A stretch of DNA of 64,000 nt from an uncultured Opitutaceae bacterium (GCA_903862935.1 CAIOZY010000017.1:5649-69648), one strand, 5' to 3'. Counted from the stretch's first letter, positions 1 to 64,000 are shown. Made by a program: numbers and translations. The notes: generated by a model not told the origin, from the letters alone.

Positions 1-1128
1 ATCCACCCGACGTGCATCCCGGTGACCGGTGACTACCAGTCAAAGCTGACGCTCATGTCGGAGTCGCTGCGCAACGACGGGCGGATCTGGGTCCCCAAGA
101 AGAAGGAGGACCGGCTGAAGGATCCGAATTCGATCCCGGAGTCAGACCGCGACTACTACCTGGAGCGGATGTACCCCGCATTCGGGAATCTCTGCCCCCG
201 CGACATTGCTTCCCGGGCCGCCAAGCGGGTCTGCGACGAGGGCCGTGGGGTCGGGGCTAGCGGACTGGGCGTCTACCTGGACTTCGCCGAAGCCATCGGT
301 CGGCTAGGCGAGGACGGGGTCCGCGAGCGCTACGGCAACCTCTTCGACATCTACCACGAAATCACAGACGAGAACGGCTACCAGGTGCCGATGCGCATCT
401 TCCCGGCCGTACACTACACGATGGGAGGGCTCTGGGTAGACTACAACTTGATGTCGAACCTTCCCGGACTGTTCGTCCTCGGAGAGGCCAACTTCTCCGA
501 CCATGGAGCTAACCGGCTCGGGGCCTCGGCCCTCATGCAGGGGCTTGCGGACGGCTACTTCGTCATCCCCTACACGATCGGCGACTATCTGGCCGGCCAG
601 AAGCCCGGCTCGCGCCCGGCGGCAGATCGTCCCGAGTTCCAGCAGGCCGAGACCAATGTCAAGGACATCACCCGGCGGCTTCTCGGCGTCAACGGAAGGC
701 GGCCGGTCAGCCACTTCCACAAGAAGCTTGGCCAGATCCTCTGGCAGCGCTGCGGAATGTCCCGCAACCGGGCGGACCTGGAGCAGGCAATCAGGGAGAT
801 TCCTGCCCTTAGGGAGGAGTTCTGGAGGGATGTGTGTGTTCGGGGCTCTGAAGCCTCGCTCAACCAGTCGCTTGAGCAGGCCGGGCGGGTCGCCGATTTC
901 CTGGAGCTTGGCGAACTGCTCTGTATGGACGCGCTGACCCGCGAAGAGAGCTGCGGCGGTCATTTCCGCGAGGAACACCAGTATCCCGACGGGGAGTGCA
1001 AGCGCGACGACGCCAACTTCGCGCACGCCGCTGCCTGGGAGTACCAGGGGGAAGGCCGTGCGCCTGTCCGCAACGTCGAGCCCCTCAACTACGAGTTCGT
1101 GAAGATGAGCGTCAGGAACTACAAATGA
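1..1128 (+). CDS. sdhA: succinate dehydrogenase / fumarate reductase flavoprotein subunit, C-terminal portion (5' end upstream of window)
   Basis: Frame 1 is open from base 1 ([16 protein letters not shown]...). It has the flavoprotein hallmarks [10 protein letters not shown] and [18 protein letters not shown]. The TGA at 1126-1128 overlaps the ATG of the next gene (ATGA). Confidence 0.9.
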
Positions 1129-1949
1129 CCCAATCGGCCATGGTCGCTGCGAACACACCCTCTACCCGCTCGGTCACCCTGCGCGTTTGGCGCCAGGCCG
1201 GCCCGGGCCAGCCCGGTCGCTTTGTCGAGTACGCGGCGAAGGACCTTAACCCCAATATGTCGTTCTTGGAGATGCTCGACGTGGTGAACGACCAACTCAC
1301 GGTCAACGGGGACGAGCCTATCGCCTTCGCGCACGACTGCCGCGAGGGTATCTGCGGAACCTGCTCGCTCGTGATCGACGGCAAGCCCCACGGGCCCCAC
1401 CGGGCGATTGCCAGCTGCCAGACCTACCTGAGGAGCTTCGAGGACGGGGCCGTCATTACAGTCGAGCCGTTCCGCGTGCGTGCGTTCCCTGTGATCAAGG
1501 ACCTGGTGACGGACCGGTCTGCCTTCGACAAGATCCAGCAGGCGGGTGGCTTCGTGAGCGTGCGGACCGGGGCAGCCCCCGACGCAAACTCGATCCCTGT
1601 GCCGAAAGCGGACGCCGAACTCGCGATGGACGCGGCCCAGTGCATCGGCTGCGGCGCCTGCGCGGCGGCGTGCAAGAACGCGAGCGCCATGCTTTTCGTC
1701 GCCGCCAAGGCCTCCCATTTGGGCCTCCTCCCCCAGGGCCAGCCCGAGCGCGACCGGCGGGCGCTTGCCATGGTGGAGACCATGGACCGGCTCGGCTTCG
1801 GAAGCTGCACCAACCAATATGAGTGCAGTGCGGCCTGCCCTAAGCAGATTTCGCACGACTTCATCGCCCGGCTAAACCGCGACTACCTGAAGGCCACCTT
1901 CAAGGCCGCGTTCAAGCCGGAGGCGGCGGGCGGCGGCGGCGCAGCCTAG
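1125..1949 (+). CDS. sdhB: succinate dehydrogenase / fumarate reductase iron-sulfur subunit
   Basis: ATG 1125 overlaps the sdhA stop. The product has a 2Fe-2S motif (CREGICGTC) and two ferredoxin-type clusters ([11 protein letters not shown]; [12 protein letters not shown]). The ORF-track start at 996 lies inside sdhA and is rejected. Confidence 0.9.
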
Positions 1950-2021
1950 CTCCAGGGCCGCGGCGTTTTTTTGGGAAACTTTCCGGGGCTAAGTGTGTTC
2001 TCATGGTATCCAAAATTTACC

Positions 2022-2234
2022 ATGAACAACAAATCCTCCTTCGCTCTTGTCTCCGCTCTGGTCGCGTTCGCCGCTCTGGTGCTTACCGCAGTCAATATTG
2101 AGTTCACCGCCTCGGCGATCTTCGCAACCGGCCTCGTCGCGCTTCTCCTCAATGAGTACGCCCGCGAGATCAAACCGCTGCCGGTCACGCCCCGGGTGTC
2201 GCCGATGAAGCCGTCGCTGAGGCTCGCAGCCTAG
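2022..2234 (+). CDS. small hypothetical membrane protein (two hydrophobic helices)
   Basis: MNNKSSFALVSALVAFAALVLTAVN...ATGLVALLLNEY. Third codon positions are GC-rich. ATG 2022 is preferred over 1971. A terminator hairpin follows. Confidence 0.4.
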   Translation: MNNKSSFALVSALVAFAALVLTAVNIEFTASAIFATGLVALLLNEYAREIKPLPVTPRVSPMKPSLRLAA

Positions 2235-2266
2235 TTTTCGCACGCCTTCCCGCTCACGCCAAGGCT

Positions 2267-2295
2267 CCGGCGCCCCGAGCGCCGGGGTCTTTTTT
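2267..2295. terminator. intrinsic terminator hairpin shared by convergent genes
   Basis: CCGGCGC (2267-2273) / loop CCCGA / GCGCCGG (2279-2285), followed by GGTCTTTTTT. It sits between the + strand small ORF and the - strand ORF that ends at 2294. Confidence 0.6.
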
Positions 2296-2563
2296 AGAAC
2301 ACCGACAGGGCCTTGGCGCTCTCAAGGAGGAACCAGACGGCTCCGAACGCCAGGGCCAGCACCAGCCCCTGCTTGGCTAGCCTGCGACCGCGGAGAACCG
2401 CGTCCTGAAGGTCCGTGTTCAGCGTCTTGCGGTTGCTTTGGGCGATGAAGCTCACGAACCGGGGGTCGCGCAGGCGGCTGCGAGGATCGCGCGCCAGCCC
2501 CAGCCGGAAGGCCGGCCTGTGAAGGAGTTGTCTCAGGGCGCGCAGCATACCGGATGAGACCAT
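2294..2563 (-). CDS. hypothetical protein with C-terminal hydrophobic helix
   Basis: ORF 2294..2632. An internal ATG (MVSSGML, 2563) avoids overlap with lysA. The C-terminus GLVLALAFGAVWFLL is hydrophobic. I recognise no family. Confidence 0.3.
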   Translation of the reverse strand: MVSSGMLRALRQLLHRPAFRLGLARDPRSRLRDPRFVSFIAQSNRKTLNTDLQDAVLRGRRLAKQGLVLALAFGAVWFLLESAKALSVF

Positions 2564-2630
2564 CGAAATTTTCGGGTCGTTTTTCAACCGAAAACTCGCC
2601 AGCGTGCCGGCTTTCCCGACCCAAACCTGC

Positions 2631-3935
2631 ATGCACCACTTCCGCTACATCGGGCACAACCTGCACTGTGAGTCGGTAGACCTCGCCGAGGTCGCCCGCC
2701 TATACGGGACGCCGACCTACGTCTACAGCGCAGCCACGATGGCCGACAATTACACCCGGCTTTCCAAGAGCCTCAGCGGGCTCGACTTCCAGATCTGCTT
2801 TGCCAACAAGGCCAATGCTAATCTTGGCGTCCTGCGTCACTTTGCCAATCTGGGGGCCGCCTTTGACTTCGCGAGCGGCGGCGAGCTGAGGCGGGTCCTG
2901 GCGGCCGGAGCCGACGTAAAGCGGAGCGTGTTTGCCGGCGTCGGCAAGACCGAGGCCGAGATCGTGCTCGCGCTGACGAGCGGCATCTTCGCTTTCCACG
3001 TCGAGAGCGAGCCGGAGTTGGCGCGGATTAACCACGTCGCCGGAAAGCTTGGCGTCAAAGCACCGATTTCAATTCGCGTTAACCCCGATGTCGACGCGCT
3101 GACTCACGCCAAGATCAGCACGGGCAAGAGCGAGCACAAGTTCGGGATTCCACTCCGGTTCGCGGCCGCCGCCTACGAGGCCGCCTCGAAGTACCCCCAC
3201 GTCGCGCTGCGGGGCGTCCAGATGCACATTGGCTCCCAGATCACCGAGGTCGAACCCCTGGTCGAGGCGGTCGAGAAGGTCGCCCCGCTCGCCGCCGAGC
3301 TCAAGGCCAAGTTCGGCATCACCTACTTCTCGATCGGCGGCGGGATCGGCATCGTCTACCGCGACGCCCTCGCAAGCGGTCAGGCCGCCTGGTGGGAGGC
3401 CCAGCCCGCGGACAAGCGGCCTATGACACCCGAGTCCTACGGGGCGGCGCTCGTTCCGCTGCTCAAGCCGCTCGGACTCAAGGTTGTCCTCGAACCCGGG
3501 AGATTCTTGGTCGGCAATGCCGGAGTCCTCCTTTCCCGGGTCGAATACCTGAAGCGTGGGCACGGAAAGAACTTCCTTATCGTTGACGCAGCGATGAACG
3601 ACCTGGTCAGGCCCGCGATGTACGATGCCTTCCATGAGATCGTTCCCCTACATCGCGACACGACGCGCCGGTCCCTTGTCGCCGACGTCGTCGGGCCGGT
3701 GTGCGAGACGAGCGACTGCTTCGCCAAGGATCGGTCCCTGCAGGAGCTTGGCGAGGGCGAGTATCTCGCGATCATGAGCGCGGGGGCCTACGGCCGGACC
3801 ATGGCGAGCCGCTACAACGCGCGGCCCCTTCCCGCCGAGGTGCTTGTCCAGGGCAGCGCCTTCGAGCTGGTGGCCGCAAGGGAAACCTTTGAACAGACGA
3901 TAGCAGGGGAGAAGATCCCCGCCTTCCTCGGATGA
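2631..3935 (+). CDS. lysA: diaminopimelate decarboxylase
   Basis: MHHFRYIGHNLHCESVDLAEVARLYGTPTYVY, PLP-lysine region CFANKAN, GGGIGI, EPGRFLVGNAG, CETSDCF. ATG 2631 fits a typical LysA N-terminus; GTG 2604 is also possible. Confidence 0.9.
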   Translation: MHHFRYIGHNLHCESVDLAEVARLYGTPTYVYSAATMADNYTRLSKSLSGLDFQICFANKANANLGVLRHFANLGAAFDFASGGELRRVLAAGADVKRSVFAGVGKTEAEIVLALTSGIFAFHVESEPELARINHVAGKLGVKAPISIRVNPDVDALTHAKISTGKSEHKFGIPLRFAAAAYEAASKYPHVALRGVQMHIGSQITEVEPLVEAVEKVAPLAAELKAKFGITYFSIGGGIGIVYRDALASGQAAWWEAQPADKRPMTPESYGAALVPLLKPLGLKVVLEPGRFLVGNAGVLLSRVEYLKRGHGKNFLIVDAAMNDLVRPAMYDAFHEIVPLHRDTTRRSLVADVVGPVCETSDCFAKDRSLQELGEGEYLAIMSAGAYGRTMASRYNARPLPAEVLVQGSAFELVAARETFEQTIAGEKIPAFLG

Positions 3936-3945
3936 GGCGCATGCC

Positions 3946-4965
3946 GTGAGGTTCGTCGTCATAGGTGCAGGCGCGTGGGGAACGGCCTTCGCTGTACACC
4001 TGTCTCAGGCGGGCCACTCAGTCGTCCTCGCTCCCCGGCGCAACGAACAGGTCGCCGCCCTTGAGGCCGCCCGCGAGAACGCTGACTACCTCCCGGGTGT
4101 CCCGTTGCCGAGGGGGCTCGCGATCTGCGCGGATCCCTGGATTGCCTCCGAGGGGACCGACGCCGCTTTCGTTGCCTGCCCGGCCCAGGCCCTGCGCGAG
4201 ACGGCGGGGCGCTGGAAGCAGGCCCTGGCCGCGGGTGCGGCGCCGAGGCCTGTCGTGAGCCTCTCGAAAGGGCTGGAGGCGGGAACCCATTTGAGGCCCT
4301 CCCAGGTCCTCGCTGCGATGCTGCCCTCGGCGGTGATCGGCGCCCTGGCCGGGCCGACCAACGCCGAGCAAGTCTCGCGCGGGCTTCCGGCTGCTATGGT
4401 CCTCGCCGCTGCCGGACCGGCTGCTTGGACGCCGGGACTGCAGGCAGCGGTCAGCAACCGTGCCCTGCGCGTCTACACAAGTGACGACCTTCCGGGCGTC
4501 GAGTTCGGGGGGGCTCTCAAGAACATCTACGCGATCGCGGCGGGCTGTGCCGACGGGCTAGGGCTGGGGGACAACGCAAAGTCGGCCCTTCTCACCCGGG
4601 CGCTGGCCGAGATGGTCCGCGTCGGGGCTGCGCTCGGAGCCCGGCCCGAGACGTTCTACGGGCTAAGTGGATTCGGGGACCTGGTCGCAACCTGCCACGG
4701 TACCTGGAGCCGCAACCACGAGTTTGGGCTACAGATCGGGCGGGGTCGGAGCGCGGCCGATCTGGCCTCCAACCGCAAGACGGTGGTCGAGGGCTACCGC
4801 ACCACGGAGTCTTTCGCCGGCCTGTGCGAGGAAAGGGGAATTGAGGCACCGATTCTGGCGGAGATGAGGGCGATTCTGTTCGCGGGACGCAGGCCGGCCG
4901 ACGCGCTGGCTTCCCTGATGATGAGGGGTCTCAAGGACGAGGGCGGACCGCCCGCCCCGCGCTGA
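3946..4965 (+). CDS. gpsA: NAD(P)H-dependent glycerol-3-phosphate dehydrogenase
   Basis: GTG start. N-terminal Rossmann motif VVIGAGAWGTAFA and the conserved GALKNIYAIAAG motif. The ~339 aa length is typical. Confidence 0.9.
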   Translation: MRFVVIGAGAWGTAFAVHLSQAGHSVVLAPRRNEQVAALEAARENADYLPGVPLPRGLAICADPWIASEGTDAAFVACPAQALRETAGRWKQALAAGAAPRPVVSLSKGLEAGTHLRPSQVLAAMLPSAVIGALAGPTNAEQVSRGLPAAMVLAAAGPAAWTPGLQAAVSNRALRVYTSDDLPGVEFGGALKNIYAIAAGCADGLGLGDNAKSALLTRALAEMVRVGAALGARPETFYGLSGFGDLVATCHGTWSRNHEFGLQIGRGRSAADLASNRKTVVEGYRTTESFAGLCEERGIEAPILAEMRAILFAGRRPADALASLMMRGLKDEGGPPAPR

Positions 4966-5028
4966 TCCAGGGCCTGCTGCTACGTCTGGACAACTGGCCC
5001 GGCAGTCCCTAAGGTTCCCCAAACCATC

Positions 5029-5709
5029 GTGGCGACTAGAGCAGTCATTATCGAGGATGAAGAGGTATTCCGGCGAATGCTCGCGATGGCGTTGAGCCGG
5101 CTGCGCGGGATCACGGTTTCCGGTTCCTTCGAGAACGGTCGCGTCGGAATGGAGTTTTGTCTTAAGGAAAAGCCCGACCTGCTGGTTGTAGATTTGTTCC
5201 TGCCCGGCATGCATGGGCTGGAAGTCGTCAAGGAGATCCGCGCCAAGCTGCCCGACACCAAGATCCTTGTCGTCACGGGCCACCCGGACGGCGACTTGCC
5301 GGCCCGCCTCATCGCCCAGGGAGTCCGCGGCTTTGTCGACAAGGAGGCGCCCCTGAGCTACGCCCTGCAGGCCGTCGAGTCGGTGCTTGGAGAGGGAATG
5401 TTCTTTTCGTCGCACATTCCGCCAACGGCAACGACCGCTGCCCACCGAGGCGGTCGCAAGATCGCGCCGGGCGCCAAGCCCGGCCCCCCGACCCCCGCGA
5501 TTGTGGCCGTGGAGACCCTGTCCGCCCGCGAACTCGAGGTGGCTCGGCTCGTCGCCGAGGGTTCGTCTTCGAAGGAGATTGCGGCCCGCCTGGACCTGAG
5601 CGTGCGCACGGTCGAAAAGCACCGCGCGAACATCATGGACAAGATCGGCGTGCGCGAGGTCGCGAGCCTCGTGCGCTGGTGCGTCCAGTGCGGGATCGTG
5701 AAGCGCTAG
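5029..5709 (+). CDS. two-component response regulator, NarL/FixJ (LuxR HTH) family
   Basis: REC domain (AVIIEDEE, DLLVVDLFLPGMHGLEV, KILVVTGH) plus a C-terminal LuxR-type HTH (LSARELEVARLVAEGSSSKEIAARLDLSVRTVEKHRANIMDKIGV). GTG start. Confidence 0.85.
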   Translation: MATRAVIIEDEEVFRRMLAMALSRLRGITVSGSFENGRVGMEFCLKEKPDLLVVDLFLPGMHGLEVVKEIRAKLPDTKILVVTGHPDGDLPARLIAQGVRGFVDKEAPLSYALQAVESVLGEGMFFSSHIPPTATTAAHRGGRKIAPGAKPGPPTPAIVAVETLSARELEVARLVAEGSSSKEIAARLDLSVRTVEKHRANIMDKIGVREVASLVRWCVQCGIVKR

Positions 5710-6059
5710 GAGCCCGCCGGCTGGCCCGGGCCAGCGAAGGGGCGCAAAGTGGCCTCAGCGTCGGACAGTTCCGAGGCGACCGCGTCAAGGTCCGCGTCGG
5801 TGACGACCCCGTCAATCTGGAGCAACCTCTGCTCGAGCTGAGCCATCCGGCCGGCCATCCGCGCAAGGCCCATCTGCTGCGAGCTGCTCTTCAAGCTGTG
5901 GGCCGCGCGGCTGGCGCGGACCCGGTCACCGCTCGACAGTTCCAAACGCAGCGGGTTAAGGCTCGCCAGGAAAAGCTGCGCAAGCTCACGGGCGTCGGCC
6001 TCACCGAGGATCGACACCAAGTCCGCAATCCGCTCGTTTGGCGCCGGGGACGCAGGCAT
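5706..6059 (-). CDS. Hpt (histidine phosphotransfer) domain protein
   Basis: 117 aa helical protein with AAHSLKSSSQQMG, the HxxKG-type phospho-histidine motif of Hpt domains. Its stop shares a CTAG palindrome with the convergent response regulator stop. Confidence 0.7.
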   Translation of the reverse strand: MPASPAPNERIADLVSILGEADARELAQLFLASLNPLRLELSSGDRVRASRAAHSLKSSSQQMGLARMAGRMAQLEQRLLQIDGVVTDADLDAVASELSDAEATLRPFAGPGQPAGS

Positions 6060-6062
6060 CCG

Positions 6063-6482
6063 TCAGGGAGTGGGGGGGCGAGTGGGCACCGGCAGGCTTC
6101 CGGCCGGCGACGCTCCGCGAACCGACAGGCGGATCCTCAGCTTGGAGTTTTCGGACGCGAGCGAGGAGACCTGGTCCTGGGCCTGGCGGAGCTGGGAGCG
6201 CAGGGCATCGGCCTCGGTCTTCAGCCGGGTGTTCTCATCCTGCAGCATGGTATAGCTGCGCAGCGCCATCGAGAGCTTGTCCTGGGCCTCGGCGAGCTGG
6301 CGCTGCAGGTCGCCCGTGTCCGGGGTTTCTACGGCGGGCGCCGCAGGCGCGGGGGTGGCTACAACCGCCGCTGGGGTTGCCGCGGGAGAGGCACCCGTCG
6401 CGGCGGGTGCGTCAGCCCTCGCCACGGAGGCGGCCAAGGTGAACAGGGCGCAGAAGGCGTAACAGAGACGGGCTGAGTGCAT
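6063..6482 (-). CDS. secreted coiled-coil protein, hypothetical
   Basis: Signal-like N-terminus MHSARLCYAFCALFTLAASVARA, an Ala/Pro-rich linker, then heptad-like LQRQLAEAQDKLSMALRSYTMLQDENTRLKTEADALRSQLRQAQDQVSSL. It lies 3 nt upstream of the Hpt gene on the same strand. Confidence 0.45.
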   Translation of the reverse strand: MHSARLCYAFCALFTLAASVARADAPAATGASPAATPAAVVATPAPAAPAVETPDTGDLQRQLAEAQDKLSMALRSYTMLQDENTRLKTEADALRSQLRQAQDQVSSLASENSKLRIRLSVRGASPAGSLPVPTRPPTP

Positions 6483-6528
6483 GGGATTAACTGTGGTGCA
6501 ATTTTGCCCCGGGCACAATCCCGCACCG

Positions 6529-7515
6529 TCACTTGGGCAGAAGCTCGCTCGTCAGGGCCTTCTCTTCCTTCAGCTCGTTCTCGGTGGCCACGATCCTTGA
6601 GCGGGCGAATTCGCTGATCGGGAGCCCCTGAACGATCTCCAGCTTGGAGCCGTTGCTGCGGGTCGGGAAGGAGTAGATGAGGCCCTTCTCGATCCCGTAG
6701 GAGCCGTCGGAGCATGTGGAAACGCTGAAGTACTCGCCGGGCTTGGTGGGGGTGGTGATGGCGCGCACCGTGTCAACGACCGCGTTGGCCGCGGATGCCG
6801 CCGAGCTCAGGCCGCGGGCCTTGATGATTTCCGACCCGCGCTGTTGCACGTTCGTGAGGAAGGCTCCGCGCAGCCAGTCCTGGTCGCTGATGGCCGACGA
6901 GGTTGGCCTCCCGGCGATCCTGGAATTCTCGAAGTCCGGGTACATCGTGGAGCTGTGATTGCCCCAGATCGCAAGGTTCGACACGGCGGTCGTATCGACG
7001 CCGGCCTTGCTGGCCAGCTGCGCCACGGCCCGATTCTGGTCGAGCATGGTCATCGCGAACCAGCGATCGGCCGGCAGTGACCGGGCGTTGTTCATCGCGA
7101 TCAGGCAGTTCGTGTTACAGGGATTGCCCACGACAAGCACCCGGACGTCCCCGGCCCCGTGCTTGGCGATCGCCTGCCCCTGTCCGATGAAGATCTTGCC
7201 GTTGATGCCGAGCAGGTCCTTGCGCTCCATACCGGCCTTGCGCGGGACTGATCCGACGAGCAGCGCCCAGTTGACCCCGGCGAAACCCTCGGCGAGCGAG
7301 GCCGTCGGCACGATGCCCTTGAGCAACGGGAAGGCGCAGTCCTCGAGCTCCATCACGACACCCTTCAGCGCGGGCAGGGCCGGCTCGATCTCGATCAGGT
7401 GGAGAAAGACCGGCTGGTCAGGACCAAACATGGATCCGGAGGCGATCCGAAAAAGCAGGGAATAACCGATCTGGCCGGCGGCGCCGGTGACTGCGACATG
7501 GACGGGGGATTTCAT
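6529..7515 (-). CDS. mdh: malate dehydrogenase (NAD, type 2)
   Basis: [53 protein letters not shown]. The product is 328 aa from the ATG at 7513-7515. The upstream part of the 575-aa track ORF is a spurious extension. Confidence 0.9.
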
Positions 7516-7564
7516 AAATGAAGGGGGTTGATTAACAAAACTTCGGAAAAGCGCACGCAATAAG

Positions 7565-8644
7565 TTAGGGACCCGCGCTCCGGAAGCGCGGGGCCATGGT
7601 GGAGTGAATCTCGCGGATGAGTCGCTCGGTCTCGCTCCAGCCGATGCAAGCGTCGGTGATCGAGACTCCGTAGCGCAGCGCGGCCTTTGGCTGGGGGAAC
7701 GGCTGACTGCCGGCTTCCAGGTTGCTCTCGACCATCGCCCCCATGATCGAGCGGTTGCCCGCGGCGATCTGGCTAAGGAGCGCTCGCAGGACTTCCGGCT
7801 GGCGCTCGGGTTTTTTCGCCGAGTTATCGTGGGAGCAGTCGACCAGAACGGAAGTAGGAAGCCCGGCGCGGGCGAGCAGCCTTTCCGTCTCTGCGATGTG
7901 GGCGGGCGAGTAGTTCGGGCCGCTCGAGCCGCCCCGCAGCACGACGTGGCAACTGGGGTTCCCCCGGGTGACGATTGCGGAGGCTGCCCCGTCGAGATCG
8001 ATTCCGAGGAAGGTCTGGGGCTGGGCGGCTGCCTTGATCGCGTTGATTGCGGTCTGCACCGATCCGTCGGTGCCGTTCTTGAAGCCCAGCGGCATCGACA
8101 GGCCGGAGGCCATTTGCCGGTGGGTCTGGGACTCGGCTGTCCGGGCCCCGATTGCCGACCAGCACACCAAGTCGGCGATGTACTGCGGGGTGATCGGATC
8201 GAGCAGTTCCGTTGCGGTTGGAAGCCCGAGGTCGAGCACGTCGCGCAGGAAACCACGGCCCATCCGCAGGCCGGCCTCCAAGTCGTGGGATCCGTCCAGA
8301 TGGGGGTCCATGATAAGCCCCTTCCAGCCGACCGTCGTCCGGGGCTTCTCGAAGTAGACCCTCATCACCACGAGCACCCGGTCCGATACCTCGCGGGCGA
8401 GCCCGGCAAGACGTCGGGCATAATCCCGTCCCGACTCGATGTCGTGGATCGAACAGGGACCCACCACCAGCAGGAACCGCGGATCATCGGTGAAGATGAT
8501 GTGGTGAACCTCCTGGCGAGCGCGGCTTACAAACTCAGCCTGGGCCTCAGATTTCGGAAGCTCAGCCAGGAGCCGAGCCGGGGCCGGCAAGGTGCGGGTC
8601 TCGATGACATTGATGTCGGATGTCCTTTTCACGGAAGGGGGCAC
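7565..8644 (-). CDS. aroG: 3-deoxy-7-phosphoheptulonate (DAHP) synthase, class I
   Basis: [25 protein letters not shown], 359 aa, GTG start. The isozyme (Phe/Tyr/Trp-sensitive) cannot be told from the sequence. Confidence 0.9.
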
Positions 8645-8741
8645 ACGCTTAGGGACAAAACGGACGGCGGCAAGCGGTTCAGTGACCGGGTTTGACCATG
8701 GTCGATGGGTGCCCGGCTCAAAGTCATGGGTATAAAAAAGT

Positions 8742-8782
8742 GGCGGGCCGCTTACCCCTAAGCGGCCCGCCTTTGCTTTCTT
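8742..8782. terminator. strong terminator-like hairpin (bidirectional) inside a divergent intergenic region
   Basis: Perfect 13-bp stem GGCGGGCCGCTTA (8742-8754) / loop CCCC / TAAGCGGCCCGCC (8759-8771). It is preceded by ATAAAAAAGT and followed by TTTGCTTTCTT, so it carries a U-tract on either strand. Confidence 0.5.
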
Positions 8783-8926
8783 AGTTACCCCAAAACTCCC
8801 GCTAGGCGGGAGAAGTGATAAATTGACTAGATGGAACGGTTAGATGCTTTCTTGGCCTCGTCAACTTGAATTCGAAATATTCCCTCTGGATAATCTTAAG
8901 AAATTAGATATTAATAGTTTAAGGAT

Positions 8927-9793
8927 ATGAAATCTGTCCCCATCACCTATTTTCGCTACCGCCCGGCGGCTTGGCTGAGAATGACCGGGGCCGACGCTGA
9001 AACCTTCTTGCAAGGCCAATTTACCAATGACTTACGTAATAAAACTCCCCTGACGGGAGTCTACGGGCTGTTTTTGAACCAAAAAGGCAAAACGATTGCA
9101 GATGGATTTGTCATGACTGGGTCCGGTTCGGATGAATTCTTGATCGGAAGCTATTTCTGCCCGGCTGCGAACCTTTTGAAGCGCTTAGGGGACTTTATCG
9201 TGGCCGACGAGGTGGAGATCGAGGACCTCACCTCGGGGGTCGCGGGTATCTCCCTGATGGGGGATGGCGCGGGCGAATGGCTCGGCTCTTCCCCCCGCGA
9301 GGGCTCGGTTTTCCACGGACGCCGCTCCGGTGGGGAGAGTTGGGAGTGGGTCCTGCCCGAAAACAGGGCCGGCGCCGCGGCGGCCCTCCTTGCGGGGGCG
9401 CGTGAATTTGACGCCCTCGGGATGGAGCAGGTCCGTATCGCGGCCGGAATCGCTGCCGTACCGCAGGACATAGGCCCCGGCGACCTTCCCAACGAAGGGG
9501 GACTCGAATCGGTTGCGATCTCCTACGACAAGGGCTGCTATTTGGGTCAGGAGATCATGGCCCGGCTCAAGACCCGAGGCCGCCTTCGCCGGAGTCTCAT
9601 GAGGGTCAAGGGCAACGGCCCGGCCCCGGTTCCGCCGGCCCCGCTGTGGCAGGCAGGCAGGCTCGCCGGCCAACTGCGCAGCGCCGTTCCCGGCCCCGGC
9701 GGGTTTCTGGGTCTCGCCCTCATGAACCTCGACGGACTAGGGGGGGCCGATCCCTCTCACTTTCTGAAGAGGGAGGCCCCGAGGTCTTCCTAG
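8927..9793 (+). CDS. ygfZ: folate-binding YgfZ / GcvT-like protein
   Basis: N-terminal GADAETFLQGQFTNDL and the family-defining KGCYLGQEIMARLKTRG motif. Confidence 0.75.
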   Translation: MKSVPITYFRYRPAAWLRMTGADAETFLQGQFTNDLRNKTPLTGVYGLFLNQKGKTIADGFVMTGSGSDEFLIGSYFCPAANLLKRLGDFIVADEVEIEDLTSGVAGISLMGDGAGEWLGSSPREGSVFHGRRSGGESWEWVLPENRAGAAAALLAGAREFDALGMEQVRIAAGIAAVPQDIGPGDLPNEGGLESVAISYDKGCYLGQEIMARLKTRGRLRRSLMRVKGNGPAPVPPAPLWQAGRLAGQLRSAVPGPGGFLGLALMNLDGLGGADPSHFLKREAPRSS

Positions 9794-9856
9794 ACTGAGG
9801 TTTTGCGTTTGACCGGCCCTTGGGCCGGCCGTTGCCTCAGTCGACCCGACCCGCGC

Positions 9857-10129
9857 ATGAACAAAGCCGAACTGGTTTCAGCCGTGAGAAAGCAGCTTGG
9901 ACCCAAGGTGTCCGCGGCGTCCGCGGAGAGGGCGGTCGACGCCGTGATCCGGGCTGTGAAGGGCGGATTGAGAGGCGACCGGGAGGTTCAGCTGGTCGGG
10001 TTCGGAACCTTTGTGCTGGCCTCGCGTCCGGCGCGATCCGGCTTCAATCCCCACACGCGGAAGCCGATGAGGATTCCCGCGATGAAGACGGTCCGATTCC
10101 GCCCCGGGTCGGACCTCAAAGGCCTGTGA
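9857..10129 (+). CDS. hup: HU family DNA-binding protein
   Basis: MNKAELVSAV...VQLVGFGTF...ARSGFNPHTRKPMRIPAMKTVRFRPG. The 90 aa length and beta-arm motif are typical of HU/IHF. ATG at 9857. Confidence 0.85.
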   Translation: MNKAELVSAVRKQLGPKVSAASAERAVDAVIRAVKGGLRGDREVQLVGFGTFVLASRPARSGFNPHTRKPMRIPAMKTVRFRPGSDLKGL

Positions 10130-10139
10130 TTTCGCGGTC

Positions 10140-11009
10140 CTAGAATAGAACCGAGACTTTCTCGAACCACGCGCCGACCGCGTCGCCCAGGAAGAGAAAA
10201 TACAGGGCGCCAGCCGCCGCGAGCATCGGGCCGAAGGGGATGCGGCTGCCGAAACCCACGGGCCCCGCCCCGCGCCTTAAGAGCGATTTCCAGGCAAACG
10301 CAAGCCCGAGCCAGGCCGTCCCGAGGAAGGCCCCTGCGAAAACCGAGAAAACGGCCCCCTGCCATCCGCAGAACGCCCCGATCGCCCCCACAAACTTAAC
10401 ATCCCCGAACCCCATCGCATCCTTGCCGAGAGTGAGGTCGGCAAGCATCGCGATCCAAAAGACCAGGCCCGAACCGACCAACAGGCCCAGCACCGCCCCG
10501 CCGCCGGAGCGCAGGCTGTCGAGCAGGAAGGACCCGCCCTGCTGGCCGTGCAGCGCCGGGACCAACACGGACAGGACGAACCCGGTTACACCGAGCCCGA
10601 CGGTGAGGACATCGGGGATCATCAGGTGCTCCCCGTCGATGAATGAGGCCGCAACCAGCGCGCTCAGGAAGACCCATCCACAGGCGGCCACCGCCGGCGG
10701 CAGCACGAGCCAGCAGGCGAGGAAGAGGCCGGCTGTGAGCCATTCGACAACGGGGTATCGGACCGGAATCGGCCGGCCGCAGCACCGCGCGCGCCCCAGC
10801 AGCAGGAACCAGGACAGAAGGGGGATGTTGTCCCTCCAGGCGATGGGCTGGCCGCAGGCGCAATGGGAGCGCGGGCGTACGACAGACTGACCCGCGGGCA
10901 GCCTGGCGATGACGACATTCAGGAAGCTCCCGATGCAGGCGCCGACAATGAAGACGATCCCGTTGGCGAGCCAGGAGTCCGGGGTAAGTGCGGCGTCGGG
11001 TGGGGCCAT
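10140..11009 (-). CDS. pilD: prepilin peptidase (A24 family) / N-methyltransferase
   Basis: Cys-rich cytoplasmic loop (SHCACGQPIAWRDNIP...ARCCGRPI), a polytopic membrane profile and the aspartyl motif GFGDVKF. Confidence 0.85.
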   Translation of the reverse strand: MAPPDAALTPDSWLANGIVFIVGACIGSFLNVVIARLPAGQSVVRPRSHCACGQPIAWRDNIPLLSWFLLLGRARCCGRPIPVRYPVVEWLTAGLFLACWLVLPPAVAACGWVFLSALVAASFIDGEHLMIPDVLTVGLGVTGFVLSVLVPALHGQQGGSFLLDSLRSGGGAVLGLLVGSGLVFWIAMLADLTLGKDAMGFGDVKFVGAIGAFCGWQGAVFSVFAGAFLGTAWLGLAFAWKSLLRRGAGPVGFGSRIPFGPMLAAAGALYFLFLGDAVGAWFEKVSVLF

Positions 11010-11019
11010 CTACGGAAGT

Positions 11020-11958
11020 TCAGTGGGAGGTTGTGTCGTTGCCGAGCGCCCGGAGCGCCGCGGCGAGCATGAGGGGCGCCGTGCGGTCGGCCGGAGCCCC
11101 GGTCCAGATCTCGAGGGCCTTCGCGCCTTGGTGGGCGAGCATCGAAAGACCGTTGGCGCAGGGAATGCCGAGCCCCCGGGCTTGGTGAAGGAGCGCCGTG
11201 CCGGCGGGATTGTATGTCATGTCGTAAACCCCCGCCGGCCTGGGCATCGCGGCGAGGTCCACCGGTGCAGGGTCTCCTGCGCGCAGGCCCGAGCTGGTGG
11301 CGTTGATGAGGACAGACCCGGCCGGAGGCCCGCCCGAACCCGCGGACGGCTTCCAGCCCCGAACCAGAGTTCCGCGCTCGAGCGGGCGCAGCACCGACAG
11401 GAGTTTCTCAAGGTTTTCGGGCGTGCGGTTGGCGATCCACAGCCCGGAGCACCCGCGCGCCAGGCACTCCGCCGCCGCGCCGCGGGCCGCGCCCCCGGCC
11501 CCGAGCAACACCACCGGAGCTCCTGCGAGGTCGAGCCCGAGGGTCTCCTGGATTGCGCGGGCGAGCCCATACCCGTCCGTGTTGAAGCCGCTCCACCCCT
11601 GTTCGGTCCAAAGCAGGGTGTTGACCGCACCGGCCTGTTGGGCCGCGCAGTCGGCCTTGGCGACCCGGCCCAGCGCGGCGACCTTGTGCGGCAGGGTCAG
11701 ATTGAGCCCCGCGAAACGCAGCGCGTGCAGCTGGCCCAGCGCCTGGGGCAACTCCCCGGGCGATACCTCGATCCGGAAGTAGCGCCATGCGGCAAAATGC
11801 ACGTCGATCCGGGCGAGTTCGGCCAGGGCGGCGTGGTGCATCTGCGGGCTGACCGAATGACGCACAGGGCTCCCGAGAACCGCAAGCGACGGCTCCTGGC
11901 GCGACCAGGACCTCAGGTCCGAAGGGGTGAGGACCGGCTCAGGGTGTGTTTCGGGCAT
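11020..11958 (-). CDS. aroE: shikimate dehydrogenase
   Basis: GSPVRHSVSPQMHHAA, NLTLPHK, NTLLW..GFNTDGYG, LLGAGGAARGAA. Confidence 0.85.
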   Translation of the reverse strand: MPETHPEPVLTPSDLRSWSRQEPSLAVLGSPVRHSVSPQMHHAALAELARIDVHFAAWRYFRIEVSPGELPQALGQLHALRFAGLNLTLPHKVAALGRVAKADCAAQQAGAVNTLLWTEQGWSGFNTDGYGLARAIQETLGLDLAGAPVVLLGAGGAARGAAAECLARGCSGLWIANRTPENLEKLLSVLRPLERGTLVRGWKPSAGSGGPPAGSVLINATSSGLRAGDPAPVDLAAMPRPAGVYDMTYNPAGTALLHQARGLGIPCANGLSMLAHQGAKALEIWTGAPADRTAPLMLAAALRALGNDTTSH

Positions 11959-12823
11959 AGGCCGCCTCGAACTGCTCGACGAAGCCCGCGAAGAGCTGCG
12001 CCCGCGCGCCGTCCCCGTCCTCCAAGAAGTGGCTGACTAGGTTGCGGCAGCTGCGGCAGAGTACCTCGCGCACGGGGCTTGGCACGAGGTCGCCGGCCTG
12101 CGGAGCGGCCTGCCGGGCGCGCAGCAGGGCGAGGACCTCCTCCTTCCCGCGGAACAGCCCCGACTCGAAGGGATCGATGAAGAAGGTGGGCCCCTGGCCC
12201 CAGCTGCCGACCATGAAATATCCGGGCAGGGCGACCGGCTCGAGGTCGATCCCGAGGCGGCCCGCGACGAGCAGGTACACCGTGCACAGGGACACGGGGA
12301 TTCCCTTGCGCCGGGCGAGAACCTGGTCGATCAGGCTATTGCGCGGGTCGGTGAAGTGTTCCAAGTCGCCCCGGAAGCCGAGCTCGTGGAATAGCACCCG
12401 GTTTATGACACGGCACTTCTCCCTGCGCGTCGACGGCTCCGAGATCAGCTCCCTGCAGCGGGCCGCGGCGGAGTCCAGCGTGGCACAGCACCAGCCGACG
12501 TCGAGCCGGGGAGACACGGTGCGGGCCATCAGCAGGGCCCCAGACTCGAGCTCGTAGTTCAGGGAGCGGATGAAAGTCCGGAATTCCTCAGCAGGGTCGG
12601 TGAACTTGAGCTCCTCAAGAAACCGGGTCGCGTGTCCGGCCAGCAACCGGTCGGACCCAGATGCCACCTCGCGCAGGAACGGGCCCGCCGCCGCCCCCAT
12701 TCCGGCGAAGCACTTCAGGAGCGCCCCCCTCACCGCCGGGCTCGGGTCGTCGAGCAGCCGGCGCAGCGCCTCCCGGCGGGTCGCATCGGGCTCCTGGACT
12801 GGGGTCTCCACGCGCCCAAGCAA
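11939..12823 (-). CDS. transglutaminase-like / SirB1-family protein
   Basis: The core INRVLFHELGFRGDLEHFTDPRNSLIDQVLARRKGIPVSLCTVYLLVAGRLGIDLEPVALPGYFMV resembles the SirB1 N-terminal (UPF0162) fold. This assignment rests on recall of the family only. Confidence 0.55.
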   Translation of the reverse strand: MLGRVETPVQEPDATRREALRRLLDDPSPAVRGALLKCFAGMGAAAGPFLREVASGSDRLLAGHATRFLEELKFTDPAEEFRTFIRSLNYELESGALLMARTVSPRLDVGWCCATLDSAAARCRELISEPSTRREKCRVINRVLFHELGFRGDLEHFTDPRNSLIDQVLARRKGIPVSLCTVYLLVAGRLGIDLEPVALPGYFMVGSWGQGPTFFIDPFESGLFRGKEEVLALLRARQAAPQAGDLVPSPVREVLCRSCRNLVSHFLEDGDGARAQLFAGFVEQFEAAYARNTP

Positions 12824-12874
12824 GAGTCAATTGCGCGAGCCTGCAACACCGGAAAGGCTCCGGCCGGGGCCGGG

Positions 12875-13567
12875 TCACTCGCGCTCGCCAAAGAGGGCCG
12901 TGCCGATGCGCACAAGGGTGCTTCCGGCTGCAATCGCCTGCTCGAAGTCGCCGCTCATCCCCATCGAGAGTTCCGGCAGGGGGGTGGCGAACCTCTCCGA
13001 GAGCCGGTCGCGGATGTCGCGCAGGGCATGGAAGGTGCGCTCGGCCACCGCGGGGTCCTGGGACAGCGGCGCAATTGTCATCAGGCCTTCGACCCTCAGA
13101 TGGGGCTTGGAGAGGGCGAGCTCCAGAAGGCGGGGGGTGTCCTCGGGCTCCGCTCCAAACTTGGCCGGATCGTTTCCGGCGTTCACCTGCAGAAGGATTG
13201 CGAGATCGCGGCCTATCTCGCCGGCCGCGCGGTCGAGCACATTCAGCAGTTTCTCGCTGTCGACACTCTGGATTCGGTCGAAGTGGCGCGCCGCGAGCGG
13301 CGCCTTGTTCGACTGGAGGTGGCCGATCAGCTCCCAGCGTACGGCGGCCGAGGTCTGGGCCCGTTTCTCGACAGCCTCCTGTACGCGGTTCTCGCCGACA
13401 GCTGCCAGGCCGAACCGGGAGGCGTAGTCGACGGCCGCAGCGGAATGGCTCTTGGTCACCGGCAGGAGCCCCGCGGCTCCCTCAGGTCGCCCAAATCGGG
13501 CGCATGCGGCGGAGATTGCGGCCTGAACCGCCCCCGCTCTCTTTTGGAACTCTTCGTAGGAGATCAA
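12875..13567 (-). CDS. yggS: YggS-family pyridoxal-phosphate homeostasis protein
   Basis: LLPVTKSHS (PLP lysine), GENRVQE, IGHLQSNK, LSMGMSGDFEQAIAAGSTLVRIG. Confidence 0.85.
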   Translation of the reverse strand: MISYEEFQKRAGAVQAAISAACARFGRPEGAAGLLPVTKSHSAAAVDYASRFGLAAVGENRVQEAVEKRAQTSAAVRWELIGHLQSNKAPLAARHFDRIQSVDSEKLLNVLDRAAGEIGRDLAILLQVNAGNDPAKFGAEPEDTPRLLELALSKPHLRVEGLMTIAPLSQDPAVAERTFHALRDIRDRLSERFATPLPELSMGMSGDFEQAIAAGSTLVRIGTALFGERE

Positions 13568-13611
13568 GATCTGAGTATGTTCAGATAATCTAATTAAGCA
13601 TTTACCCTGTG

Positions 13612-13626
13612 AGTAACATTGTTACT
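13612..13626. promoter_or_regulatory. dyad-symmetric candidate LysR-type operator
   Basis: AGTAAC-ATT-GTTACT is a perfect inverted repeat. It lies in the AT-rich divergent region between yggS (-) and the LysR regulator gene (+). Confidence 0.3.
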
Positions 13627-13654
13627 TTGGTGTAAGTCAGAATATCCGCTTATC

Positions 13655-14554
13655 ATGCAAATTGAAAACCTTAAGATTTTTGCCGATCTGGTTGAAACGA
13701 AGAGTTTCTCAAAGTCGGCCAAACTGAACGGGCTCACCCAATCCGCGGTCAGCCAGCAGGCGCGCGCCATGGAGCGCCACTTCAAAGTGCTGCTGATTGA
13801 CCACAGCCAGAAGCAGTTTCAGCTGACCCGCGAGGGGCAGCGGGTGTACGAGGCAGCCAAGGAGATGCTCCACACCTACGACATGCTCCAGTCGGAGCTG
13901 CAGGAAATGAAGAAGGTGATGAGCGGGACCATCCGCATCTCGACGATCTACTCGATCGGGCTGCATGAGCTGCCCCCGTACATCAAGCGCTTCCTCCACG
14001 ACTATCCTTCCGTCAACGTCCGGGTGGAGTACCGCCGCTCGAACCTGGTATACGAGGACATACTCCACAACTCAGTCGACTTTGGTCTGGTGGCCTTTCC
14101 GGTCAAGATGAGGCAGATCGAGGCGATCCCCTTCCACAACGACCGGCTGGTCGTGATCACCCACCCGCAGCACCCCCTGGCCAAGCTGGGCGAGGTCGAC
14201 GTGGCTGACCTTGCCGGCCACAAGATCGTCAGTTTCGACCCCGATATTCCCACCCGCAAGGCGATCGACCAGATCTTCCGGGAGAACCGTCTCGAGATAG
14301 AGCCAGTGATGGAGTTTGACAACATCGAGACCGTGAAGCGGGCCGTCGAGATCGACCATGGGATCGCAATTGTTCCCCAGGCCACCGTGTCTCAGGAGGC
14401 CAAGCAGGGCACTCTGGTCGTGCTGCCGTTCCGCGGCACGGGCTTCACGCGGCCCTTGGCCATCCTCCAGCGCAAGGGTAGGGTGCTCACGCCTGCGATG
14501 AAGAAGTTCCTCGAGACCCTCGGGCTCGACCACCCGGAGTCTCAGGAGCCCTGA
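13655..14554 (+). CDS. LysR family transcriptional regulator
   Basis: N-terminal wHTH (MQIENLKIFADLVETKSFSKSAKLNGLTQSAVSQQARAMERHF) followed by a substrate-binding domain of about 200 aa. Confidence 0.85.
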   Translation: MQIENLKIFADLVETKSFSKSAKLNGLTQSAVSQQARAMERHFKVLLIDHSQKQFQLTREGQRVYEAAKEMLHTYDMLQSELQEMKKVMSGTIRISTIYSIGLHELPPYIKRFLHDYPSVNVRVEYRRSNLVYEDILHNSVDFGLVAFPVKMRQIEAIPFHNDRLVVITHPQHPLAKLGEVDVADLAGHKIVSFDPDIPTRKAIDQIFRENRLEIEPVMEFDNIETVKRAVEIDHGIAIVPQATVSQEAKQGTLVVLPFRGTGFTRPLAILQRKGRVLTPAMKKFLETLGLDHPESQEP

Positions 14555-15105
14555 TGATGAGCCGGTCAGTCTGGCCCCTCGTGCTCGGGGCGCTAGCCCT
14601 GGGTCTGGGCGGGTGCGGTCCGAAGTCCAAAGAGGCGCCTCCGCCTAAGCCCGCCGCTGCGCCGGCCCACTCACCGCAACTGGGCCAGGCCCCGTCTTGG
14701 CGCCTGCACGACCTTGAGGGTGGCTGGGTCGACTCCGAGCAGTTCAGGGGGAAGCTTGTTGTCCTCGACTTCTGGGCCACCTGGTGCGGCCCGTGCCGCC
14801 AGGAGATCCCCGGCTATGTCGAGCTGCAGAAGAAGTACGCCTCTGACGGGCTGGTTGTCATAGGGGTCTCGCTTGACGAGGGCGGCCCCGAGATCGTCAA
14901 GAAGTTCGTCCAAAAGTACGGCGTGAGCTACCAGATCGTCATGGGGGACGACCAGATCACCGAGGCCTTCGGCGGGATCCACGCGATCCCCACAACCTTC
15001 ATCATCGGCCGCGACGGGCGGATCCTCGACCACAAGGTCGGCGCGGTGCCACGGGCAGCCTACGAGGCCCGGCTGCGCAACTTCCTGGCCGTCCCGGCGA
15101 ACTGA
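14554..15105 (+). CDS. TlpA-like thiol:disulfide oxidoreductase (lipoprotein)
   Basis: Lipobox-like LGLGGC and the thioredoxin motif FWATWCGPC. The start overlaps the LysR stop by 1 nt. Confidence 0.8.
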   Translation: MMSRSVWPLVLGALALGLGGCGPKSKEAPPPKPAAAPAHSPQLGQAPSWRLHDLEGGWVDSEQFRGKLVVLDFWATWCGPCRQEIPGYVELQKKYASDGLVVIGVSLDEGGPEIVKKFVQKYGVSYQIVMGDDQITEAFGGIHAIPTTFIIGRDGRILDHKVGAVPRAAYEARLRNFLAVPAN

Positions 15106-15137
15106 CCAGGGAGGCCCCAGAGGGCTCCTGACCATCC

Positions 15138-15962
15138 ATGGCGCTGCCCCCGATCCTCTTCGAGGACGACACGATCATCGCCTTCGACAAGCCCTCTGGG
15201 CTGCTCGTTGCGCCGGACCGCTGGGACAAGCAGCGCGAAAACCTGATGGGCCTCGTCCACGCCCGGCTCGGCCGCGGTGTGGCCAACGTGCACCGGCTTG
15301 ATGCGGACACAAGCGGGGTCATTCTGTGCGCAAAAACCAAGGCCGCGCTCGACTTCCTCAGCGGCCAATTTCAATCGAAGACCGTTGAGAAAACCTACCT
15401 TGCCGTTGTGGCGGTCCTGCCGCGCGACCGGGCAATGAAGGTCGTTGAGCCCCTGAGGGAGGGAGACGGCGGCCTGCCCGCGGAGTTTGAGGTGGATCTC
15501 GCGCTCGGCGCCGACGAGGCGAACCCCGGCCGAATGCGGGTCTTCCGCCGCAGGGGCGGCAAGCCCAGCCTGACCCGATTCCGTGTCCTGGAGCCTTTCG
15601 GCCGCTTCGCCTGGCTCGAGGCCCGTCCGCTGACGGGCCGCACCCACCAGATCCGCGTCCACCTGGCCGCCGTTGGCGCCCCGGTCCTCAACGACAACCT
15701 GTACGGGGATCCCGAGGTCAAGCTGCTCCTGTCGGAGTTGAAACGGCGCTACAAGGGCCGCGACGAGGAGAGGCCTCTGATCGGCCGGCTCGCCCTGCAT
15801 GCCTCCGAGCTGTCCGTCATGCACCCGGCGACCCGGGAGCCGGTGAGCATCTGCGCCCCGCTCCCCAGGGAGTTCGGGGTGGCGCTCAAGTACCTGCGCC
15901 GCTTCAGCCCTCCCGGGATTCCTCGCCCTCCGGGAGAAACTTTCCGCCGCGAAGCACGTTGA
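15138..15962 (+). CDS. RluA-family pseudouridine synthase
   Basis: Catalytic motif HRLDADTSGVIL and the C-terminal motif LTGRTHQIRVHLA. Confidence 0.85.
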   Translation: MALPPILFEDDTIIAFDKPSGLLVAPDRWDKQRENLMGLVHARLGRGVANVHRLDADTSGVILCAKTKAALDFLSGQFQSKTVEKTYLAVVAVLPRDRAMKVVEPLREGDGGLPAEFEVDLALGADEANPGRMRVFRRRGGKPSLTRFRVLEPFGRFAWLEARPLTGRTHQIRVHLAAVGAPVLNDNLYGDPEVKLLLSELKRRYKGRDEERPLIGRLALHASELSVMHPATREPVSICAPLPREFGVALKYLRRFSPPGIPRPPGETFRREAR

Positions 15963-16560
15963 GCCGGTGGAGCGCCGGCTTGGCGATCCAGTACACGGCC
16001 AGAATCCAAAGCGGAGCGATCACGGTCCATGCGACGGTCGCGTGCACGGCCATGATCTCGGCCCGGTGGAGCGTCGCCCCGTGGTCGTGCCAGACCGTCT
16101 GGGCCAGAGACCAGAAGCTGGGGTGGGCGCGGGGTGCCCGGAAGAGGAAGTCCTGGACGGTCAGGTGCAGGGGCGCATACCCAAACAGGAAGTCCCCGAA
16201 GCGGATCAGCGCGTAGATCACGATCAGGTGGGGCAGCGTGCACAGGCCGTTAACCAGCTGGATGAGCGGCTGGTTCAGACGCAGGGAGACGCCCACGATT
16301 AGGCACAGCAGGGTGGTGGTCCCCAGGATGGGGAAAAGGGCCAGGGCGCTTCCCACGGCGAGCGTCAGGGCGATCTTCTCCACCGAGATTCCCTGGGTCA
16401 TCTGGCGGACGATCGGGTCCACAAGCTTTCGCTGCCAAAAGGAGGGCGTTTGCTGCGCGGGAGCTGGGGGAACGGACTCGGTCACGGGAAAGCGGGGGGG
16501 CGGAAGGTAGAGGCAGGTTGGGACCGGGACAAGTCCTGTTGTGGGTCCGAAGGGTGGCAT
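15904..16560 (-). CDS. DUF2062-like membrane protein
   Basis: ISVEKIALTLAVGSALALFPILGTTTLLCLIVGVSLRLNQPLIQLVN plus further transmembrane helices. Its 3' end overlaps the convergent rluA-like gene by 59 nt. Confidence 0.6.
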   Translation of the reverse strand: MPPFGPTTGLVPVPTCLYLPPPRFPVTESVPPAPAQQTPSFWQRKLVDPIVRQMTQGISVEKIALTLAVGSALALFPILGTTTLLCLIVGVSLRLNQPLIQLVNGLCTLPHLIVIYALIRFGDFLFGYAPLHLTVQDFLFRAPRAHPSFWSLAQTVWHDHGATLHRAEIMAVHATVAWTVIAPLWILAVYWIAKPALHRLNVLRGGKFLPEGEESREG

Positions 16561-16689
16561 TCTCTAGAAAATACTCCCGGCGCGCATCTTAGGGAACAAT
16601 TCCTTGTCGGTCTTTTCATAGGAACGGTGAGCAAAAACTCTCGATTACTTGCAACTTTTAGCGTCTTGGAGACCTATTTAACCTGTTAG

Positions 16690-16956
16690 ATGCAACGGAT
16701 GCGCCTGACCAACGTCATCCCTTTCACCAAGAACACCATGCTGATCACCATCACCATACTTTTTCTGCTCGTCGTCCTCGTGGCGACGGAGCCGGATCCA
16801 CGCGCCTCCGGACCTCCGGAGACGGACCATTCCGAGCTGCCAAAGGCCTCCGCGGCACCCCAGAGGGCGGCGATCCGCTGGACCCGTGTCCGCCCCTCCC
16901 GGGCTACGTCCCAGGCACCGGCCGGACAGGTGGCTGAGATTTCACAGAAATCATAG
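16690..16956 (+). CDS. small hypothetical membrane-anchored protein
   Basis: One hydrophobic helix (MLITITILFLLVVLVA). A strong GC bias at third codon positions supports coding. I recognise no family. Confidence 0.35.
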   Translation: MQRMRLTNVIPFTKNTMLITITILFLLVVLVATEPDPRASGPPETDHSELPKASAAPQRAAIRWTRVRPSRATSQAPAGQVAEISQKS

Positions 16957-17032
16957 GCTTCCAGCCTGTTAGATTAATTTTCAGGGTCGGACATGACCCG
17001 GCCGCTTGCTTTGGCCGGCTTGGAATGTTTAG

Positions 17033-18295
17033 GTGGCCACCCTTTCTGTGAAGAATCCCCCTCATTTCCTGCGCGCCCTCGCGTCGCGAAACTACCGGCT
17101 GTACATCAGCGGCCAATGGGTGTCGCTGCTCGGCAACTGGATGACCGCCACGGCTTCGATGTGGCTTGTCTACCACCTGTCGGGGAGCCCGCTAGCGGTT
17201 GGGGTCGTTGTCTTCGCGAACCAGATCCCGATCCTGATCCTCGCGCCGCTGGCCGGGGTTCTCGTGGACCGCACGGACGGTCTGCGCGTGATGCGCACGA
17301 CCCAGGCCCTGGCCATGCTGCAGTCGGCCGCCATGGCCGTCTTCACGCTGAGCGGGCACATGACGGTCGCCGTCCTGATCGTCCTGAGCATTGTGCAGGG
17401 GCTCATCAACGCCTTCGACTTTCCCTCGCGGCAGGCCCTCGTCTATGGGCTGGCCGGGGACCGCGCGCTTCTCGAGAACGTGATCGCGCTCAACTCGATC
17501 ACCTTCAATCTTGCCCGTCTGGTTGGCCCGGCAATCGCGGGCTTTGTGATCGCCGGTTTCGGCGCGGGAGCCTGCTTTGCCGTGGATGCCGTCGCCTACC
17601 TGGCGGTCCTTTGGGCTCTGATGGCGGTTCGGATCGAGCCGCGCACCGAGCCCGCAAGCCAGGCCCACCCCCTTGAGGACCTGCGCGAGGGCGTCAGCTA
17701 CGCCATGAACCACCCCTCGATCCGGCGGATGCTGCTGATGGTCCCGGTCATCGCCCTGGTCGGCTTCACGCACAGCGTGCTGGCGCCCGTCTTCGCCAAG
17801 GACATCTTCCACGGCGACGCCCGGACCTTGGGACTGTTGTTGTCGGCGACTGGGGCGGGCTCGCTCGTCGCCGGGGGGTTCATGAGCGGGCGGACCTCCT
17901 CAACGGGTCTTGGCCGGCTGGTAGCGATCGGCTCCCTGATCTGCGGGCTGTCGCTTGCGGGGATTGGCCTGAGTCCCGGCCTCACGCTCGGGACAACGGC
18001 CTACGCCGCGGCGGGCCTGGGGAGCGTACTAGTCATGATCGCGGGCAACACCTGGGTGCAGATGCTGGTTGAGGACGACAAGCGCGGCCGGGTGATGAGC
18101 CTGTTCCAGATGGGAGCGAGCTTCTACCCGATTGGCGGCCTGATCGCAGGCGCCCTGGCCGAGGGGCTCGGACCGAGGGTTGCGATCATCATCTGCGGGG
18201 GATCCTGTTCTGTCGCCGCCCTCGTCTTTGCCTGGTCCCTGAAGAAGCCGGACGCCCCCGAGGGAGTCGGTGGCGTGTTGGCTCCGGCGGAGTGA
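17033..18295 (+). CDS. MFS transporter
   Basis: 420 aa with about 12 hydrophobic segments. The N-terminus FLRALASRNYRLYISGQWVSLLGNWM is typical of the MFS_3/EntS-like group. Confidence 0.8.
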   Translation: MATLSVKNPPHFLRALASRNYRLYISGQWVSLLGNWMTATASMWLVYHLSGSPLAVGVVVFANQIPILILAPLAGVLVDRTDGLRVMRTTQALAMLQSAAMAVFTLSGHMTVAVLIVLSIVQGLINAFDFPSRQALVYGLAGDRALLENVIALNSITFNLARLVGPAIAGFVIAGFGAGACFAVDAVAYLAVLWALMAVRIEPRTEPASQAHPLEDLREGVSYAMNHPSIRRMLLMVPVIALVGFTHSVLAPVFAKDIFHGDARTLGLLLSATGAGSLVAGGFMSGRTSSTGLGRLVAIGSLICGLSLAGIGLSPGLTLGTTAYAAAGLGSVLVMIAGNTWVQMLVEDDKRGRVMSLFQMGASFYPIGGLIAGALAEGLGPRVAIIICGGSCSVAALVFAWSLKKPDAPEGVGGVLAPAE

Positions 18296-18313
18296 ACGGG
18301 CCGGTCGGGCCCC

Positions 18314-19351
18314 TCAGGGCTTCGACTCGAGCTTTCTCAAGACCACCTCGCCGTTCATCGTGGTGGCCTGGATCTCCGGGCCGCCCCCGTTCAGGGTGCC
18401 GGTGACGGTCTTCCCCCCGGTCATCGGGGGCAGGGGGGGCATCGGGGGCAGGATGATCTCTTCGGAACCCTCCTCGGCCCCCTCGCGCGCGGCCCGCGCC
18501 GCTTCCTTCATGGCCTGCGCGGCCTCGCGCGCGGCCTCGGCTGTCTTTCTGGCGGCGTCGTGGATCACCGTGCGGGTCTCCTCGGTCAGGGTCTCCTCCT
18601 CGTCGGGCGAGCCGGCACGGTTGATGACGACATGGACAGTGCGCCGGGCCTTCCCGGGAGTCAGCTCCGACTTGGTCACTAGGGACTTGTCGTCAAAGTC
18701 GGTGAGGATCGCTCCGTTCTGGGTGCGCAGCCGCAGGTTGGCCTTGGCGTCGCCAGGCACCCGGATCGTGACCGCCCCGTTCATGGAGGTGCAGCACACC
18801 GACCGGCCCTCGTGGAGCTCCTTGATGCTCGCCGAGACCGACCCGTTCATGGTCTCAACCATGACCCCGCCGGCCGCGTTCTCCACCTTCACGGACCCGT
18901 TCAGGCTCTTGACGTCGACATTCCCCGAAAGGTCCGAGCAGACGACCTCGCCGCCGAGGGCGTTGCTGACGACGACCGCGGTCGTGCGCGGGACGGTGAT
19001 CTCGAAGCGCGCGCGGTCCCCGTCGCCACCCCGCACCGAGCCGTACTCGAGGGTGGCAACGTTCGCCTTCTCCGAGAACCCATAGCTTGAGGAGGAGGCC
19101 AGGACCCGCAACCCGTCCCCCCGGGCCTCGCGCTTCGGGGCCACCGTGTCGGAGACGACCTTGATGTCCGTGGTGTCGGCCCCGTGGACCCGGATTTCGC
19201 CGCGGCCGATGTGGATATTGAGGGTTCCGGGCTTGGAGGGATCTGAGAACTTGAACGTGGAGGAGGTCTCCTCGGCCCGGGCCTGGGCGGAGAGCGCTAG
19301 GGCGAGCGCGGCGGCCAGGGCGAGGGAGGAGGTGCGGAGCAGGGTCTTCAT
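18314..19351 (-). CDS. secreted DUF4097-like (putative adhesin beta-strand repeat) protein
   Basis: Signal peptide MKTLLRTSSLALAAALALALSAQA. Repeated G.I.V / NG.V.V strand motifs and a charged helical C-terminal region. It lies immediately downstream of the anti-sigma gene. Confidence 0.6.
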   Translation of the reverse strand: MKTLLRTSSLALAAALALALSAQARAEETSSTFKFSDPSKPGTLNIHIGRGEIRVHGADTTDIKVVSDTVAPKREARGDGLRVLASSSSYGFSEKANVATLEYGSVRGGDGDRARFEITVPRTTAVVVSNALGGEVVCSDLSGNVDVKSLNGSVKVENAAGGVMVETMNGSVSASIKELHEGRSVCCTSMNGAVTIRVPGDAKANLRLRTQNGAILTDFDDKSLVTKSELTPGKARRTVHVVINRAGSPDEEETLTEETRTVIHDAARKTAEAAREAAQAMKEAARAAREGAEEGSEEIILPPMPPLPPMTGGKTVTGTLNGGGPEIQATTMNGEVVLRKLESKP

Positions 19352-19376
19352 GGCAGGATTGGGTTTAAGGTTCGGT

Positions 19377-20183
19377 CTAAAGCTGGGTCAGGGCGCGTTG
19401 CGCGGCCTCGCGGACGTTGTGGTCGATCCCGTCGGCGGCGCTGAGGCGCTGCAGTGCAGGGGCTGCGCCGCGGTCGCGCGTCGCGGCGAGAAAGTCGATC
19501 ATGGCAAGCTGCACCAGGGGGCTTGTCTCCCGCGGGAGGGAGACCAGGACGCTGGTGCGCACGACCTCCTTGTCCCGGTGAGCGTACAGTGCCTGCAGGG
19601 CGTTCAGGCGGACGTTGACGCTCGGGTCTAGGGCCAGGCTTGTGATGAGTCCGTTGATGACGGTGTCGCCCGGCTTGCGCACGGCGGCCGAGGCGAGGAC
19701 GCCCTCGAGCCGGTCGTTGGAGGAGCGGTCCTGCTGCTGGAGGATCGAGTAGCCGACGAGCTGCCCCATGGAATCGACGCGGCTTCGCAGGTCTGCGAGT
19801 TCCCGTTGCGTGGCCAGGTCGGCGCCGGGCGGGGCGCGGCGGGTCCCGATGAAGAACCCGAGCGCAAGAAGTCCGCAGGCGGCCAGGGCCTGCGTCGCCG
19901 GAAAAAGCCAGGACCGGCGCCGGGTGAGGGGCGCCGGGGTGGGCGCGGAGTGGAGGGACCTCTTCTCCCGCTCAACGGCGGCCAGAACGCGCTCGCGAAG
20001 CCGGGGGCTGGGCTCCGGGGCCGGAAGGCGATCGAGGGCGGCGAGGGTCTCGCGCAGCTCCCCGAGCTCCGCGCGGCAGGCCGGGCAGGCCTCCAGATGG
20101 GCCCTGACCTCGTCGCCGGCCGGGCCGGCAAGGCGGCCGTCGATCAGCTCGATCATGTATTCTCGGGTCTTCTCGCAGTTCAT
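19377..20183 (-). CDS. anti-sigma factor (zf-HC2 N-terminus, one TM, HEAT-repeat C-terminus)
   Basis: MNCEKTREYMIELIDGRL...HLEACPACRAEL (H-x3-C-x2-C), a TM helix WLFPATQALAACGLLALGFFIG, and HEAT-like repeats (DPSVNVRLNALQAL...). The ATG overlaps the sigma gene stop (ATGA). Confidence 0.7.
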   Translation of the reverse strand: MNCEKTREYMIELIDGRLAGPAGDEVRAHLEACPACRAELGELRETLAALDRLPAPEPSPRLRERVLAAVEREKRSLHSAPTPAPLTRRRSWLFPATQALAACGLLALGFFIGTRRAPPGADLATQRELADLRSRVDSMGQLVGYSILQQQDRSSNDRLEGVLASAAVRKPGDTVINGLITSLALDPSVNVRLNALQALYAHRDKEVVRTSVLVSLPRETSPLVQLAMIDFLAATRDRGAAPALQRLSAADGIDHNVREAAQRALTQL

Positions 20184-20752
20184 GGGCAGGCTCCCTTTTG
20201 AAGTTTCAGAAAATGGCGACGGAGCTCGGCGAGCGCGCGGTGAGCCCTGACGCGGGCGGCCCCGACCGAGCATTCCAGCACGCCTGCGACCTGGGCGAAG
20301 GAAAGCTCCTGGAAACGGCTGAGAAGCAATACCTCGCGCTCATCGGGCCCAAGGCAGGCCAGGGCCCGGCGGAGTATCTCCCGGTCCTCGCCGTGGGCGG
20401 CCCGCTCAGGGGCGGTCGGTCCCTCGTCGGCGTGCTCTGACAGTTCGGCCGGGTCAACGGCGGCGGGCTGGGAGGAGGACTTGCGGTAATGGTCGGCGGC
20501 GCACCGGCGGGCCAGGTGGTACATCCAGGCCGTGAAGCTGCCGTCGTCGCGGTAGGTGTGGCGGTACTTGAGCATCCGCTGAAACACCGTCTGGGCGATG
20601 TCCTCGGCCGCCGTCCGGTCCCCAGTCAGGTTGACCAGAAAACCCAGGAGGGGGCGCTGGTGCCTCTCAAATAGCTCGCCCAGGGCATCGAGCTCGCCGC
20701 CGCGCACGGCGAGCATCAGCTCGTGGTCGGAGGATGGCTCGGTGCGGTCCAC
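20180..20752 (-). CDS. ECF-type RNA polymerase sigma factor
   Basis: Region 2 (AEDIAQTVFQRMLKYRHTYRDDGSFTAWMYHLARRCAADHYR) and region 4 (REVLLLSRFQELSFAQVAGVLECSVGAARVRAHRALAELR). The start is uncertain: GTG 20752 or ATG 20716. Confidence 0.8.
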   Translation of the reverse strand: MDRTEPSSDHELMLAVRGGELDALGELFERHQRPLLGFLVNLTGDRTAAEDIAQTVFQRMLKYRHTYRDDGSFTAWMYHLARRCAADHYRKSSSQPAAVDPAELSEHADEGPTAPERAAHGEDREILRRALACLGPDEREVLLLSRFQELSFAQVAGVLECSVGAARVRAHRALAELRRHFLKLQKGACP

Positions 20753-20966
20753 GGGGAGCGAAAGGCCGAACCTACGCTCGGGCGGGCGCAATTGCACGGG
20801 AAAATCCAGGGAGCCGGTGGTCACGGAGGGAGGGGGGCATGGCTGTGTCCTGGAGGTAGAACCTGCGATCCGCCCCTGTGTTACCGGAAAAATCCGCCCC
20901 GCCCCAGCCGTTCCATTTACCGTTTGCGTGCCGCAGGGTGCGGGGTTAGACCCCCTCAAAATCCCC

Positions 20967-21203
20967 ATGAGCTTCAAAGTCCTCCTCCGGTCCGTCGTGT
21001 TTCTGGCGATCCTCTTTGCCGTCCTCTATGCGGGGATCCACAACACCAAGGAGATCGAGTTCTCCTTCCCGCTCCTGTTCCAGAAGGACATCAGGCAGTC
21101 GGCCGCGCTGATCTACTTCTGCATCTTCGCGATCGGGGTCCTGGGCGGAACGGTCCTCACCGCCGGTGGCGGCGGCCGCCGGGGCGGCAGCAAGGACAAG
21201 TAG
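20967..21203 (+). CDS. small LapA/DUF1049-like inner-membrane protein
   Basis: 78 aa with two TM helices and a basic Gly-rich tail (GGGGRRGGSKDK). ATG at 20967. Confidence 0.45.
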   Translation: MSFKVLLRSVVFLAILFAVLYAGIHNTKEIEFSFPLLFQKDIRQSAALIYFCIFAIGVLGGTVLTAGGGGRRGGSKDK

Positions 21204-21226
21204 ACCCGGGCGTCCGGGGATCGGCC

Positions 21227-21961
21227 TCAGGCCGACACCCGCCTCAGGTTGTCGCAGACCACTGCGGCAGCGACGGCCGCGTTCAGGGACTCCGCCCTTC
21301 CGTAGCGGGGGATCGTGACGAATGCGGTCACATGCCTGCGGACCTCCTCGGATAGGCCCCGGCCCTCGGAGCCGACGACGATCACGGCATCGCGCCGCGG
21401 GTGCAGGCTGTGGGCATCCTCCCCCTTGAGGTCGCATCCGAGGACGGGCGCCTGGGACGAGGCGAGCGCGGGGGCGAGTGCGGCACTGTGCGCCGCGACC
21501 CGGGCGAACGAACCCATGCTGGCGGCGACGACCTTCGGAGAGAACAAGTCGGCGCAGTCCGGGGACAGGACCACGCGGTCCAGGCCGTACCAGTCGGCGA
21601 TCCTGAGCAGGGTCCCCACATTGCCCGGATCCTGAACCCCGTCCAAGGCAAGGGTGAGCCCTCGGTCCAGGCCGCCCGGCGAAAGGGGAACACGGCGGAT
21701 CCGGCAGACGGCGAGAACGGGGGAGGGGGTGGGAAGCCCGCTGATCCGGGCCATCTCGGGTCCGCTGACCTCGGTCACAGGGGCGCCGGCCGACTCCTCA
21801 GGCGACACCGGCCGGGTCGAGTAAATCCGCTCCACCGGGAAGCCGGAGCCGATCACCTCGGAGAGGGTCTTCTCTCCCTCCACGAGGAAAAGTCCCAGGG
21901 CCTCGCGCCCTCGCCTCTCCTGGAGGGATCTCAGGTCCTGCACTTCGGCCTTGGTGAGCAT
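21227..21961 (-). CDS. TrmH/SpoU-family RNA 2'-O-methyltransferase
   Basis: LDGVQDPGNVGTLLRIADWYG, VVGSEGRGLS, IPRYGRAESLNAAVAAAV. The product is 244 aa from the ATG at 21959-21961. The longer track ORF is rejected. Confidence 0.8.
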   Translation of the reverse strand: MLTKAEVQDLRSLQERRGREALGLFLVEGEKTLSEVIGSGFPVERIYSTRPVSPEESAGAPVTEVSGPEMARISGLPTPSPVLAVCRIRRVPLSPGGLDRGLTLALDGVQDPGNVGTLLRIADWYGLDRVVLSPDCADLFSPKVVAASMGSFARVAAHSAALAPALASSQAPVLGCDLKGEDAHSLHPRRDAVIVVGSEGRGLSEEVRRHVTAFVTIPRYGRAESLNAAVAAAVVCDNLRRVSA

Positions 21962-22073
21962 CGGCCAGGACGCTAGGGCCTTGCCGGAAAATAATCCAAC
22001 GATTTGGAGCCGGGGTTTTTGCACCGGCCAATTTCGCGTTGTTTTCGGACCCCTCTGCGGCGATACTGCCCCC

Positions 22074-23012
22074 ATGCCCGCAGGTACCCCCCAGAAGGCA
22101 CTCAGCAGACTCCTCGGCGAGATCGGTTCGGTCGACGCCGTCGGGGTGGAGGAGCGCGTGGCCAAATACGCGGCGCGAAGCATCAAGACGGCTTCCAAGG
22201 TCCAGGGGTTGAAGTTGGCCGTGTCCATGGTCGACCTGACGACCCTCGAGGGCAAAGACACCGAGGAGAAGGTGGCCTCCCTCTGCCGCAAGGCCTTGCG
22301 CCCCAGCGATGATCCGGAGGTTCCGCAGGTTGCCGCCGTCTGCATCTACCCGTCGATGGTGCGCTATGCCCGCAAGCACCTCGGCCGATCGCCGGTAAGG
22401 GTGGCCTCGGTGGCCACGGCATTCCCGTCCGGTCAGACCCCGTTTCGCACCCGGCTTGCAGAAGTGAAGGCGGCGCTTGCCGACGGGGCCGACGAGATCG
22501 ACATGGTGATCAACCGCGGGGCGTTTCTCGCCGGGGAATTCGGCCGGGCCCAGGACGAGATAGCGGCCGTGGCGGAAGCGTGCGGCCGGGCGACCCTGAA
22601 GGTGATCCTCGAGGTGAGCGAACTGGAGACCTATGACGCGATCCGGGCCGCGTCGTTTCTGGCGATGCGGGTTGTGAGGCCGGGGGACTTTATCAAGACG
22701 AGCACCGGCAAGACCTCCCTCAACGCGACCCTTGGCAACAACCAGGTGATGATTGAGGCGATCCGCGACTTCTACCTGTCGACCGGGGTCGCTGTCGGGA
22801 TGAAGCCGGCCGGCGGCATCCGCTCGGCCAAGCAGGCGCTGCAGTTCCTGGTCGCCGTGAAGGAGACCCTGGGCGACGCTTGGCTCACAAACAGGCGCTA
22901 CCGGTTTGGGGCGAGCTCCCTCCTGAACGATCTCATCCGCCAGCTGCAAAAACAGAAGACCGGCGCCTATCAGGCCCCCTATTACTTCAGTGAAAATTCA
23001 GACTCCTACTAG
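22074..23012 (+). CDS. deoC: deoxyribose-phosphate aldolase (long form)
   Basis: MVDLTTLEG, AAVCIYP, DEIDMVINRG, LKVILEVSEL, FIKTSTGK (Schiff-base lysine region). Confidence 0.85.
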   Translation: MPAGTPQKALSRLLGEIGSVDAVGVEERVAKYAARSIKTASKVQGLKLAVSMVDLTTLEGKDTEEKVASLCRKALRPSDDPEVPQVAAVCIYPSMVRYARKHLGRSPVRVASVATAFPSGQTPFRTRLAEVKAALADGADEIDMVINRGAFLAGEFGRAQDEIAAVAEACGRATLKVILEVSELETYDAIRAASFLAMRVVRPGDFIKTSTGKTSLNATLGNNQVMIEAIRDFYLSTGVAVGMKPAGGIRSAKQALQFLVAVKETLGDAWLTNRRYRFGASSLLNDLIRQLQKQKTGAYQAPYYFSENSDSY

Positions 23013-24501
23013 GGCGCCCCGACGCCCCTCCACGGCGCCGGAGCTGCTCTTCGGCGACCTCTGGGACTACGATCCCGCCCCCGAGACTGCCGACCCGAAG
23101 CTCAAGGCCCGCTATGACCTGTTCATCGGCGGCGAGTTCGTCCCGCCGGCCGGCGGCAAGTACTTCGAATCGGTGAACCCGGCGACCGAGGCGAAGCTCG
23201 CCGAGCTCGCCCTGGGAGGCCCCGACGACGTCGACCGGGCCTGCCGGGCTGCCGCTGCGGCCTTCCCCGCGTGGAGCGCCCTGCCCGGCCGGGAGCGCGG
23301 CAAGTACCTGTACCGGATTGCGCGGCTACTCCAGGACCGGGCCCGCGAGTTCGCGGTCGCCGAGACCCTGGACAACGGCAAGCCGATCCGGGAGACCCGG
23401 GATTTCGACGTTCCGACCTGCGCGGCACACTTCTTCTACCACGCGGGCTGGGCGGACAAGCTCGAGTACGTGGCGCCCGGACGGAGGATGGAGCCCCTTG
23501 GGGTCGTCGGCCAGGTGATCCCCTGGAACTTCCCGCTGCTGATGCTCTCGTGGAAGATCGCCCCGGCCCTGTGCCTGGGCAACTGCGTCGTCATCAAGCC
23601 GGCCTCGAACACCTCGATTACGGCCCTGAAGTTGGCCGAGATCTTCCAGGACGCCGGGCTGCCCCCCGGGGTGGTCAACGTCGTCAGCGGCCCGGGCTCG
23701 ACCGGCGGGGCCCTCATGGCGCATCCGGCCGTGGCCAAGATCGCATTCACCGGCTCCACCGAGGTTGGCAAGGTCATCATGCGCTCGGTCGCAGGCAGCG
23801 ACAAGAAGATGACCATGGAGCTCGGCGGCAAGGCCGCCAACATCGTCTTCGACGACGCCCCGCTCGACCAGGCCGTCGAGGGGATCGTCAACGGGATCTT
23901 CTTCAACCAAGGGCAGGTCTGCTGCGCGGGTTCCCGCCTGCTGGTCCACGAGCCGGTCGCCAGGACGGTCGTCTCGAAGCTCAAGGCCCGCCTGCGCGTC
24001 CTGCGGGTCGGCGACCCGATGGACAAGAACACCGACGTCGGGGCCATCGTATCCCGGGCCCAGCTCGACACGATCCGCGGCTACCTCAAGGCCGGGGTCG
24101 ACGAGGGCGCCGAGATGTGGCAGCCCCCGTGCCGCCTGCCGAAGAAGGGCTTCTTCATGCCGCCCACGATCTTCACCGGCGTCACCCAGAGCCATCGGAT
24201 CGCCCGCGAGGAGATCTTCGGGCCGGTCTTAAGCATCCTGACCTTCCGCACCGTGGACGAGGCGATCGAGAAGGCCAACAACACCGAATACGGCCTGAGC
24301 GCGGGTGTGTGGACCGATAAGGGTTCCCGGATCCTGAGGATGTCCACCGAGCTCAAGGCCGGAGTCGTCTGGGCAAACACCTACAACAAGTTCGACCCCG
24401 CGTCGCCCTTTGGCGGCTACAAGGAGTCGGGCTTCGGCCGCGAGGGCGGCCGGCACGGCCTGCTCGACTACGGCCGGCTCGTAGAGGAGGGGCGGCCATG
24501 A
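22990..24501 (+). CDS. NAD(P)-dependent aldehyde dehydrogenase
   Basis: Full-length ALDH with FTGSTEVGK, catalytic-Glu motif ELGGKAANIVF, catalytic-Cys motif FFNQGQVCCAGSRL and EEIFGPV. GTG start overlaps the deoC end by 23 nt. Confidence 0.85.
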   Translation: MKIQTPTRAPRRPSTAPELLFGDLWDYDPAPETADPKLKARYDLFIGGEFVPPAGGKYFESVNPATEAKLAELALGGPDDVDRACRAAAAAFPAWSALPGRERGKYLYRIARLLQDRAREFAVAETLDNGKPIRETRDFDVPTCAAHFFYHAGWADKLEYVAPGRRMEPLGVVGQVIPWNFPLLMLSWKIAPALCLGNCVVIKPASNTSITALKLAEIFQDAGLPPGVVNVVSGPGSTGGALMAHPAVAKIAFTGSTEVGKVIMRSVAGSDKKMTMELGGKAANIVFDDAPLDQAVEGIVNGIFFNQGQVCCAGSRLLVHEPVARTVVSKLKARLRVLRVGDPMDKNTDVGAIVSRAQLDTIRGYLKAGVDEGAEMWQPPCRLPKKGFFMPPTIFTGVTQSHRIAREEIFGPVLSILTFRTVDEAIEKANNTEYGLSAGVWTDKGSRILRMSTELKAGVVWANTYNKFDPASPFGGYKESGFGREGGRHGLLDYGRLVEEGRP

Positions 24502-25364
24502 GCAGACTTCCCATCACCAAGACCCCCAAGGTCTACGTCGGCGGCGCCTTCATCCGCTCCGAGAGCGGACGCACTTTCCCGCTGAACGACGCGAAGGGGC
24601 ATTTCTTCGCCAACATCCCGCAGTGCACCCGAAAGGACCTGCGAAACGCCGTCGAGGCCGCCGCGAAGGCCGGCCCCGGCTGGGCCAAGAGGACTCCGTA
24701 CAACCGCGGCCAGATCCTCTACCGGCTGGGCGAGATGCTCGAGGCCCGCGCCCCGGAGATGGCCGAGGCGATCGCGCTCGGGGGCGGAAAACCCGCCGAC
24801 ACCGCCCTCGAGGTCTCCTGCGCGGTCGACCGGCTGATCCACTACGCCGGGTGGGCCGACAAGTTCGAGCAGGTCCTCGGAAGCGTGAACCCGGTTGCCG
24901 CGCCGTACTTCAACTTCACGGTGACCGAGCCCATGGGAATCGTCGGGGTGATCGCCCCGGCGGAGGCCCCCCTGCTGGGATTAGTCTCGCTCGTTGCCCC
25001 GGCGATAACGGGGGGCAACACCGTGGTCGCCCTCGCCTCCGAGCCCCAGCCCTATCCGGCGATCCTCCTGGGCGAGATGCTCGCCACAAGCGACCTTCCG
25101 GGCGGGGTCGTTAACCTGCTCACGGGGCTGCGCCGGGAGCTTGTCCCCACGTTCGCCACCCACGCCCACCTGCGCGGGCTCAGCGCGGTCGCCGGACCCG
25201 AGGAGCGCAAGGCGATCGCCCTGGGGGCGGCCGAGAGCGTCAAGCGCACCCACCTCATCAAGGCCGAGGACAAGCGCGACTGGCTGTCCGGATCCGCCCA
25301 GAGCCTGTACGAGATCCGGGCGTTTCTCGAGTTCAAGACGACCTGGCACCCGATCGGCTCGTAG
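24498..25364 (+). CDS. aldehyde-dehydrogenase-like protein lacking the catalytic domain (288 aa)
   Basis: An ALDH-like N-terminal/cofactor-domain sequence (W..RTPYNRGQILYRLGEMLE..., GIVGVIAP...) but no ELGGK or GQxC motif. The ATG overlaps the upstream ALDH stop (ATGA), and deoA starts 4 nt after its stop. Confidence 0.7.
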   Translation: MSRLPITKTPKVYVGGAFIRSESGRTFPLNDAKGHFFANIPQCTRKDLRNAVEAAAKAGPGWAKRTPYNRGQILYRLGEMLEARAPEMAEAIALGGGKPADTALEVSCAVDRLIHYAGWADKFEQVLGSVNPVAAPYFNFTVTEPMGIVGVIAPAEAPLLGLVSLVAPAITGGNTVVALASEPQPYPAILLGEMLATSDLPGGVVNLLTGLRRELVPTFATHAHLRGLSAVAGPEERKAIALGAAESVKRTHLIKAEDKRDWLSGSAQSLYEIRAFLEFKTTWHPIGS

Positions 25365-25367
25365 GCG

Positions 25368-26687
25368 ATGAGCGCGGTCCTCTTCCCGCAGCACGTGATC
25401 GCGCGAAAGCGCGACGGGCACGCCCTGACCCGCGAGGAGATTGCGGCCTTTGTCCGGGGCGCGACCGACGGCTCCTGGGCCGACTACCAGCTGAGCGCCC
25501 TCCTGATGGCGATCTGGCTGAAGGGAATGACCGCGGAGGAAACGGCGGCCTTAACGGAGGCTATGATGCGCTCCGGCACCGTGGCCGACCTCTCCTCGGT
25601 CCCCCTGCCCAAGGTGGACAAGCACTCGACAGGGGGGGTGGGGGACAAGGTCTCGATTCACCTGGCCCCGATGGTGGCGTCTTGCGGGGTCGCCGTCCCC
25701 ATGATCAGCGGCCGCGGTCTGGGCCACACGGGGGGAACGCTCGACAAGCTCGAGTCGATCCCCGGATTCCGCGTCAACCTCACGCTTCCCCAATACCGCG
25801 ACCAAGTCGCCCGGATCGGCTGTGCCCTGATCGGTCAGACGGCCGAGCTCGCCCCGGCCGACAAGAAACTCTACGCCCTGCGCGACGTGACGGCCACGGT
25901 CGAGTGCATCCCGCTCATCTGCGCGAGCATCATGAGCAAGAAGCTCGCCGAGGGGATCGACGCCCTGGTCCTTGACGTGAAGTTTGGCCGGGGGGCCTTC
26001 ATGGCCGAAAAGCAGCGGGCCCGAGAGCTCGCCCAGGCGATGGTCGCAATCGGCCGCAGCGTCGGAAAACCCGTCCGCGCGGTCCTGACCGCAATGGAGC
26101 AGCCGCTGGGCCGTGCCGTGGGGAACGCCCTCGAGGTCGCCGAGTCGGTCGACTGCCTGAAGGGCGCCGGACCGGCGGACACGATGGAGGTGACCTACGC
26201 CCTTGGGGAGCAGATGCTGCTGATCACCGGGGCGGCGCCGGACGCGCGGGCTGCACGGGCGCGCCTTGAGGAGGCGGTGCGCTCGGGCCGGGCGCTGGCA
26301 AGGTTCCGTGAGATCATTGTAGCGCAGGGCGGGGATCCGCGGGTCCTCACCGACCCCTCGGCCCTGCCGCGCTCCGCGATCGCGGAGCCCTTTGTCTCCC
26401 GGGAGGGGGGCTGGGTGAGCCGCGTCGATGCCCGCGGGGTCGCTCTCGCTGCGCTGCGCCTTGGCGCCGGGCGCGCCCGGGCCGAGGACCGAGTTGATCC
26501 CGCGGTCGGAATCAGCGGCCTGGCCAAGATCGGCGAGCGCATCCCTGTCGGAGGGCTCTTGGGCGTGATCCACGCGAGCGACCCGGCCGCCGCCGGGGAG
26601 GCCCGATCGATGCTCGCCGAGGCGATAACGGTGGGACCCGCGCCGTGCGCTGCTCCCGGCGGCCTCGTCGACGAGATTCTTTCCTAA
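25368..26687 (+). CDS. deoA: thymidine / pyrimidine-nucleoside phosphorylase
   Basis: IARKRDGHALTREEI, YQLSALLMAIWLKGMT, DKHSTGGVGDKVS, ISGRGLGHTGGTLDKLESIPG. Confidence 0.9.
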   Translation: MSAVLFPQHVIARKRDGHALTREEIAAFVRGATDGSWADYQLSALLMAIWLKGMTAEETAALTEAMMRSGTVADLSSVPLPKVDKHSTGGVGDKVSIHLAPMVASCGVAVPMISGRGLGHTGGTLDKLESIPGFRVNLTLPQYRDQVARIGCALIGQTAELAPADKKLYALRDVTATVECIPLICASIMSKKLAEGIDALVLDVKFGRGAFMAEKQRARELAQAMVAIGRSVGKPVRAVLTAMEQPLGRAVGNALEVAESVDCLKGAGPADTMEVTYALGEQMLLITGAAPDARAARARLEEAVRSGRALARFREIIVAQGGDPRVLTDPSALPRSAIAEPFVSREGGWVSRVDARGVALAALRLGAGRARAEDRVDPAVGISGLAKIGERIPVGGLLGVIHASDPAAAGEARSMLAEAITVGPAPCAAPGGLVDEILS

Positions 26688-28696
26688 GCCTCGCCCCGCT
26701 CGAGCTCGGCCGCCTCGTTTCCTGCCTTCTCCCACTCCTCCGTCGCGGCCTGGAGCCTCGCCACCGTCGTTCCGAGCTCCCGGTTGAGGGCCTGGGCCTT
26801 GCCCGGATGCTGGTAGGTCTCCGGCGCCTCGAGTTCGGCGGTCAGCTCGGCCTGGCGCTCCTCCAGGGAGGAGATCTCCTTCTCGAGGGATGCGACGAGG
26901 GCCCGGGCCTGCCTGAGCGGGGCCGAGCGCGCCGAGCGGGCCTCGGCCTCCTGGCGCTTCTGCTCGCGGGTCTTCGGGCCCGCTTTGGACCGGGCCTGCG
27001 CGGGGGCTGACGACGGTGCGGAAGCGCCCGGCCGCCCGTCGGACAGCCGCGCCGTGACCCCGCCCCGCTCCCCGCCTGCCTTTCCCGCCCCGGGCCCGGG
27101 GCGGAAGCCCGACTTGTCCAGGTAGTAGTCGTATCCCCCGGCGTACGGGGTCAGGCGCCCGGCCTGCACGTGCAGGACCTTGCGGGCGACGTGGCGGATG
27201 AAGTGCACGTCGTGGCTGATGAAGATCAGGGTCCCCGTGTAGTGCCGCAGCGCGTTGATCAGGGCGTCGGTGCTGGGAATGTCCAGGTGGGTCGTCGGCT
27301 CGTCCATCAACAGCAGGTTGGGCGGGGCGAGCAGCAGTTTTGCCAGGGCCAGCCGCGACTTCTCGCCGCCGGACAGGACCGACACGGTCTTGAAGACATC
27401 GTCCTTTCGGAAGAGCAGGCCGCCCAGGATCGAGCGCGCCATCCGCTCGGTCACCTCGGGGTTCAGGTTCCGCATGTCGAGGGCCTCCTCCAGGACCGTC
27501 CGGCGGGCGTCGAGGTTGTCGAGCCGGTTCTGGGCGAAGTAGCCGACGCGGACGTTGCCGCCGAACTCGCGCGATCCGGCCTGGATCGGCACCACCCCGG
27601 CGAGGATCTTCAGCAGCGTCGACTTGCCCGCCCCGTTCGGCCCGATCAGGACCAGCCGCTCGCCCCGCTCGGCCGCGAAGTCCATGCCGCGGTAGACGAC
27701 ATGGTCCCCGTAGGCCTGGTCCACCGCCGTGAGGGTCACGACCTTCAACCCCGAGCGTGGGGGCTGGGGGAACTTGAAGCTCACGCGGTGGATGTCGTCC
27801 TCCGGAGACTCCACCGCGTCCTCCTTCAGGCGCTCGATCTGCTTTTCCTTGGATTTAGCCCGCGAGGCGAGGCTCGCCTTCGCGCCGAACCGGTCCACGA
27901 AGCGCTGCAGGTGGGCGATCTCGCGCTGCTGGTTCTTGAAGAGGGCGGCCTGCTGCGCGTGGCGCTCGTCCTTCTGGCGCAGGTAGTCGTCGTAGTCGCC
28001 GGTGTAGCGGTGCATCAGCCCGCCCCTCAGCTCCAGGATCCCCGTGCACAGCGAGTTCAAAAACGCCCGATCGTGGGAGATCATGACCAGACCGCCGGGA
28101 TAGCGCGAAAGGTAGCTCTGGAACCACAGGAGCGACTCCAGATCGAGGTGGTTAGTCGGCTCGTCCAAGAGCAGGAGGGTCGGCTCACGCACGAGCAGGC
28201 GGGCCAGGTGCGCCCGCATCACCCATCCCCCGGAGAGGGTCTTTGCCGGGCGGTCGAAGTCGGCTTCGCGGAAGCCCAGGCCCGACAGGATGATCTTCGC
28301 CTTGGTCTCCAGCCCGAAGCCGCCGAGTTCCTCAAAGCGGTGGTGCGCGTCGAACTCGTCCGCCATGCAGGCCGAGGAGCCGCCGCGCTCGAGGGCTCTC
28401 AACTGGTCGCGCAAGGCCGCGTACTCGGGGGTCACCGCGGTCGCCAGGTCGAGCACGGTCTCGTCCCCGGCCGCGACCGTTTCCTGGGGCAGGTAGCCGA
28501 AGTCGGCCCCGCGCTCCCAGGTGATCGTGCCCTCGTCGGGGGCCTCCGAGCCGAGGATCAGGTTGAACAGGGTGGTCTTCCCGGCGCCGTTTGCGCCCAC
28601 CAACCCCAGGCGGTCCGCCCGGCTGACGAACAGCGACACGCCGGAGAATAGGGTCCGGGTGCCGTAGGACTTTGAAACGTCGGCCAGGGTGAGCAT
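26684..28696 (-). CDS. ABC-F family ATPase (Uup-like, C-terminal coiled coil)
   Basis: Two ABC cassettes (GANGAGKTT / LSGGW...LLLLDEPTNHLD; GPNGAGKST / LSGGEKSRL...LLLMDEPTTHLD), no TM domain, and a basic coiled-coil tail. Confidence 0.9.
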   Translation of the reverse strand: MLTLADVSKSYGTRTLFSGVSLFVSRADRLGLVGANGAGKTTLFNLILGSEAPDEGTITWERGADFGYLPQETVAAGDETVLDLATAVTPEYAALRDQLRALERGGSSACMADEFDAHHRFEELGGFGLETKAKIILSGLGFREADFDRPAKTLSGGWVMRAHLARLLVREPTLLLLDEPTNHLDLESLLWFQSYLSRYPGGLVMISHDRAFLNSLCTGILELRGGLMHRYTGDYDDYLRQKDERHAQQAALFKNQQREIAHLQRFVDRFGAKASLASRAKSKEKQIERLKEDAVESPEDDIHRVSFKFPQPPRSGLKVVTLTAVDQAYGDHVVYRGMDFAAERGERLVLIGPNGAGKSTLLKILAGVVPIQAGSREFGGNVRVGYFAQNRLDNLDARRTVLEEALDMRNLNPEVTERMARSILGGLLFRKDDVFKTVSVLSGGEKSRLALAKLLLAPPNLLLMDEPTTHLDIPSTDALINALRHYTGTLIFISHDVHFIRHVARKVLHVQAGRLTPYAGGYDYYLDKSGFRPGPGAGKAGGERGGVTARLSDGRPGASAPSSAPAQARSKAGPKTREQKRQEAEARSARSAPLRQARALVASLEKEISSLEERQAELTAELEAPETYQHPGKAQALNRELGTTVARLQAATEEWEKAGNEAAELERGEA

Positions 28697-28820
28697 GGAC
28701 CGGTCAGCAAACCCGGGGTTTGGCTGCCGTCAAACCTCCGCTTCAGGCTAGGAGCGGCAAACGGGGGCCTTTTTCCGGGGCGGAGTTGCGCCCGGCGGTC
28801 CTGTGGCCATCTTCCCCGCC

Positions 28821-30965
28821 ATGCCCAACCGCCTCGCCCAAGAGACCTCGCCGTACCTCAGGCAGCACGCCGAGAACCCGGTCGACTGGATGCCCTGGGG
28901 CGAGGAAGCCTTCGCAAGGGCCCGCGCCGAGGACAAGCCGATCTTCCTGAGCATCGGGTACTCCACCTGCCACTGGTGCCACGTCATGGCGCACGAGTCC
29001 TTCGAGAACCCCGCGATCGCCGGGCTCCTCAACGATCACTTTGTGCCGGTCAAGGTTGACCGGGAGGAGCGGCCCGACGTCGACCGAGTCTACATGGCCT
29101 ACGTGCAGGCCCTCACCGGCCACGGAGGCTGGCCGCTGAGCGCCTGGCTCACCCCCGATCTAAAGCCGTTCTACGCCGGGACCTATTTTCCGCCGGAGGA
29201 CCGCGGAGGCCGGCCGGGGTTCGCAACGGTCCTGCGGGCGCTCGAGCGCGGATGGAGGGAGGAGCGGCCCGATCTGCTCTCCCATGGCGAGAAGGCCCTC
29301 GCCCTGCTCAGGGGGAGCGGGGCGCAGCCCCCGGCGGCGGATCCCCTCGCCGAGGCTGCAGGCGGCGCGTTTCAGCGGTGCTTTGACCACCTGGTCCGAG
29401 GCTTTGACGAGGCCCGAGGCGGATTCGACGGCCCGCCCAAGTTTCCGCGGGCGAGCAACTTGGCGTTTCTCTTCCGCTGCGCCGTCCTGCAGGGCCAAAA
29501 AAGCGAGGTCGGCCGCGAGGCCGTCCGGATGGCCTCCCGCACACTCGAGCAGATGGCCCGGGGCGGAATCCACGACCATGTCGGGGGAGGCTTCCACCGG
29601 TATGCGGTGGATGAGGACTGGTTCGTCCCCCACTTCGAGAAGATGCTCTACGACCAGGCGCAGATCGCCTCTGCCGCCCTCGAGGCCTGGCAGGCGACCG
29701 GGGACGAGCGGCATGCCTGGCTTGCCGGCGACGTCCTCGACTACGTCCTGGGCGACCTCGCGCATCCGGCGGGCGGGTTCTATTCGGCCGAGGACGCCGA
29801 CTCCGCGGTACCGGGTGCTGGGACGGAGAAGGCGGAGGGAGCCTTCTATGTCTGGACCCGGGCGGAGATCGAAGCGGTGCTCGGGCCGTCCGAGGCGGCC
29901 CTGGTGACCGAGCACTTCGGCGTGAGGCCGGACGGCAACGTCCCGGCCGAGCGCGACCCCTTCGGGGAGTTCACCGGGCGCAACATCCTCGCCCAGGTCC
30001 GCCCCCTGGCTGAGACGGCGAAAGCGCTCGGGCTTGGTTCCGAGGAGGCAAGCAATCGGATCGCTGCGGCGCTCGGCAAACTGCGGGAGGTGCGAAGCGG
30101 CCGGCCCAGGCCCCACCTCGACTCCAAGATCGTCACCGCCTGGAACGGTCTGGCGATCTCTGCCCTCGCCCGGGCCGCAGCTGCGCCCGCGAGCGCACTC
30201 TCGGACCGGAGGAAGGTCTATCTCGATGCTGCAGGACGGGCCGCCTCGTTCCTGCGCTCGGAGTTGTTCGACCCCGCGCGCGGGATTCTCTTCCGGTCCT
30301 GGTGCGGCCGGCGCGGTGCGGCCGAGGGCTTCGCCGAGGATTACGCGCTCCTAATCCAGGGGCTCCTCGACTTGTATGAGTCGGGTTTCGACATGCGCTG
30401 GCTCCAATGGGCGGTCGAGCTGCAGGGCAAGATGGACGAGCTGTTCTGGGACGGGCAGCTGGGAGGCTACTTCAATTCTGCCGCCGGCGCTGCCGACATC
30501 GTCGTCCGGCTCAAGGAGGACTATGACGGGGCCGAGCCGGCTCCGAGTTCGGTCGCCGCGATGAACCTGCTTAGGATTGGGTCGGAGGCCTGTCGGGAAC
30601 GGGCGAACGCCCTGCTGGGCTCCTTTCAGGTGCGGTGGAGCGGGGCACCTCAGGCCCTTCCGCAGATGCTCTGCGCCCTAGAGCTTGCCCTCGAGCCACA
30701 GCGTCACGTCGTCCTTGCGGGCAACCCGGGCAGCGCCGATTTCCGGGCCCTGACCGACGTTCTGGCCGAGCGGCTGGGGCCGCGGCGCAGCGTTCTCGCG
30801 GCGGACGGCGGCCCGGGCCAGCTGTGGCTTGCGGCGAGGCTTCCCTGGATCGCGGACATGCGGCCCGTGGAAGGGCGGGCGACAGCCTATGTCTGCGAGG
30901 ATTTTTCCTGCCAGGCTCCCCTTTTATCCGCCGTGGATCTCAGGCGGCTGCTCCAAAATGAGTAG
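28821..30965 (+). CDS. thioredoxin-domain (DUF255/YyaL-like) protein with six-hairpin C-terminal domain
   Basis: [31 protein letters not shown]...[21 protein letters not shown] is the characteristic DUF255 N-terminus. About 715 aa. Confidence 0.85.
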
Positions 30966-31076
30966 CTCTGCCGACAGATCTGGGGGGATCCCGCCTAGAT
31001 CGAGGGTAGTTCTCGCATTTCACTGCGGAAACTGGCAAGTTTCGCGCGACTTTTCGGCGCCGTCTGTGTTCTGCAC

Positions 31077-31676
31077 ATGAAAGATGCCCCATCAGTGCGA
31101 ACCGATATCTCGGGAGTAGCCTCCCAGAAAGACTTTACAACATTCATGCGCGCCTACCAAGACATGGTCTTCAGCACGGCGGTCCGCTTGGTCAACAATG
31201 CGGCCCAGGCCGAGGACATCTCCCAGGACGTTTTTCTGAAGGCCTACGAGCACTTTGACACCCTGAGCGACAGCCCCACGGCAGGCGGGTGGTTAAAGAC
31301 CGTCACTACCAACCTGTCCATCAACCACCTGCAGCGCTATCGCAACCGTTGGCGGTTCTTCTCCGAGTTCAAGAGGGACGAGTCCGTAGGCGGTGACGAG
31401 AGTCCCGAGGTCGAGTTTGCCGCGCCCGAGACCTTTTTCTCCGGGGTTGATGCCGACGAGCGGCGGGAGTGGGTGAGTCGCGCCCTCGAGCAGCTGCCGG
31501 AGCACCAGCGCGTGCCCCTTATCCTGTACCACTTTGAAGACCTCTCGTACGAGGACATCGCCTCGAAGCTCGGGGTCTCCCTCGCGAAGGTAAAGACCGA
31601 CATCCTGCGCGCCCGGGCCGCCTTGGCCCGGATCATCGCCAAGAGCGGGACCGCCCATGAAACCCTCAGCCTCTGA
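31077..31676 (+). CDS. ECF-type RNA polymerase sigma factor
   Basis: Region 2 (AEDISQDVFLKAYEHFDTL...WLKTVTTNLSINHLQRYR) and region 4 (VPLILYHFEDLSYEDIASKLGVSLAKVKTDILRARAAL). Confidence 0.85.
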   Translation: MKDAPSVRTDISGVASQKDFTTFMRAYQDMVFSTAVRLVNNAAQAEDISQDVFLKAYEHFDTLSDSPTAGGWLKTVTTNLSINHLQRYRNRWRFFSEFKRDESVGGDESPEVEFAAPETFFSGVDADERREWVSRALEQLPEHQRVPLILYHFEDLSYEDIASKLGVSLAKVKTDILRARAALARIIAKSGTAHETLSL

Positions 31677-32142
31677 AGCCATGAAGCACTCACCCGAAGA
31701 TCTGGAGAGGTTCGTCCATAGAGCGCTTCGCGAGATTCCCGAGCGCCGCGCGCCATCGACCCTCGAGCTGCGGGTCCTGGCCGAGATTCAGCGCCGGGCC
31801 GAGCTTCCTTGGTGGCGCCAGTCGTACGCCGCCTGGCCGGTGGCCGCGCGGGTCGCCTTCGTCGCTGCCTCCGGGCTCGCCGCAGCCGCCCTGGTCCTGG
31901 GCTTTGTCCTTGCGACCCGTAACACAGCGGCTGTCCAAGCGGCGGGATCCCTATCCGAAAACTTCGGAGGGTTTTTCGTCCTGCGCTCCATGGTCTCCGG
32001 GGCCCTGGACACCTCCGGGGTCGTCTTCCGCTCCATTCCTTCCCTTTGGCTCTACGGGACCCTTGCGGTCCTGGGTGCCTGCTACGCAACCGTGATCGGG
32101 GTTGGTGCCGCAACCTACCGGGCGTTCTTCGCCCGCCTCTAA
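31657..32142 (+). CDS. putative membrane anti-sigma factor
   Basis: Short cytoplasmic N-terminus followed by several TM helices, immediately after and overlapping the ECF sigma gene. An alternative ATG at 31681 lies 5 nt after the sigma stop. Assigned by context only. Confidence 0.5.
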   Translation: MKPSASEAMKHSPEDLERFVHRALREIPERRAPSTLELRVLAEIQRRAELPWWRQSYAAWPVAARVAFVAASGLAAAALVLGFVLATRNTAAVQAAGSLSENFGGFFVLRSMVSGALDTSGVVFRSIPSLWLYGTLAVLGACYATVIGVGAATYRAFFARL

Positions 32143-32164
32143 AGCCCCAGTACTCTCTCTCCCC

Positions 32165-33745
32165 ATGAAATTCTCCCTGAGAAACATCTTGCCCGCTGCC
32201 GCGATCGCGCTGTTTGCCCTCCTGGCCGCCGCGGCGATAGCCCAATCCTCCTCTTCGGTCCCGGCGGCCGCGTCCCCCGAGGTTAGCCTCAGGCGACTGG
32301 ACCAGCCTGGAACGCCGCCCGACGAGGCAACCTCAACGGAGAACGACTCCGAAGAGGAGTCCGTGCCGGCGGCAAAGCCCAGCATCCGCACTCACCGCAG
32401 CTCCCATCAGGGTGATGACCAGGTGGTGGTGCTCGGCGACAACCATGTGCTCGCCACTCAGAAGGTCACCGGTTCGGCCGTTGCCGTTGCCGGCAACCTG
32501 CTCGTTGACGGTGCCGTTTCCGGCGACGCCGTCGCGGTCCTCGGCTCCAACACGGTGAATGGGTCTGTGAAGGGTTCCGTCGTCGCTGTCCTCGGCGACC
32601 TGACGCTCGGGCCGAAGGCCGAGGTGGGAGGCGACGCCGTGTGTGTCGGAGGCATGGTGCACCGCGACCCGGGAGCCGTCGTGGGCGGCAATGTCGTAAA
32701 TAACATCGGGACCCACCACCATTTCTTTCGGGTGATGTCGCCTCTGAAGGAGATCTTCATTGGCGGGCCGTTCTCCCGCTGGGCGTGGATTGCGAACATC
32801 CTGATCCTCGCCTTCTACGCCGTCGTGGCCTTGGTCTTTCCGGGCGGGATACGCCGGGTGGGCAGCACGCTCCTGGAGCGCCCGGGCATGTCGATCCTGG
32901 CCTCCTTCCTGGCCATCCTGTGCCTGCCGGTCCTTTTTGTCCTGCTGCTTGTCACAATCATCGGCATTCCCATCGCCCTGATCCTGCTGCCGGTCTGCGT
33001 CGTCGTCCTGATGATGTTCGGCAAGGCGTCGTTCTACGCTCTCGTCGGCAGGCTGGTTTCCCGCGACCGCCTGCATCCCTCGATTGCCGTTCTCGTGGGC
33101 GGCCTGATCTGCCTGGTGTTCTTCATTATCCCGATCGCGGGCCTGCTGCTCTCGCTCACCCTGTCGCTGCTCATGATGGGATGCGGCATCGTCGCTCTCC
33201 TGTCCGCCGCGAGGAAGCCCGCCACCCCGGCGCCCGTCCCCACGGCCCCGCCGCCGTCTGCCGCCCCTCTCGCCGCCCCGGCCTCACCCGTGGCCGCGGC
33301 CGTCCCGGTTGAGCCCCCGCCGCTTGCACCGGCTGCCCCTGCCGTGGCGGCCGTGCCGGAGCCCGCTGCCGCAAGCCTGGAGCGAGCCGGCTTCTGGATC
33401 CGCACGGCCGCGCTCGCGATCGATGGAGTGCTCCTGGCGATCATCATCTGTCCGATAGCGAGTCAACTCTACCTGCCCGCGCTTGCCGCCTATGCGGCCA
33501 TCATGTGGAAGATCCGCGGCTCGACGATCGGAGGGATTGTCTGCGGCCTGAAGGTTGTCCGCCTCGACGACCGGGCGCTCGACTGGCCGACGGCGATTGT
33601 CCGAGCTCTCGGCTGCTTCCTGTCGCTCTTTGCGCTATGCCTAGGGTTCGTCTGGGTCGCCTTCGATCGCGAGCGCCAGTCCTGGCACGACAAGATCGCC
33701 GGTACGGTTGTCGTGCGGCCGCTGAAGCGCGTCTCCCTCGTCTAA
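32165..33745 (+). CDS. membrane protein with N-terminal beta-helix (bactofilin-like) repeats and a C-terminal RDD domain
   Basis: Signal peptide MKFSLRNILPAAAIALFALLAAAAIA. Repeats GSAVAVAGNLLVDGAVSGDAVAVLGSNTVNGSVKGSVVAVLGDLTLGPKAEVGGDAVCVGG, polytopic TM block, Pro/Ala linker, and an RDD-like C-terminus (FWIRTAALAIDGVLL...RQSWHDKIAGTVVV). Confidence 0.6.
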   Translation: MKFSLRNILPAAAIALFALLAAAAIAQSSSSVPAAASPEVSLRRLDQPGTPPDEATSTENDSEEESVPAAKPSIRTHRSSHQGDDQVVVLGDNHVLATQKVTGSAVAVAGNLLVDGAVSGDAVAVLGSNTVNGSVKGSVVAVLGDLTLGPKAEVGGDAVCVGGMVHRDPGAVVGGNVVNNIGTHHHFFRVMSPLKEIFIGGPFSRWAWIANILILAFYAVVALVFPGGIRRVGSTLLERPGMSILASFLAILCLPVLFVLLLVTIIGIPIALILLPVCVVVLMMFGKASFYALVGRLVSRDRLHPSIAVLVGGLICLVFFIIPIAGLLLSLTLSLLMMGCGIVALLSAARKPATPAPVPTAPPPSAAPLAAPASPVAAAVPVEPPPLAPAAPAVAAVPEPAAASLERAGFWIRTAALAIDGVLLAIIICPIASQLYLPALAAYAAIMWKIRGSTIGGIVCGLKVVRLDDRALDWPTAIVRALGCFLSLFALCLGFVWVAFDRERQSWHDKIAGTVVVRPLKRVSLV

Positions 33746-33864
33746 ATCCTGGCCGGGGAGCGGGAGCTGCGTTGAGCCCGACGGAATCGCCGTCGACAGC
33801 TCCTTTCCTGACGGCGGTGCCCGGGCTTGTCGAACGGAGGGGGGCCGCTAGGCTCCGCGGGCAG

Positions 33865-35802
33865 ATGAAACGCGTGACATTGGCCGCTTGGGTTCCGCTC
33901 TGTTTTCTTTTCTCCGCCTCTGCGGGGGAGACGCCTCCCCTCACGCCGGACATACCGGAGAAATTCGAGGCGCGGGCGCCTGCGTCCGATTTCTCCCTCA
34001 AGGAGGTCATGATCCCGATGCGCGACGGCGTGAAGCTGCACACCGTGATCGTGATCCCCCGGGGGGCCTCGAGTGCCCCGATCGTGCTCACCCGCACCCC
34101 CTACGACGCCATGGGGCATGTGCGGCGCGACCAGTCGACCTCGATGGCGGCCTGCGTCCCGCAGGGACACGACGTCTTCGCCGAAGGCGGATACATCTGC
34201 GTTTTCCAGGACATCCGCGGAAAATTCAAGTCCGAGGGCGCGTTCGTGATGACCCGGGTGCCGAGGGGGCCGCTGAACTCCAGCGGGATTGACGACACCA
34301 CGGACGCCTGGGACACGATCGAATGGCTTTCGAAGAACGTTCCCGAGTCCAACGGGAAGGTGGGCATGGTCGGGTCCTCGTACGAGGGCTTCACGGTGGT
34401 GATGGCCCTCCTCGACCCGCCCCCCGCGCTCCGGGTCGCCGCCTCCGAGAGCCCCATGGTCAACGGATGGATGGGCGACGACTGGTTCCACTATGGGGCC
34501 TTCCGGCAGGTCAACTTCGACTACTTCGCCTACGAGACGGAGGGCAAGGACAGGGGCGAAGACGCGATCCGCCCGGGCTATGACGACTACGACAACTTCC
34601 TGCGGGCCGGATCGGCTTCCGGATTCGCAAGGGCTGCGGGCCTCGACGGGCTGCCCTTCTGGCGGAAACTCTCCGAACACCCGGCCTACGACGAATTCTG
34701 GCGCAATCAGGCTCTGGAGGCGCTGATTGGTGCGCGACCGCTGAAAGTGCCAACCCTTTGGGTGCAGGGCCTATGGGACCAGGAGGACATTTACGGGGCC
34801 ATCCACTGCTTCGAAGCGCAGGAGAGGCTCCGCGCGCCCGGCGACTGCAACTTTCTCGTGCTCGGGCCCTGGCGCCACAGCCAGGAGAACTACCCGGCCT
34901 CCTCCCTCGGACCGCTTGAGTTTCCGGGCGACACCGGACGGCAATTCCGAAGCGATGTCCTGCGGCCGTTCTTCGATCGTTATCTCAAGGACGGGGCCAC
35001 CGCCCCGAACACTCCCCGGGCCCTTGTCTACAACACCGGCGCGAACTGCTGGGAGCGCTTCAGCGCCTGGCCACCCGTGCCCGGGGAACGGCGCCTCGAG
35101 CGGCGGCCGCTGTATCTCGAGCCAGACTTCCGGCTAAGCTTCAAAGCGCCGCCGCCGGCGGATCCCGCCTACGACGAGTACGGCTCCGATCCTGCCAAGC
35201 CCGTACCCTATGTTCCACGCCCCGTCCGGTTTGCGGACCGGGAGGCGTGGAAGCGCTGGCTCGTCACTGACCAACGGGAGTTCGCGACGCGCACCGACGT
35301 TCTGACGTACGCGAGCGAGCCTATGTCCCGGCCCCTGGCAGTCTCCGGGGCTTCGGTGGTTCACCTGATCGCGTCCACGTCGGGCACCGACTGCGACTGG
35401 GTCGTTAAGCTGATCGACGCCTATCCCGAGGAGTTCCCCGGGCGTCCCGAAATGGGGGGCTACCAGTTGCCGGTTGCGATGGACATCTTCCGCGGCCGCT
35501 ACCGCACAAGCTTCTCCTCCCCGCAGCCGGTCGCCTCCGGGCAGCCGCTGCCCTATGTCTTTGCGCTCCCGCCGTCGAACCACGTCTTTCTTCCGGGTCA
35601 CCGGGTCGTGGTGCAAATCCAGTCGAGCTGGTTTCCGCTCTACGACCGCAACCCGCAGACCTTTGTCCCGAATATATTTCTGGCACAGCCCGGCGACTAC
35701 GTTAGGGCGACCCAGCGGGTTTATCGGGCTGGGTCCCTGGCGTCCTTCCTCGATCTGCCGGTCGTCGCGGAGGACGCGCCCACGCAGGCTCAGCACCCCT
35801 GA
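33865..35802 (+). CDS. CocE/NonD family hydrolase (X-Pro dipeptidyl-peptidase S15-like)
   Basis: Signal peptide. MIPMRDGVKLHTVIVIPRG...PIVLTRTPYD, nucleophile region GMVGSSYEGF, and a C-terminal beta-sandwich domain. ATG 33865; the upstream track extension is rejected. Confidence 0.8.
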   Translation: MKRVTLAAWVPLCFLFSASAGETPPLTPDIPEKFEARAPASDFSLKEVMIPMRDGVKLHTVIVIPRGASSAPIVLTRTPYDAMGHVRRDQSTSMAACVPQGHDVFAEGGYICVFQDIRGKFKSEGAFVMTRVPRGPLNSSGIDDTTDAWDTIEWLSKNVPESNGKVGMVGSSYEGFTVVMALLDPPPALRVAASESPMVNGWMGDDWFHYGAFRQVNFDYFAYETEGKDRGEDAIRPGYDDYDNFLRAGSASGFARAAGLDGLPFWRKLSEHPAYDEFWRNQALEALIGARPLKVPTLWVQGLWDQEDIYGAIHCFEAQERLRAPGDCNFLVLGPWRHSQENYPASSLGPLEFPGDTGRQFRSDVLRPFFDRYLKDGATAPNTPRALVYNTGANCWERFSAWPPVPGERRLERRPLYLEPDFRLSFKAPPPADPAYDEYGSDPAKPVPYVPRPVRFADREAWKRWLVTDQREFATRTDVLTYASEPMSRPLAVSGASVVHLIASTSGTDCDWVVKLIDAYPEEFPGRPEMGGYQLPVAMDIFRGRYRTSFSSPQPVASGQPLPYVFALPPSNHVFLPGHRVVVQIQSSWFPLYDRNPQTFVPNIFLAQPGDYVRATQRVYRAGSLASFLDLPVVAEDAPTQAQHP

Positions 35803-35856
35803 GCCTCTCCGAGATTGCGCTTGCCCGGTTTCCGCCCGGTTCCGAGAGTCGGGGCC

Positions 35857-36375
35857 ATGGGTCAGAAATCATCCCCGGGAGCCGGCGATTCAGTCCAGCC
35901 TGTCGTCGGAATTATCATGGGCAGCGCTTCCGACTGGGACACGATGAGGCACACGGCGGAGACCCTCGATGCCCTCGGTGTCCCGTATGAGAAGCGCGTG
36001 ATCAGCGCGCACCGCACGCCGCACCTCATGTATGAGTGGGGCACGAGCGCGGCCAAGAGGGGCCTTAAGATCGTGATCGCCGGAGCGGGCGGGGCTGCGC
36101 ACCTGGCGGGCGTCGCGGCGGCCCTGACCCCACTGCCCGTTCTGGGCGTCCCTATGGAGTCCGCATCGCTCAAGGGTCTGGACTCGCTCCTGTCGATGGT
36201 CCAAATGCCCGGAGGAGTTCCGGTGGCCACCTTCGCGATCGGCAAACCGGGGGCCGTAAATGCGGCCCTCTTTGCAGCGGCGGTTCTGGCCCTCGAGAAC
36301 GCCTCGGTGAGGAAAGCCCTGGACGGCTACCGGGCTGCCCAGGAAAAGAAAGTCGCCGACACGAAGCTACCGTAG
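35857..36375 (+). CDS. purE: 5-(carboxyamino)imidazole ribonucleotide mutase
   Basis: VVGIIMGSASDWDTM, VISAHRTP, IAGAGGAAHLAGV, PVLGVP, MPGGVPVATFAIG. Confidence 0.9.
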   Translation: MGQKSSPGAGDSVQPVVGIIMGSASDWDTMRHTAETLDALGVPYEKRVISAHRTPHLMYEWGTSAAKRGLKIVIAGAGGAAHLAGVAAALTPLPVLGVPMESASLKGLDSLLSMVQMPGGVPVATFAIGKPGAVNAALFAAAVLALENASVRKALDGYRAAQEKKVADTKLP

Positions 36376-36981
36376 GCGCTCGCAGTCGGCCGGCGTGTCC
36401 AGGTCGAGCTCGAGTTCGGGCATCTCCACGGAGGCCACCAAGTCGGGGGATCGGTTGAGCAGCGTCCGCGCCCCCGTCTCGCCGGTGAGCGACAAAAGTT
36501 CGGGGAAGTACTCCCGGCTGAAGAGCGCAGGCGCCCCGTTTCGGCCGGAATAGCGGGCCGCCGCGATTCCCAGCCCCGTCTCATGCTGCGCCCGAAGCAG
36601 GCGGCGGATCGCTTCCGCCGAGAAGGCTGGCTGGTCGCACAGGGCGAGGACGCCCCCGTCCAGATCCCGGGAAAACTCCCCGAGGGAAGCAATGCCACAC
36701 CGGATCGATGATGCCATGCCCTCGGGCCACGCGGGGTTTTCGACCGCGAGAACCGGAAGTTTCGCCAGGACCGGTCGAATGCGTTCGGCATGGGCCCCCA
36801 GGACGACAATGACCGGCCACACGGGCGCCTCGAGCGCGGCCTGTACCGCGTGGACGACAAGCGGCGCGCCCCGGAACTCGATAAGCTGCTTCGGCGTCCC
36901 CATTCGAGACGACGGCCCGGCTGCGAGGATGATGCATCCCAGGCGCCGGGGTGGGGAAGGTGACGTCGGGTCGCTCATCAT
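36367..36981 (-). CDS. MobA-like NTP transferase (molybdenum cofactor cytidylyltransferase, MocA-type)
   Basis: CIILAAGPSSRMGTPKQL nucleotide-binding N-terminus, about 200 aa. Translationally coupled to the upstream xdhC-like gene (4-nt overlap). Confidence 0.75.
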   Translation of the reverse strand: MMSDPTSPSPPRRLGCIILAAGPSSRMGTPKQLIEFRGAPLVVHAVQAALEAPVWPVIVVLGAHAERIRPVLAKLPVLAVENPAWPEGMASSIRCGIASLGEFSRDLDGGVLALCDQPAFSAEAIRRLLRAQHETGLGIAAARYSGRNGAPALFSREYFPELLSLTGETGARTLLNRSPDLVASVEMPELELDLDTPADCERLR

Positions 36982-37961
36982 TGTCCCGAATGAATCGGCT
37001 GGGTACGCTCCCTCAGGGAGCGGGCGTCGCGCCCGGCAAGGACGGCCCGCATCTCGGCAATCATACTCAAGGCAACCTCGGCCGGTGTGTCCCCACCGAG
37101 ATCGAGCCCGGCCGGGGCATGAAGCCGGGCCCGGGCGCCCGGATTGGCCGACAGGTCGCCCAGGATCCGCTCGGCCCGTCGCCGGGGGCCCAGAAGGCCG
37201 AGGTAGGCGAGGGGCCGTGCGAGCAGGTCCCTGAGGATCGGAACGTCGTGCACATAGTGGTGGGTCATCACGACGGCGAGGTCGTCTTCGCCGGGGTTTG
37301 CCCGAGCCACCAGCTGGTCGGCCGGCGAGCTCACCACGGTGTCTGCCTCGGGGAACCGCCGAGCGCTTGCGAACGCGGGACGGGGATCGGCTACGGCGAT
37401 CCTCCAGCCCAGTTCGGAGGCGAGGCGGACGAGAGGCCGGGCGTCATCACCAGCTCCGAAGATGACCAGCCTCGGGGGCGGTGGGACGATCTCGCAGAAG
37501 ATGCCCTTACCCCCCGTTTTCCCGCTGCCCAGGCGGGTCCCAAGGGCCGACGGCTCCCCGGCCTGCCATACGACCTCTATGGGGGTTGCCAGTCCCTTGC
37601 TCAGATTGCCGGCTAGAACCTCTGACCAGGCCGGACGGGCGGTAACGCGCTCGATCAGGACTCGGACGACACCGTGGCAGCCCAGCCCCACCCCCCAGAC
37701 CAGATCGTTTTCGGAGGTGGTATCATAAGTTGCCAGCTGTGCCCGTCCCGACTCGCGGACTGAGCGGGCCCGCTCGATGACGTCCTCCTCGAGGCAGCCT
37801 CCGCTGACTGAGCCGATCCGGGTCCCATCCGCGGCGACCAAGAGCCGTGCGCCGGGTTGCCGGTACGACGAGCCCTCGACCATGACCAGCGTTGCCAGAA
37901 CGGAACTCGCTGGGGAGCGCTGCTCTGCAAGAGCCTGCACAATTGCCTGCAGCTCATTCAT
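36978..37961 (-). CDS. XdhC/CoxI-family molybdoenzyme maturation protein
   Basis: N-terminal XdhC_CoxI region (LATLVMVEGSSYRQPGARLLV..GSVSGGCLE) and a C-terminal Rossmann-like domain (RLVIFGAGDDARPLVRLA). Confidence 0.8.
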   Translation of the reverse strand: MNELQAIVQALAEQRSPASSVLATLVMVEGSSYRQPGARLLVAADGTRIGSVSGGCLEEDVIERARSVRESGRAQLATYDTTSENDLVWGVGLGCHGVVRVLIERVTARPAWSEVLAGNLSKGLATPIEVVWQAGEPSALGTRLGSGKTGGKGIFCEIVPPPPRLVIFGAGDDARPLVRLASELGWRIAVADPRPAFASARRFPEADTVVSSPADQLVARANPGEDDLAVVMTHHYVHDVPILRDLLARPLAYLGLLGPRRRAERILGDLSANPGARARLHAPAGLDLGGDTPAEVALSMIAEMRAVLAGRDARSLRERTQPIHSGQ

Positions 37962-38190
37962 GGGTCTCTGGGATTATCCCGATGCTGCGGATAGGTGCAA
38001 GGGTGGGTTAAAGTTCCATAAAAATGGCCTAATAATGCAAACATCCTGCAATAAATGACATTTCTAACGACTTGTGAATAAAAAGAAGTTGCCCAACACC
38101 GGACAATTAGTAGACGTTACCCCCAATCCAAACGCGGCGATAGCGCCGCTTAGCTTAAGTTCAGCAAATAGATAACCAACACCAGAACCC

Positions 38191-41100
38191 ATGAATATCC
38201 GCTCAACTAGGATTGGAGCGGTGTTTGCGGCTGTCCTAGCCGTAATCGCCGTTTCGTCGGCTCCTGCCCAAACAACCTCCACCGACACGACCGCTGCCCC
38301 AGGGGCCGGATCACCCGTGAAGATGGCGGCCTTTGAAGTGACCGGTTCGTACCTGCCGACAGCCTCGGCGGTCAATGCGAGCCCCGTCACGGCCTACAAC
38401 ACGGCCACGATCAACATGACGCTGCCCGCCAACGTCCTCGACTTCTTCCGGTCCCAGTCGCCCGACTTCTTCGGCAGCGGCAACCGGAGCAATGAGGCCA
38501 ACAACGGCGGCAACACCGGTGGTGAGGCCTACCTCGCCATCCGAAACCTCAGCACCCTGGTCCTCCTCGACGGCCGCCGCGTGGTTAACTCGGCGTTCTC
38601 GGCCGGCACGGGTGTCGACCTCGCCTCCATCCCGGTCTCGATGATCGACCGGATCGACGTCCTGAAGGACGGATCGTCCACGATCTACGGCACCGATGCG
38701 GTCGGCGGCGTGGTGAACATTATCACCAAGAAAGACTACAACGGCAGCGAGATCCGCATCGAGCACGGCATGTCCAAGGACAACATCTACAAGTACGATG
38801 ACGTCGCGATCATGACCGGGTTCTCCAACCAGAACACGTACTTCACAATGGTTGCCGAGTACTACCGCAACAACACGCTGGCCACAAACCAGCGCTTCAT
38901 CGGCAGCATGGGCCCGACGGACCTGACTCGGCTCGGCAGCGCGGTTGCCCCGTCCTACATGTCCGGAACCTTCTACGGCCGCATCGGCAGCTACATGCTT
39001 GCGGGCGACCCGCTCGCGGTCGGAGCCCCGGGCTACAACGCCGCGATCAAGTCCCCGACGCCCAAGACCAATCCGTACGCCGCCGGCTACGCCAGCGTCG
39101 CCGCCTATGCCGCTGCCAATCCCGGGCAGTACATCCTGATCAACACGAGCCCGGCCAGTATCGCCTTGGGCGGCACGGCCACGATCCTCAACACGACCTC
39201 GTACGGCACGGGCACGATCGACCCGACCCAGCGCAAGCAGTTTATGGCCAATTTCGGCCACAACATCTTCGGCGACAAGCTGGTCTTATTCGGCAGCTTC
39301 CTGCTGAACGAGAACAAGAACGCCGGCGTCATCCTCGCCCCCGGTCCCTCCTATCCCGGCGGCGTTGACGTGAACAACATGATCATCCCGGCCACCAACC
39401 CCTGGAACTTCTTCGGCCAGGACATCACCTCCTTCGGCGGGTTCACGGGCGGCCCGGTCCGCAACCGTTTCGCCGAGGTCGGCATGCGCACGCTGACCGT
39501 CCAGTCGGACACCTACCGCCTGATCACGGGCCTCAAGGGCCAGATCAACGACGACTGGTCCTGGGAGATGGGCCTGGACTACAGCCACTCCATCTACCAG
39601 CAGCTGCAGAACAACGCCATCAACGGCTACGCCTTCAACCAGTTGGTCACGCCGAGGATCGTCAACGGCGCGTATGTCTATAATGCCAACGGCCTGCCGC
39701 AGTCGATCGTCGCTAACGGCAGCGGCGGCTACCTGTCGGCCTACGACTACCTCGCGGTCCCGGGCTACAACGACCCGGCGACGATCAACGCTCTGCGCGC
39801 GGACCTCTTCCAGAACGGAAATTCCGAGCTGAAGGAAGTTGACTTCGTCATCCGCGGAACCCCCTTCACGGTCCCGGCCGGCAAGATCGGCATGGCCTTC
39901 GGCGGCGAGTACCTCGGCCAGAGCGTGTTCAACGCGGTCGACACCCTGTACGCCTCCGGCTACCTACTGGGCGGCCTGAACCCGATCGGCCAGTTCTCCG
40001 GTGGCGCGACGACCGACAAGGCCGTGTTCACCGAGGTGGCCATCCCGCTGACGGCTCCCTCCCAGAACCTCCCGGGTCTCTACGAGTCCGACCTCAACCT
40101 GTCCGGCCGCTACACCAAGCTGAACACCGGCGCGAACGCCAAGATCCCGAAGATCGGCATCCGCTGGCAGCCGATCAATGCGGACCTGACGATCCGCGGC
40201 ACGTTCTCCAAGGGCTTCATCGCCCCGAGCGTGTACTCCCTGTACGGCCCGACCGCGGGCAACTCGCCCACGGTTGTCCTGCCCGATCCCTCCTCCTCGA
40301 CGGGGTACAACGGCGTCCAGATCACCTCGCGCGAGCTCTCCAACCCGAAGCTGCCGCCGAGCAACTCGCAGAATTTCACATTCGGGTTCGTCTACTCGCC
40401 CCACCAGGTCCGTGGTCTGGATATTTCGCTTGAGTACTACAACATCAAGCAGGACCACGTCGGCTCGATCGACTACCAGTCGATCTTCAACAGCCTGAAT
40501 TCGCTGGGAAGCGCCTCACCGTACGCGTCGTCCTACACCAATCCGGACGGCACGCACCTGACGACGACCGCCAAGAACCAGATCAACGCCAACAACTCGG
40601 GCTCGATCGTGGTCCAGTCCAACCCCGCCGGCGACCAGAAGACCTCGGGCTTCGACGCTGCGGTTTCGTACTCCTTCGAGCTTCCGAATGCCCTTGGACG
40701 CATGAAGGTCGGGGCTGACGCCAACTACCTCCAGCACTTCCTGTTCCGCGCGACGCCGGAGGACAAGTATGACGACTACGCCTCCAACTACACCGGTGCC
40801 TACGCGCCCGTCGCGGCATTCTACACCCTGCCCCGGTACAACGTGAAGGCGAACCTGCAGTATGATATCAAGGGCTTCGCGGCTCTTGCCACCATCAACT
40901 ACATCCCGTCGGTCACCAACTGGGGCGATGCGTTCGGTTCCCAGGGCAACACGGTCAACGGAAAGCCCTATAACGACGTCTATGTCACGGGCGGCGCCCA
41001 GATGATCCCGAGCTACTACACGGTGAATCTGACGCTCTCGTACACGTTCCGCAAGGGCGAGCCCGGCTCGACCCTGTCGTACCTGAACGGCCTGTCGATC

Positions 41101-41232
41101 GTCGTCGGTTCGAACAACCTGTTCAACCACACGCCTCCGTTCATCACCGGTTCCCCCGAGGATAACACCGACAAGGGCACCTATGACGTGATCGGGCGCA
41201 CCTACTTCTTCTCCCTGAAGAAGACCTTCTAA
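38191..41232 (+). CDS. TonB-dependent outer-membrane receptor
   Basis: Signal peptide. Plug domain (LVLLDGRRV...IDRIDVLKDGSSTIYGTDAVGGVVNIITK), a long beta-barrel region and a terminal aromatic residue (...YFFSLKKTF). Confidence 0.8.
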   Translation: MNIRSTRIGAVFAAVLAVIAVSSAPAQTTSTDTTAAPGAGSPVKMAAFEVTGSYLPTASAVNASPVTAYNTATINMTLPANVLDFFRSQSPDFFGSGNRSNEANNGGNTGGEAYLAIRNLSTLVLLDGRRVVNSAFSAGTGVDLASIPVSMIDRIDVLKDGSSTIYGTDAVGGVVNIITKKDYNGSEIRIEHGMSKDNIYKYDDVAIMTGFSNQNTYFTMVAEYYRNNTLATNQRFIGSMGPTDLTRLGSAVAPSYMSGTFYGRIGSYMLAGDPLAVGAPGYNAAIKSPTPKTNPYAAGYASVAAYAAANPGQYILINTSPASIALGGTATILNTTSYGTGTIDPTQRKQFMANFGHNIFGDKLVLFGSFLLNENKNAGVILAPGPSYPGGVDVNNMIIPATNPWNFFGQDITSFGGFTGGPVRNRFAEVGMRTLTVQSDTYRLITGLKGQINDDWSWEMGLDYSHSIYQQLQNNAINGYAFNQLVTPRIVNGAYVYNANGLPQSIVANGSGGYLSAYDYLAVPGYNDPATINALRADLFQNGNSELKEVDFVIRGTPFTVPAGKIGMAFGGEYLGQSVFNAVDTLYASGYLLGGLNPIGQFSGGATTDKAVFTEVAIPLTAPSQNLPGLYESDLNLSGRYTKLNTGANAKIPKIGIRWQPINADLTIRGTFSKGFIAPSVYSLYGPTAGNSPTVVLPDPSSSTGYNGVQITSRELSNPKLPPSNSQNFTFGFVYSPHQVRGLDISLEYYNIKQDHVGSIDYQSIFNSLNSLGSASPYASSYTNPDGTHLTTTAKNQINANNSGSIVVQSNPAGDQKTSGFDAAVSYSFELPNALGRMKVGADANYLQHFLFRATPEDKYDDYASNYTGAYAPVAAFYTLPRYNVKANLQYDIKGFAALATINYIPSVTNWGDAFGSQGNTVNGKPYNDVYVTGGAQMIPSYYTVNLTLSYTFRKGEPGSTLSYLNGLSIVVGSNNLFNHTPPFITGSPEDNTDKGTYDVIGRTYFFSLKKTF

Positions 41233-41261
41233 GGCGCGTCTAGATCCTGGTTCCGCTCTCG

Positions 41262-41297
41262 GGGCGGCGGCAGTAATCCTGCCGCCGCCCTTTTTTT
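41262..41297 (+). terminator. rho-independent terminator of the TonB-dependent receptor gene
   Basis: GGGCGGCGGCAG (41262-41273) / loop TAATC / CTGCCGCCGCCC (41279-41290), followed by TTTTTTT. Confidence 0.75.
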
Positions 41298-41336
41298 GTC
41301 GCCGCTTCCCAAGCTTCGGCCAAGGTTTTTCAAGCG

Positions 41337-42656
41337 ATGCGCGCCCTGATTGCCTCAGTCCTCGTTTCCATCGCCGCGACAGCCGGCGCCGCGGACCTTC
41401 ACCGGGAGGTCGCTGAGCGCCTCGGTTCCGAACTGCCCTCGCTCGGTACGTTCTATCGGGACATCCACCAGCATCCGGAGCTTTCGCTGATGGAGGCACG
41501 GACCGCAACCGCAGCGGCGCGGGAATTCCGCTCGGCCGGTTTTGAGGTCACCGAAGGGGTGGGCGGGACGGGCGTCGTCGGCGTCCTTCGCAACGGGCCG
41601 GGCCCGGTTATCCTGATCCGGTCGGAATTGGACGCCCTGCCGATCCGGGAGGAGACCGGCCTTCCCTTCGCCTCCACCGTTGTTGTCAAGGACCTCGCGG
41701 GCCGTGACAGCCCCGTCGACCACGCCTGCGGCCACGACGTCCACCTGACGGCGCTTGTCGGCGCGGCGCGAATCCTCTCCGGGCTCCGCGCACGCTGGTC
41801 GGGGACCTTGGTCCTTGTGGGTCAGCCGGCCGAGGAGACCGCGGCGGGCGCCTACGCGATGCTCCGGGACGGGCTCTACACGCGGTTTCCCAGGCCGAAT
41901 TTCGCGATCGCCCTGCACATCCACGGCGACAGTCCGGCCGGAACGGTTTCGGTCCTTGAGGGAGGAGCCTGCGCGAACTCGGACTCGGTCGACATCCTGG
42001 TGCGCGGGGTGGGGGGGCACGGCGCGCGGCCGGACATGGCCAAGGACCCGGTTGTTCTGGCGAGCCAGATTGTCGTCGCCTTGCAGACGATCGTCAGCCG
42101 GGAGACCAAGCCGGGGGTTGCCGCCGTAGTCACCGTTGGAACATTTCACGGAGGCACCAAACGCAACGTGATCCCCGAGCAGGTTAAACTCGAGCTCACG
42201 GTCCGCTCGTACGACTCGGCCGTTGCGGCGCATCTCCTCGATTCGATCCGCAGGATCAGCGAGAACCTGGGAAGGGCGGCAGGGATGCCCGAAAACCTCC
42301 TTCCGGTCGTCACGGTCACGCCCGAGCACACCCCGGTCACCTACAACGACCCCGCACTCGCCAGGCGCCTGAGGGGGGTTCTCGCCGACTGGCTGGGGAC
42401 GGACCGGATCATCCCGGGGGACCCCACGACGGCTGGTGAAGACTTTGCGTGGTTCGGACGCACGACACCCCCGGTTCCGTGCTGCATGTGGTTTGTCGGT
42501 GCGGCCGACCCGGCCAAATGCGCGGAAAGCGCCCGAACGGGCGTCCCGTTGCCGTCGAACCATTCGCCCTACTTCGCGCCCGACTTTGATCCCACGATCC
42601 GGGCCTGCGTGACCAGCCTGTGCGCCGGGGCCCTAGATCTGCTGTCGTCCCGTTAA
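41337..42656 (+). CDS. M20-family amidohydrolase (secreted)
   Basis: Signal peptide MRALIASVLVSIAATAGA. HQHPELSLME, ILIRSELDALP, CGHDVH, GQPAEE: the M20D/hippurate-hydrolase-like motif set. Confidence 0.85.
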   Translation: MRALIASVLVSIAATAGAADLHREVAERLGSELPSLGTFYRDIHQHPELSLMEARTATAAAREFRSAGFEVTEGVGGTGVVGVLRNGPGPVILIRSELDALPIREETGLPFASTVVVKDLAGRDSPVDHACGHDVHLTALVGAARILSGLRARWSGTLVLVGQPAEETAAGAYAMLRDGLYTRFPRPNFAIALHIHGDSPAGTVSVLEGGACANSDSVDILVRGVGGHGARPDMAKDPVVLASQIVVALQTIVSRETKPGVAAVVTVGTFHGGTKRNVIPEQVKLELTVRSYDSAVAAHLLDSIRRISENLGRAAGMPENLLPVVTVTPEHTPVTYNDPALARRLRGVLADWLGTDRIIPGDPTTAGEDFAWFGRTTPPVPCCMWFVGAADPAKCAESARTGVPLPSNHSPYFAPDFDPTIRACVTSLCAGALDLLSSR

Positions 42657-42734
42657 GGTAAAGCAGGCCCGCAACCTTCCGTCGCCCCGCTCGTCTCGAC
42701 ATTTTGCGGCCCCGGGCCATCCTTACTTTTCACC

Positions 42735-43226
42735 ATGCCCCATTCCATAACCCTTGCTGACTCTCCGGTTCTCCCCGACCGGCCCGCGGAGCGTGCCCGC
42801 AGGGACCGCCGGCCCGACGAGCGGGCCTTCACACTGCTGGAAATCCTCGTTGTGCTGGCGATCATCGGCCTGCTGGTCGGCGTGGCCATGTCCAATCTGA
42901 CCGGCATCTTTGGCGGCGCCCAGGCCAAGATAGCCAAGCTGTTCGTCGCCACAGAGATGGAGGTTCCGCTGACGAGCTACAGGATCGACGTTGGCGATTA
43001 TCCCACCACGGACGACGGCGGACTGGCGGCCCTGTGGACCGCTCCCGCGAGCAAGGCTGATCGCTGGCACGGGCCCTATGCCAAGGGCTCCAAGCCGCCC
43101 CTTGACCCCTGGGGCCGCGACTACAAGTACGCCTATCCCGGCGTCCATAACAAGGGCGGATACGACTTGTGGTCGACGGGCCCGAGCGGGGTCGACGGCG
43201 GGCCGGACAACATCGGCAACTGGTGA
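42735..43226 (+). CDS. gspG: type II secretion major pseudopilin
   Basis: FTLLEILVVLAIIGLLVGVA prepilin N-terminus and a GspG-type C-terminal core (YRIDVGDYPTT..GLAAL...WHGPY....DPWGRDYKY..PG.HN.GGYDLWS.GPDG). It has an unusually long 31-aa leader with Ala at position -1. Confidence 0.85.
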   Translation: MPHSITLADSPVLPDRPAERARRDRRPDERAFTLLEILVVLAIIGLLVGVAMSNLTGIFGGAQAKIAKLFVATEMEVPLTSYRIDVGDYPTTDDGGLAALWTAPASKADRWHGPYAKGSKPPLDPWGRDYKYAYPGVHNKGGYDLWSTGPSGVDGGPDNIGNW

Positions 43227-43738
43227 TGAGAAGGGGGGGATTCACCCTGCTTGAGGTGCTTCTCACGGTCGCCCTGATTGGGCTCCTGGCGACGACCCTG
43301 ATCGGTATCTCTGCCCACCTGCTGAGCGACCGGCCGACCTCCCCCGATGACATATTCTGGCAGGCCGCGCAGGAGGCCCGCCGGTCCGCCCTCAAGAGCA
43401 AACACGAGGTGCGGCTGTCCTTCGATGCGAAGGCCAAGACTTTTGAGGTGAACGGCGGAACAACGTCGCGGGCCTTTGCTGTTCCGTCCGCCCCGGACGA
43501 CCTCGCTGTAGACTTCATCGCCGACCAGTCCGGAGGGTCCTCCTCCCTGATCGGCGGCACGCTGGTCGAAACCCAGACCATGACCGACGTGCCGTTCTAT
43601 CCCGACGGAACCTGCGTCCCTTTCCGGGTCCAGTTTCGCGCCAAGGGAGGGGTTCACCGGGTTTCGATAGACCCCTGGACCGGGGCCCGGGTGCTGGCCC
43701 CGCTTGACTCCACGGGAGCCCCCGTCACCTCGCCGTGA
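43226..43738 (+). CDS. gspH: minor pseudopilin (GspH-like by position)
   Basis: MRRGG/FTLLEVLLTVALIGLLA prepilin signal. About 170 aa. ATG overlaps the gspG stop (TGATG). Confidence 0.55.
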   Translation: MRRGGFTLLEVLLTVALIGLLATTLIGISAHLLSDRPTSPDDIFWQAAQEARRSALKSKHEVRLSFDAKAKTFEVNGGTTSRAFAVPSAPDDLAVDFIADQSGGSSSLIGGTLVETQTMTDVPFYPDGTCVPFRVQFRAKGGVHRVSIDPWTGARVLAPLDSTGAPVTSP

Positions 43739-44196
43739 AAAGGAAGCGTCAGGCTGGATTCACGCTCCTCGAGGTCCTTGTGGCGCTTGTCGTCTTCGCG
43801 CTCGCCGCGGTAGTCCTGGGAGGGGCCTACCTCAACATCCTCAACGGCTACGCGGTCATCAGCCGGGGTGTTGGCGAGGATCCGGACGTGTTCTTTGCGC
43901 GGCAGGAGCTGCTGACCCAGGCAGACGTCAAGCTCGCAAAAACTGGCGACGAATACGACACGCAGGACGGCCGGCACGTGAAGTGGACGGCCGAGGTCGA
44001 GCCGACGACGACCGCCGATCTTTTCTCGGTCACCTTCACCTGTGCCCTCGCCGCATCGGGGCCGACAGACCGTCCCCGGACCCTTACGGAGTCGTTCATG
44101 CTCCTGCGGCCGAGTTGGTCGGAGCCCACTGTCCGCGACGATCTGCGGCAGAAGGCCGCAAGCCGGATCGCAAAATTCCAGGGCAAACAGCCATGA
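43735..44196 (+). CDS. gspI: minor pseudopilin (GspI-like)
   Basis: MKRKRQAG/FTLLEVLVALVVFALAAVVL prepilin signal. 153 aa. GTG overlaps the previous stop (GTGA). Confidence 0.55.
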   Translation: MKRKRQAGFTLLEVLVALVVFALAAVVLGGAYLNILNGYAVISRGVGEDPDVFFARQELLTQADVKLAKTGDEYDTQDGRHVKWTAEVEPTTTADLFSVTFTCALAASGPTDRPRTLTESFMLLRPSWSEPTVRDDLRQKAASRIAKFQGKQP

Positions 44197-44840
44197 GGCG
44201 CTCCAAAGAGGGATTCACGCTCCTTGAGGTGCTGCTGTCGCTCGCGCTCGCAGCGCTGCTGCTGGTTGCGCTGAACACGTTCATCTTTTCGATGGGCGAA
44301 CTGTGGGGAAAAAACTCCGAGCGAAGGCTCTTCGACCAGCACGTGAACGCGGTAGGCCGTTTTCTCACCGAGGAACTGAGGGAGGCGACGCTCCCACCTT
44401 CGGCCCGAGCGTCGGCAACCCCAGTCTCCGTTCAAGAGATCACCCCGGCCAACGGCGCGATCGAGCGCCTGATCACTTTCGAGCTGCCCTCCGGCTGCCG
44501 GCTCCTGGCTTGGCCGGACCGGCCACTTCCCGAGGTCGTCTGCTCCCTGCAGCTGCGGGAGCATGCGGGACTCTTCCTGCTCTGGCACTCCCGCCTGGAG
44601 ACCCGTTTCGACACAGATCCGCCGCGGGAGACGCTGCTTACGCCGTGGGCGAGCGCGCTCGCCTACGACTACTACGACACATCTCTCAAGCGCTGGACCA
44701 AAGAGATGGCGCTTCGCAACGGGACCAACAACCAACCCCAGGTACCCCAGCGCCTGCGGTTGACCTTCTCCTACGGGAAAATGGCGCGGGAGATCGTGAT
44801 TCCGCTGCCCTTGGCTCAACAGGGCCTGCCCAACTTCTGA
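44193..44840 (+). CDS. gspJ: minor pseudopilin (GspJ-like)
   Basis: MRRSKEG/FTLLEVLLSLALAALLLVAL prepilin signal. 215 aa. ATG overlaps the previous stop (ATGA). Confidence 0.5.
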   Translation: MRRSKEGFTLLEVLLSLALAALLLVALNTFIFSMGELWGKNSERRLFDQHVNAVGRFLTEELREATLPPSARASATPVSVQEITPANGAIERLITFELPSGCRLLAWPDRPLPEVVCSLQLREHAGLFLLWHSRLETRFDTDPPRETLLTPWASALAYDYYDTSLKRWTKEMALRNGTNNQPQVPQRLRLTFSYGKMAREIVIPLPLAQQGLPNF

Positions 44841-44842
44841 GG

Positions 44843-46006
44843 ATGAAACGGGGCTCCATTCTCGTGATCGTCCTAGTGACGCTGCTCTTTGCCGCGACAG
44901 CGCTGGTTGCCTTCCTCGACAAGGCCGGCACGGACCTGTTGGTCGTCTCGCGCGCAGCGACGGCCGACCGCCTCAGGGCCGACGGGTATTCGGCTCTGGA
45001 GGTGACCCTGGCTGTGCTGGAGGACTTCCGGAGGGTGGGGGGCGGCTTGCACAGCGCGGCCGAGGGCTGGGGCGACCCGCTCGGATGGGCGAGCTGGGAA
45101 CCGGCAGACGGGACTCAGGTCGAAGTGTCCTTCCAAGACGAGAGTGCAAAGATCCCGCTGATCCACGTCGACCCGGCGATCCTCTCGAATCTTTTCCAAT
45201 ACTGGCAGATGCCCCAGAGTGACGCCCAGCACCTCTCCGACGTCCTGCTTGCATGGATGCAGCAAAACTATCTGCCCTCCAGCGGGATACCCCCCGACTA
45301 TGCCCAGAGCACTCCGGCCTTCGATCCCCCGATGAGGCCGATGAGGTCCTACAGCGAGCTGGCGGCGATCGACTACGCAAGGGAGGTCTTCTTCGACAAG
45401 GCCGGCCATCCAAACGAACTGTGGTGGCGCTTTGTGAATGACTTCTCGCTGTTCAACTACCCAAAGCCCGACATCAATGGGGCGAACGCTGACGTGCTTG
45501 CGGGCCTGGGCCAGTTTGGCGACAACGAGCGCCAGCACATCACCGACTACCTGAGCGGCAAAGGAACCTCCCGGGCCGCCTCCCCGCTCGGGCAGCAGTG
45601 GTTTTCGAGCACGGGCGACGTAGCCGGGGTCGTGGGTACCCAGGGAAACGCCCAGGCGTTCTCCTCAACAATCGCTGCGCTGCGGATCGTGATCACCGTC
45701 CGGGACGGCTCTTCGCGCTACACCGTCTCGGCTGTGGTCGCCCCCCAAGGGGGAGCCACAACCGTCCAGACGACCGCCACCGACGTAAAGAAGGGCGCCG
45801 CGGGCGGCTCGTCGGGCCAGACAGGCTCCTCCAACGGGCTCAACCAGACCCCGACCCAGACGTCCTCCACGGCCACGAACGCCCAGACTGCCGCCGCCTC
45901 CACGGCGACGGCAAACCTCCAGTACCCGTTTACGGTCTTGGAAATTAGGGAGAACGATGAGATCCTCTCCCCTCCCGATTCCCCGCCAAGCCCTCCCAAA
46001 ACCTGA
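44843..46006 (+). CDS. gspK: GspK-like minor pseudopilin with Ser/Thr-rich tail
   Basis: Hydrophobic N-terminus without Glu+5 (MKRGSILVIVLVTLLFAATALVAF), the motif DESAKIPLIHVD, and an HhH-like DINGANADVLAGLGQFGDNERQHITDYL resembling the GspK INxNTA...L..L.G...A..I motif. Confidence 0.65.
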   Translation: MKRGSILVIVLVTLLFAATALVAFLDKAGTDLLVVSRAATADRLRADGYSALEVTLAVLEDFRRVGGGLHSAAEGWGDPLGWASWEPADGTQVEVSFQDESAKIPLIHVDPAILSNLFQYWQMPQSDAQHLSDVLLAWMQQNYLPSSGIPPDYAQSTPAFDPPMRPMRSYSELAAIDYAREVFFDKAGHPNELWWRFVNDFSLFNYPKPDINGANADVLAGLGQFGDNERQHITDYLSGKGTSRAASPLGQQWFSSTGDVAGVVGTQGNAQAFSSTIAALRIVITVRDGSSRYTVSAVVAPQGGATTVQTTATDVKKGAAGGSSGQTGSSNGLNQTPTQTSSTATNAQTAAASTATANLQYPFTVLEIRENDEILSPPDSPPSPPKT

Positions 46007-46026
46007 TCTGAAGCCCGCATGGCAGC

Positions 46027-47187
46027 ATGAGCGCCCTGTCGCTTAAGTTTCTCAAGGCCGGCCCGCCACCCCCTCGGGTGGTGCTGCTTCCCGATGCCCT
46101 GTTCTTCGTGAGGGCGGTTCCGGTGAGCGTGGATCCGGCGGCCGATGCGCTAAGGCAGTCCGCCGAGGCGGCTTCCCAGGTTGAACTCGCCCTCGAGGCC
46201 CTTGCTCCCTTTCCCGTGGCCCAGCTCTACCACGGGCACCACTGGGTTCCCGGCTCCGACAGGGCTCTTGCCTTCGCGGCCTACCGCCGGCGGTTCACAC
46301 CGGAGCAGTCTGCGGAATGGGCGGACGCCGAGCTCATGCTGCCGGCCTTCGCCTGCATCCTCGGAGCGGAGGTCACTCCGGCCACTACGGTCGTCCTGGC
46401 CTCCCCGGAGGGGTTCACGGCGGTCCACTGGGGCGTCCCGGGGCCCGTACCGACCCAGGTCTGGTTCCAGTCCGTACCGGCCGATGCCCCCGAGGAGGAC
46501 CGGGCGGCGGCGCGGACCGCGCTGCTTCGGCGCGCCGAGAGCAAGACCGTCTTGGACCTGCCCGCCCTGCCGGAGGCCCAGCCGAGGCGCAGCGACCGGG
46601 AGTTTTCCTTCCGGTCGGGCGAGCTCAAGTCCCGCATTTCCTCGGTGACCGCCGCGGCCCTCGACGTCCGCGACAAGGCGGACCTGGCGGCGCTGCGCCG
46701 CGCGAGGGCGCGCGACGTTCTTTTTTGGCGGATCCTGGTCGGGTGCGCCGCCGCCGTCTGCCTGCTGGCAGCTGGGGAAGTTGCCCTCTTTGGCGGAGGA
46801 ATCTGGCAGAAGGCCCGCCGGGTTCAGCTGAGTGCGCGGGCCCCGCTGGTTGAGAAGATCATGACCCACCAGGAGATCGCCAACCACATCGAGGACCTCT
46901 CGACCCGGCGTCTCCTGCCGATCCAGATGATCGAGATAGCCGCTTCGAAGAAGCCTGCCGCGACCGTGTTCATCCGGGCGAGCACGACCGGGCTGTACAC
47001 GCTCAACGTCGAGGCCCAGACCCCGAACGTCGGCGAGATCGGGATGTACAAGAACGACCTCGAGGCGCTCCCCTCCTGCGCCGGGGTCGTCATCAAGAAT
47101 CCGCAGACCCGGGACAACCTCGCGACCTTCACGCTGGTCGTGACCTTCAAGCCGGACGCCCTCAAGGCTCCGCCCCCGCCGCCATGA
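46027..47187 (+). CDS. bitopic inner-membrane protein, GspL / PilM-PilN analogue (hypothetical)
   Basis: About 225-aa cytoplasmic part, one TM (VLFWRILVGCAAAVCLLAAGEVALF) and an about 130-aa periplasmic part. It sits between the gspK-like and gspM-like genes. I recognise no signature motif, so the call rests on topology and context. Confidence 0.4.
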   Translation: MSALSLKFLKAGPPPPRVVLLPDALFFVRAVPVSVDPAADALRQSAEAASQVELALEALAPFPVAQLYHGHHWVPGSDRALAFAAYRRRFTPEQSAEWADAELMLPAFACILGAEVTPATTVVLASPEGFTAVHWGVPGPVPTQVWFQSVPADAPEEDRAAARTALLRRAESKTVLDLPALPEAQPRRSDREFSFRSGELKSRISSVTAAALDVRDKADLAALRRARARDVLFWRILVGCAAAVCLLAAGEVALFGGGIWQKARRVQLSARAPLVEKIMTHQEIANHIEDLSTRRLLPIQMIEIAASKKPAATVFIRASTTGLYTLNVEAQTPNVGEIGMYKNDLEALPSCAGVVIKNPQTRDNLATFTLVVTFKPDALKAPPPPP

Positions 47188-47738
47188 TCGCCACCATCCG
47201 AGCGTTCTTTCTGAGCAGGCTTCTTCGCGAGAAGGTGCTGATCCTCGCCCTGGTCGTGATCGTGGTGGCGCTATGGCTGTCCAGCGCCGCCGGCCGGGCG
47301 GGCCGCTTTGTTGCCGAGACGCAGAGCACCTCGGTGACGCTCGCTCAGCAGTCCAAGTGGCTTGCCAATAAGGACGCTGTGGAGAAGGCGGCCCAGAAGG
47401 CAGCCAACCGCTTCGACCCCACGCAGACCCTCGACGGGACGAGACTCCTGGCGGCCGTTTCTGCGATCGCCCGAGACGCGGGTCTTCGCAACTACAGCAC
47501 GGGCAGCTCCGAGGATCTGAGCACGGGGCAGTTCGCAGTCCACACCCTCCAGTTCACGGTGGTGAGGGCTCCTTGGTCAGTCCTGAAGGGGTTCTGCGTG
47601 GCGCTCCAGCAGCGCTCGCCCTACATCGGGATCGAGCAGTTCTCGGTCGCGGCGGCCGACCGGGGAAACTCCAGTGTGGACGCGCTCAACGTCTCGATGA
47701 AGGTTTCGTCGGTCGAGGTCGTGCGGCGAGAACCCTAG
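47184..47738 (+). CDS. GspM / PilO-like bitopic protein (hypothetical)
   Basis: N-terminal TM (VLILALVVIVVALWLSSAA) plus an about 140-aa periplasmic domain. The ATG overlaps the previous stop (ATGA). Last gene of the pseudopilin operon. Confidence 0.4.
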   Translation: MIATIRAFFLSRLLREKVLILALVVIVVALWLSSAAGRAGRFVAETQSTSVTLAQQSKWLANKDAVEKAAQKAANRFDPTQTLDGTRLLAAVSAIARDAGLRNYSTGSSEDLSTGQFAVHTLQFTVVRAPWSVLKGFCVALQQRSPYIGIEQFSVAAADRGNSSVDALNVSMKVSSVEVVRREP

Positions 47739-47784
47739 GCGGCGCGGTCAGATTCCTGAAACGGGCCCTGATCCGAGAGATCGA

Positions 47785-48942
47785 ATGATGCAGACACAGA
47801 CGAGCCGACGCTCCTGCGCCGTTCTGGCCGCCTGGGTGCTTGTGCTTGCGCAGCCGCGCGAAGCCAAGGCCGAGAACGATCTTAGCTACCACTACGAGGA
47901 GTACCGCGAGGCCGGCCGCATCACCGTTCGTTCCCAAGGAGCGCAGGCCGAGCAGGATCTGGGCACGGACATGCGCGTGAAGATCGGGGGCGTGATCGAC
48001 TCGATAGCGGGTGCCACGCCAACGGGCGAGCCGGCGCCGGCCGGGAGCGACCAGGTGATTCTCAGCCATCTGAGCGACCTGAGGCGCGCCTGGAACGCCG
48101 AGGTCTCAAAGCAGCTTCCGAGGGTCAACGTGGCGCTCGGTTTCTCCCGGAGCGTCGAACACGACTACGCCTCGAACGGTTGGTCGATAAACACGCTGAC
48201 GGATTTTAACCAGAAAAACACGACGGTCCTCCTGGGGGTTGCGGGCACCGACGACAACGTCGAGGTTTTCTTCAAGCCGGCATGGCTGCGCAAGGTGTCC
48301 AACGATGTGATCGCCGGGGTGACCCAGCTTATCGATCCCCGCACCTCCGTGACGGCGGACCTGACTTGGGGCCGGGAGACGGGCTTCTTGAACGATCAGT
48401 ACAAGCTGGTCGAAAAGGACATCCAGATTCTGCCCGGAATTTTTCTTCCGGAAACCTTTGCGGAAAACCGGCCGAACGAGCGAACCAAGGTGGTTGCGTT
48501 TCTCTCCGTCAACCGGGCGTTTCCCGGGGCCAAGGGGGCGCTTGAGGCAAGCTATCGCTTCTATCACGACACTTACGGAATCTCCGCCCATACCCTGGAT
48601 CTGGCCTGGTTCCAGCAGCTCTCGGACAGGGTCGTCCTGCGCCTGAGCGTGCGGCCCTACCAGCAGGACGCCGCCGGCTTCTATCACTACCGCCTGAACG
48701 ACACCCCCCTGATTCCAACCCGCTTTCCCAATCCCCAGGGCCCCTTTTATTCCTCGGATGGCCGCCTCTCTGCGCTGCGCAGTCTCGATTGCGGCCTCAA
48801 GGCGGTATGGACCGCCGCGGCCTGGCTGCAGCTGGGCGCCGAGGTGAGCCGCTACACCCAGCGGGGAACCGACGGGGTGATCCCCCAGAGCGCCTACTAT
48901 CGCGCCACCGTGACCTCGGCCAGCGCGAGGCTCTCCTGGTAG
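47785..48942 (+). CDS. DUF3570-like predicted outer-membrane beta-barrel protein
   Basis: Signal peptide (CAVLAAWVLVLAQPREAKA), alternating beta-strand-like sequence and a terminal aromatic residue (...SARLSW). N-terminal LSYHYEEYRE...GGVIDSIAGATPTG region. Family assignment is from recall of DUF3570 proteins, which I recall sitting next to ApbE/DUF4266. Confidence 0.65.
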   Translation: MMQTQTSRRSCAVLAAWVLVLAQPREAKAENDLSYHYEEYREAGRITVRSQGAQAEQDLGTDMRVKIGGVIDSIAGATPTGEPAPAGSDQVILSHLSDLRRAWNAEVSKQLPRVNVALGFSRSVEHDYASNGWSINTLTDFNQKNTTVLLGVAGTDDNVEVFFKPAWLRKVSNDVIAGVTQLIDPRTSVTADLTWGRETGFLNDQYKLVEKDIQILPGIFLPETFAENRPNERTKVVAFLSVNRAFPGAKGALEASYRFYHDTYGISAHTLDLAWFQQLSDRVVLRLSVRPYQQDAAGFYHYRLNDTPLIPTRFPNPQGPFYSSDGRLSALRSLDCGLKAVWTAAAWLQLGAEVSRYTQRGTDGVIPQSAYYRATVTSASARLSW

Positions 48943-48954
48943 CCCGACTGCCCC

Positions 48955-49950
48955 ATGGCCTTCATCGCGCAGTCGCATAAAGCCCCCGAACCCCCGGATC
49001 CGTCCGGCCCGGTGGGCCCGCCGCTTAGGAAGAGGGTATTCCCCGCTCTTGGAACGAGTTGCGAGCTTCAGTACTCGGCGCCCGGAGGTGACCGCCAGGC
49101 CCAGGATTTTGAGCGCCGTGCAGTCGCCTGGGTCGAGTCTTTCGAGGCGCGGTACTCCCGCTTCCGCCCGGAGAGCCTCCTGAGCCGAGTCAACGCTGCC
49201 GCGGGACGGGCCTGGGTCGAAGTCGACCCGGAGATGGAGCAGATGTTCAAACTCTGCGACACCCTGCATTTCATGACGCAGGGTGTCCTGGACCCGACGG
49301 CGCTGCCGCTCATCCGGCTGTGGAACTGGAAGGCGGAGGCTCCGGTGATCCCGCCTGACGGGGCGGTGGCTGTCGCCCGGCGTCTGGTCGGCTGGCCGAA
49401 GGTGCAGCGCTCCCCCGGAAAGATCTTTCTCCCCGAGTCGGGCATGGCCCTGGACTTTGGGGGATTCGGCAAAGAGTACGCCGTCGACATGGTCTCCCAG
49501 ATTGCGGCTGACGGAGGGATTTCGGATGTTCTCGTGGACTTCGGGCACGACCTCCGGCTCCGTGGGGCGCCGCCCGGCAGGCCCGCCTGGCACATTGGGC
49601 TCGAAGATCCACACCGGCCCGGGCAGCCGTGGGCAAGCGTGGCCCTTTCCGGAAGCCGCGGGATTGCATCCTCGGGGGACTACATCCGCAGGTTCGTCAT
49701 CGAGGGGCGTCGTTACGGGCACATTGTCGATCCGCGCACGGGCCGCCCCGTTGCCAACGGATGCATTCAGGCGACCGTGATCGCCTCGACCTGTCTCCAG
49801 GCGGGGGCGCTTTCGACGACGGCCTTCGTTCTGGGAATTCCCCAGGGAATTGACTTTATCCAGGCCTGTCCTGGGGCCGAGGGTTTGATTATTGCCGAAA
49901 CATCCCGGGCCCAAACCCGCGGCTTCTTCCACCATGTCGTTTCTTCATAG
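48955..49950 (+). CDS. apbE: FAD:protein FMN transferase
   Basis: ALGTSCELQY, SRFRPESLLSRVN, GVLDPTALPLIRLW, ALDFGGFGKEYAVD, IASSGDY...GHIVDPRTGRP. The ORF shows no signal peptide or lipobox. Confidence 0.85.
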   Translation: MAFIAQSHKAPEPPDPSGPVGPPLRKRVFPALGTSCELQYSAPGGDRQAQDFERRAVAWVESFEARYSRFRPESLLSRVNAAAGRAWVEVDPEMEQMFKLCDTLHFMTQGVLDPTALPLIRLWNWKAEAPVIPPDGAVAVARRLVGWPKVQRSPGKIFLPESGMALDFGGFGKEYAVDMVSQIAADGGISDVLVDFGHDLRLRGAPPGRPAWHIGLEDPHRPGQPWASVALSGSRGIASSGDYIRRFVIEGRRYGHIVDPRTGRPVANGCIQATVIASTCLQAGALSTTAFVLGIPQGIDFIQACPGAEGLIIAETSRAQTRGFFHHVVSS

Positions 49951-50440
49951 CCTCTGCCGTATCCTGGGCGTCCTCCTCGCCTTCGCCGCAGTACCCGCGC
50001 TCCGGTCTGAGGTGAAGGTGGGCGACCGCTTCCCGTCACTCGAGGGCGCCGGATTGGCCGGGAGCCTGCCGCAGACTCGGGGCCAGGTGGTTCTGGTTGA
50101 TTTCTGGGCCTCCTGGTGCGAGCCATGCCGGGCCTCGTTTCCCGCCTACGCCCGGATCCATGCAGACTTCGCGGCCCGCGGATTGGTCATTGTCGCGGTG
50201 AGCGTGGACGAGAAGCCAGCTGCCTATTCGGCCTTTCTCAAGAGAAATGAGCCTCCGTTCTCCACGGTCCGCGATCAGGACCGCAAGCTCGTGCAGGAGG
50301 TTCGGGTGCCCGCCATGCCAACGAGCTACCTCATCGATCGGGAGGGTCGGGTACGCTTCATCCACCCCGGCTTCCATGGTTGGGAAACGGAAGCCCGGCT
50401 TCGCTCGGAGATCGAGACCCTCCTGTCCGGGAGACCATGA
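49934..50440 (+). CDS. TlpA-like periplasmic thiol:disulfide oxidoreductase
   Basis: Signal peptide MSFLHSLCRILGVLLAFAAVPALRS and the thioredoxin motif FWASWCEPC. It overlaps the apbE 3' end by 17 nt. Confidence 0.8.
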   Translation: MSFLHSLCRILGVLLAFAAVPALRSEVKVGDRFPSLEGAGLAGSLPQTRGQVVLVDFWASWCEPCRASFPAYARIHADFAARGLVIVAVSVDEKPAAYSAFLKRNEPPFSTVRDQDRKLVQEVRVPAMPTSYLIDREGRVRFIHPGFHGWETEARLRSEIETLLSGRP

Positions 50441-50444
50441 CCCC

Positions 50445-50693
50445 ATGAGACTCAACCCCGATCGCCGCCTAGCCCTCCTCGTCATTCTAGGGCTCGCCGC
50501 GGCCGCCTGCGGCGGCTGCGCCGGTTTCAACCCCGTCCGCGTCCAGCCCTGGGAGAGAGGCACCCTCGCCGACTATACGATGAGGCCGGACCGCGACCCC
50601 CTGGGCACGATGTTCGCCGAGCACGTGTACTTCTCGCGGGAGGCCGCGGCAGGGGGCCGGGGCGTTGGCGGCAGCGGCTGCGGCTGTAACTAA
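50445..50693 (+). CDS. DUF4266-like small lipoprotein
   Basis: Lipobox LGLAAAAC, then VQPWERGTLADYTMRPDRDPL...EHVYFSREAAAGG and a Cys-rich end GGSGCGCN. 82 aa. Family assignment from recall. Confidence 0.65.
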   Translation: MRLNPDRRLALLVILGLAAAACGGCAGFNPVRVQPWERGTLADYTMRPDRDPLGTMFAEHVYFSREAAAGGRGVGGSGCGCN

Positions 50694-50793
50694 CACGGGC
50701 GAAGGGGTGGGGAAGAAGGAACTGGCACCGGAACTTGGTGTCAGGCCGAGGATTGACGCCTGCCGCCCAGGCTCTTGCATCAGCCTTTTTCAA

Positions 50794-52722
50794 ATGCCCT
50801 CCGCTGCCTCCCTCTGTCGCCGGCTCCGCTGGGTGAATCTGCCGACTACCGTTCTGATCGCGCTCCTGCAGCGCCTGCCCATTGAGCGCGTTGCGGAGTT
50901 TGCGGGTCGCATCGCTGCTGTCTCTCCCGCCGGTGCCATCCTTAAGTCCGCCTTTAGCGTGGTGTCCCTGGGGGCCGTCCACTCGCTTGCCGGGGCAACC
51001 CGCACCGTGGCGAGCCCGGTGAGCCCGCTGAGCGCGACGGCCGGCCAGGCGATCAGTCCCGTGGTCTTCTCGACCACAGGCACCCAATCGGCTCCCAGTT
51101 CGTGGGAGGTGACATCCGGAACCATTCCGCCCGGGCTGGATCTGAGCGGCCTGACGGGAATAGGAGTCAGGAACACCATCACGTCCTACGCCCTGCTTGA
51201 GGGCACCCCGACGACACCCGGGACCTACACCTTCGCTGTTGTTGCCTGGGAGTATCCGAACGGCTCAAACGCGAAAAACAACCTGGCTTCGCCATCGCTG
51301 TCCTACACCGTCAACGTCGCTGCAGCGGCTGGAACCGCCCCCTCGATCACGACGCAATCCTCGTCACAGTCTGCGGCCGCAGGCTCCACCGTCACCCTCC
51401 AGGTCGTGGCCTCAGGCACCGCGCCCCTGAGCTACCAATGGCGGCTCAACGGCTCAAACGTGTCGGGTCCCAACTTCACCGGCGGAAACACCGCTACGCT
51501 GCAGATCTCAAACTTTGGGGCCGCTGTAGCGGGAACCTACACGGTGGTGGTGAGCAACTCCTCCGGTACCGCGGCCTCAAACCCCATCAGCCTGACTGTA
51601 AGCAATTCGGGAACCCTGCCGTTATTCACGGCCCAGCCTTCGTCGTACACGGTTGAGACGGGCTCAACTGCCGTCTTTAGCGTGGTGGTGAGCGGGACGC
51701 CGTCCCCGACCCTCCAGTGGAGCCGGGGAGGCTCACCGATTTCGGGGGCGACCTCAGCCCGCCTCGTCATCTCGAACACCTCAGTGGCCGACAACGGCAC
51801 CTACACTTGCACGGCGACCAACTCTGCGGGAACGGCAACAAGCAGCGCCGCAATCCTCTCCATAGAGACCGCTGCAGACCCGGGGCGTCTGGTTAACCTG
51901 TCGGTCAACGCTAAGGTGAACCTCTCGATCGGTATTCCGAACCTGATCATGGGGTTTGTGACTGGGGGATCGGGAACGACGGGCTCCCAGGCCCTGATGA
52001 TCCGGGCCGGGGGCCCGGCTCTCATCCCGTACGGGGTGAGTGGGGTCTTGGCGGACCCGGAGCTGACGGTCTTCAACGGCTCGGCCTCGATTGCCTCGAA
52101 TGCGGGCTGGGGAACGCCCTCAAGCAACATTGCCTTGGTAAACGCGGCCCAGGCAAACACGGGCGCGGGGTTGGTCTACACAAACACCGCGAGCCTGGAC
52201 TCTGCGGTCGTGCTATCGCTTGCGGCCAGCCCCGGGTACACGGTGCAGGTCGACGGCAAGAACGGGGACTCGGGCCAGACCCTGGCCGAGGTCTATGACA
52301 ACACCCTGGCCAACACCTACACCCTGGCCACACCGCGGCTCGTGAACCTGTCTTGCCGGATCACGGTACCGGCGAACGGGAGCCTGACGGACGGCTTCTA
52401 CGTCGGGGGTTCGACGGCGAAGACGGTCCTGATCCGAGCGATAGGCCCCGGCCTTTCCGCTTATGGGATCACGGGCGCCATGTCGGACCCTGTCTTGACG
52501 GTAAACGCTGGCAGCACGGTGATAGCAACCAACTCCGGCTGGGGCGGCGATCCGCAGCTTGCGGCGGCGATGAATTCGGTCAGCGCGCAACCTAACCCGC
52601 CCCAGGTCCACGATGCGGTGGTCCTCCTGACTCTGCAGCCCGGCCAGTCCTACACCGCGGTCGCCACCAGCGCGAGCAACACTGCCGGCAACGTCCTGGT
52701 CGACATTTACGAGGTGCCCTGA
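50794..52722 (+). CDS. large Ig-like repeat protein (two I-set-like Ig domains plus a duplicated C-terminal domain)
   Basis: Ig-like modules (PSITTQSSSQSAAAGSTVTLQVVASGTAPLSYQWRLNGS...GTYTVVVSNSSG; LFTAQPSSYTVETGSTAVFSVVVSGTPSPTLQWSRGG...NGTYTCTATNSAG). These are followed by two about 130-aa repeats, each starting RLVNLS. The start codon is uncertain. Confidence 0.7.
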   Translation: MPSAASLCRRLRWVNLPTTVLIALLQRLPIERVAEFAGRIAAVSPAGAILKSAFSVVSLGAVHSLAGATRTVASPVSPLSATAGQAISPVVFSTTGTQSAPSSWEVTSGTIPPGLDLSGLTGIGVRNTITSYALLEGTPTTPGTYTFAVVAWEYPNGSNAKNNLASPSLSYTVNVAAAAGTAPSITTQSSSQSAAAGSTVTLQVVASGTAPLSYQWRLNGSNVSGPNFTGGNTATLQISNFGAAVAGTYTVVVSNSSGTAASNPISLTVSNSGTLPLFTAQPSSYTVETGSTAVFSVVVSGTPSPTLQWSRGGSPISGATSARLVISNTSVADNGTYTCTATNSAGTATSSAAILSIETAADPGRLVNLSVNAKVNLSIGIPNLIMGFVTGGSGTTGSQALMIRAGGPALIPYGVSGVLADPELTVFNGSASIASNAGWGTPSSNIALVNAAQANTGAGLVYTNTASLDSAVVLSLAASPGYTVQVDGKNGDSGQTLAEVYDNTLANTYTLATPRLVNLSCRITVPANGSLTDGFYVGGSTAKTVLIRAIGPGLSAYGITGAMSDPVLTVNAGSTVIATNSGWGGDPQLAAAMNSVSAQPNPPQVHDAVVLLTLQPGQSYTAVATSASNTAGNVLVDIYEVP

Positions 52723-52732
52723 CGGGCGTGTG

Positions 52733-53989
52733 TCACATCTTGAAGCTGGCGCTGACTTTGAATACGGCGCTCACGATCGCAAACGCGATGAACCCGACGA
52801 AGATGAAGACAGCCATCAGAACTGCGCTCGCGATCACCCGGGTGAAGGCGTTGAGCCGGTTCGAGATGACACGCTGGTAGTCCCGGGAAATGTCCCGCAG
52901 GCTGCGCACGACGTTGCCTGTGTTCTCGCCGACCGCAAGACGGTCCAAGACGAGATCGGGAAAACACCCTGTCCGCCCGATCGCCGTCGAAAGGGCCTCG
53001 CCTTCCAGGACGCGTGCCGTCGCCTCGTTAAAGGCCTTCTGATGGACCCGGTTTGAGATCTGGCGCTCGGTCATCCTCAACGCCTCGGAGGCGTTAATGC
53101 CGTTCTCGAGCAGGACGTGAAGGGTCTGACTGAATGCGAGCACGGTCTGGGCGACAATGAACGGGCCCACGAGCGGCAGGCGAAGGAGCCAGGCGTCGCT
53201 TGCCTCCCGGCCGGGGCCGGTAGCGCGCCAGCGCCAGAAGGAGATCGCGGCCAACGCCGCTGCCAGGACGATGAAGATCCCGTAATGCAGGGCAAACGAT
53301 GACAGGGAGATCAAAATCTGGGTAGAAAGAGGCATCGTGCCCCCGAGCGAATTGAGCAGGACTTGCAGCCGGGGCAGCAGAAAGAACAGGAAGAAGAGGA
53401 TCACCCCGCCCGCGACCACAACCATGAACGCGGGGTAGGCGAGCGCGGTCGTCAGCTGTTGGCGCAGCTCCCTCTGCTCAGTGAGGTGAGCGATCAGGCG
53501 GGCGACGGTCTCGCTCAGGGATCCCGTGGCCTCGCCGGCCTGGATCAGGTTGATGGTGGCCGGGTCGAAGACCTCGGGAAAATCCGCCATAGCCCGGGAC
53601 AAGGGGGCTCCCTCACTGAGACGCTCCCACAGGCCGTTGCACAGCGCGCGGAGCCGCGGCTCCTTAATGCGGATTGAAAGCAGCCGCACGGCCTCGCCGG
53701 CGGAAAGCCCACTGGAGGTCAGGTCGTGGAGGGACTCAAGAAAGGGAAGACGCTCACTGCGGCGCGGCGTCGTGTCGCGCTGCCGCCGCCATCGTTTCCG
53801 CGCCGCCCGCTCGGCTGCGGGTTTCGCCGCGGCTGGCCTGGCCGCCGAATCCGGAGCCTCGGCGATGGAGGCCACATGGAGGCCGCGGGAGGCCAGCATT
53901 CTCAGGGCGTCCCTCCGACTGGGGGCCTCGAGGTCTCCCTGGCGGGCGGTCCCCGACGCGTCGCGGGCGGAATAAGAGAAACGGGGCAT
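52733..53989 (-). CDS. gspF: type II secretion inner-membrane platform protein
   Basis: Two T2SSF-type repeats (LPFLESLHDLTSSGLSAGEAV...; ...LENGINASEALRMT...) and three TM segments. 418 aa. Confidence 0.85.
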   Translation of the reverse strand: MPRFSYSARDASGTARQGDLEAPSRRDALRMLASRGLHVASIAEAPDSAARPAAAKPAAERAARKRWRRQRDTTPRRSERLPFLESLHDLTSSGLSAGEAVRLLSIRIKEPRLRALCNGLWERLSEGAPLSRAMADFPEVFDPATINLIQAGEATGSLSETVARLIAHLTEQRELRQQLTTALAYPAFMVVVAGGVILFFLFFLLPRLQVLLNSLGGTMPLSTQILISLSSFALHYGIFIVLAAALAAISFWRWRATGPGREASDAWLLRLPLVGPFIVAQTVLAFSQTLHVLLENGINASEALRMTERQISNRVHQKAFNEATARVLEGEALSTAIGRTGCFPDLVLDRLAVGENTGNVVRSLRDISRDYQRVISNRLNAFTRVIASAVLMAVFIFVGFIAFAIVSAVFKVSASFKM

Positions 53990-53995
53990 GCTCCG

Positions 53996-55711
<1,716 letters not shown>

Positions 55712-55713
55712 GG

Positions 55714-57825
55714 CTAATTCTTGAAGCGGTCGATGAAGTTCTGGACCTTCGAGTCGGGCTTCTGATCGCCCGGATCGGCGAGGAATCTCTTGATTTGATC
55801 GCGGTTCGAGAGCTCCTCGACGCGCTTGCGCACGTCGGCCGATCCATCCGTCGGGGAAAGAATCTCGGGACGTATGAAGAAAAGCAGCTCGGTGCGGTCC
55901 GTCTGGTCGGTGTGCCCCCCGAGAATTTGGCTCAGGATCGGGATCTCGTAGAGAAACCCGATCTTGTTCTGGGTCGTGGTCTTCTTCGCCTGCTGCAGGC
56001 CGCCGAGCACGATCATCTGGCCGTCCTTCACCGTGACGAACGACTTCATTTCGCGGTGGTCGATTACAGGCTGGGTGTCCCCGGCCTGGATCGTGATGTA
56101 GCTGCCGATATCGTCGACCTTTTGGTCAATCGTGAGCTGGATGTCGCCGTTTTCACCGATAAGGGGCGTGACCGTCAGGTCGATCGCAACGTTCTGGTAG
56201 GTGGAACTGAAGGAGTTGACGGGGGACACACCCGTGGTCGCTAGGGTGCTCTGCCCGCCGTTGATGATCGGCACCTGCTGGCCGACCGTGACCTGCGCGG
56301 GCTTGTTGTGCGCAGTCACGATCACGGGGGCCTGGAGGACGTGGATCACGTTCTTTGTGCCAGTGGAGGCCGAATTGAAGGCGGCGTTGAAGGCGAGCGG
56401 GTTGACAACTCCGCTTGTGAAGTCCCAGCCGGAGATGCTGGTTCCGGGGATCGCCGTCGTTGTGGCCGTGCCGGTGGTCGTGCTGCCGGTCGAACTCCCG
56501 GCAAAGTTGGTGACGTGCGTCGCCCCGTTCTGCTGGCCGACGGTTAGTCCCAAGGCGGTGATCCCGCTGATATCGCTGTTGGTGAGGGTGACCTCGGCGA
56601 TGATCACCTGGATCCGGACCTGGGCGAGGGCGATGTCCAGCTTCTCGATCAACTCCCGGATGAGACGGATGTCGTCGACCGTGCCGGAGACGACCACCGA
56701 GTTGCTCCGCTCGTCGGGCTGGATCGTCATGAAACTGCTGAACTCGTTCGTGGCTGCGCCCTCCTTGGTTCCCGCCGCCGTCGCTACTGGCTGGATGTTC
56801 GCGACCTCCCCGGGACGCACGGACGGAGTGGACGACTTCTGGGCTGCCTGGTTCTGGCCGGTGACGACCGCCGAGAGCAGCGTCGTCAGGTCCTTTGCGT
56901 CGGCGTGCTTAAGGTAGATCACCTCGTTTCGGGTATTTGGGTCGGATTTGACGTCGAGCCTGCCTATCAGTTCGTCGAAATACGGCACCTCCCTCGGGTC
57001 GCAGATGACAATCACCTGGTTCGTGCGGTCGTCAGCCTGGTAGGTCGTGGCTGTCCCAATCTGGATCTGGACTGCTCCGCTGCCCAGCAGCGCCTTCATT
57101 TTGGTCACCAGATCGCTGGCCTTGGCGTAGTGCAGCGGGTAAAATTTTGGAGTGCAGCCGCTGAGCATCGGCCGGTCGAGCGAATGAATGAGCAGCTCGA
57201 CGCGCTGGAGGTTGCTGACGGTATCCGTGATCAAGGCTGCGTTCGCCTTTTCCAGGAGAACAACCCCGCCGCCGATTCCCGGGGTAAACAGAGTGGTCAG
57301 CCCCTGGCTAAAGAACTCGTTGGCCCGCAAGAACTCCAGCTGGAAGATCTTTGTAGCGATCCTGCCGCTCGGCTGCATGTCCAGGGTCGAGCCGGCGATA
57401 AAGTCAGGAGCCTCTGCGCGGGTCACGGAAAGGGGCACGACTTTCAGAAAGTGATCCCCCATCGGGACGACTCCGATCTGGTTCAGTGAAAGCAAAGTTT
57501 CCAGGGCTAGGATCAGCTCCGACTTTGGTATATGGTTTAATCGCAGGGTGTAACCGCCTGTGGCCACCGGCAGCGTCCCTGGCCGGATGATCGAGCGGCC
57601 CGTGTAGGCCTCCAGGGCCCCGAGAACTGCGTCGATGTCGCCCTCAGAGATCTTGAAGGACTCGATGATCTCGTCGCCGGGCTTGCCCGCTGTGGCGGTG
57701 GGTTTAGGGGCACCTGCCGGGCGGACAACCTGAGGGGGGGTCTCGGCCGAAACCTGTGCGCGGGCCGTGAGGCCGGCAGCCAGGAGGCCGGCGGAGAGAA
57801 GCAGGCTGGCTTGACGGAGGATCAT
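55714..57825 (-). CDS. gspD: type II secretion secretin
   Basis: Signal peptide MILRQASLLLSAGLLAAGLTARA, N-domains, and a C-terminal secretin domain (MIVLGGLQQ...IGFLYEIPILSQILG...RTELLFFIRPEIL). ATG 57825 is preferred over the track start at 57918. Confidence 0.85.
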   Translation of the reverse strand: MILRQASLLLSAGLLAAGLTARAQVSAETPPQVVRPAGAPKPTATAGKPGDEIIESFKISEGDIDAVLGALEAYTGRSIIRPGTLPVATGGYTLRLNHIPKSELILALETLLSLNQIGVVPMGDHFLKVVPLSVTRAEAPDFIAGSTLDMQPSGRIATKIFQLEFLRANEFFSQGLTTLFTPGIGGGVVLLEKANAALITDTVSNLQRVELLIHSLDRPMLSGCTPKFYPLHYAKASDLVTKMKALLGSGAVQIQIGTATTYQADDRTNQVIVICDPREVPYFDELIGRLDVKSDPNTRNEVIYLKHADAKDLTTLLSAVVTGQNQAAQKSSTPSVRPGEVANIQPVATAAGTKEGAATNEFSSFMTIQPDERSNSVVVSGTVDDIRLIRELIEKLDIALAQVRIQVIIAEVTLTNSDISGITALGLTVGQQNGATHVTNFAGSSTGSTTTGTATTTAIPGTSISGWDFTSGVVNPLAFNAAFNSASTGTKNVIHVLQAPVIVTAHNKPAQVTVGQQVPIINGGQSTLATTGVSPVNSFSSTYQNVAIDLTVTPLIGENGDIQLTIDQKVDDIGSYITIQAGDTQPVIDHREMKSFVTVKDGQMIVLGGLQQAKKTTTQNKIGFLYEIPILSQILGGHTDQTDRTELLFFIRPEILSPTDGSADVRKRVEELSNRDQIKRFLADPGDQKPDSKVQNFIDRFKN

Positions 57826-58012
57826 GCGGTGTTCGGGGGACGTTTTGGGGAGGCCTTGCGGGCGCGCCGGAAGCAAGATCAGAGGATAAATCGGCCGGGT
57901 TGTAAAGGTGATGTGCATGACGAAGAGGGCGGGACGAGGTTGTGGACCATTTTTTCAGCTTTCCCGTTCCCGACAAACCCGCTACGCCATCCCCGGAGTC
58001 CTTCTGCCATTC

Positions 58013-59104
58013 ATGCCCAACACCTTCGGCAAACTCTTCACTGTAGCGACCTGGGGCGAGAGCCACGGACCGGCTGTTGGTGTCGTGGTCGATGGCTGCC
58101 CTCCCATGCTCCCGATCGCGGCCGAGGAAATCCAGGCAGAGTTGGACCGACGGCGCCCCGGCCAGAGCGACCTGGTAACTTCCCGCAAGGAGGAGGACCG
58201 TGTGGAGATCCTCTCTGGAGTTTTTGAGGGTCGCACGACCGGGGCGCCGATCTCGCTTCTGGTGCGCAATGCAGACGCCCGGCCAGGCGCTTACGACGAG
58301 ATGAGGGAGAAGTTCCGGCCGTCCCATGCCGACTATGCCTACCAGGCTAAGTTTGGCATTCGCGACCACAGAGGAGGCGGACGTAGCTCCGCCCGTGAGA
58401 CGGTCGGCCGTGTAGCCGCTGGAGCGATCGCTAGAAAGGTTCTGGCTCTGGCCGCGGGGGTCGAGATCCGGGCTTTCGTGCAAAGTATCCACACGATCCG
58501 AATGCCCGACACCAACCGGTTTCCAACACTGGCTGAGGTTGAGGCGAACCCTGTCCGATGCCCCGATCAAGCAACCGCCGCGGCGATGGCCGACCTGATC
58601 CGGCAGGTCCGCTCAGACGGGGACTCCGTCGGCGGCGTTATCGGTTGCCGGATTCGGGGCGTTCCGGCTGGGTTGGGCGAGCCCGTGTTCGACCGCCTCG
58701 AGGCAGATCTTGCCAAGGCGATGCTCTCGCTCCCTGCGACAAAGGGCTTCGAGGTCGGCAGCGGCTTTTCCGGCACCACGATCAGGGGGTCCGAGCACAA
58801 CGACGTATTCCGAGCCCCGGGCGGGGTAATTCGGACGGAGACCAACCGCTCGGGCGGCGTCCAGGGCGGCATCAGCAACGGCGAAGAAATCGCTTTCCGC
58901 GTCGCCTTCAAACCAACCGCGACGATCATGAAGTCCCAGCCCACGGTCGACATTCGTGGAGGTGAGACCGACCTCGCTGGACGGGGGCGCCATGATCCCT
59001 GCGTCCTGCCGAGGGCCGTCCCGATTGTCGAGGCGATGGCTGCGCTCGTCCTTGTCGACCATTGGATGCGCCAGGCCGCCCAAAACCGGACATTCAAGTT
59101 CTAA
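58013..59104 (+). CDS. aroC: chorismate synthase
   Basis: [60 protein letters not shown] 58013. Confidence 0.9.
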
Positions 59105-59158
59105 CACCGAGGAGGGTGTGGGAGAACCCGCGCACTCTGCTATTCGGTACCCAATCCC

Positions 59159-59932
59159 ATGCCAGCGGAAAAGCCCTTGGTTTACCTAATTCTTGGAGCT
59201 GCCGGCTCCGGACGCCGCGAGGTTGTCGCTGACCTGATCGAGGGAGGCCTCGGCGGGGGCAAGCGTTCCGCGGTCCTGCTCTCTGAGGGCGAGGCTCCCG
59301 ATCCGGCCGACCCGAGGCTCGGTATGGTTGTCCGCTGGCGCTGGATTGCCAATGGGGCGATCGAAGTCGCGGTCCCAGCGGGCTTGGACGTTGTCTTCCT
59401 GATCACCGATGGCCGGAAGAACCCTGTCGACCAGCTCGAAGCCTTCGAGGCTTGGGTCGGCAGCCAGTCCGTCGAACTTGCCCGGGTCCTTTGCGTCGTG
59501 AATTGCCGTCTAGCGGAACTGAACCCTCCGCTGCTTGCCTGGTATGACGCGTGCGTGCACTTCTCCGATGTCGTGCTACTGAACCGCCGGGAGGGGGTTA
59601 CCAACAAGTGGATCACCGGTTTTCAGAACCACATCAAACACCAATTCCTACCGTGCCTCGTAGAAATGGTGAAAGACGGCTGTGTAGCGAACCCTGCCCT
59701 GATCCTCGAACCCCAGGCGCTGCGAATTTCCCACGTCTTTGACGAGGAAGAAGACTGGGTCACCGCAGAAGGTGACGACGCAGAGGCCGAGGATGAGGAT
59801 GGAGCGGGAGCCGGGGGCGAGGAGGAGGTGAAGATGGTTCTCGAGGAGGACCCTTATTTTGCCCGACGGCAGGGTGGGCGCCGAGTCAAGGAACTGCCCG
59901 ACATCGCGGAGTTTCTCAACCGGGCCCACTAG
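59159..59932 (+). CDS. CobW/G3E-like P-loop protein with degenerate Walker A and acidic C-terminus (hypothetical)
   Basis: LILGAAGSGRREV in place of GxxGxGKT, VVFLITDG (IETTG-like) and VVLLNRRE (LNK.D-like). The C-terminus is Asp/Glu-rich. The resemblance to CobW is weak and from recall. Confidence 0.4.
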   Translation: MPAEKPLVYLILGAAGSGRREVVADLIEGGLGGGKRSAVLLSEGEAPDPADPRLGMVVRWRWIANGAIEVAVPAGLDVVFLITDGRKNPVDQLEAFEAWVGSQSVELARVLCVVNCRLAELNPPLLAWYDACVHFSDVVLLNRREGVTNKWITGFQNHIKHQFLPCLVEMVKDGCVANPALILEPQALRISHVFDEEEDWVTAEGDDAEAEDEDGAGAGGEEEVKMVLEEDPYFARRQGGRRVKELPDIAEFLNRAH

Positions 59933-59955
59933 CGGAACTGCGCCTTTCTGGCCCG

Positions 59956-61371
59956 CTAGGCCCCGACATTCGAGCACCGGGGCTCTCCTTTTCCCTTTGG
60001 AGGTTTCGGGTAACTCAATTTTCTTGCGCCCGCGGCTCTGGGCGTGTGTGTTTTCCCTTCCGCTCTTTGCCCAGGTGGTGGAACTGGTAGACACGCAGGT
60101 CTCAGAAGCCTGTGCCTTAAAAGCATGGGGGTTCGAGTCCCCCCTTGGGCACCAACTAGTTGCGTAACCGAAACGCGGACAACGTTGGACAACGCGCTAC
60201 AAACGAGCACGTTGTCACTGTCCTCGCTGGTTGGTTTCTCCGGTTGATCCGGGACAGGGTTACCCTCCTTTGGACACGAATTCCCAGAATTTAGGGAAGC
60301 TATTGAGGAAGGTAAGGTGGCGGCGAGTTTCGCGATCCCGCTAGCTAGGGGGATGCTTTTTTCGTCTGTGTAACGGTCCGTCATTTTCAACGACGCGTGC
60401 CGGACCAGCGTTTTCCGGACGAGATCGGAAACGTCTGCTTCGGCCAGAAGGCTCGCGAACGTATGCCGCAGCGCGTGGAAATCCATGCGATAGCCACGCT
60501 CATCTTTGAAAGGGATGCCGCAGGCCTCCAAATCCTTTGCCAGTGTCCTAACGCTTGGCAAACCGCGCGGAAATACCGGCCCAGCTGCCTCGGGTAGCTT
60601 CGCTCGCTCAGCCCGCAGCAAGTCCGCAAGAGCGGGCACAAGCGGGATCATTCCGCCCTTCTTGTTCTTGGTTGTCTCCGGCCGGAGCCGCAAAGCAGGG
60701 GTGGGGGAGTCCAGGTCCAGATCGCCCCAGCGAAGCTGCTTTAACTCCCCTCGGCGCAGGCCCGTGCAAGCCGCAACGAAATACACCAGCCGCCGTTTTC
60801 CACAGCTTTCCATCAATCGCCCAAATTCCTCCCGCGACAGCGCCCGACGTGTGAACGTCTGCGCGCCTTCGGTCGGCAGTTCGACCACCGATTTCAACGG
60901 GTTGTGCGTGAACCATTCGTTCCGAACAAGCCAATTGAAGAGTGTTGCCGTGTGGTCGAGATAATCATTGAGCGTCTTCGCCGAAAGCGTCGTTTGTTGC
61001 GCCCGCCATTTCAAAAAACCGTCAGCAGTGACATCACGAAGTCGCTTCCAGCCACAATTTACACACAGCGTCGTCACGCGCTCATGGATATGCCGAACAT
61101 AGTCCTCGGACCGATTGCGCTCTTTTAGCTGTGCCACGAACACGGCCAAGTGCCCCGTGATTGGTTGCTCGGCTGCCTCGCGAAGCTTTCTCGGTTGGAG
61201 CAGGCCGAGAAGCTCCTTCTCCTGCTCCTCAACCATGAGACGAGCCTTCGCCTCAGCTACCTCCTTTATATGGGTGTGGAGGGGCACATCGTAGATTCTT
61301 GGCCCGTTACTGAGCCGATACCGTGCCCTATAAACGCGACTCCCCTTTTGCTTAAAAACTCGCATGTGCAT
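59956..61371 (-). CDS. int: tyrosine recombinase / phage-type integrase
   Basis: Catalytic residues in TGLRRGEL (Arg), HALRHTFAS (His-x-x-Arg) and LVRHASLKMTDRYTD (His...Tyr). Start ATG 61371 (or 61365). The frame has no stop until 59956, so the last 66 codons read antisense through tRNA-Leu and host DNA. Confidence 0.85.
   Translation of the reverse strand: MHMRVFKQKGSRVYRARYRLSNGPRIYDVPLHTHIKEVAEAKARLMVEEQEKELLGLLQPRKLREAAEQPITGHLAVFVAQLKERNRSEDYVRHIHERVTTLCVNCGWKRLRDVTADGFLKWRAQQTTLSAKTLNDYLDHTATLFNWLVRNEWFTHNPLKSVVELPTEGAQTFTRRALSREEFGRLMESCGKRRLVYFVAACTGLRRGELKQLRWGDLDLDSPTPALRLRPETTKNKKGGMIPLVPALADLLRAERAKLPEAAGPVFPRGLPSVRTLAKDLEACGIPFKDERGYRMDFHALRHTFASLLAEADVSDLVRKTLVRHASLKMTDRYTDEKSIPLASGIAKLAATLPSSIASLNSGNSCPKEGNPVPDQPEKPTSEDSDNVLVCSALSNVVRVSVTQLVGAQGGTRTPMLLRHRLLRPACLPVPPPGQRAEGKTHTPRAAGARKLSYPKPPKGKGEPRCSNVGA
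59960..59998 (+). terminator. possible intrinsic terminator after the CobW-like gene
   Basis: 6-bp GC stem GCCCCG (59960-59965) / CGGGGC (59078+900 i.e. 59978-59983) with a 12-nt loop, followed by TCTCCTTTTCCCTTT. The stem is short and the loop long, so support is weak. Confidence 0.3.
60069..60154 (+). tRNA. tRNA-Leu (anticodon CAG), class II with long variable arm, CCA encoded
   Basis: GCCCAGG acceptor pairs with CTTGGGC. Anticodon stem CAGGT/GCCTG with loop CTCAGAA (anticodon CAG). Long variable arm TGCCTTAAAAGCAT and T-arm GGGGG-TTCGAGT-CCCCC. By recall it is close to E. coli tRNA-Leu(CAG). Confidence 0.92.
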
Positions 61372-61567
61372 CGTCCTCCACTGGAACGCCCTTGCGGAGA
61401 TAAGCGAGAAGCACACTTCTCCAGATCACCCAGCGCCCGCCTTCCTTGAACGCCTGCAATCTCCCGGTTTGAATTCGACGATAGACAGTCTTTTCGTTTG
61501 CCCGCATTTCGGCAGCCATCTCCGCTACCAAGAGAAGCCGATCAGGTTCTGGTCTCTCCCCGCTCAT
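61352..61567 (-). CDS. xis: excisionase-family (MerR-like HTH) DNA-binding protein
   Basis: LLLVAEMAAEMRANEKTVYRRIQTGRLQAFKEGGRWVIWRSVL is typical of the helix-turn-helix excisionase family. 71 aa. It overlaps the int start by 20 nt. Confidence 0.7.
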   Translation of the reverse strand: MSGERPEPDRLLLVAEMAAEMRANEKTVYRRIQTGRLQAFKEGGRWVIWRSVLLAYLRKGVPVEDDAHASF

Positions 61568-61896
61568 TTTTCCCTCTTTTCTTGCTGGTCGTCAGGTTGC
61601 CCTTTGGGGGGGTCGTTATTTGGCCCATATCCCATTGCGACCATTTGTTTGATGATTTGCTCAGAATTAACCTCGTTGCGCATCTGACCCTGAACCCGGC
61701 GGCTTGTAAGCGTCGCAGTCATGGCTTCTAGGCCGCGCTGCATTAGGTAACGCGCTGCATCAACCTCACTGTTGAGGCTCAGCATGTCGCGGACTTCGCG
61801 AATCTGGCCCAACTCGGGACCGTGAAACCGGAACGTGACCCGAATGATTTCTCTCCCTGCCTCTTTCGAGGCTGATTGCGATTCGATCTTTGCCAT
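61564..61896 (-). CDS. small hypothetical protein, possibly an RHH-type regulator of the element
   Basis: ATG 61896 is preceded by AGGTG. IIRVTFRFHGPELGQIREVRDML...AARYLMQRGLEAM looks like a strand-helix-helix. Its stop overlaps the xis ATG (ATGA). The fold assignment is speculative. Confidence 0.4.
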   Translation of the reverse strand: MAKIESQSASKEAGREIIRVTFRFHGPELGQIREVRDMLSLNSEVDAARYLMQRGLEAMTATLTSRRVQGQMRNEVNSEQIIKQMVAMGYGPNNDPPKGQPDDQQEKREK

Positions 61897-61916
61897 GTGC
61901 GAAATAGCACCTAAAG

Positions 61917-61976
61917 ATGTTAAAATGTCACTTAAAAACGTCAAAAGACGTCATAAAGTGTTAAATAACGTCTACT
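61917..61976 (-). promoter_or_regulatory. candidate promoter with phased ACGTC repeats (operator) for the regulator-xis-int operon
   Basis: On the - strand: TTGACG (61944-61939), 16-nt spacer, TAACAT (61922-61917). ACGTC pentamers start at 61938, 61948 and 61968 on the + strand (10- and 20-bp phasing, one inside a GACGTC palindrome) and overlap or flank the -35. Confidence 0.35.
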
Positions 61977-62208
61977 TAATCAAAGATAAAACTGCCTAGA
62001 AGAAGTTCCAAACTCCTCTTCTTTGACCCTATCTGGAGCTGGTTCAGAGGCCTCAACGTGGCCCCTTTTCTTTAGCCAGACGGCTTCGCGTCTTTTTAAC
62101 CTGATTGCCAGCGACTTACCATGACGCTTTATTCGAGAACGGATCCTGCCGGCTTGCCCATACGTCTAGCAAGCTAGCCCCAGCAGTCTTCAACCAAGAA
62201 GGCACCCA

Positions 62209-63051
62209 ATGCATATCCGATTAGCATTTGCCTCAGCATGCTGCATTTGTTCGGCGATGCTTGCCCTAAGCGGTTGCGATAACTCCTATACCACGAGGTA
62301 CGTCGCTAACCCTGGGATAGTTCCAGCTATCGCACCGCGCTCAAAAGATGCGCCACCGCCTAAGGTTATCCGGGTCGCAAACGCCGAATTTGCCTCCCAG
62401 CGGATGAAACACCAAGGCTATCAGTTGCTTGGCGTTTCACAATTCAGTCTGATAGATCAGTCGGAGTCGCTGAGCGATCCCATGTCGCAGGCCACGACCG
62501 TCGGGGCGGATGTGGTCCTCCTGCAAGTGTCAGATGAGGGTTCCGCTGAGGGTCCCGTCGAGGCCTGGTGGAACGCGGCTGCCGGGGGCCTTGACCCCCA
62601 CAAAAAATTCCAGGTCGTCGCAGCTTTCATGCGGCACGGCTCGAAAACCGTCCCAATCCTCGACCCCGGAGAGGCGCCCGCGACGGCTCTTGCCTTTCAG
62701 ATTATGCCGCCGCCGAAGTCTGTCCATTTCGAGGCGGGCGATGGGATCACGGTTTCCCGGGTGATGGGGAGCCGTGAGAGGATCGAGGCCGGAGGGACTT
62801 ACACCATAGAAGGAGAATACACTCTCGGTTCGGTCGACTCCGCGATCCTTGGGCTCTCAGTTCCTTACCGTGGAGACAGGCTCCCGTGGACTAAGATGGT
62901 TGTGCTGCGGGGATCTGGGTATTTTGCCCTCACCCTGGATGTTCCGCCAATCGAGACCTTCCGTTCACTGCACATAGCATTCTATCCGATCGACGGCTCG
63001 CAGCGCCAGCAAGGCGGGATCTATGTTGCCGACGCAGCGAAGGCGCCGTAG
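62209..63051 (+). CDS. hypothetical lipoprotein (island cargo)
   Basis: Lipobox CSAMLALSGC. 280 aa. I recognise no family. It lies within the lower-GC element, divergent from the int operon. Confidence 0.5.
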   Translation: MHIRLAFASACCICSAMLALSGCDNSYTTRYVANPGIVPAIAPRSKDAPPPKVIRVANAEFASQRMKHQGYQLLGVSQFSLIDQSESLSDPMSQATTVGADVVLLQVSDEGSAEGPVEAWWNAAAGGLDPHKKFQVVAAFMRHGSKTVPILDPGEAPATALAFQIMPPPKSVHFEAGDGITVSRVMGSRERIEAGGTYTIEGEYTLGSVDSAILGLSVPYRGDRLPWTKMVVLRGSGYFALTLDVPPIETFRSLHIAFYPIDGSQRQQGGIYVADAAKAP

Positions 63052-63124
63052 TTGCACGAGGACCGAAGCCCCTTGCGTGGAGTTCGGCTAGCTGCCGCTT
63101 GTTGGCTCCAATCCTCTATCTTTC

Positions 63125-64000
63125 TTAGAAAGGATCGGTGCGCCAGTTTTCATGCTCGATGCCGAACGGCCCGGTTTTCTTCGGTTTCGATTCGAAACCT
63201 ACCGGGACCGTCGGGCTATCGCCCAACAAGACGCGCCTAAACTCCTTTGATTCCGGATCGCCAGCCACACGCCAATTCCAGAGAGCCCCGAGATTTTTTG
63301 CACGATTGTTGACAGCAGCGGCTGCCAGTAACTCATCCACCCACGACGGCGGCTCTTCGGCGCGCCCATCCAACACAAACAGGATTTTGCCGAGTAGCCG
63401 CCGCTCACGCACTTGGGACTGAACGACCGGCACACAATGGCAGTCAGTAGCTCCCGGCTCAAACCCGCCATCCGGGCCGACTGGATCGGCCGCAGCGTGT
63501 GCCGCCGTCGGCCAGTGCTGTAACGGGAAGTCAAAGACGTACTCAGAAATATGAAAGGCCCAACGCGGGCCGAACTTGCGAACCCATCCGTCTGAATCGC
63601 TAATTCCGTTTAACTTCGAAAGAGCCCCCAGCTTGGCGCGCCAGAGCCACCCGCGGAATGCATACGGACCGGCCCACGAGAATCGGCATGAACACTTTCG
63701 ATGTGCCCTCGCCGTGCCCCAGTATGACCGTAGTCGCGCCCGCTTGTCCTCGATCCGGCGTTTTTGGAAATGCTTCGAAATGTATTTTGAGACGTACCGT
63801 GCGACACCCTCAGACGAGCTCTTTATCGGGAGGCAATCAACCACTCGCCCAAACCCGTACTTCACAACGTTCTGCCGGAGCCACGCGTAAGCGGATCGGC
63901 AAGCCTTGTTGAGCGACCGTAAATCCCCCCGCTCGATTGCACCGAAATCCGCTCCCGTCCAAACGTCCTCCCCCGCGTCCAGAAGACAGTGAAAATGCAC
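63125..64000 (-). CDS. HUH-superfamily rolling-circle replication initiator (Rep), C-terminal 291 codons; N-terminus beyond window
   Basis: HUH motif HFHCLL at the window edge and the two-tyrosine motif YVSKYISK, which by recall resembles the phiX174 gpA active site YVAKYVNK. The ORF is open at base 64000. Confidence 0.65.
   Translation of the reverse strand: MHFHCLLDAGEDVWTGADFGAIERGDLRSLNKACRSAYAWLRQNVVKYGFGRVVDCLPIKSSSEGVARYVSKYISKHFQKRRIEDKRARLRSYWGTARAHRKCSCRFSWAGPYAFRGWLWRAKLGALSKLNGISDSDGWVRKFGPRWAFHISEYVFDFPLQHWPTAAHAAADPVGPDGGFEPGATDCHCVPVVQSQVRERRLLGKILFVLDGRAEEPPSWVDELLAAAAVNNRAKNLGALWNWRVAGDPESKEFRRVLLGDSPTVPVGFESKPKKTGPFGIEHENWRTDPF

Follow-up and report, generated by a model that had tools for sequence, protein, structure and literature searches.

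A probable Opitutaceae copy of the DUF3570 flavinylation module, with an ApbE that lacks an export signal, inside a T2SS locus

The four-gene cluster at positions 47785 to 50693 of the window, by which we mean the whole 64,000-nucleotide stretch of DNA from an uncultured Opitutaceae bacterium analyzed here, is in our estimation a copy, of Opitutaceae type, of the module for DUF3570 flavinylation that Méheust et al. (2021) described, and thus of a system that is already published (probability roughly 0.8). In that study, coexpression of the Chlorobium luteolum DUF3570 protein with its cognate ApbE yielded covalently bound flavin, which disappeared only upon mutation of both [S/T]GA[S/T] sites; the protein was flavinylated in the Escherichia coli cytoplasm and was recovered from the insoluble pellet (PMC8238504). 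The same work reports 543 clusters of genes for ApbE, DUF3570, a thioredoxin-like protein, and DUF4266, 227 with DsbD and 316 without. A first-pass annotation of this DNA had proposed the DUF3570 protein as substrate of the neighboring ApbE, and this core inference is supported by motif conservation and by the C. luteolum flavinylation; its further statement that the module has no described function is out of date, given that cluster and flavinylation both appear in Méheust et al. (2021). Flavinylation of the window DUF3570 by its own ApbE is predicted from sequence and by analogy, and the view of the four genes as encoding an envelope flavoprotein system with its own thiol-disulfide oxidoreductase is supported.

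The four genes lie on the plus strand, packed as first described, the first two open reading frames being 12 nt apart, the second and third overlapping by 17 nt, and the last two lying 4 nt apart, and all four family assignments made earlier pass Pfam thresholds. The first gene (47785-48942) encodes a DUF3570 protein of 385 aa (PF12094, E = 1e-60, 206 bits against a gathering cut-off of 25), and the second (48955-49950) an ApbE-family FAD:protein FMN transferase of 331 aa (PF02424, E = 2e-68, 231 bits). The third (49934-50440) encodes a protein of 168 aa, counted from the ATG, that matches the Pfam families AhpC-TSA, Redoxin, and Thioredoxin_8 (E = 1e-19 to 1e-17) and the ResA/DsbE/TlpA-like models of NCBIfam, the latter all under their equivalog cut-offs; we annotate it as a predicted periplasmic TlpA/ResA-like thiol-disulfide oxidoreductase with a signal peptide. 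A TTG at 49892 is a further open start for this frame. The fourth gene (50445-50693) encodes a small DUF4266 protein of 82 aa (PF14086, E = 2e-22, 80 bits against a cut-off of 27). The sequence details noted at the outset, namely the ARLSW C-terminus of the DUF3570 protein, the WCEPC active-site motif of the TlpA-like protein (50114-50128), and the GGSGCGCN ending of the DUF4266 protein, are all present. A scan for promoters and terminators gave no signal above chance.

Gene neighborhoods bear out the expected association: of 64 genome loci, a sample selected with the window ApbE, 57 have DUF3570, 57 have TlpA, and 57 have DUF4266 within 10 kb. The four genes co-occur across phyla, their order differs in Proteobacteria and Zixibacteria, and ApbE or TlpA is absent from some DUF3570/DUF4266 clusters (locus L188 and ten further loci). 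The window has in common with the published "DsbD system" a compact cluster on one strand that combines the same four Pfam families, an acceptor site of the [S/T]GA[S/T] type in DUF3570, and a C-terminal CXC in DUF4266; DsbD (PF02683) is not adjacent, so that the window fits the class of 316 clusters. It differs from the published cluster in that its DUF3570 protein is short and has a single A-G-A-T site without the low-complexity insertion that bears the second site, in that its thioredoxin-like protein matches the families named above rather than PF13899, and in that the module lies inside a T2SS locus with a conserved leader-bearing Ig-repeat gene 3' of it.

The predicted acceptor motif of the DUF3570 protein, D72-S-I-A-G-A-T78, is encoded at 47998-48018, where it had originally been located, and alignment of 102 diverse DUF3570 sequences (most of them representatives of 50%-identity clusters) answers the question whether it is conserved. 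Glycine is found in 102/102, alanine in 93/102, threonine or serine in 102/102, the following proline in 101/102, and the initial aspartate or asparagine in 98/102. The site G76-A77-T78-P79 is essentially invariant across these proteins, and because of this conservation DSIAGAT is not a chance match. T78 is accordingly the predicted FMN attachment residue, a prediction that also draws on the homologous C. luteolum site. Two conserved [S/T]GA[S/T] motifs have been described for ApbE-associated DUF3570 proteins (PMC8238504). In our alignment, 44 of the 102 sequences carry an insertion after the first site, and 34 of those 44 have a second site-like motif; the window protein and its close relatives are of the short form, without the insertion, and no second [S/T]GA[S/T] site is present in the window DUF3570. 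At motif position 4 the family has serine in 76 sequences, threonine in 16, and alanine in 9, and the window protein belongs with the last of these. The alanine at this position and the single site weigh against the reading of the cluster as a copy of the published module.

The DUF3570 protein, whose signal peptide and barrel-like character the initial reading had noted, is predicted to be a Sec-exported outer-membrane beta-barrel of about 18 strands. Its predicted signal peptide comprises residues 1-29 (47785-47871, ...PREAKA↓E), and homologs keep the ending PRxARA↓E. Tat export was considered and rejected: the "SRR" of the window signal peptide is not conserved in homologs, and a Tat signal is therefore unlikely. 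The AlphaFold2 model is all-beta (pLDDT 86, pTM 0.80), its top 50 Foldseek matches in the PDB are all outer-membrane barrels, including PelB, BcsC, PgaA, and FepA, and conservation of the C-terminal W385 is 90% or more. In this model, in which pLDDT is only 63 around the acceptor motif, T78 is predicted to lie where strand 3 ends, immediately ahead of a loop that we place on the extracellular side.

We find that the ApbE of the module, as was suspected from the start, has neither signal peptide nor lipobox nor any hydrophobic N-terminal segment, and that its frame cannot be extended upstream, where an in-frame TAG 12 nt 5' is the DUF3570 stop codon. The median maximum of N-terminal hydrophobicity for ApbE is 0.87, against 2.4-2.65 for the three neighboring proteins. 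No hydrophobic segment, lipobox, or twin-arginine motif was found in about 63 DUF3570-linked ApbEs from several phyla, whereas a non-module ApbE in locus L064 has a clear N-terminal transmembrane segment. Absence of the signal is thus a general property of the DUF3570-linked ApbEs examined, across phyla, and no local artifact. Two ways in which a signal might have been overlooked were rejected. An alternative start could supply one, but the open upstream frame holds no hydrophobic segment in any module-linked ApbE, the apparent exceptions (L001, L019, and L026) being patches of 5-6 residues. Read-through from DUF3570 could supply another, and in the window the two open reading frames are indeed in the same frame, separated by a single TAG; in a set of 54 loci, however, the stop codons vary and the relative frame is distributed at random (frame 0 in 18, frame 1 in 14, and frame 2 in 22), and the lack of a conserved frame relation excludes a read-through fusion. 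It is nevertheless conceivable that an unrecognized route exports ApbE and that the enzyme works in the periplasm like the classical ApbEs. Classical ApbE needs periplasmic localization to function (PMC12052999), and the N-terminal 20 residues of the protein (MAxIAQSxRxPxP) are kept among close relatives and may have some function. Against this stand the lack of export signals in the roughly 63 homologs, unlike the L064 protein, and the random frame relation, and we regard a periplasmic ApbE as unlikely.

In its catalytic features the window ApbE resembles the classical periplasmic lipoprotein enzymes that serve NqrC, NqrB, RnfG, and RnfD: it has the ApbE fold, and alignment with Vibrio cholerae ApbE (6nxi) shows that the catalytic histidine (RYGHIVDP) and SSGDY are retained, with a matching histidine motif in 57/64 homologs. 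The logic of the acceptor site, D-x-x-[S/T]-G-A-[S/T], is likewise the same. It differs from them in having no lipoprotein signal, in that the aspartate of V. cholerae "TADGLAT" is glycine in 58 of the 64 ApbE frames from the genome loci fetched with it, and in that its substrate is a predicted outer-membrane barrel rather than an FMN_bind domain or an inner-membrane subunit. Klebsiella pneumoniae has a cytosolic ApbE, also without signal peptide, which, as cited in PMC12052999, acts on a soluble fumarate reductase; that substrate is cytoplasmic, whereas the window substrate has a Sec signal peptide and is predicted to be bound for the outer membrane. The searchable text of PMC8238504 discusses neither the missing ApbE signal peptide nor the barrel fold.

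We hypothesize that ApbE would use FAD to modify T78 with FMN while the DUF3570 chain is still unfolded. Flavinylation would most likely take place in the cytoplasm, before Sec export, because no export signal is found in any DUF3570-linked ApbE examined. ApbE recognizes a linear tag of seven residues (PMC12052999), and the enzyme would need nothing more than such a motif. Weighing against modification before export, passage of an FMN-modified chain through SecYEG is a hypothetical route, and the classical enzyme must be periplasmic (PMC12052999). Reducing equivalents would then reach the periplasm through a DsbD/CcdA-type protein and pass from the WCxPC of the TlpA-like protein to the CGC at the C-terminus of the probable DUF4266 lipoprotein and on to the barrel-bound flavin, from which an acceptor at the outer membrane or beyond it would receive them. 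This thiol-to-flavin path, the role given to DUF4266, and the location of T78 on the extracellular side are what we infer. WCxPC is present in 57/57 TlpA-like homologs, and the N-terminus of the window protein is hydrophobic. The DUF4266 protein is probably an exported lipoprotein, judging from a lipobox-like [LF]-x-G-C in 49 of 57 homologs; the window copy has LAAAACGGC. Its CGCN tail (50679-50690) is part of a GCGCN that forms the extreme C-terminus in all 57, and its CXC motif has been noted as possibly redox-cycling (PMC8238504). Full-length DsbD is encoded within the cluster at three related loci (L046, L051, and L062). A scan of the 64-kb window for multi-TM open reading frames, followed by Pfam, yielded no DsbD or CcdA candidate and no multi-TM DsbD_TM frame; all that it found were a prepilin peptidase, a DUF2062 protein, an RDD-family protein, and a likely MFS-type transporter, the last assigned without Pfam.

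The module is embedded between two halves of a T2SS locus, an arrangement already remarked on and recovered here by Pfam. The upstream half (42735-47738, plus strand) encodes GspG, three or four pseudopilins, and GspK-, GspL-, and GspM-like proteins (T2SSG, N_methyl, T2SSK_1st below its cut-off, and T2SSM_b), the L-like gene being assigned by position only, and the convergent half (52733-57918, minus strand) encodes GspF, GspE, and the GspD secretin (T2SSF, T2SSE, Secretin, and Secretin_N). In 20 of the 26 closest genome loci GspK-L-M are found no more than 10 kb from the module, and this proximity persists through inversions (L001 and L003) and displacement (L006, L007, and L009); T2SS association is also seen in five metagenome loci (L078, L083, L148, L160, and L165). 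These observations would suit a module that is functionally part of the surrounding T2SS, for example in thiol-redox maturation of its components or cargo, and not an independent electron-transfer unit. Yet in the 38 more remote loci (L027-L064), most of which keep the module, no T2SS genes lie nearby, the module stands alone in Proteobacteria and Zixibacteria, and the literature ties it to DsbD, not to T2SS (PMC8238504). The embedding is synteny specific to the closest, Opitutaceae-like clade, and we consider a functional role within the T2SS quite improbable.

Directly 3' of the module, a fifth gene (50794-52722, plus strand) encodes a 642-aa protein in which a conserved N-terminal leader of 70 residues is followed by a He_PIG-like Ig domain, two I-set Ig domains, and a C-terminal region outside any assigned domain (Pfam Ig_3/I-set). 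The leader is conserved in at least 26 genome loci, and in 43 of 53 testable metagenome loci, a sample selected by the leader itself and found with a degenerate DNA pattern, module genes lie directly upstream of the leader gene. No Pfam or NCBIfam model covers the leader, a homolog search with the window leader returned only itself, and a profile search returned only 27 short fragments. The leader-bearing Ig-repeat protein as a conserved fifth partner next to the module in Verrucomicrobiota may be new. At the junction of leader and Ig region lies H63-S-L-A-G-A-T69 (50980-51000), a candidate ApbE acceptor or, on another reading, an AxA↓T signal-peptidase site. Across Verrucomicrobiota the leader ends in an ApbE-like [H/N/D]-S-x-A-G-A-T, and 117 of 118 nonredundant leaders have the form x-x-x-[A/S/V/T]-G-A-[T/S].

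We consider it about evenly balanced whether the leader is only an extended two-part signal peptide, comparable to the N1-H1-N2-H2-C organization of ESPR, that is cut at AGA↓T, the protein then serving the module or the T2SS as a partner or cargo that is secreted or at the surface and has no flavin. Its second hydrophobic segment has textbook signal-peptidase geometry (a K/R, some 12 hydrophobic residues, and a c-region of 6 residues that ends in AxA↓T), and in the AlphaFold2 model, where helix 3 ends at residue 66, the folded Ig domain begins exactly at residue 70. Leader genes also occur inside T2SS loci that lack the module (L130, L129, L143, and L177). Against a plain signal peptide, signal peptidase I follows the -3/-1 rule, and neither the invariant glycine at -2 nor the threonine or serine at +1 is selected by this enzyme; moreover, the whole 70-residue leader is conserved far better than the mature protein, and its gene shows tight linkage with both ApbE and the module.

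Alternatively, and more doubtfully, the fifth-gene product could be a second substrate of the window ApbE, in some genomes the only local one, which would carry FMN on T69 and serve as a surface-exposed redox partner of the barrel. Some ApbE substrates are stated to be still awaiting identification (PMC8238504). The glycine, alanine, and threonine or serine of the leader motif match the invariant core of the DUF3570 motif, and a change of D to A at motif position 1 only slightly affects flavinylation (PMC12052999). Three loci (L016, L020, and L072) have ApbE followed directly by a leader gene with D-S-V-A-G-A-T and lack DUF3570, TlpA, and DUF4266. Position 4 is serine in both proteins in Pedosphaera-type loci, and alanine or threonine in both in Opitutae. 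The first hydrophobic segment of the Pedosphaera-type leader, at the extreme N-terminus, resembles a complete Sec signal peptide, in which case the motif would lie inside the mature protein. Besides the signal-peptidase geometry and the position of the Ig domain, the existence of ten leader loci with DUF3570-TlpA-DUF4266 but no nearby ApbE, of ten without module genes nearby, and of leader paralogs in tandem and away from the module (e.g., locus L065) speaks against a second substrate.

The MtrCAB porin-cytochrome conduit of Shewanella comprises a barrel in the outer membrane, a periplasmic redox lipoprotein, and a surface protein, the last of which is exported by T2SS. The window module would use covalent flavin and thiols in place of hemes, and the likeness is a functional analogy only, with no sequence relationship or demonstrated structural one. 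Taken together, though we think it very improbable as a whole, cytoplasmic DUF3570-linked ApbEs might flavinylate unfolded preproteins, so that covalent flavin would travel by way of SecYEG and BAM as far as the external face of the outer membrane; the same ApbE might flavinylate T69 of the Ig-repeat protein in Verrucomicrobiota, and T2SS might place that protein on the surface in Opitutaceae. DsbD, TlpA, the CGC tail of DUF4266, the barrel FMN, and the surface flavoprotein would then form a thiol/flavin analog of heme-based porin-cytochrome conduits for extracellular electron transfer.

By itself, the window locus is one more member of a published system, of which the apparent cytoplasmic retention of ApbE is possibly a new aspect. 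If flavinylation precedes Sec export, a covalent cofactor would be taking an unusual route, and FAD would not need to be supplied to the periplasm. Should the Ig-repeat protein prove to be flavinylated, the leader-bearing proteins of Verrucomicrobiota would represent a new class of ApbE substrate.

The locus is a further member, in a short, single-site form, of a known flavinylation system. An ORF check recovers the four plus-strand genes of the module where the first-pass annotation had placed them, the first pair 12 nt apart, the second overlapping by 17 nt and the third 4 nt apart, and every family assignment scores well over the Pfam gathering score: DUF3570 (47785-48942, E=1e-60), ApbE (48955-49950, E=2e-68), a TlpA-like thioredoxin (49934-50440, matched by AhpC-TSA, Redoxin and Thioredoxin_8 at about 1e-19) and DUF4266 (50445-50693, E=2e-22). 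The third protein also has ResA/DsbE/TlpA-like NCBIfam matches below cut-off. The DSIAGAT motif of DUF3570 is indeed encoded at 47998-48018. The original observation is confirmed, and its interpretation, namely that DUF3570 is the substrate of the adjoining ApbE, is supported and had been published earlier. Starting from 'orphan' apbE genes, Méheust et al. (eLife 2021; PMC8238504) formed the same hypothesis and tested it: C. luteolum DUF3570 was flavinylated on co-expression with its cognate ApbE, and the flavin signal was abolished only when both [S/T]GA[S/T] sites were mutated. They counted 227 clusters of genes for ApbE, DUF3570, a thioredoxin-like protein and DUF4266 adjoining DsbD and 316 more without DsbD nearby (PMC8238504). 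In our literature search DUF3570 was rarely mentioned outside that study, and it is not discussed in a 2024 follow-up paper or a 2025 ApbE review (PMC12052999).

The proposed acceptor motif is conserved across DUF3570. We aligned 102 sequences, comprising the window protein, 96 full-length representatives of 50% identity clusters from an exhaustive HMMER search, and 5 proteobacterial or Zixibacteria homologs. The glycine and the T/S are present in 102/102, the proline in 101, the alanine in 93, and the first position is D in 76 and N in 22. Among 66 close homologs D72, G76, A77, T78 (the predicted FMN attachment residue), P79 and G81 are invariant. A long low-complexity insertion directly follows the acceptor site in 44 of the 102 sequences, 34 of which carry a second site-like motif; it is because this insertion is missing from the window DUF3570 and its relatives that we regard the window protein as the short, single-site form.

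The ApbE ORF, which the first-pass annotation had described as lacking an export signal, cannot be extended, as the DUF3570 stop codon lies by chance in the same frame 12 nt upstream. In its alignment to V. cholerae ApbE (6nxi) the protein keeps the catalytic His and SGDY; where the V. cholerae enzyme has Asp in 'C..TADGLAT', this ApbE subfamily has Gly, C-x-x-A-G-x-L-[S/A]-T, in 58 of the 64 ApbE ORFs from L001-L064, the genome loci fetched using the window ApbE. None of the module-linked ApbE ORFs in these 64 loci has an N-terminal hydrophobic segment, and the maximum hydrophobicity ahead of the ApbE domain has a median of 0.87, compared with 2.4-2.65 for DUF3570, TlpA and DUF4266. A clear TM segment is seen in the sole ApbE of the set that is unrelated and lies outside the module (L064). 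The signal is likewise missing from ApbE in Proteobacteria and Zixibacteria (L059-L063) and in a cluster with a long two-site DUF3570 (L186). Its absence across loci and phyla is thus a subfamily trait and not an annotation artefact.

The predicted structure of DUF3570 bears on when the flavin is attached. An AlphaFold2 model from a 67-sequence alignment agrees with the barrel envisaged earlier, being all-beta with ~18 long strands (pLDDT 86, pTM 0.80); its top Foldseek PDB matches are outer-membrane barrels in 50 of 50 cases, with best TM-scores of ~0.5 (the PelB, BcsC and PgaA porins). Assuming a periplasmic N-terminus and 18 strands, the short connections (2-4 residues) would all be periplasmic and the three long ones (13, 36 and 11 residues) extracellular. 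T78 would then close strand 3 at the extracellular rim, in a motif block with pLDDT 63, and the insertion seen elsewhere in the family would sit in extracellular loop 2. If this position of T78 is right, flavin attachment must precede barrel assembly. According to the ApbE review (PMC12052999), a linear 7-residue motif suffices for ApbE, classical ApbE has to be periplasmic, and known cytosolic ApbEs act on cytosolic targets only. The DUF3570 of the 2021 assay received its flavin in the cytoplasm of E. coli and was obtained from the insoluble pellet (PMC8238504). The simplest reading is that the unfolded DUF3570 precursor is flavinylated in the cytoplasm, before Sec export. A Tat route for DUF3570 export and a DUF3570-ApbE read-through fusion were considered and rejected.

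Among the thiol partners, the WCxPC of TlpA and the GCGCN that ends DUF4266 are each invariant in 57/57 loci, and conservation of the DUF4266 C-terminal CXC has been reported (PMC8238504). No DsbD candidate was found within the 64-kb window; Pedosphaera-type loci and one Sphingomonas locus carry a full-length DsbD as part of the cluster. A second TlpA/Redoxin-like protein with a clear lipobox (…LGLGGC) is encoded 33 kb from the module (14554-15105, plus strand). A distant cluster (L188, 2816-5752) consists of cytochrome c (Cytochrome_CBB3), DUF4266 and DUF3570 without ApbE or TlpA, which suggests that DUF4266 and DUF3570 form the core pair and hints that its periplasmic donors are interchangeable.

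Directly after DUF4266 lies a fifth gene (50794-52722), whose product has Ig_3/I-set domains (Pfam) behind a 70-residue leader of consensus R-x-R-W-L-x-x-P-x-x-x-L-x-x-L-L-Q-R-T-P ... L-[K/R]-S ... L-G-A-x-[H/N/D]-S-x-A-G-A-T, with LLQR[T/L]P as a variant. The leader, which matches no Pfam or NCBIfam model, is conserved across Verrucomicrobiota loci and linked there to the module, with one copy per 20-kb locus near it. As an independent test of linkage, a degenerate DNA pattern representing the leader was run against metagenome contigs. This recovered 57 true leader loci; in 53 of them enough upstream DNA was available, and 43 of these have same-strand module genes directly upstream. The terminal motif, of [H/N/D]S[L/M/V]AGAT type (50980-51000 in the window), retains its G, A and T/S in 117/118 non-redundant leaders. 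It has the shape of an ApbE motif, and the fifth protein may accordingly be a second ApbE substrate; it has ideal signal-peptidase geometry as well, and the Ig domain begins at residue 70 in an AF2 model, so that the leader may instead be an extended signal peptide. In L016 (10001-11676), L020 (5082-7766) and L072, gspK-L-M is followed by ApbE and directly by a leader gene with DSVAGAT, and DUF3570, TlpA and DUF4266 are all missing. In one sub-clade (L101, L115, L117, L124, L126, L131, L147, L159, L172, L184) the cluster runs DUF3570, TlpA, DUF4266, leader gene, and TlpA follows DUF3570 without an intervening ApbE; ApbE must be encoded elsewhere. Tandem leader-gene paralogs occur in L112, L116, L149 and L159. 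L065 (8001-9851) has a separate 90-aa leader ORF directly before that of a 514-aa Ig protein, which may reflect a frameshift or a true split gene; its neighbours include an ECF sigma factor and an EF-hand protein, and no module gene lies within 8 kb. According to a preprint by Haft, a surface-sorted JDVT-CTERM protein adjoins DUF4266/DUF3570/TlpA genes in a few Proteobacteria.

The module does lie between two halves of a T2SS locus, with GspG, pseudopilins, K, an L-like gene (by position) and M upstream, and convergent GspF, GspE and secretin genes downstream. Of the 26 closest loci, 20 have GspK-L-M within 10 kb of the module, compared with 0 of the 38 more distant ones, and the leader gene stays inside T2SS loci that lack the module (L130, L129, L143, L177). 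The association is lineage-specific synteny; a functional link, such as export of the Ig protein by the T2SS, is possible but unsupported. The gene in the GspL position (46027-47187, plus strand) matches no Pfam family at E<0.01, yet it is conserved across related T2SS loci, with 45-63% identity. A prepilin peptidase (A24_N_bact and Peptidase_A24; 10140-11009, minus strand), encoded about 32 kb away, presumably serves the T2SS genes, and a TonB-dependent receptor (Plug and barrel) and an M20 peptidase (38191-42656, plus strand) lie directly upstream of gspG. The residual interest of the locus lies in an ApbE that carries no signal and in the conserved fifth gene.
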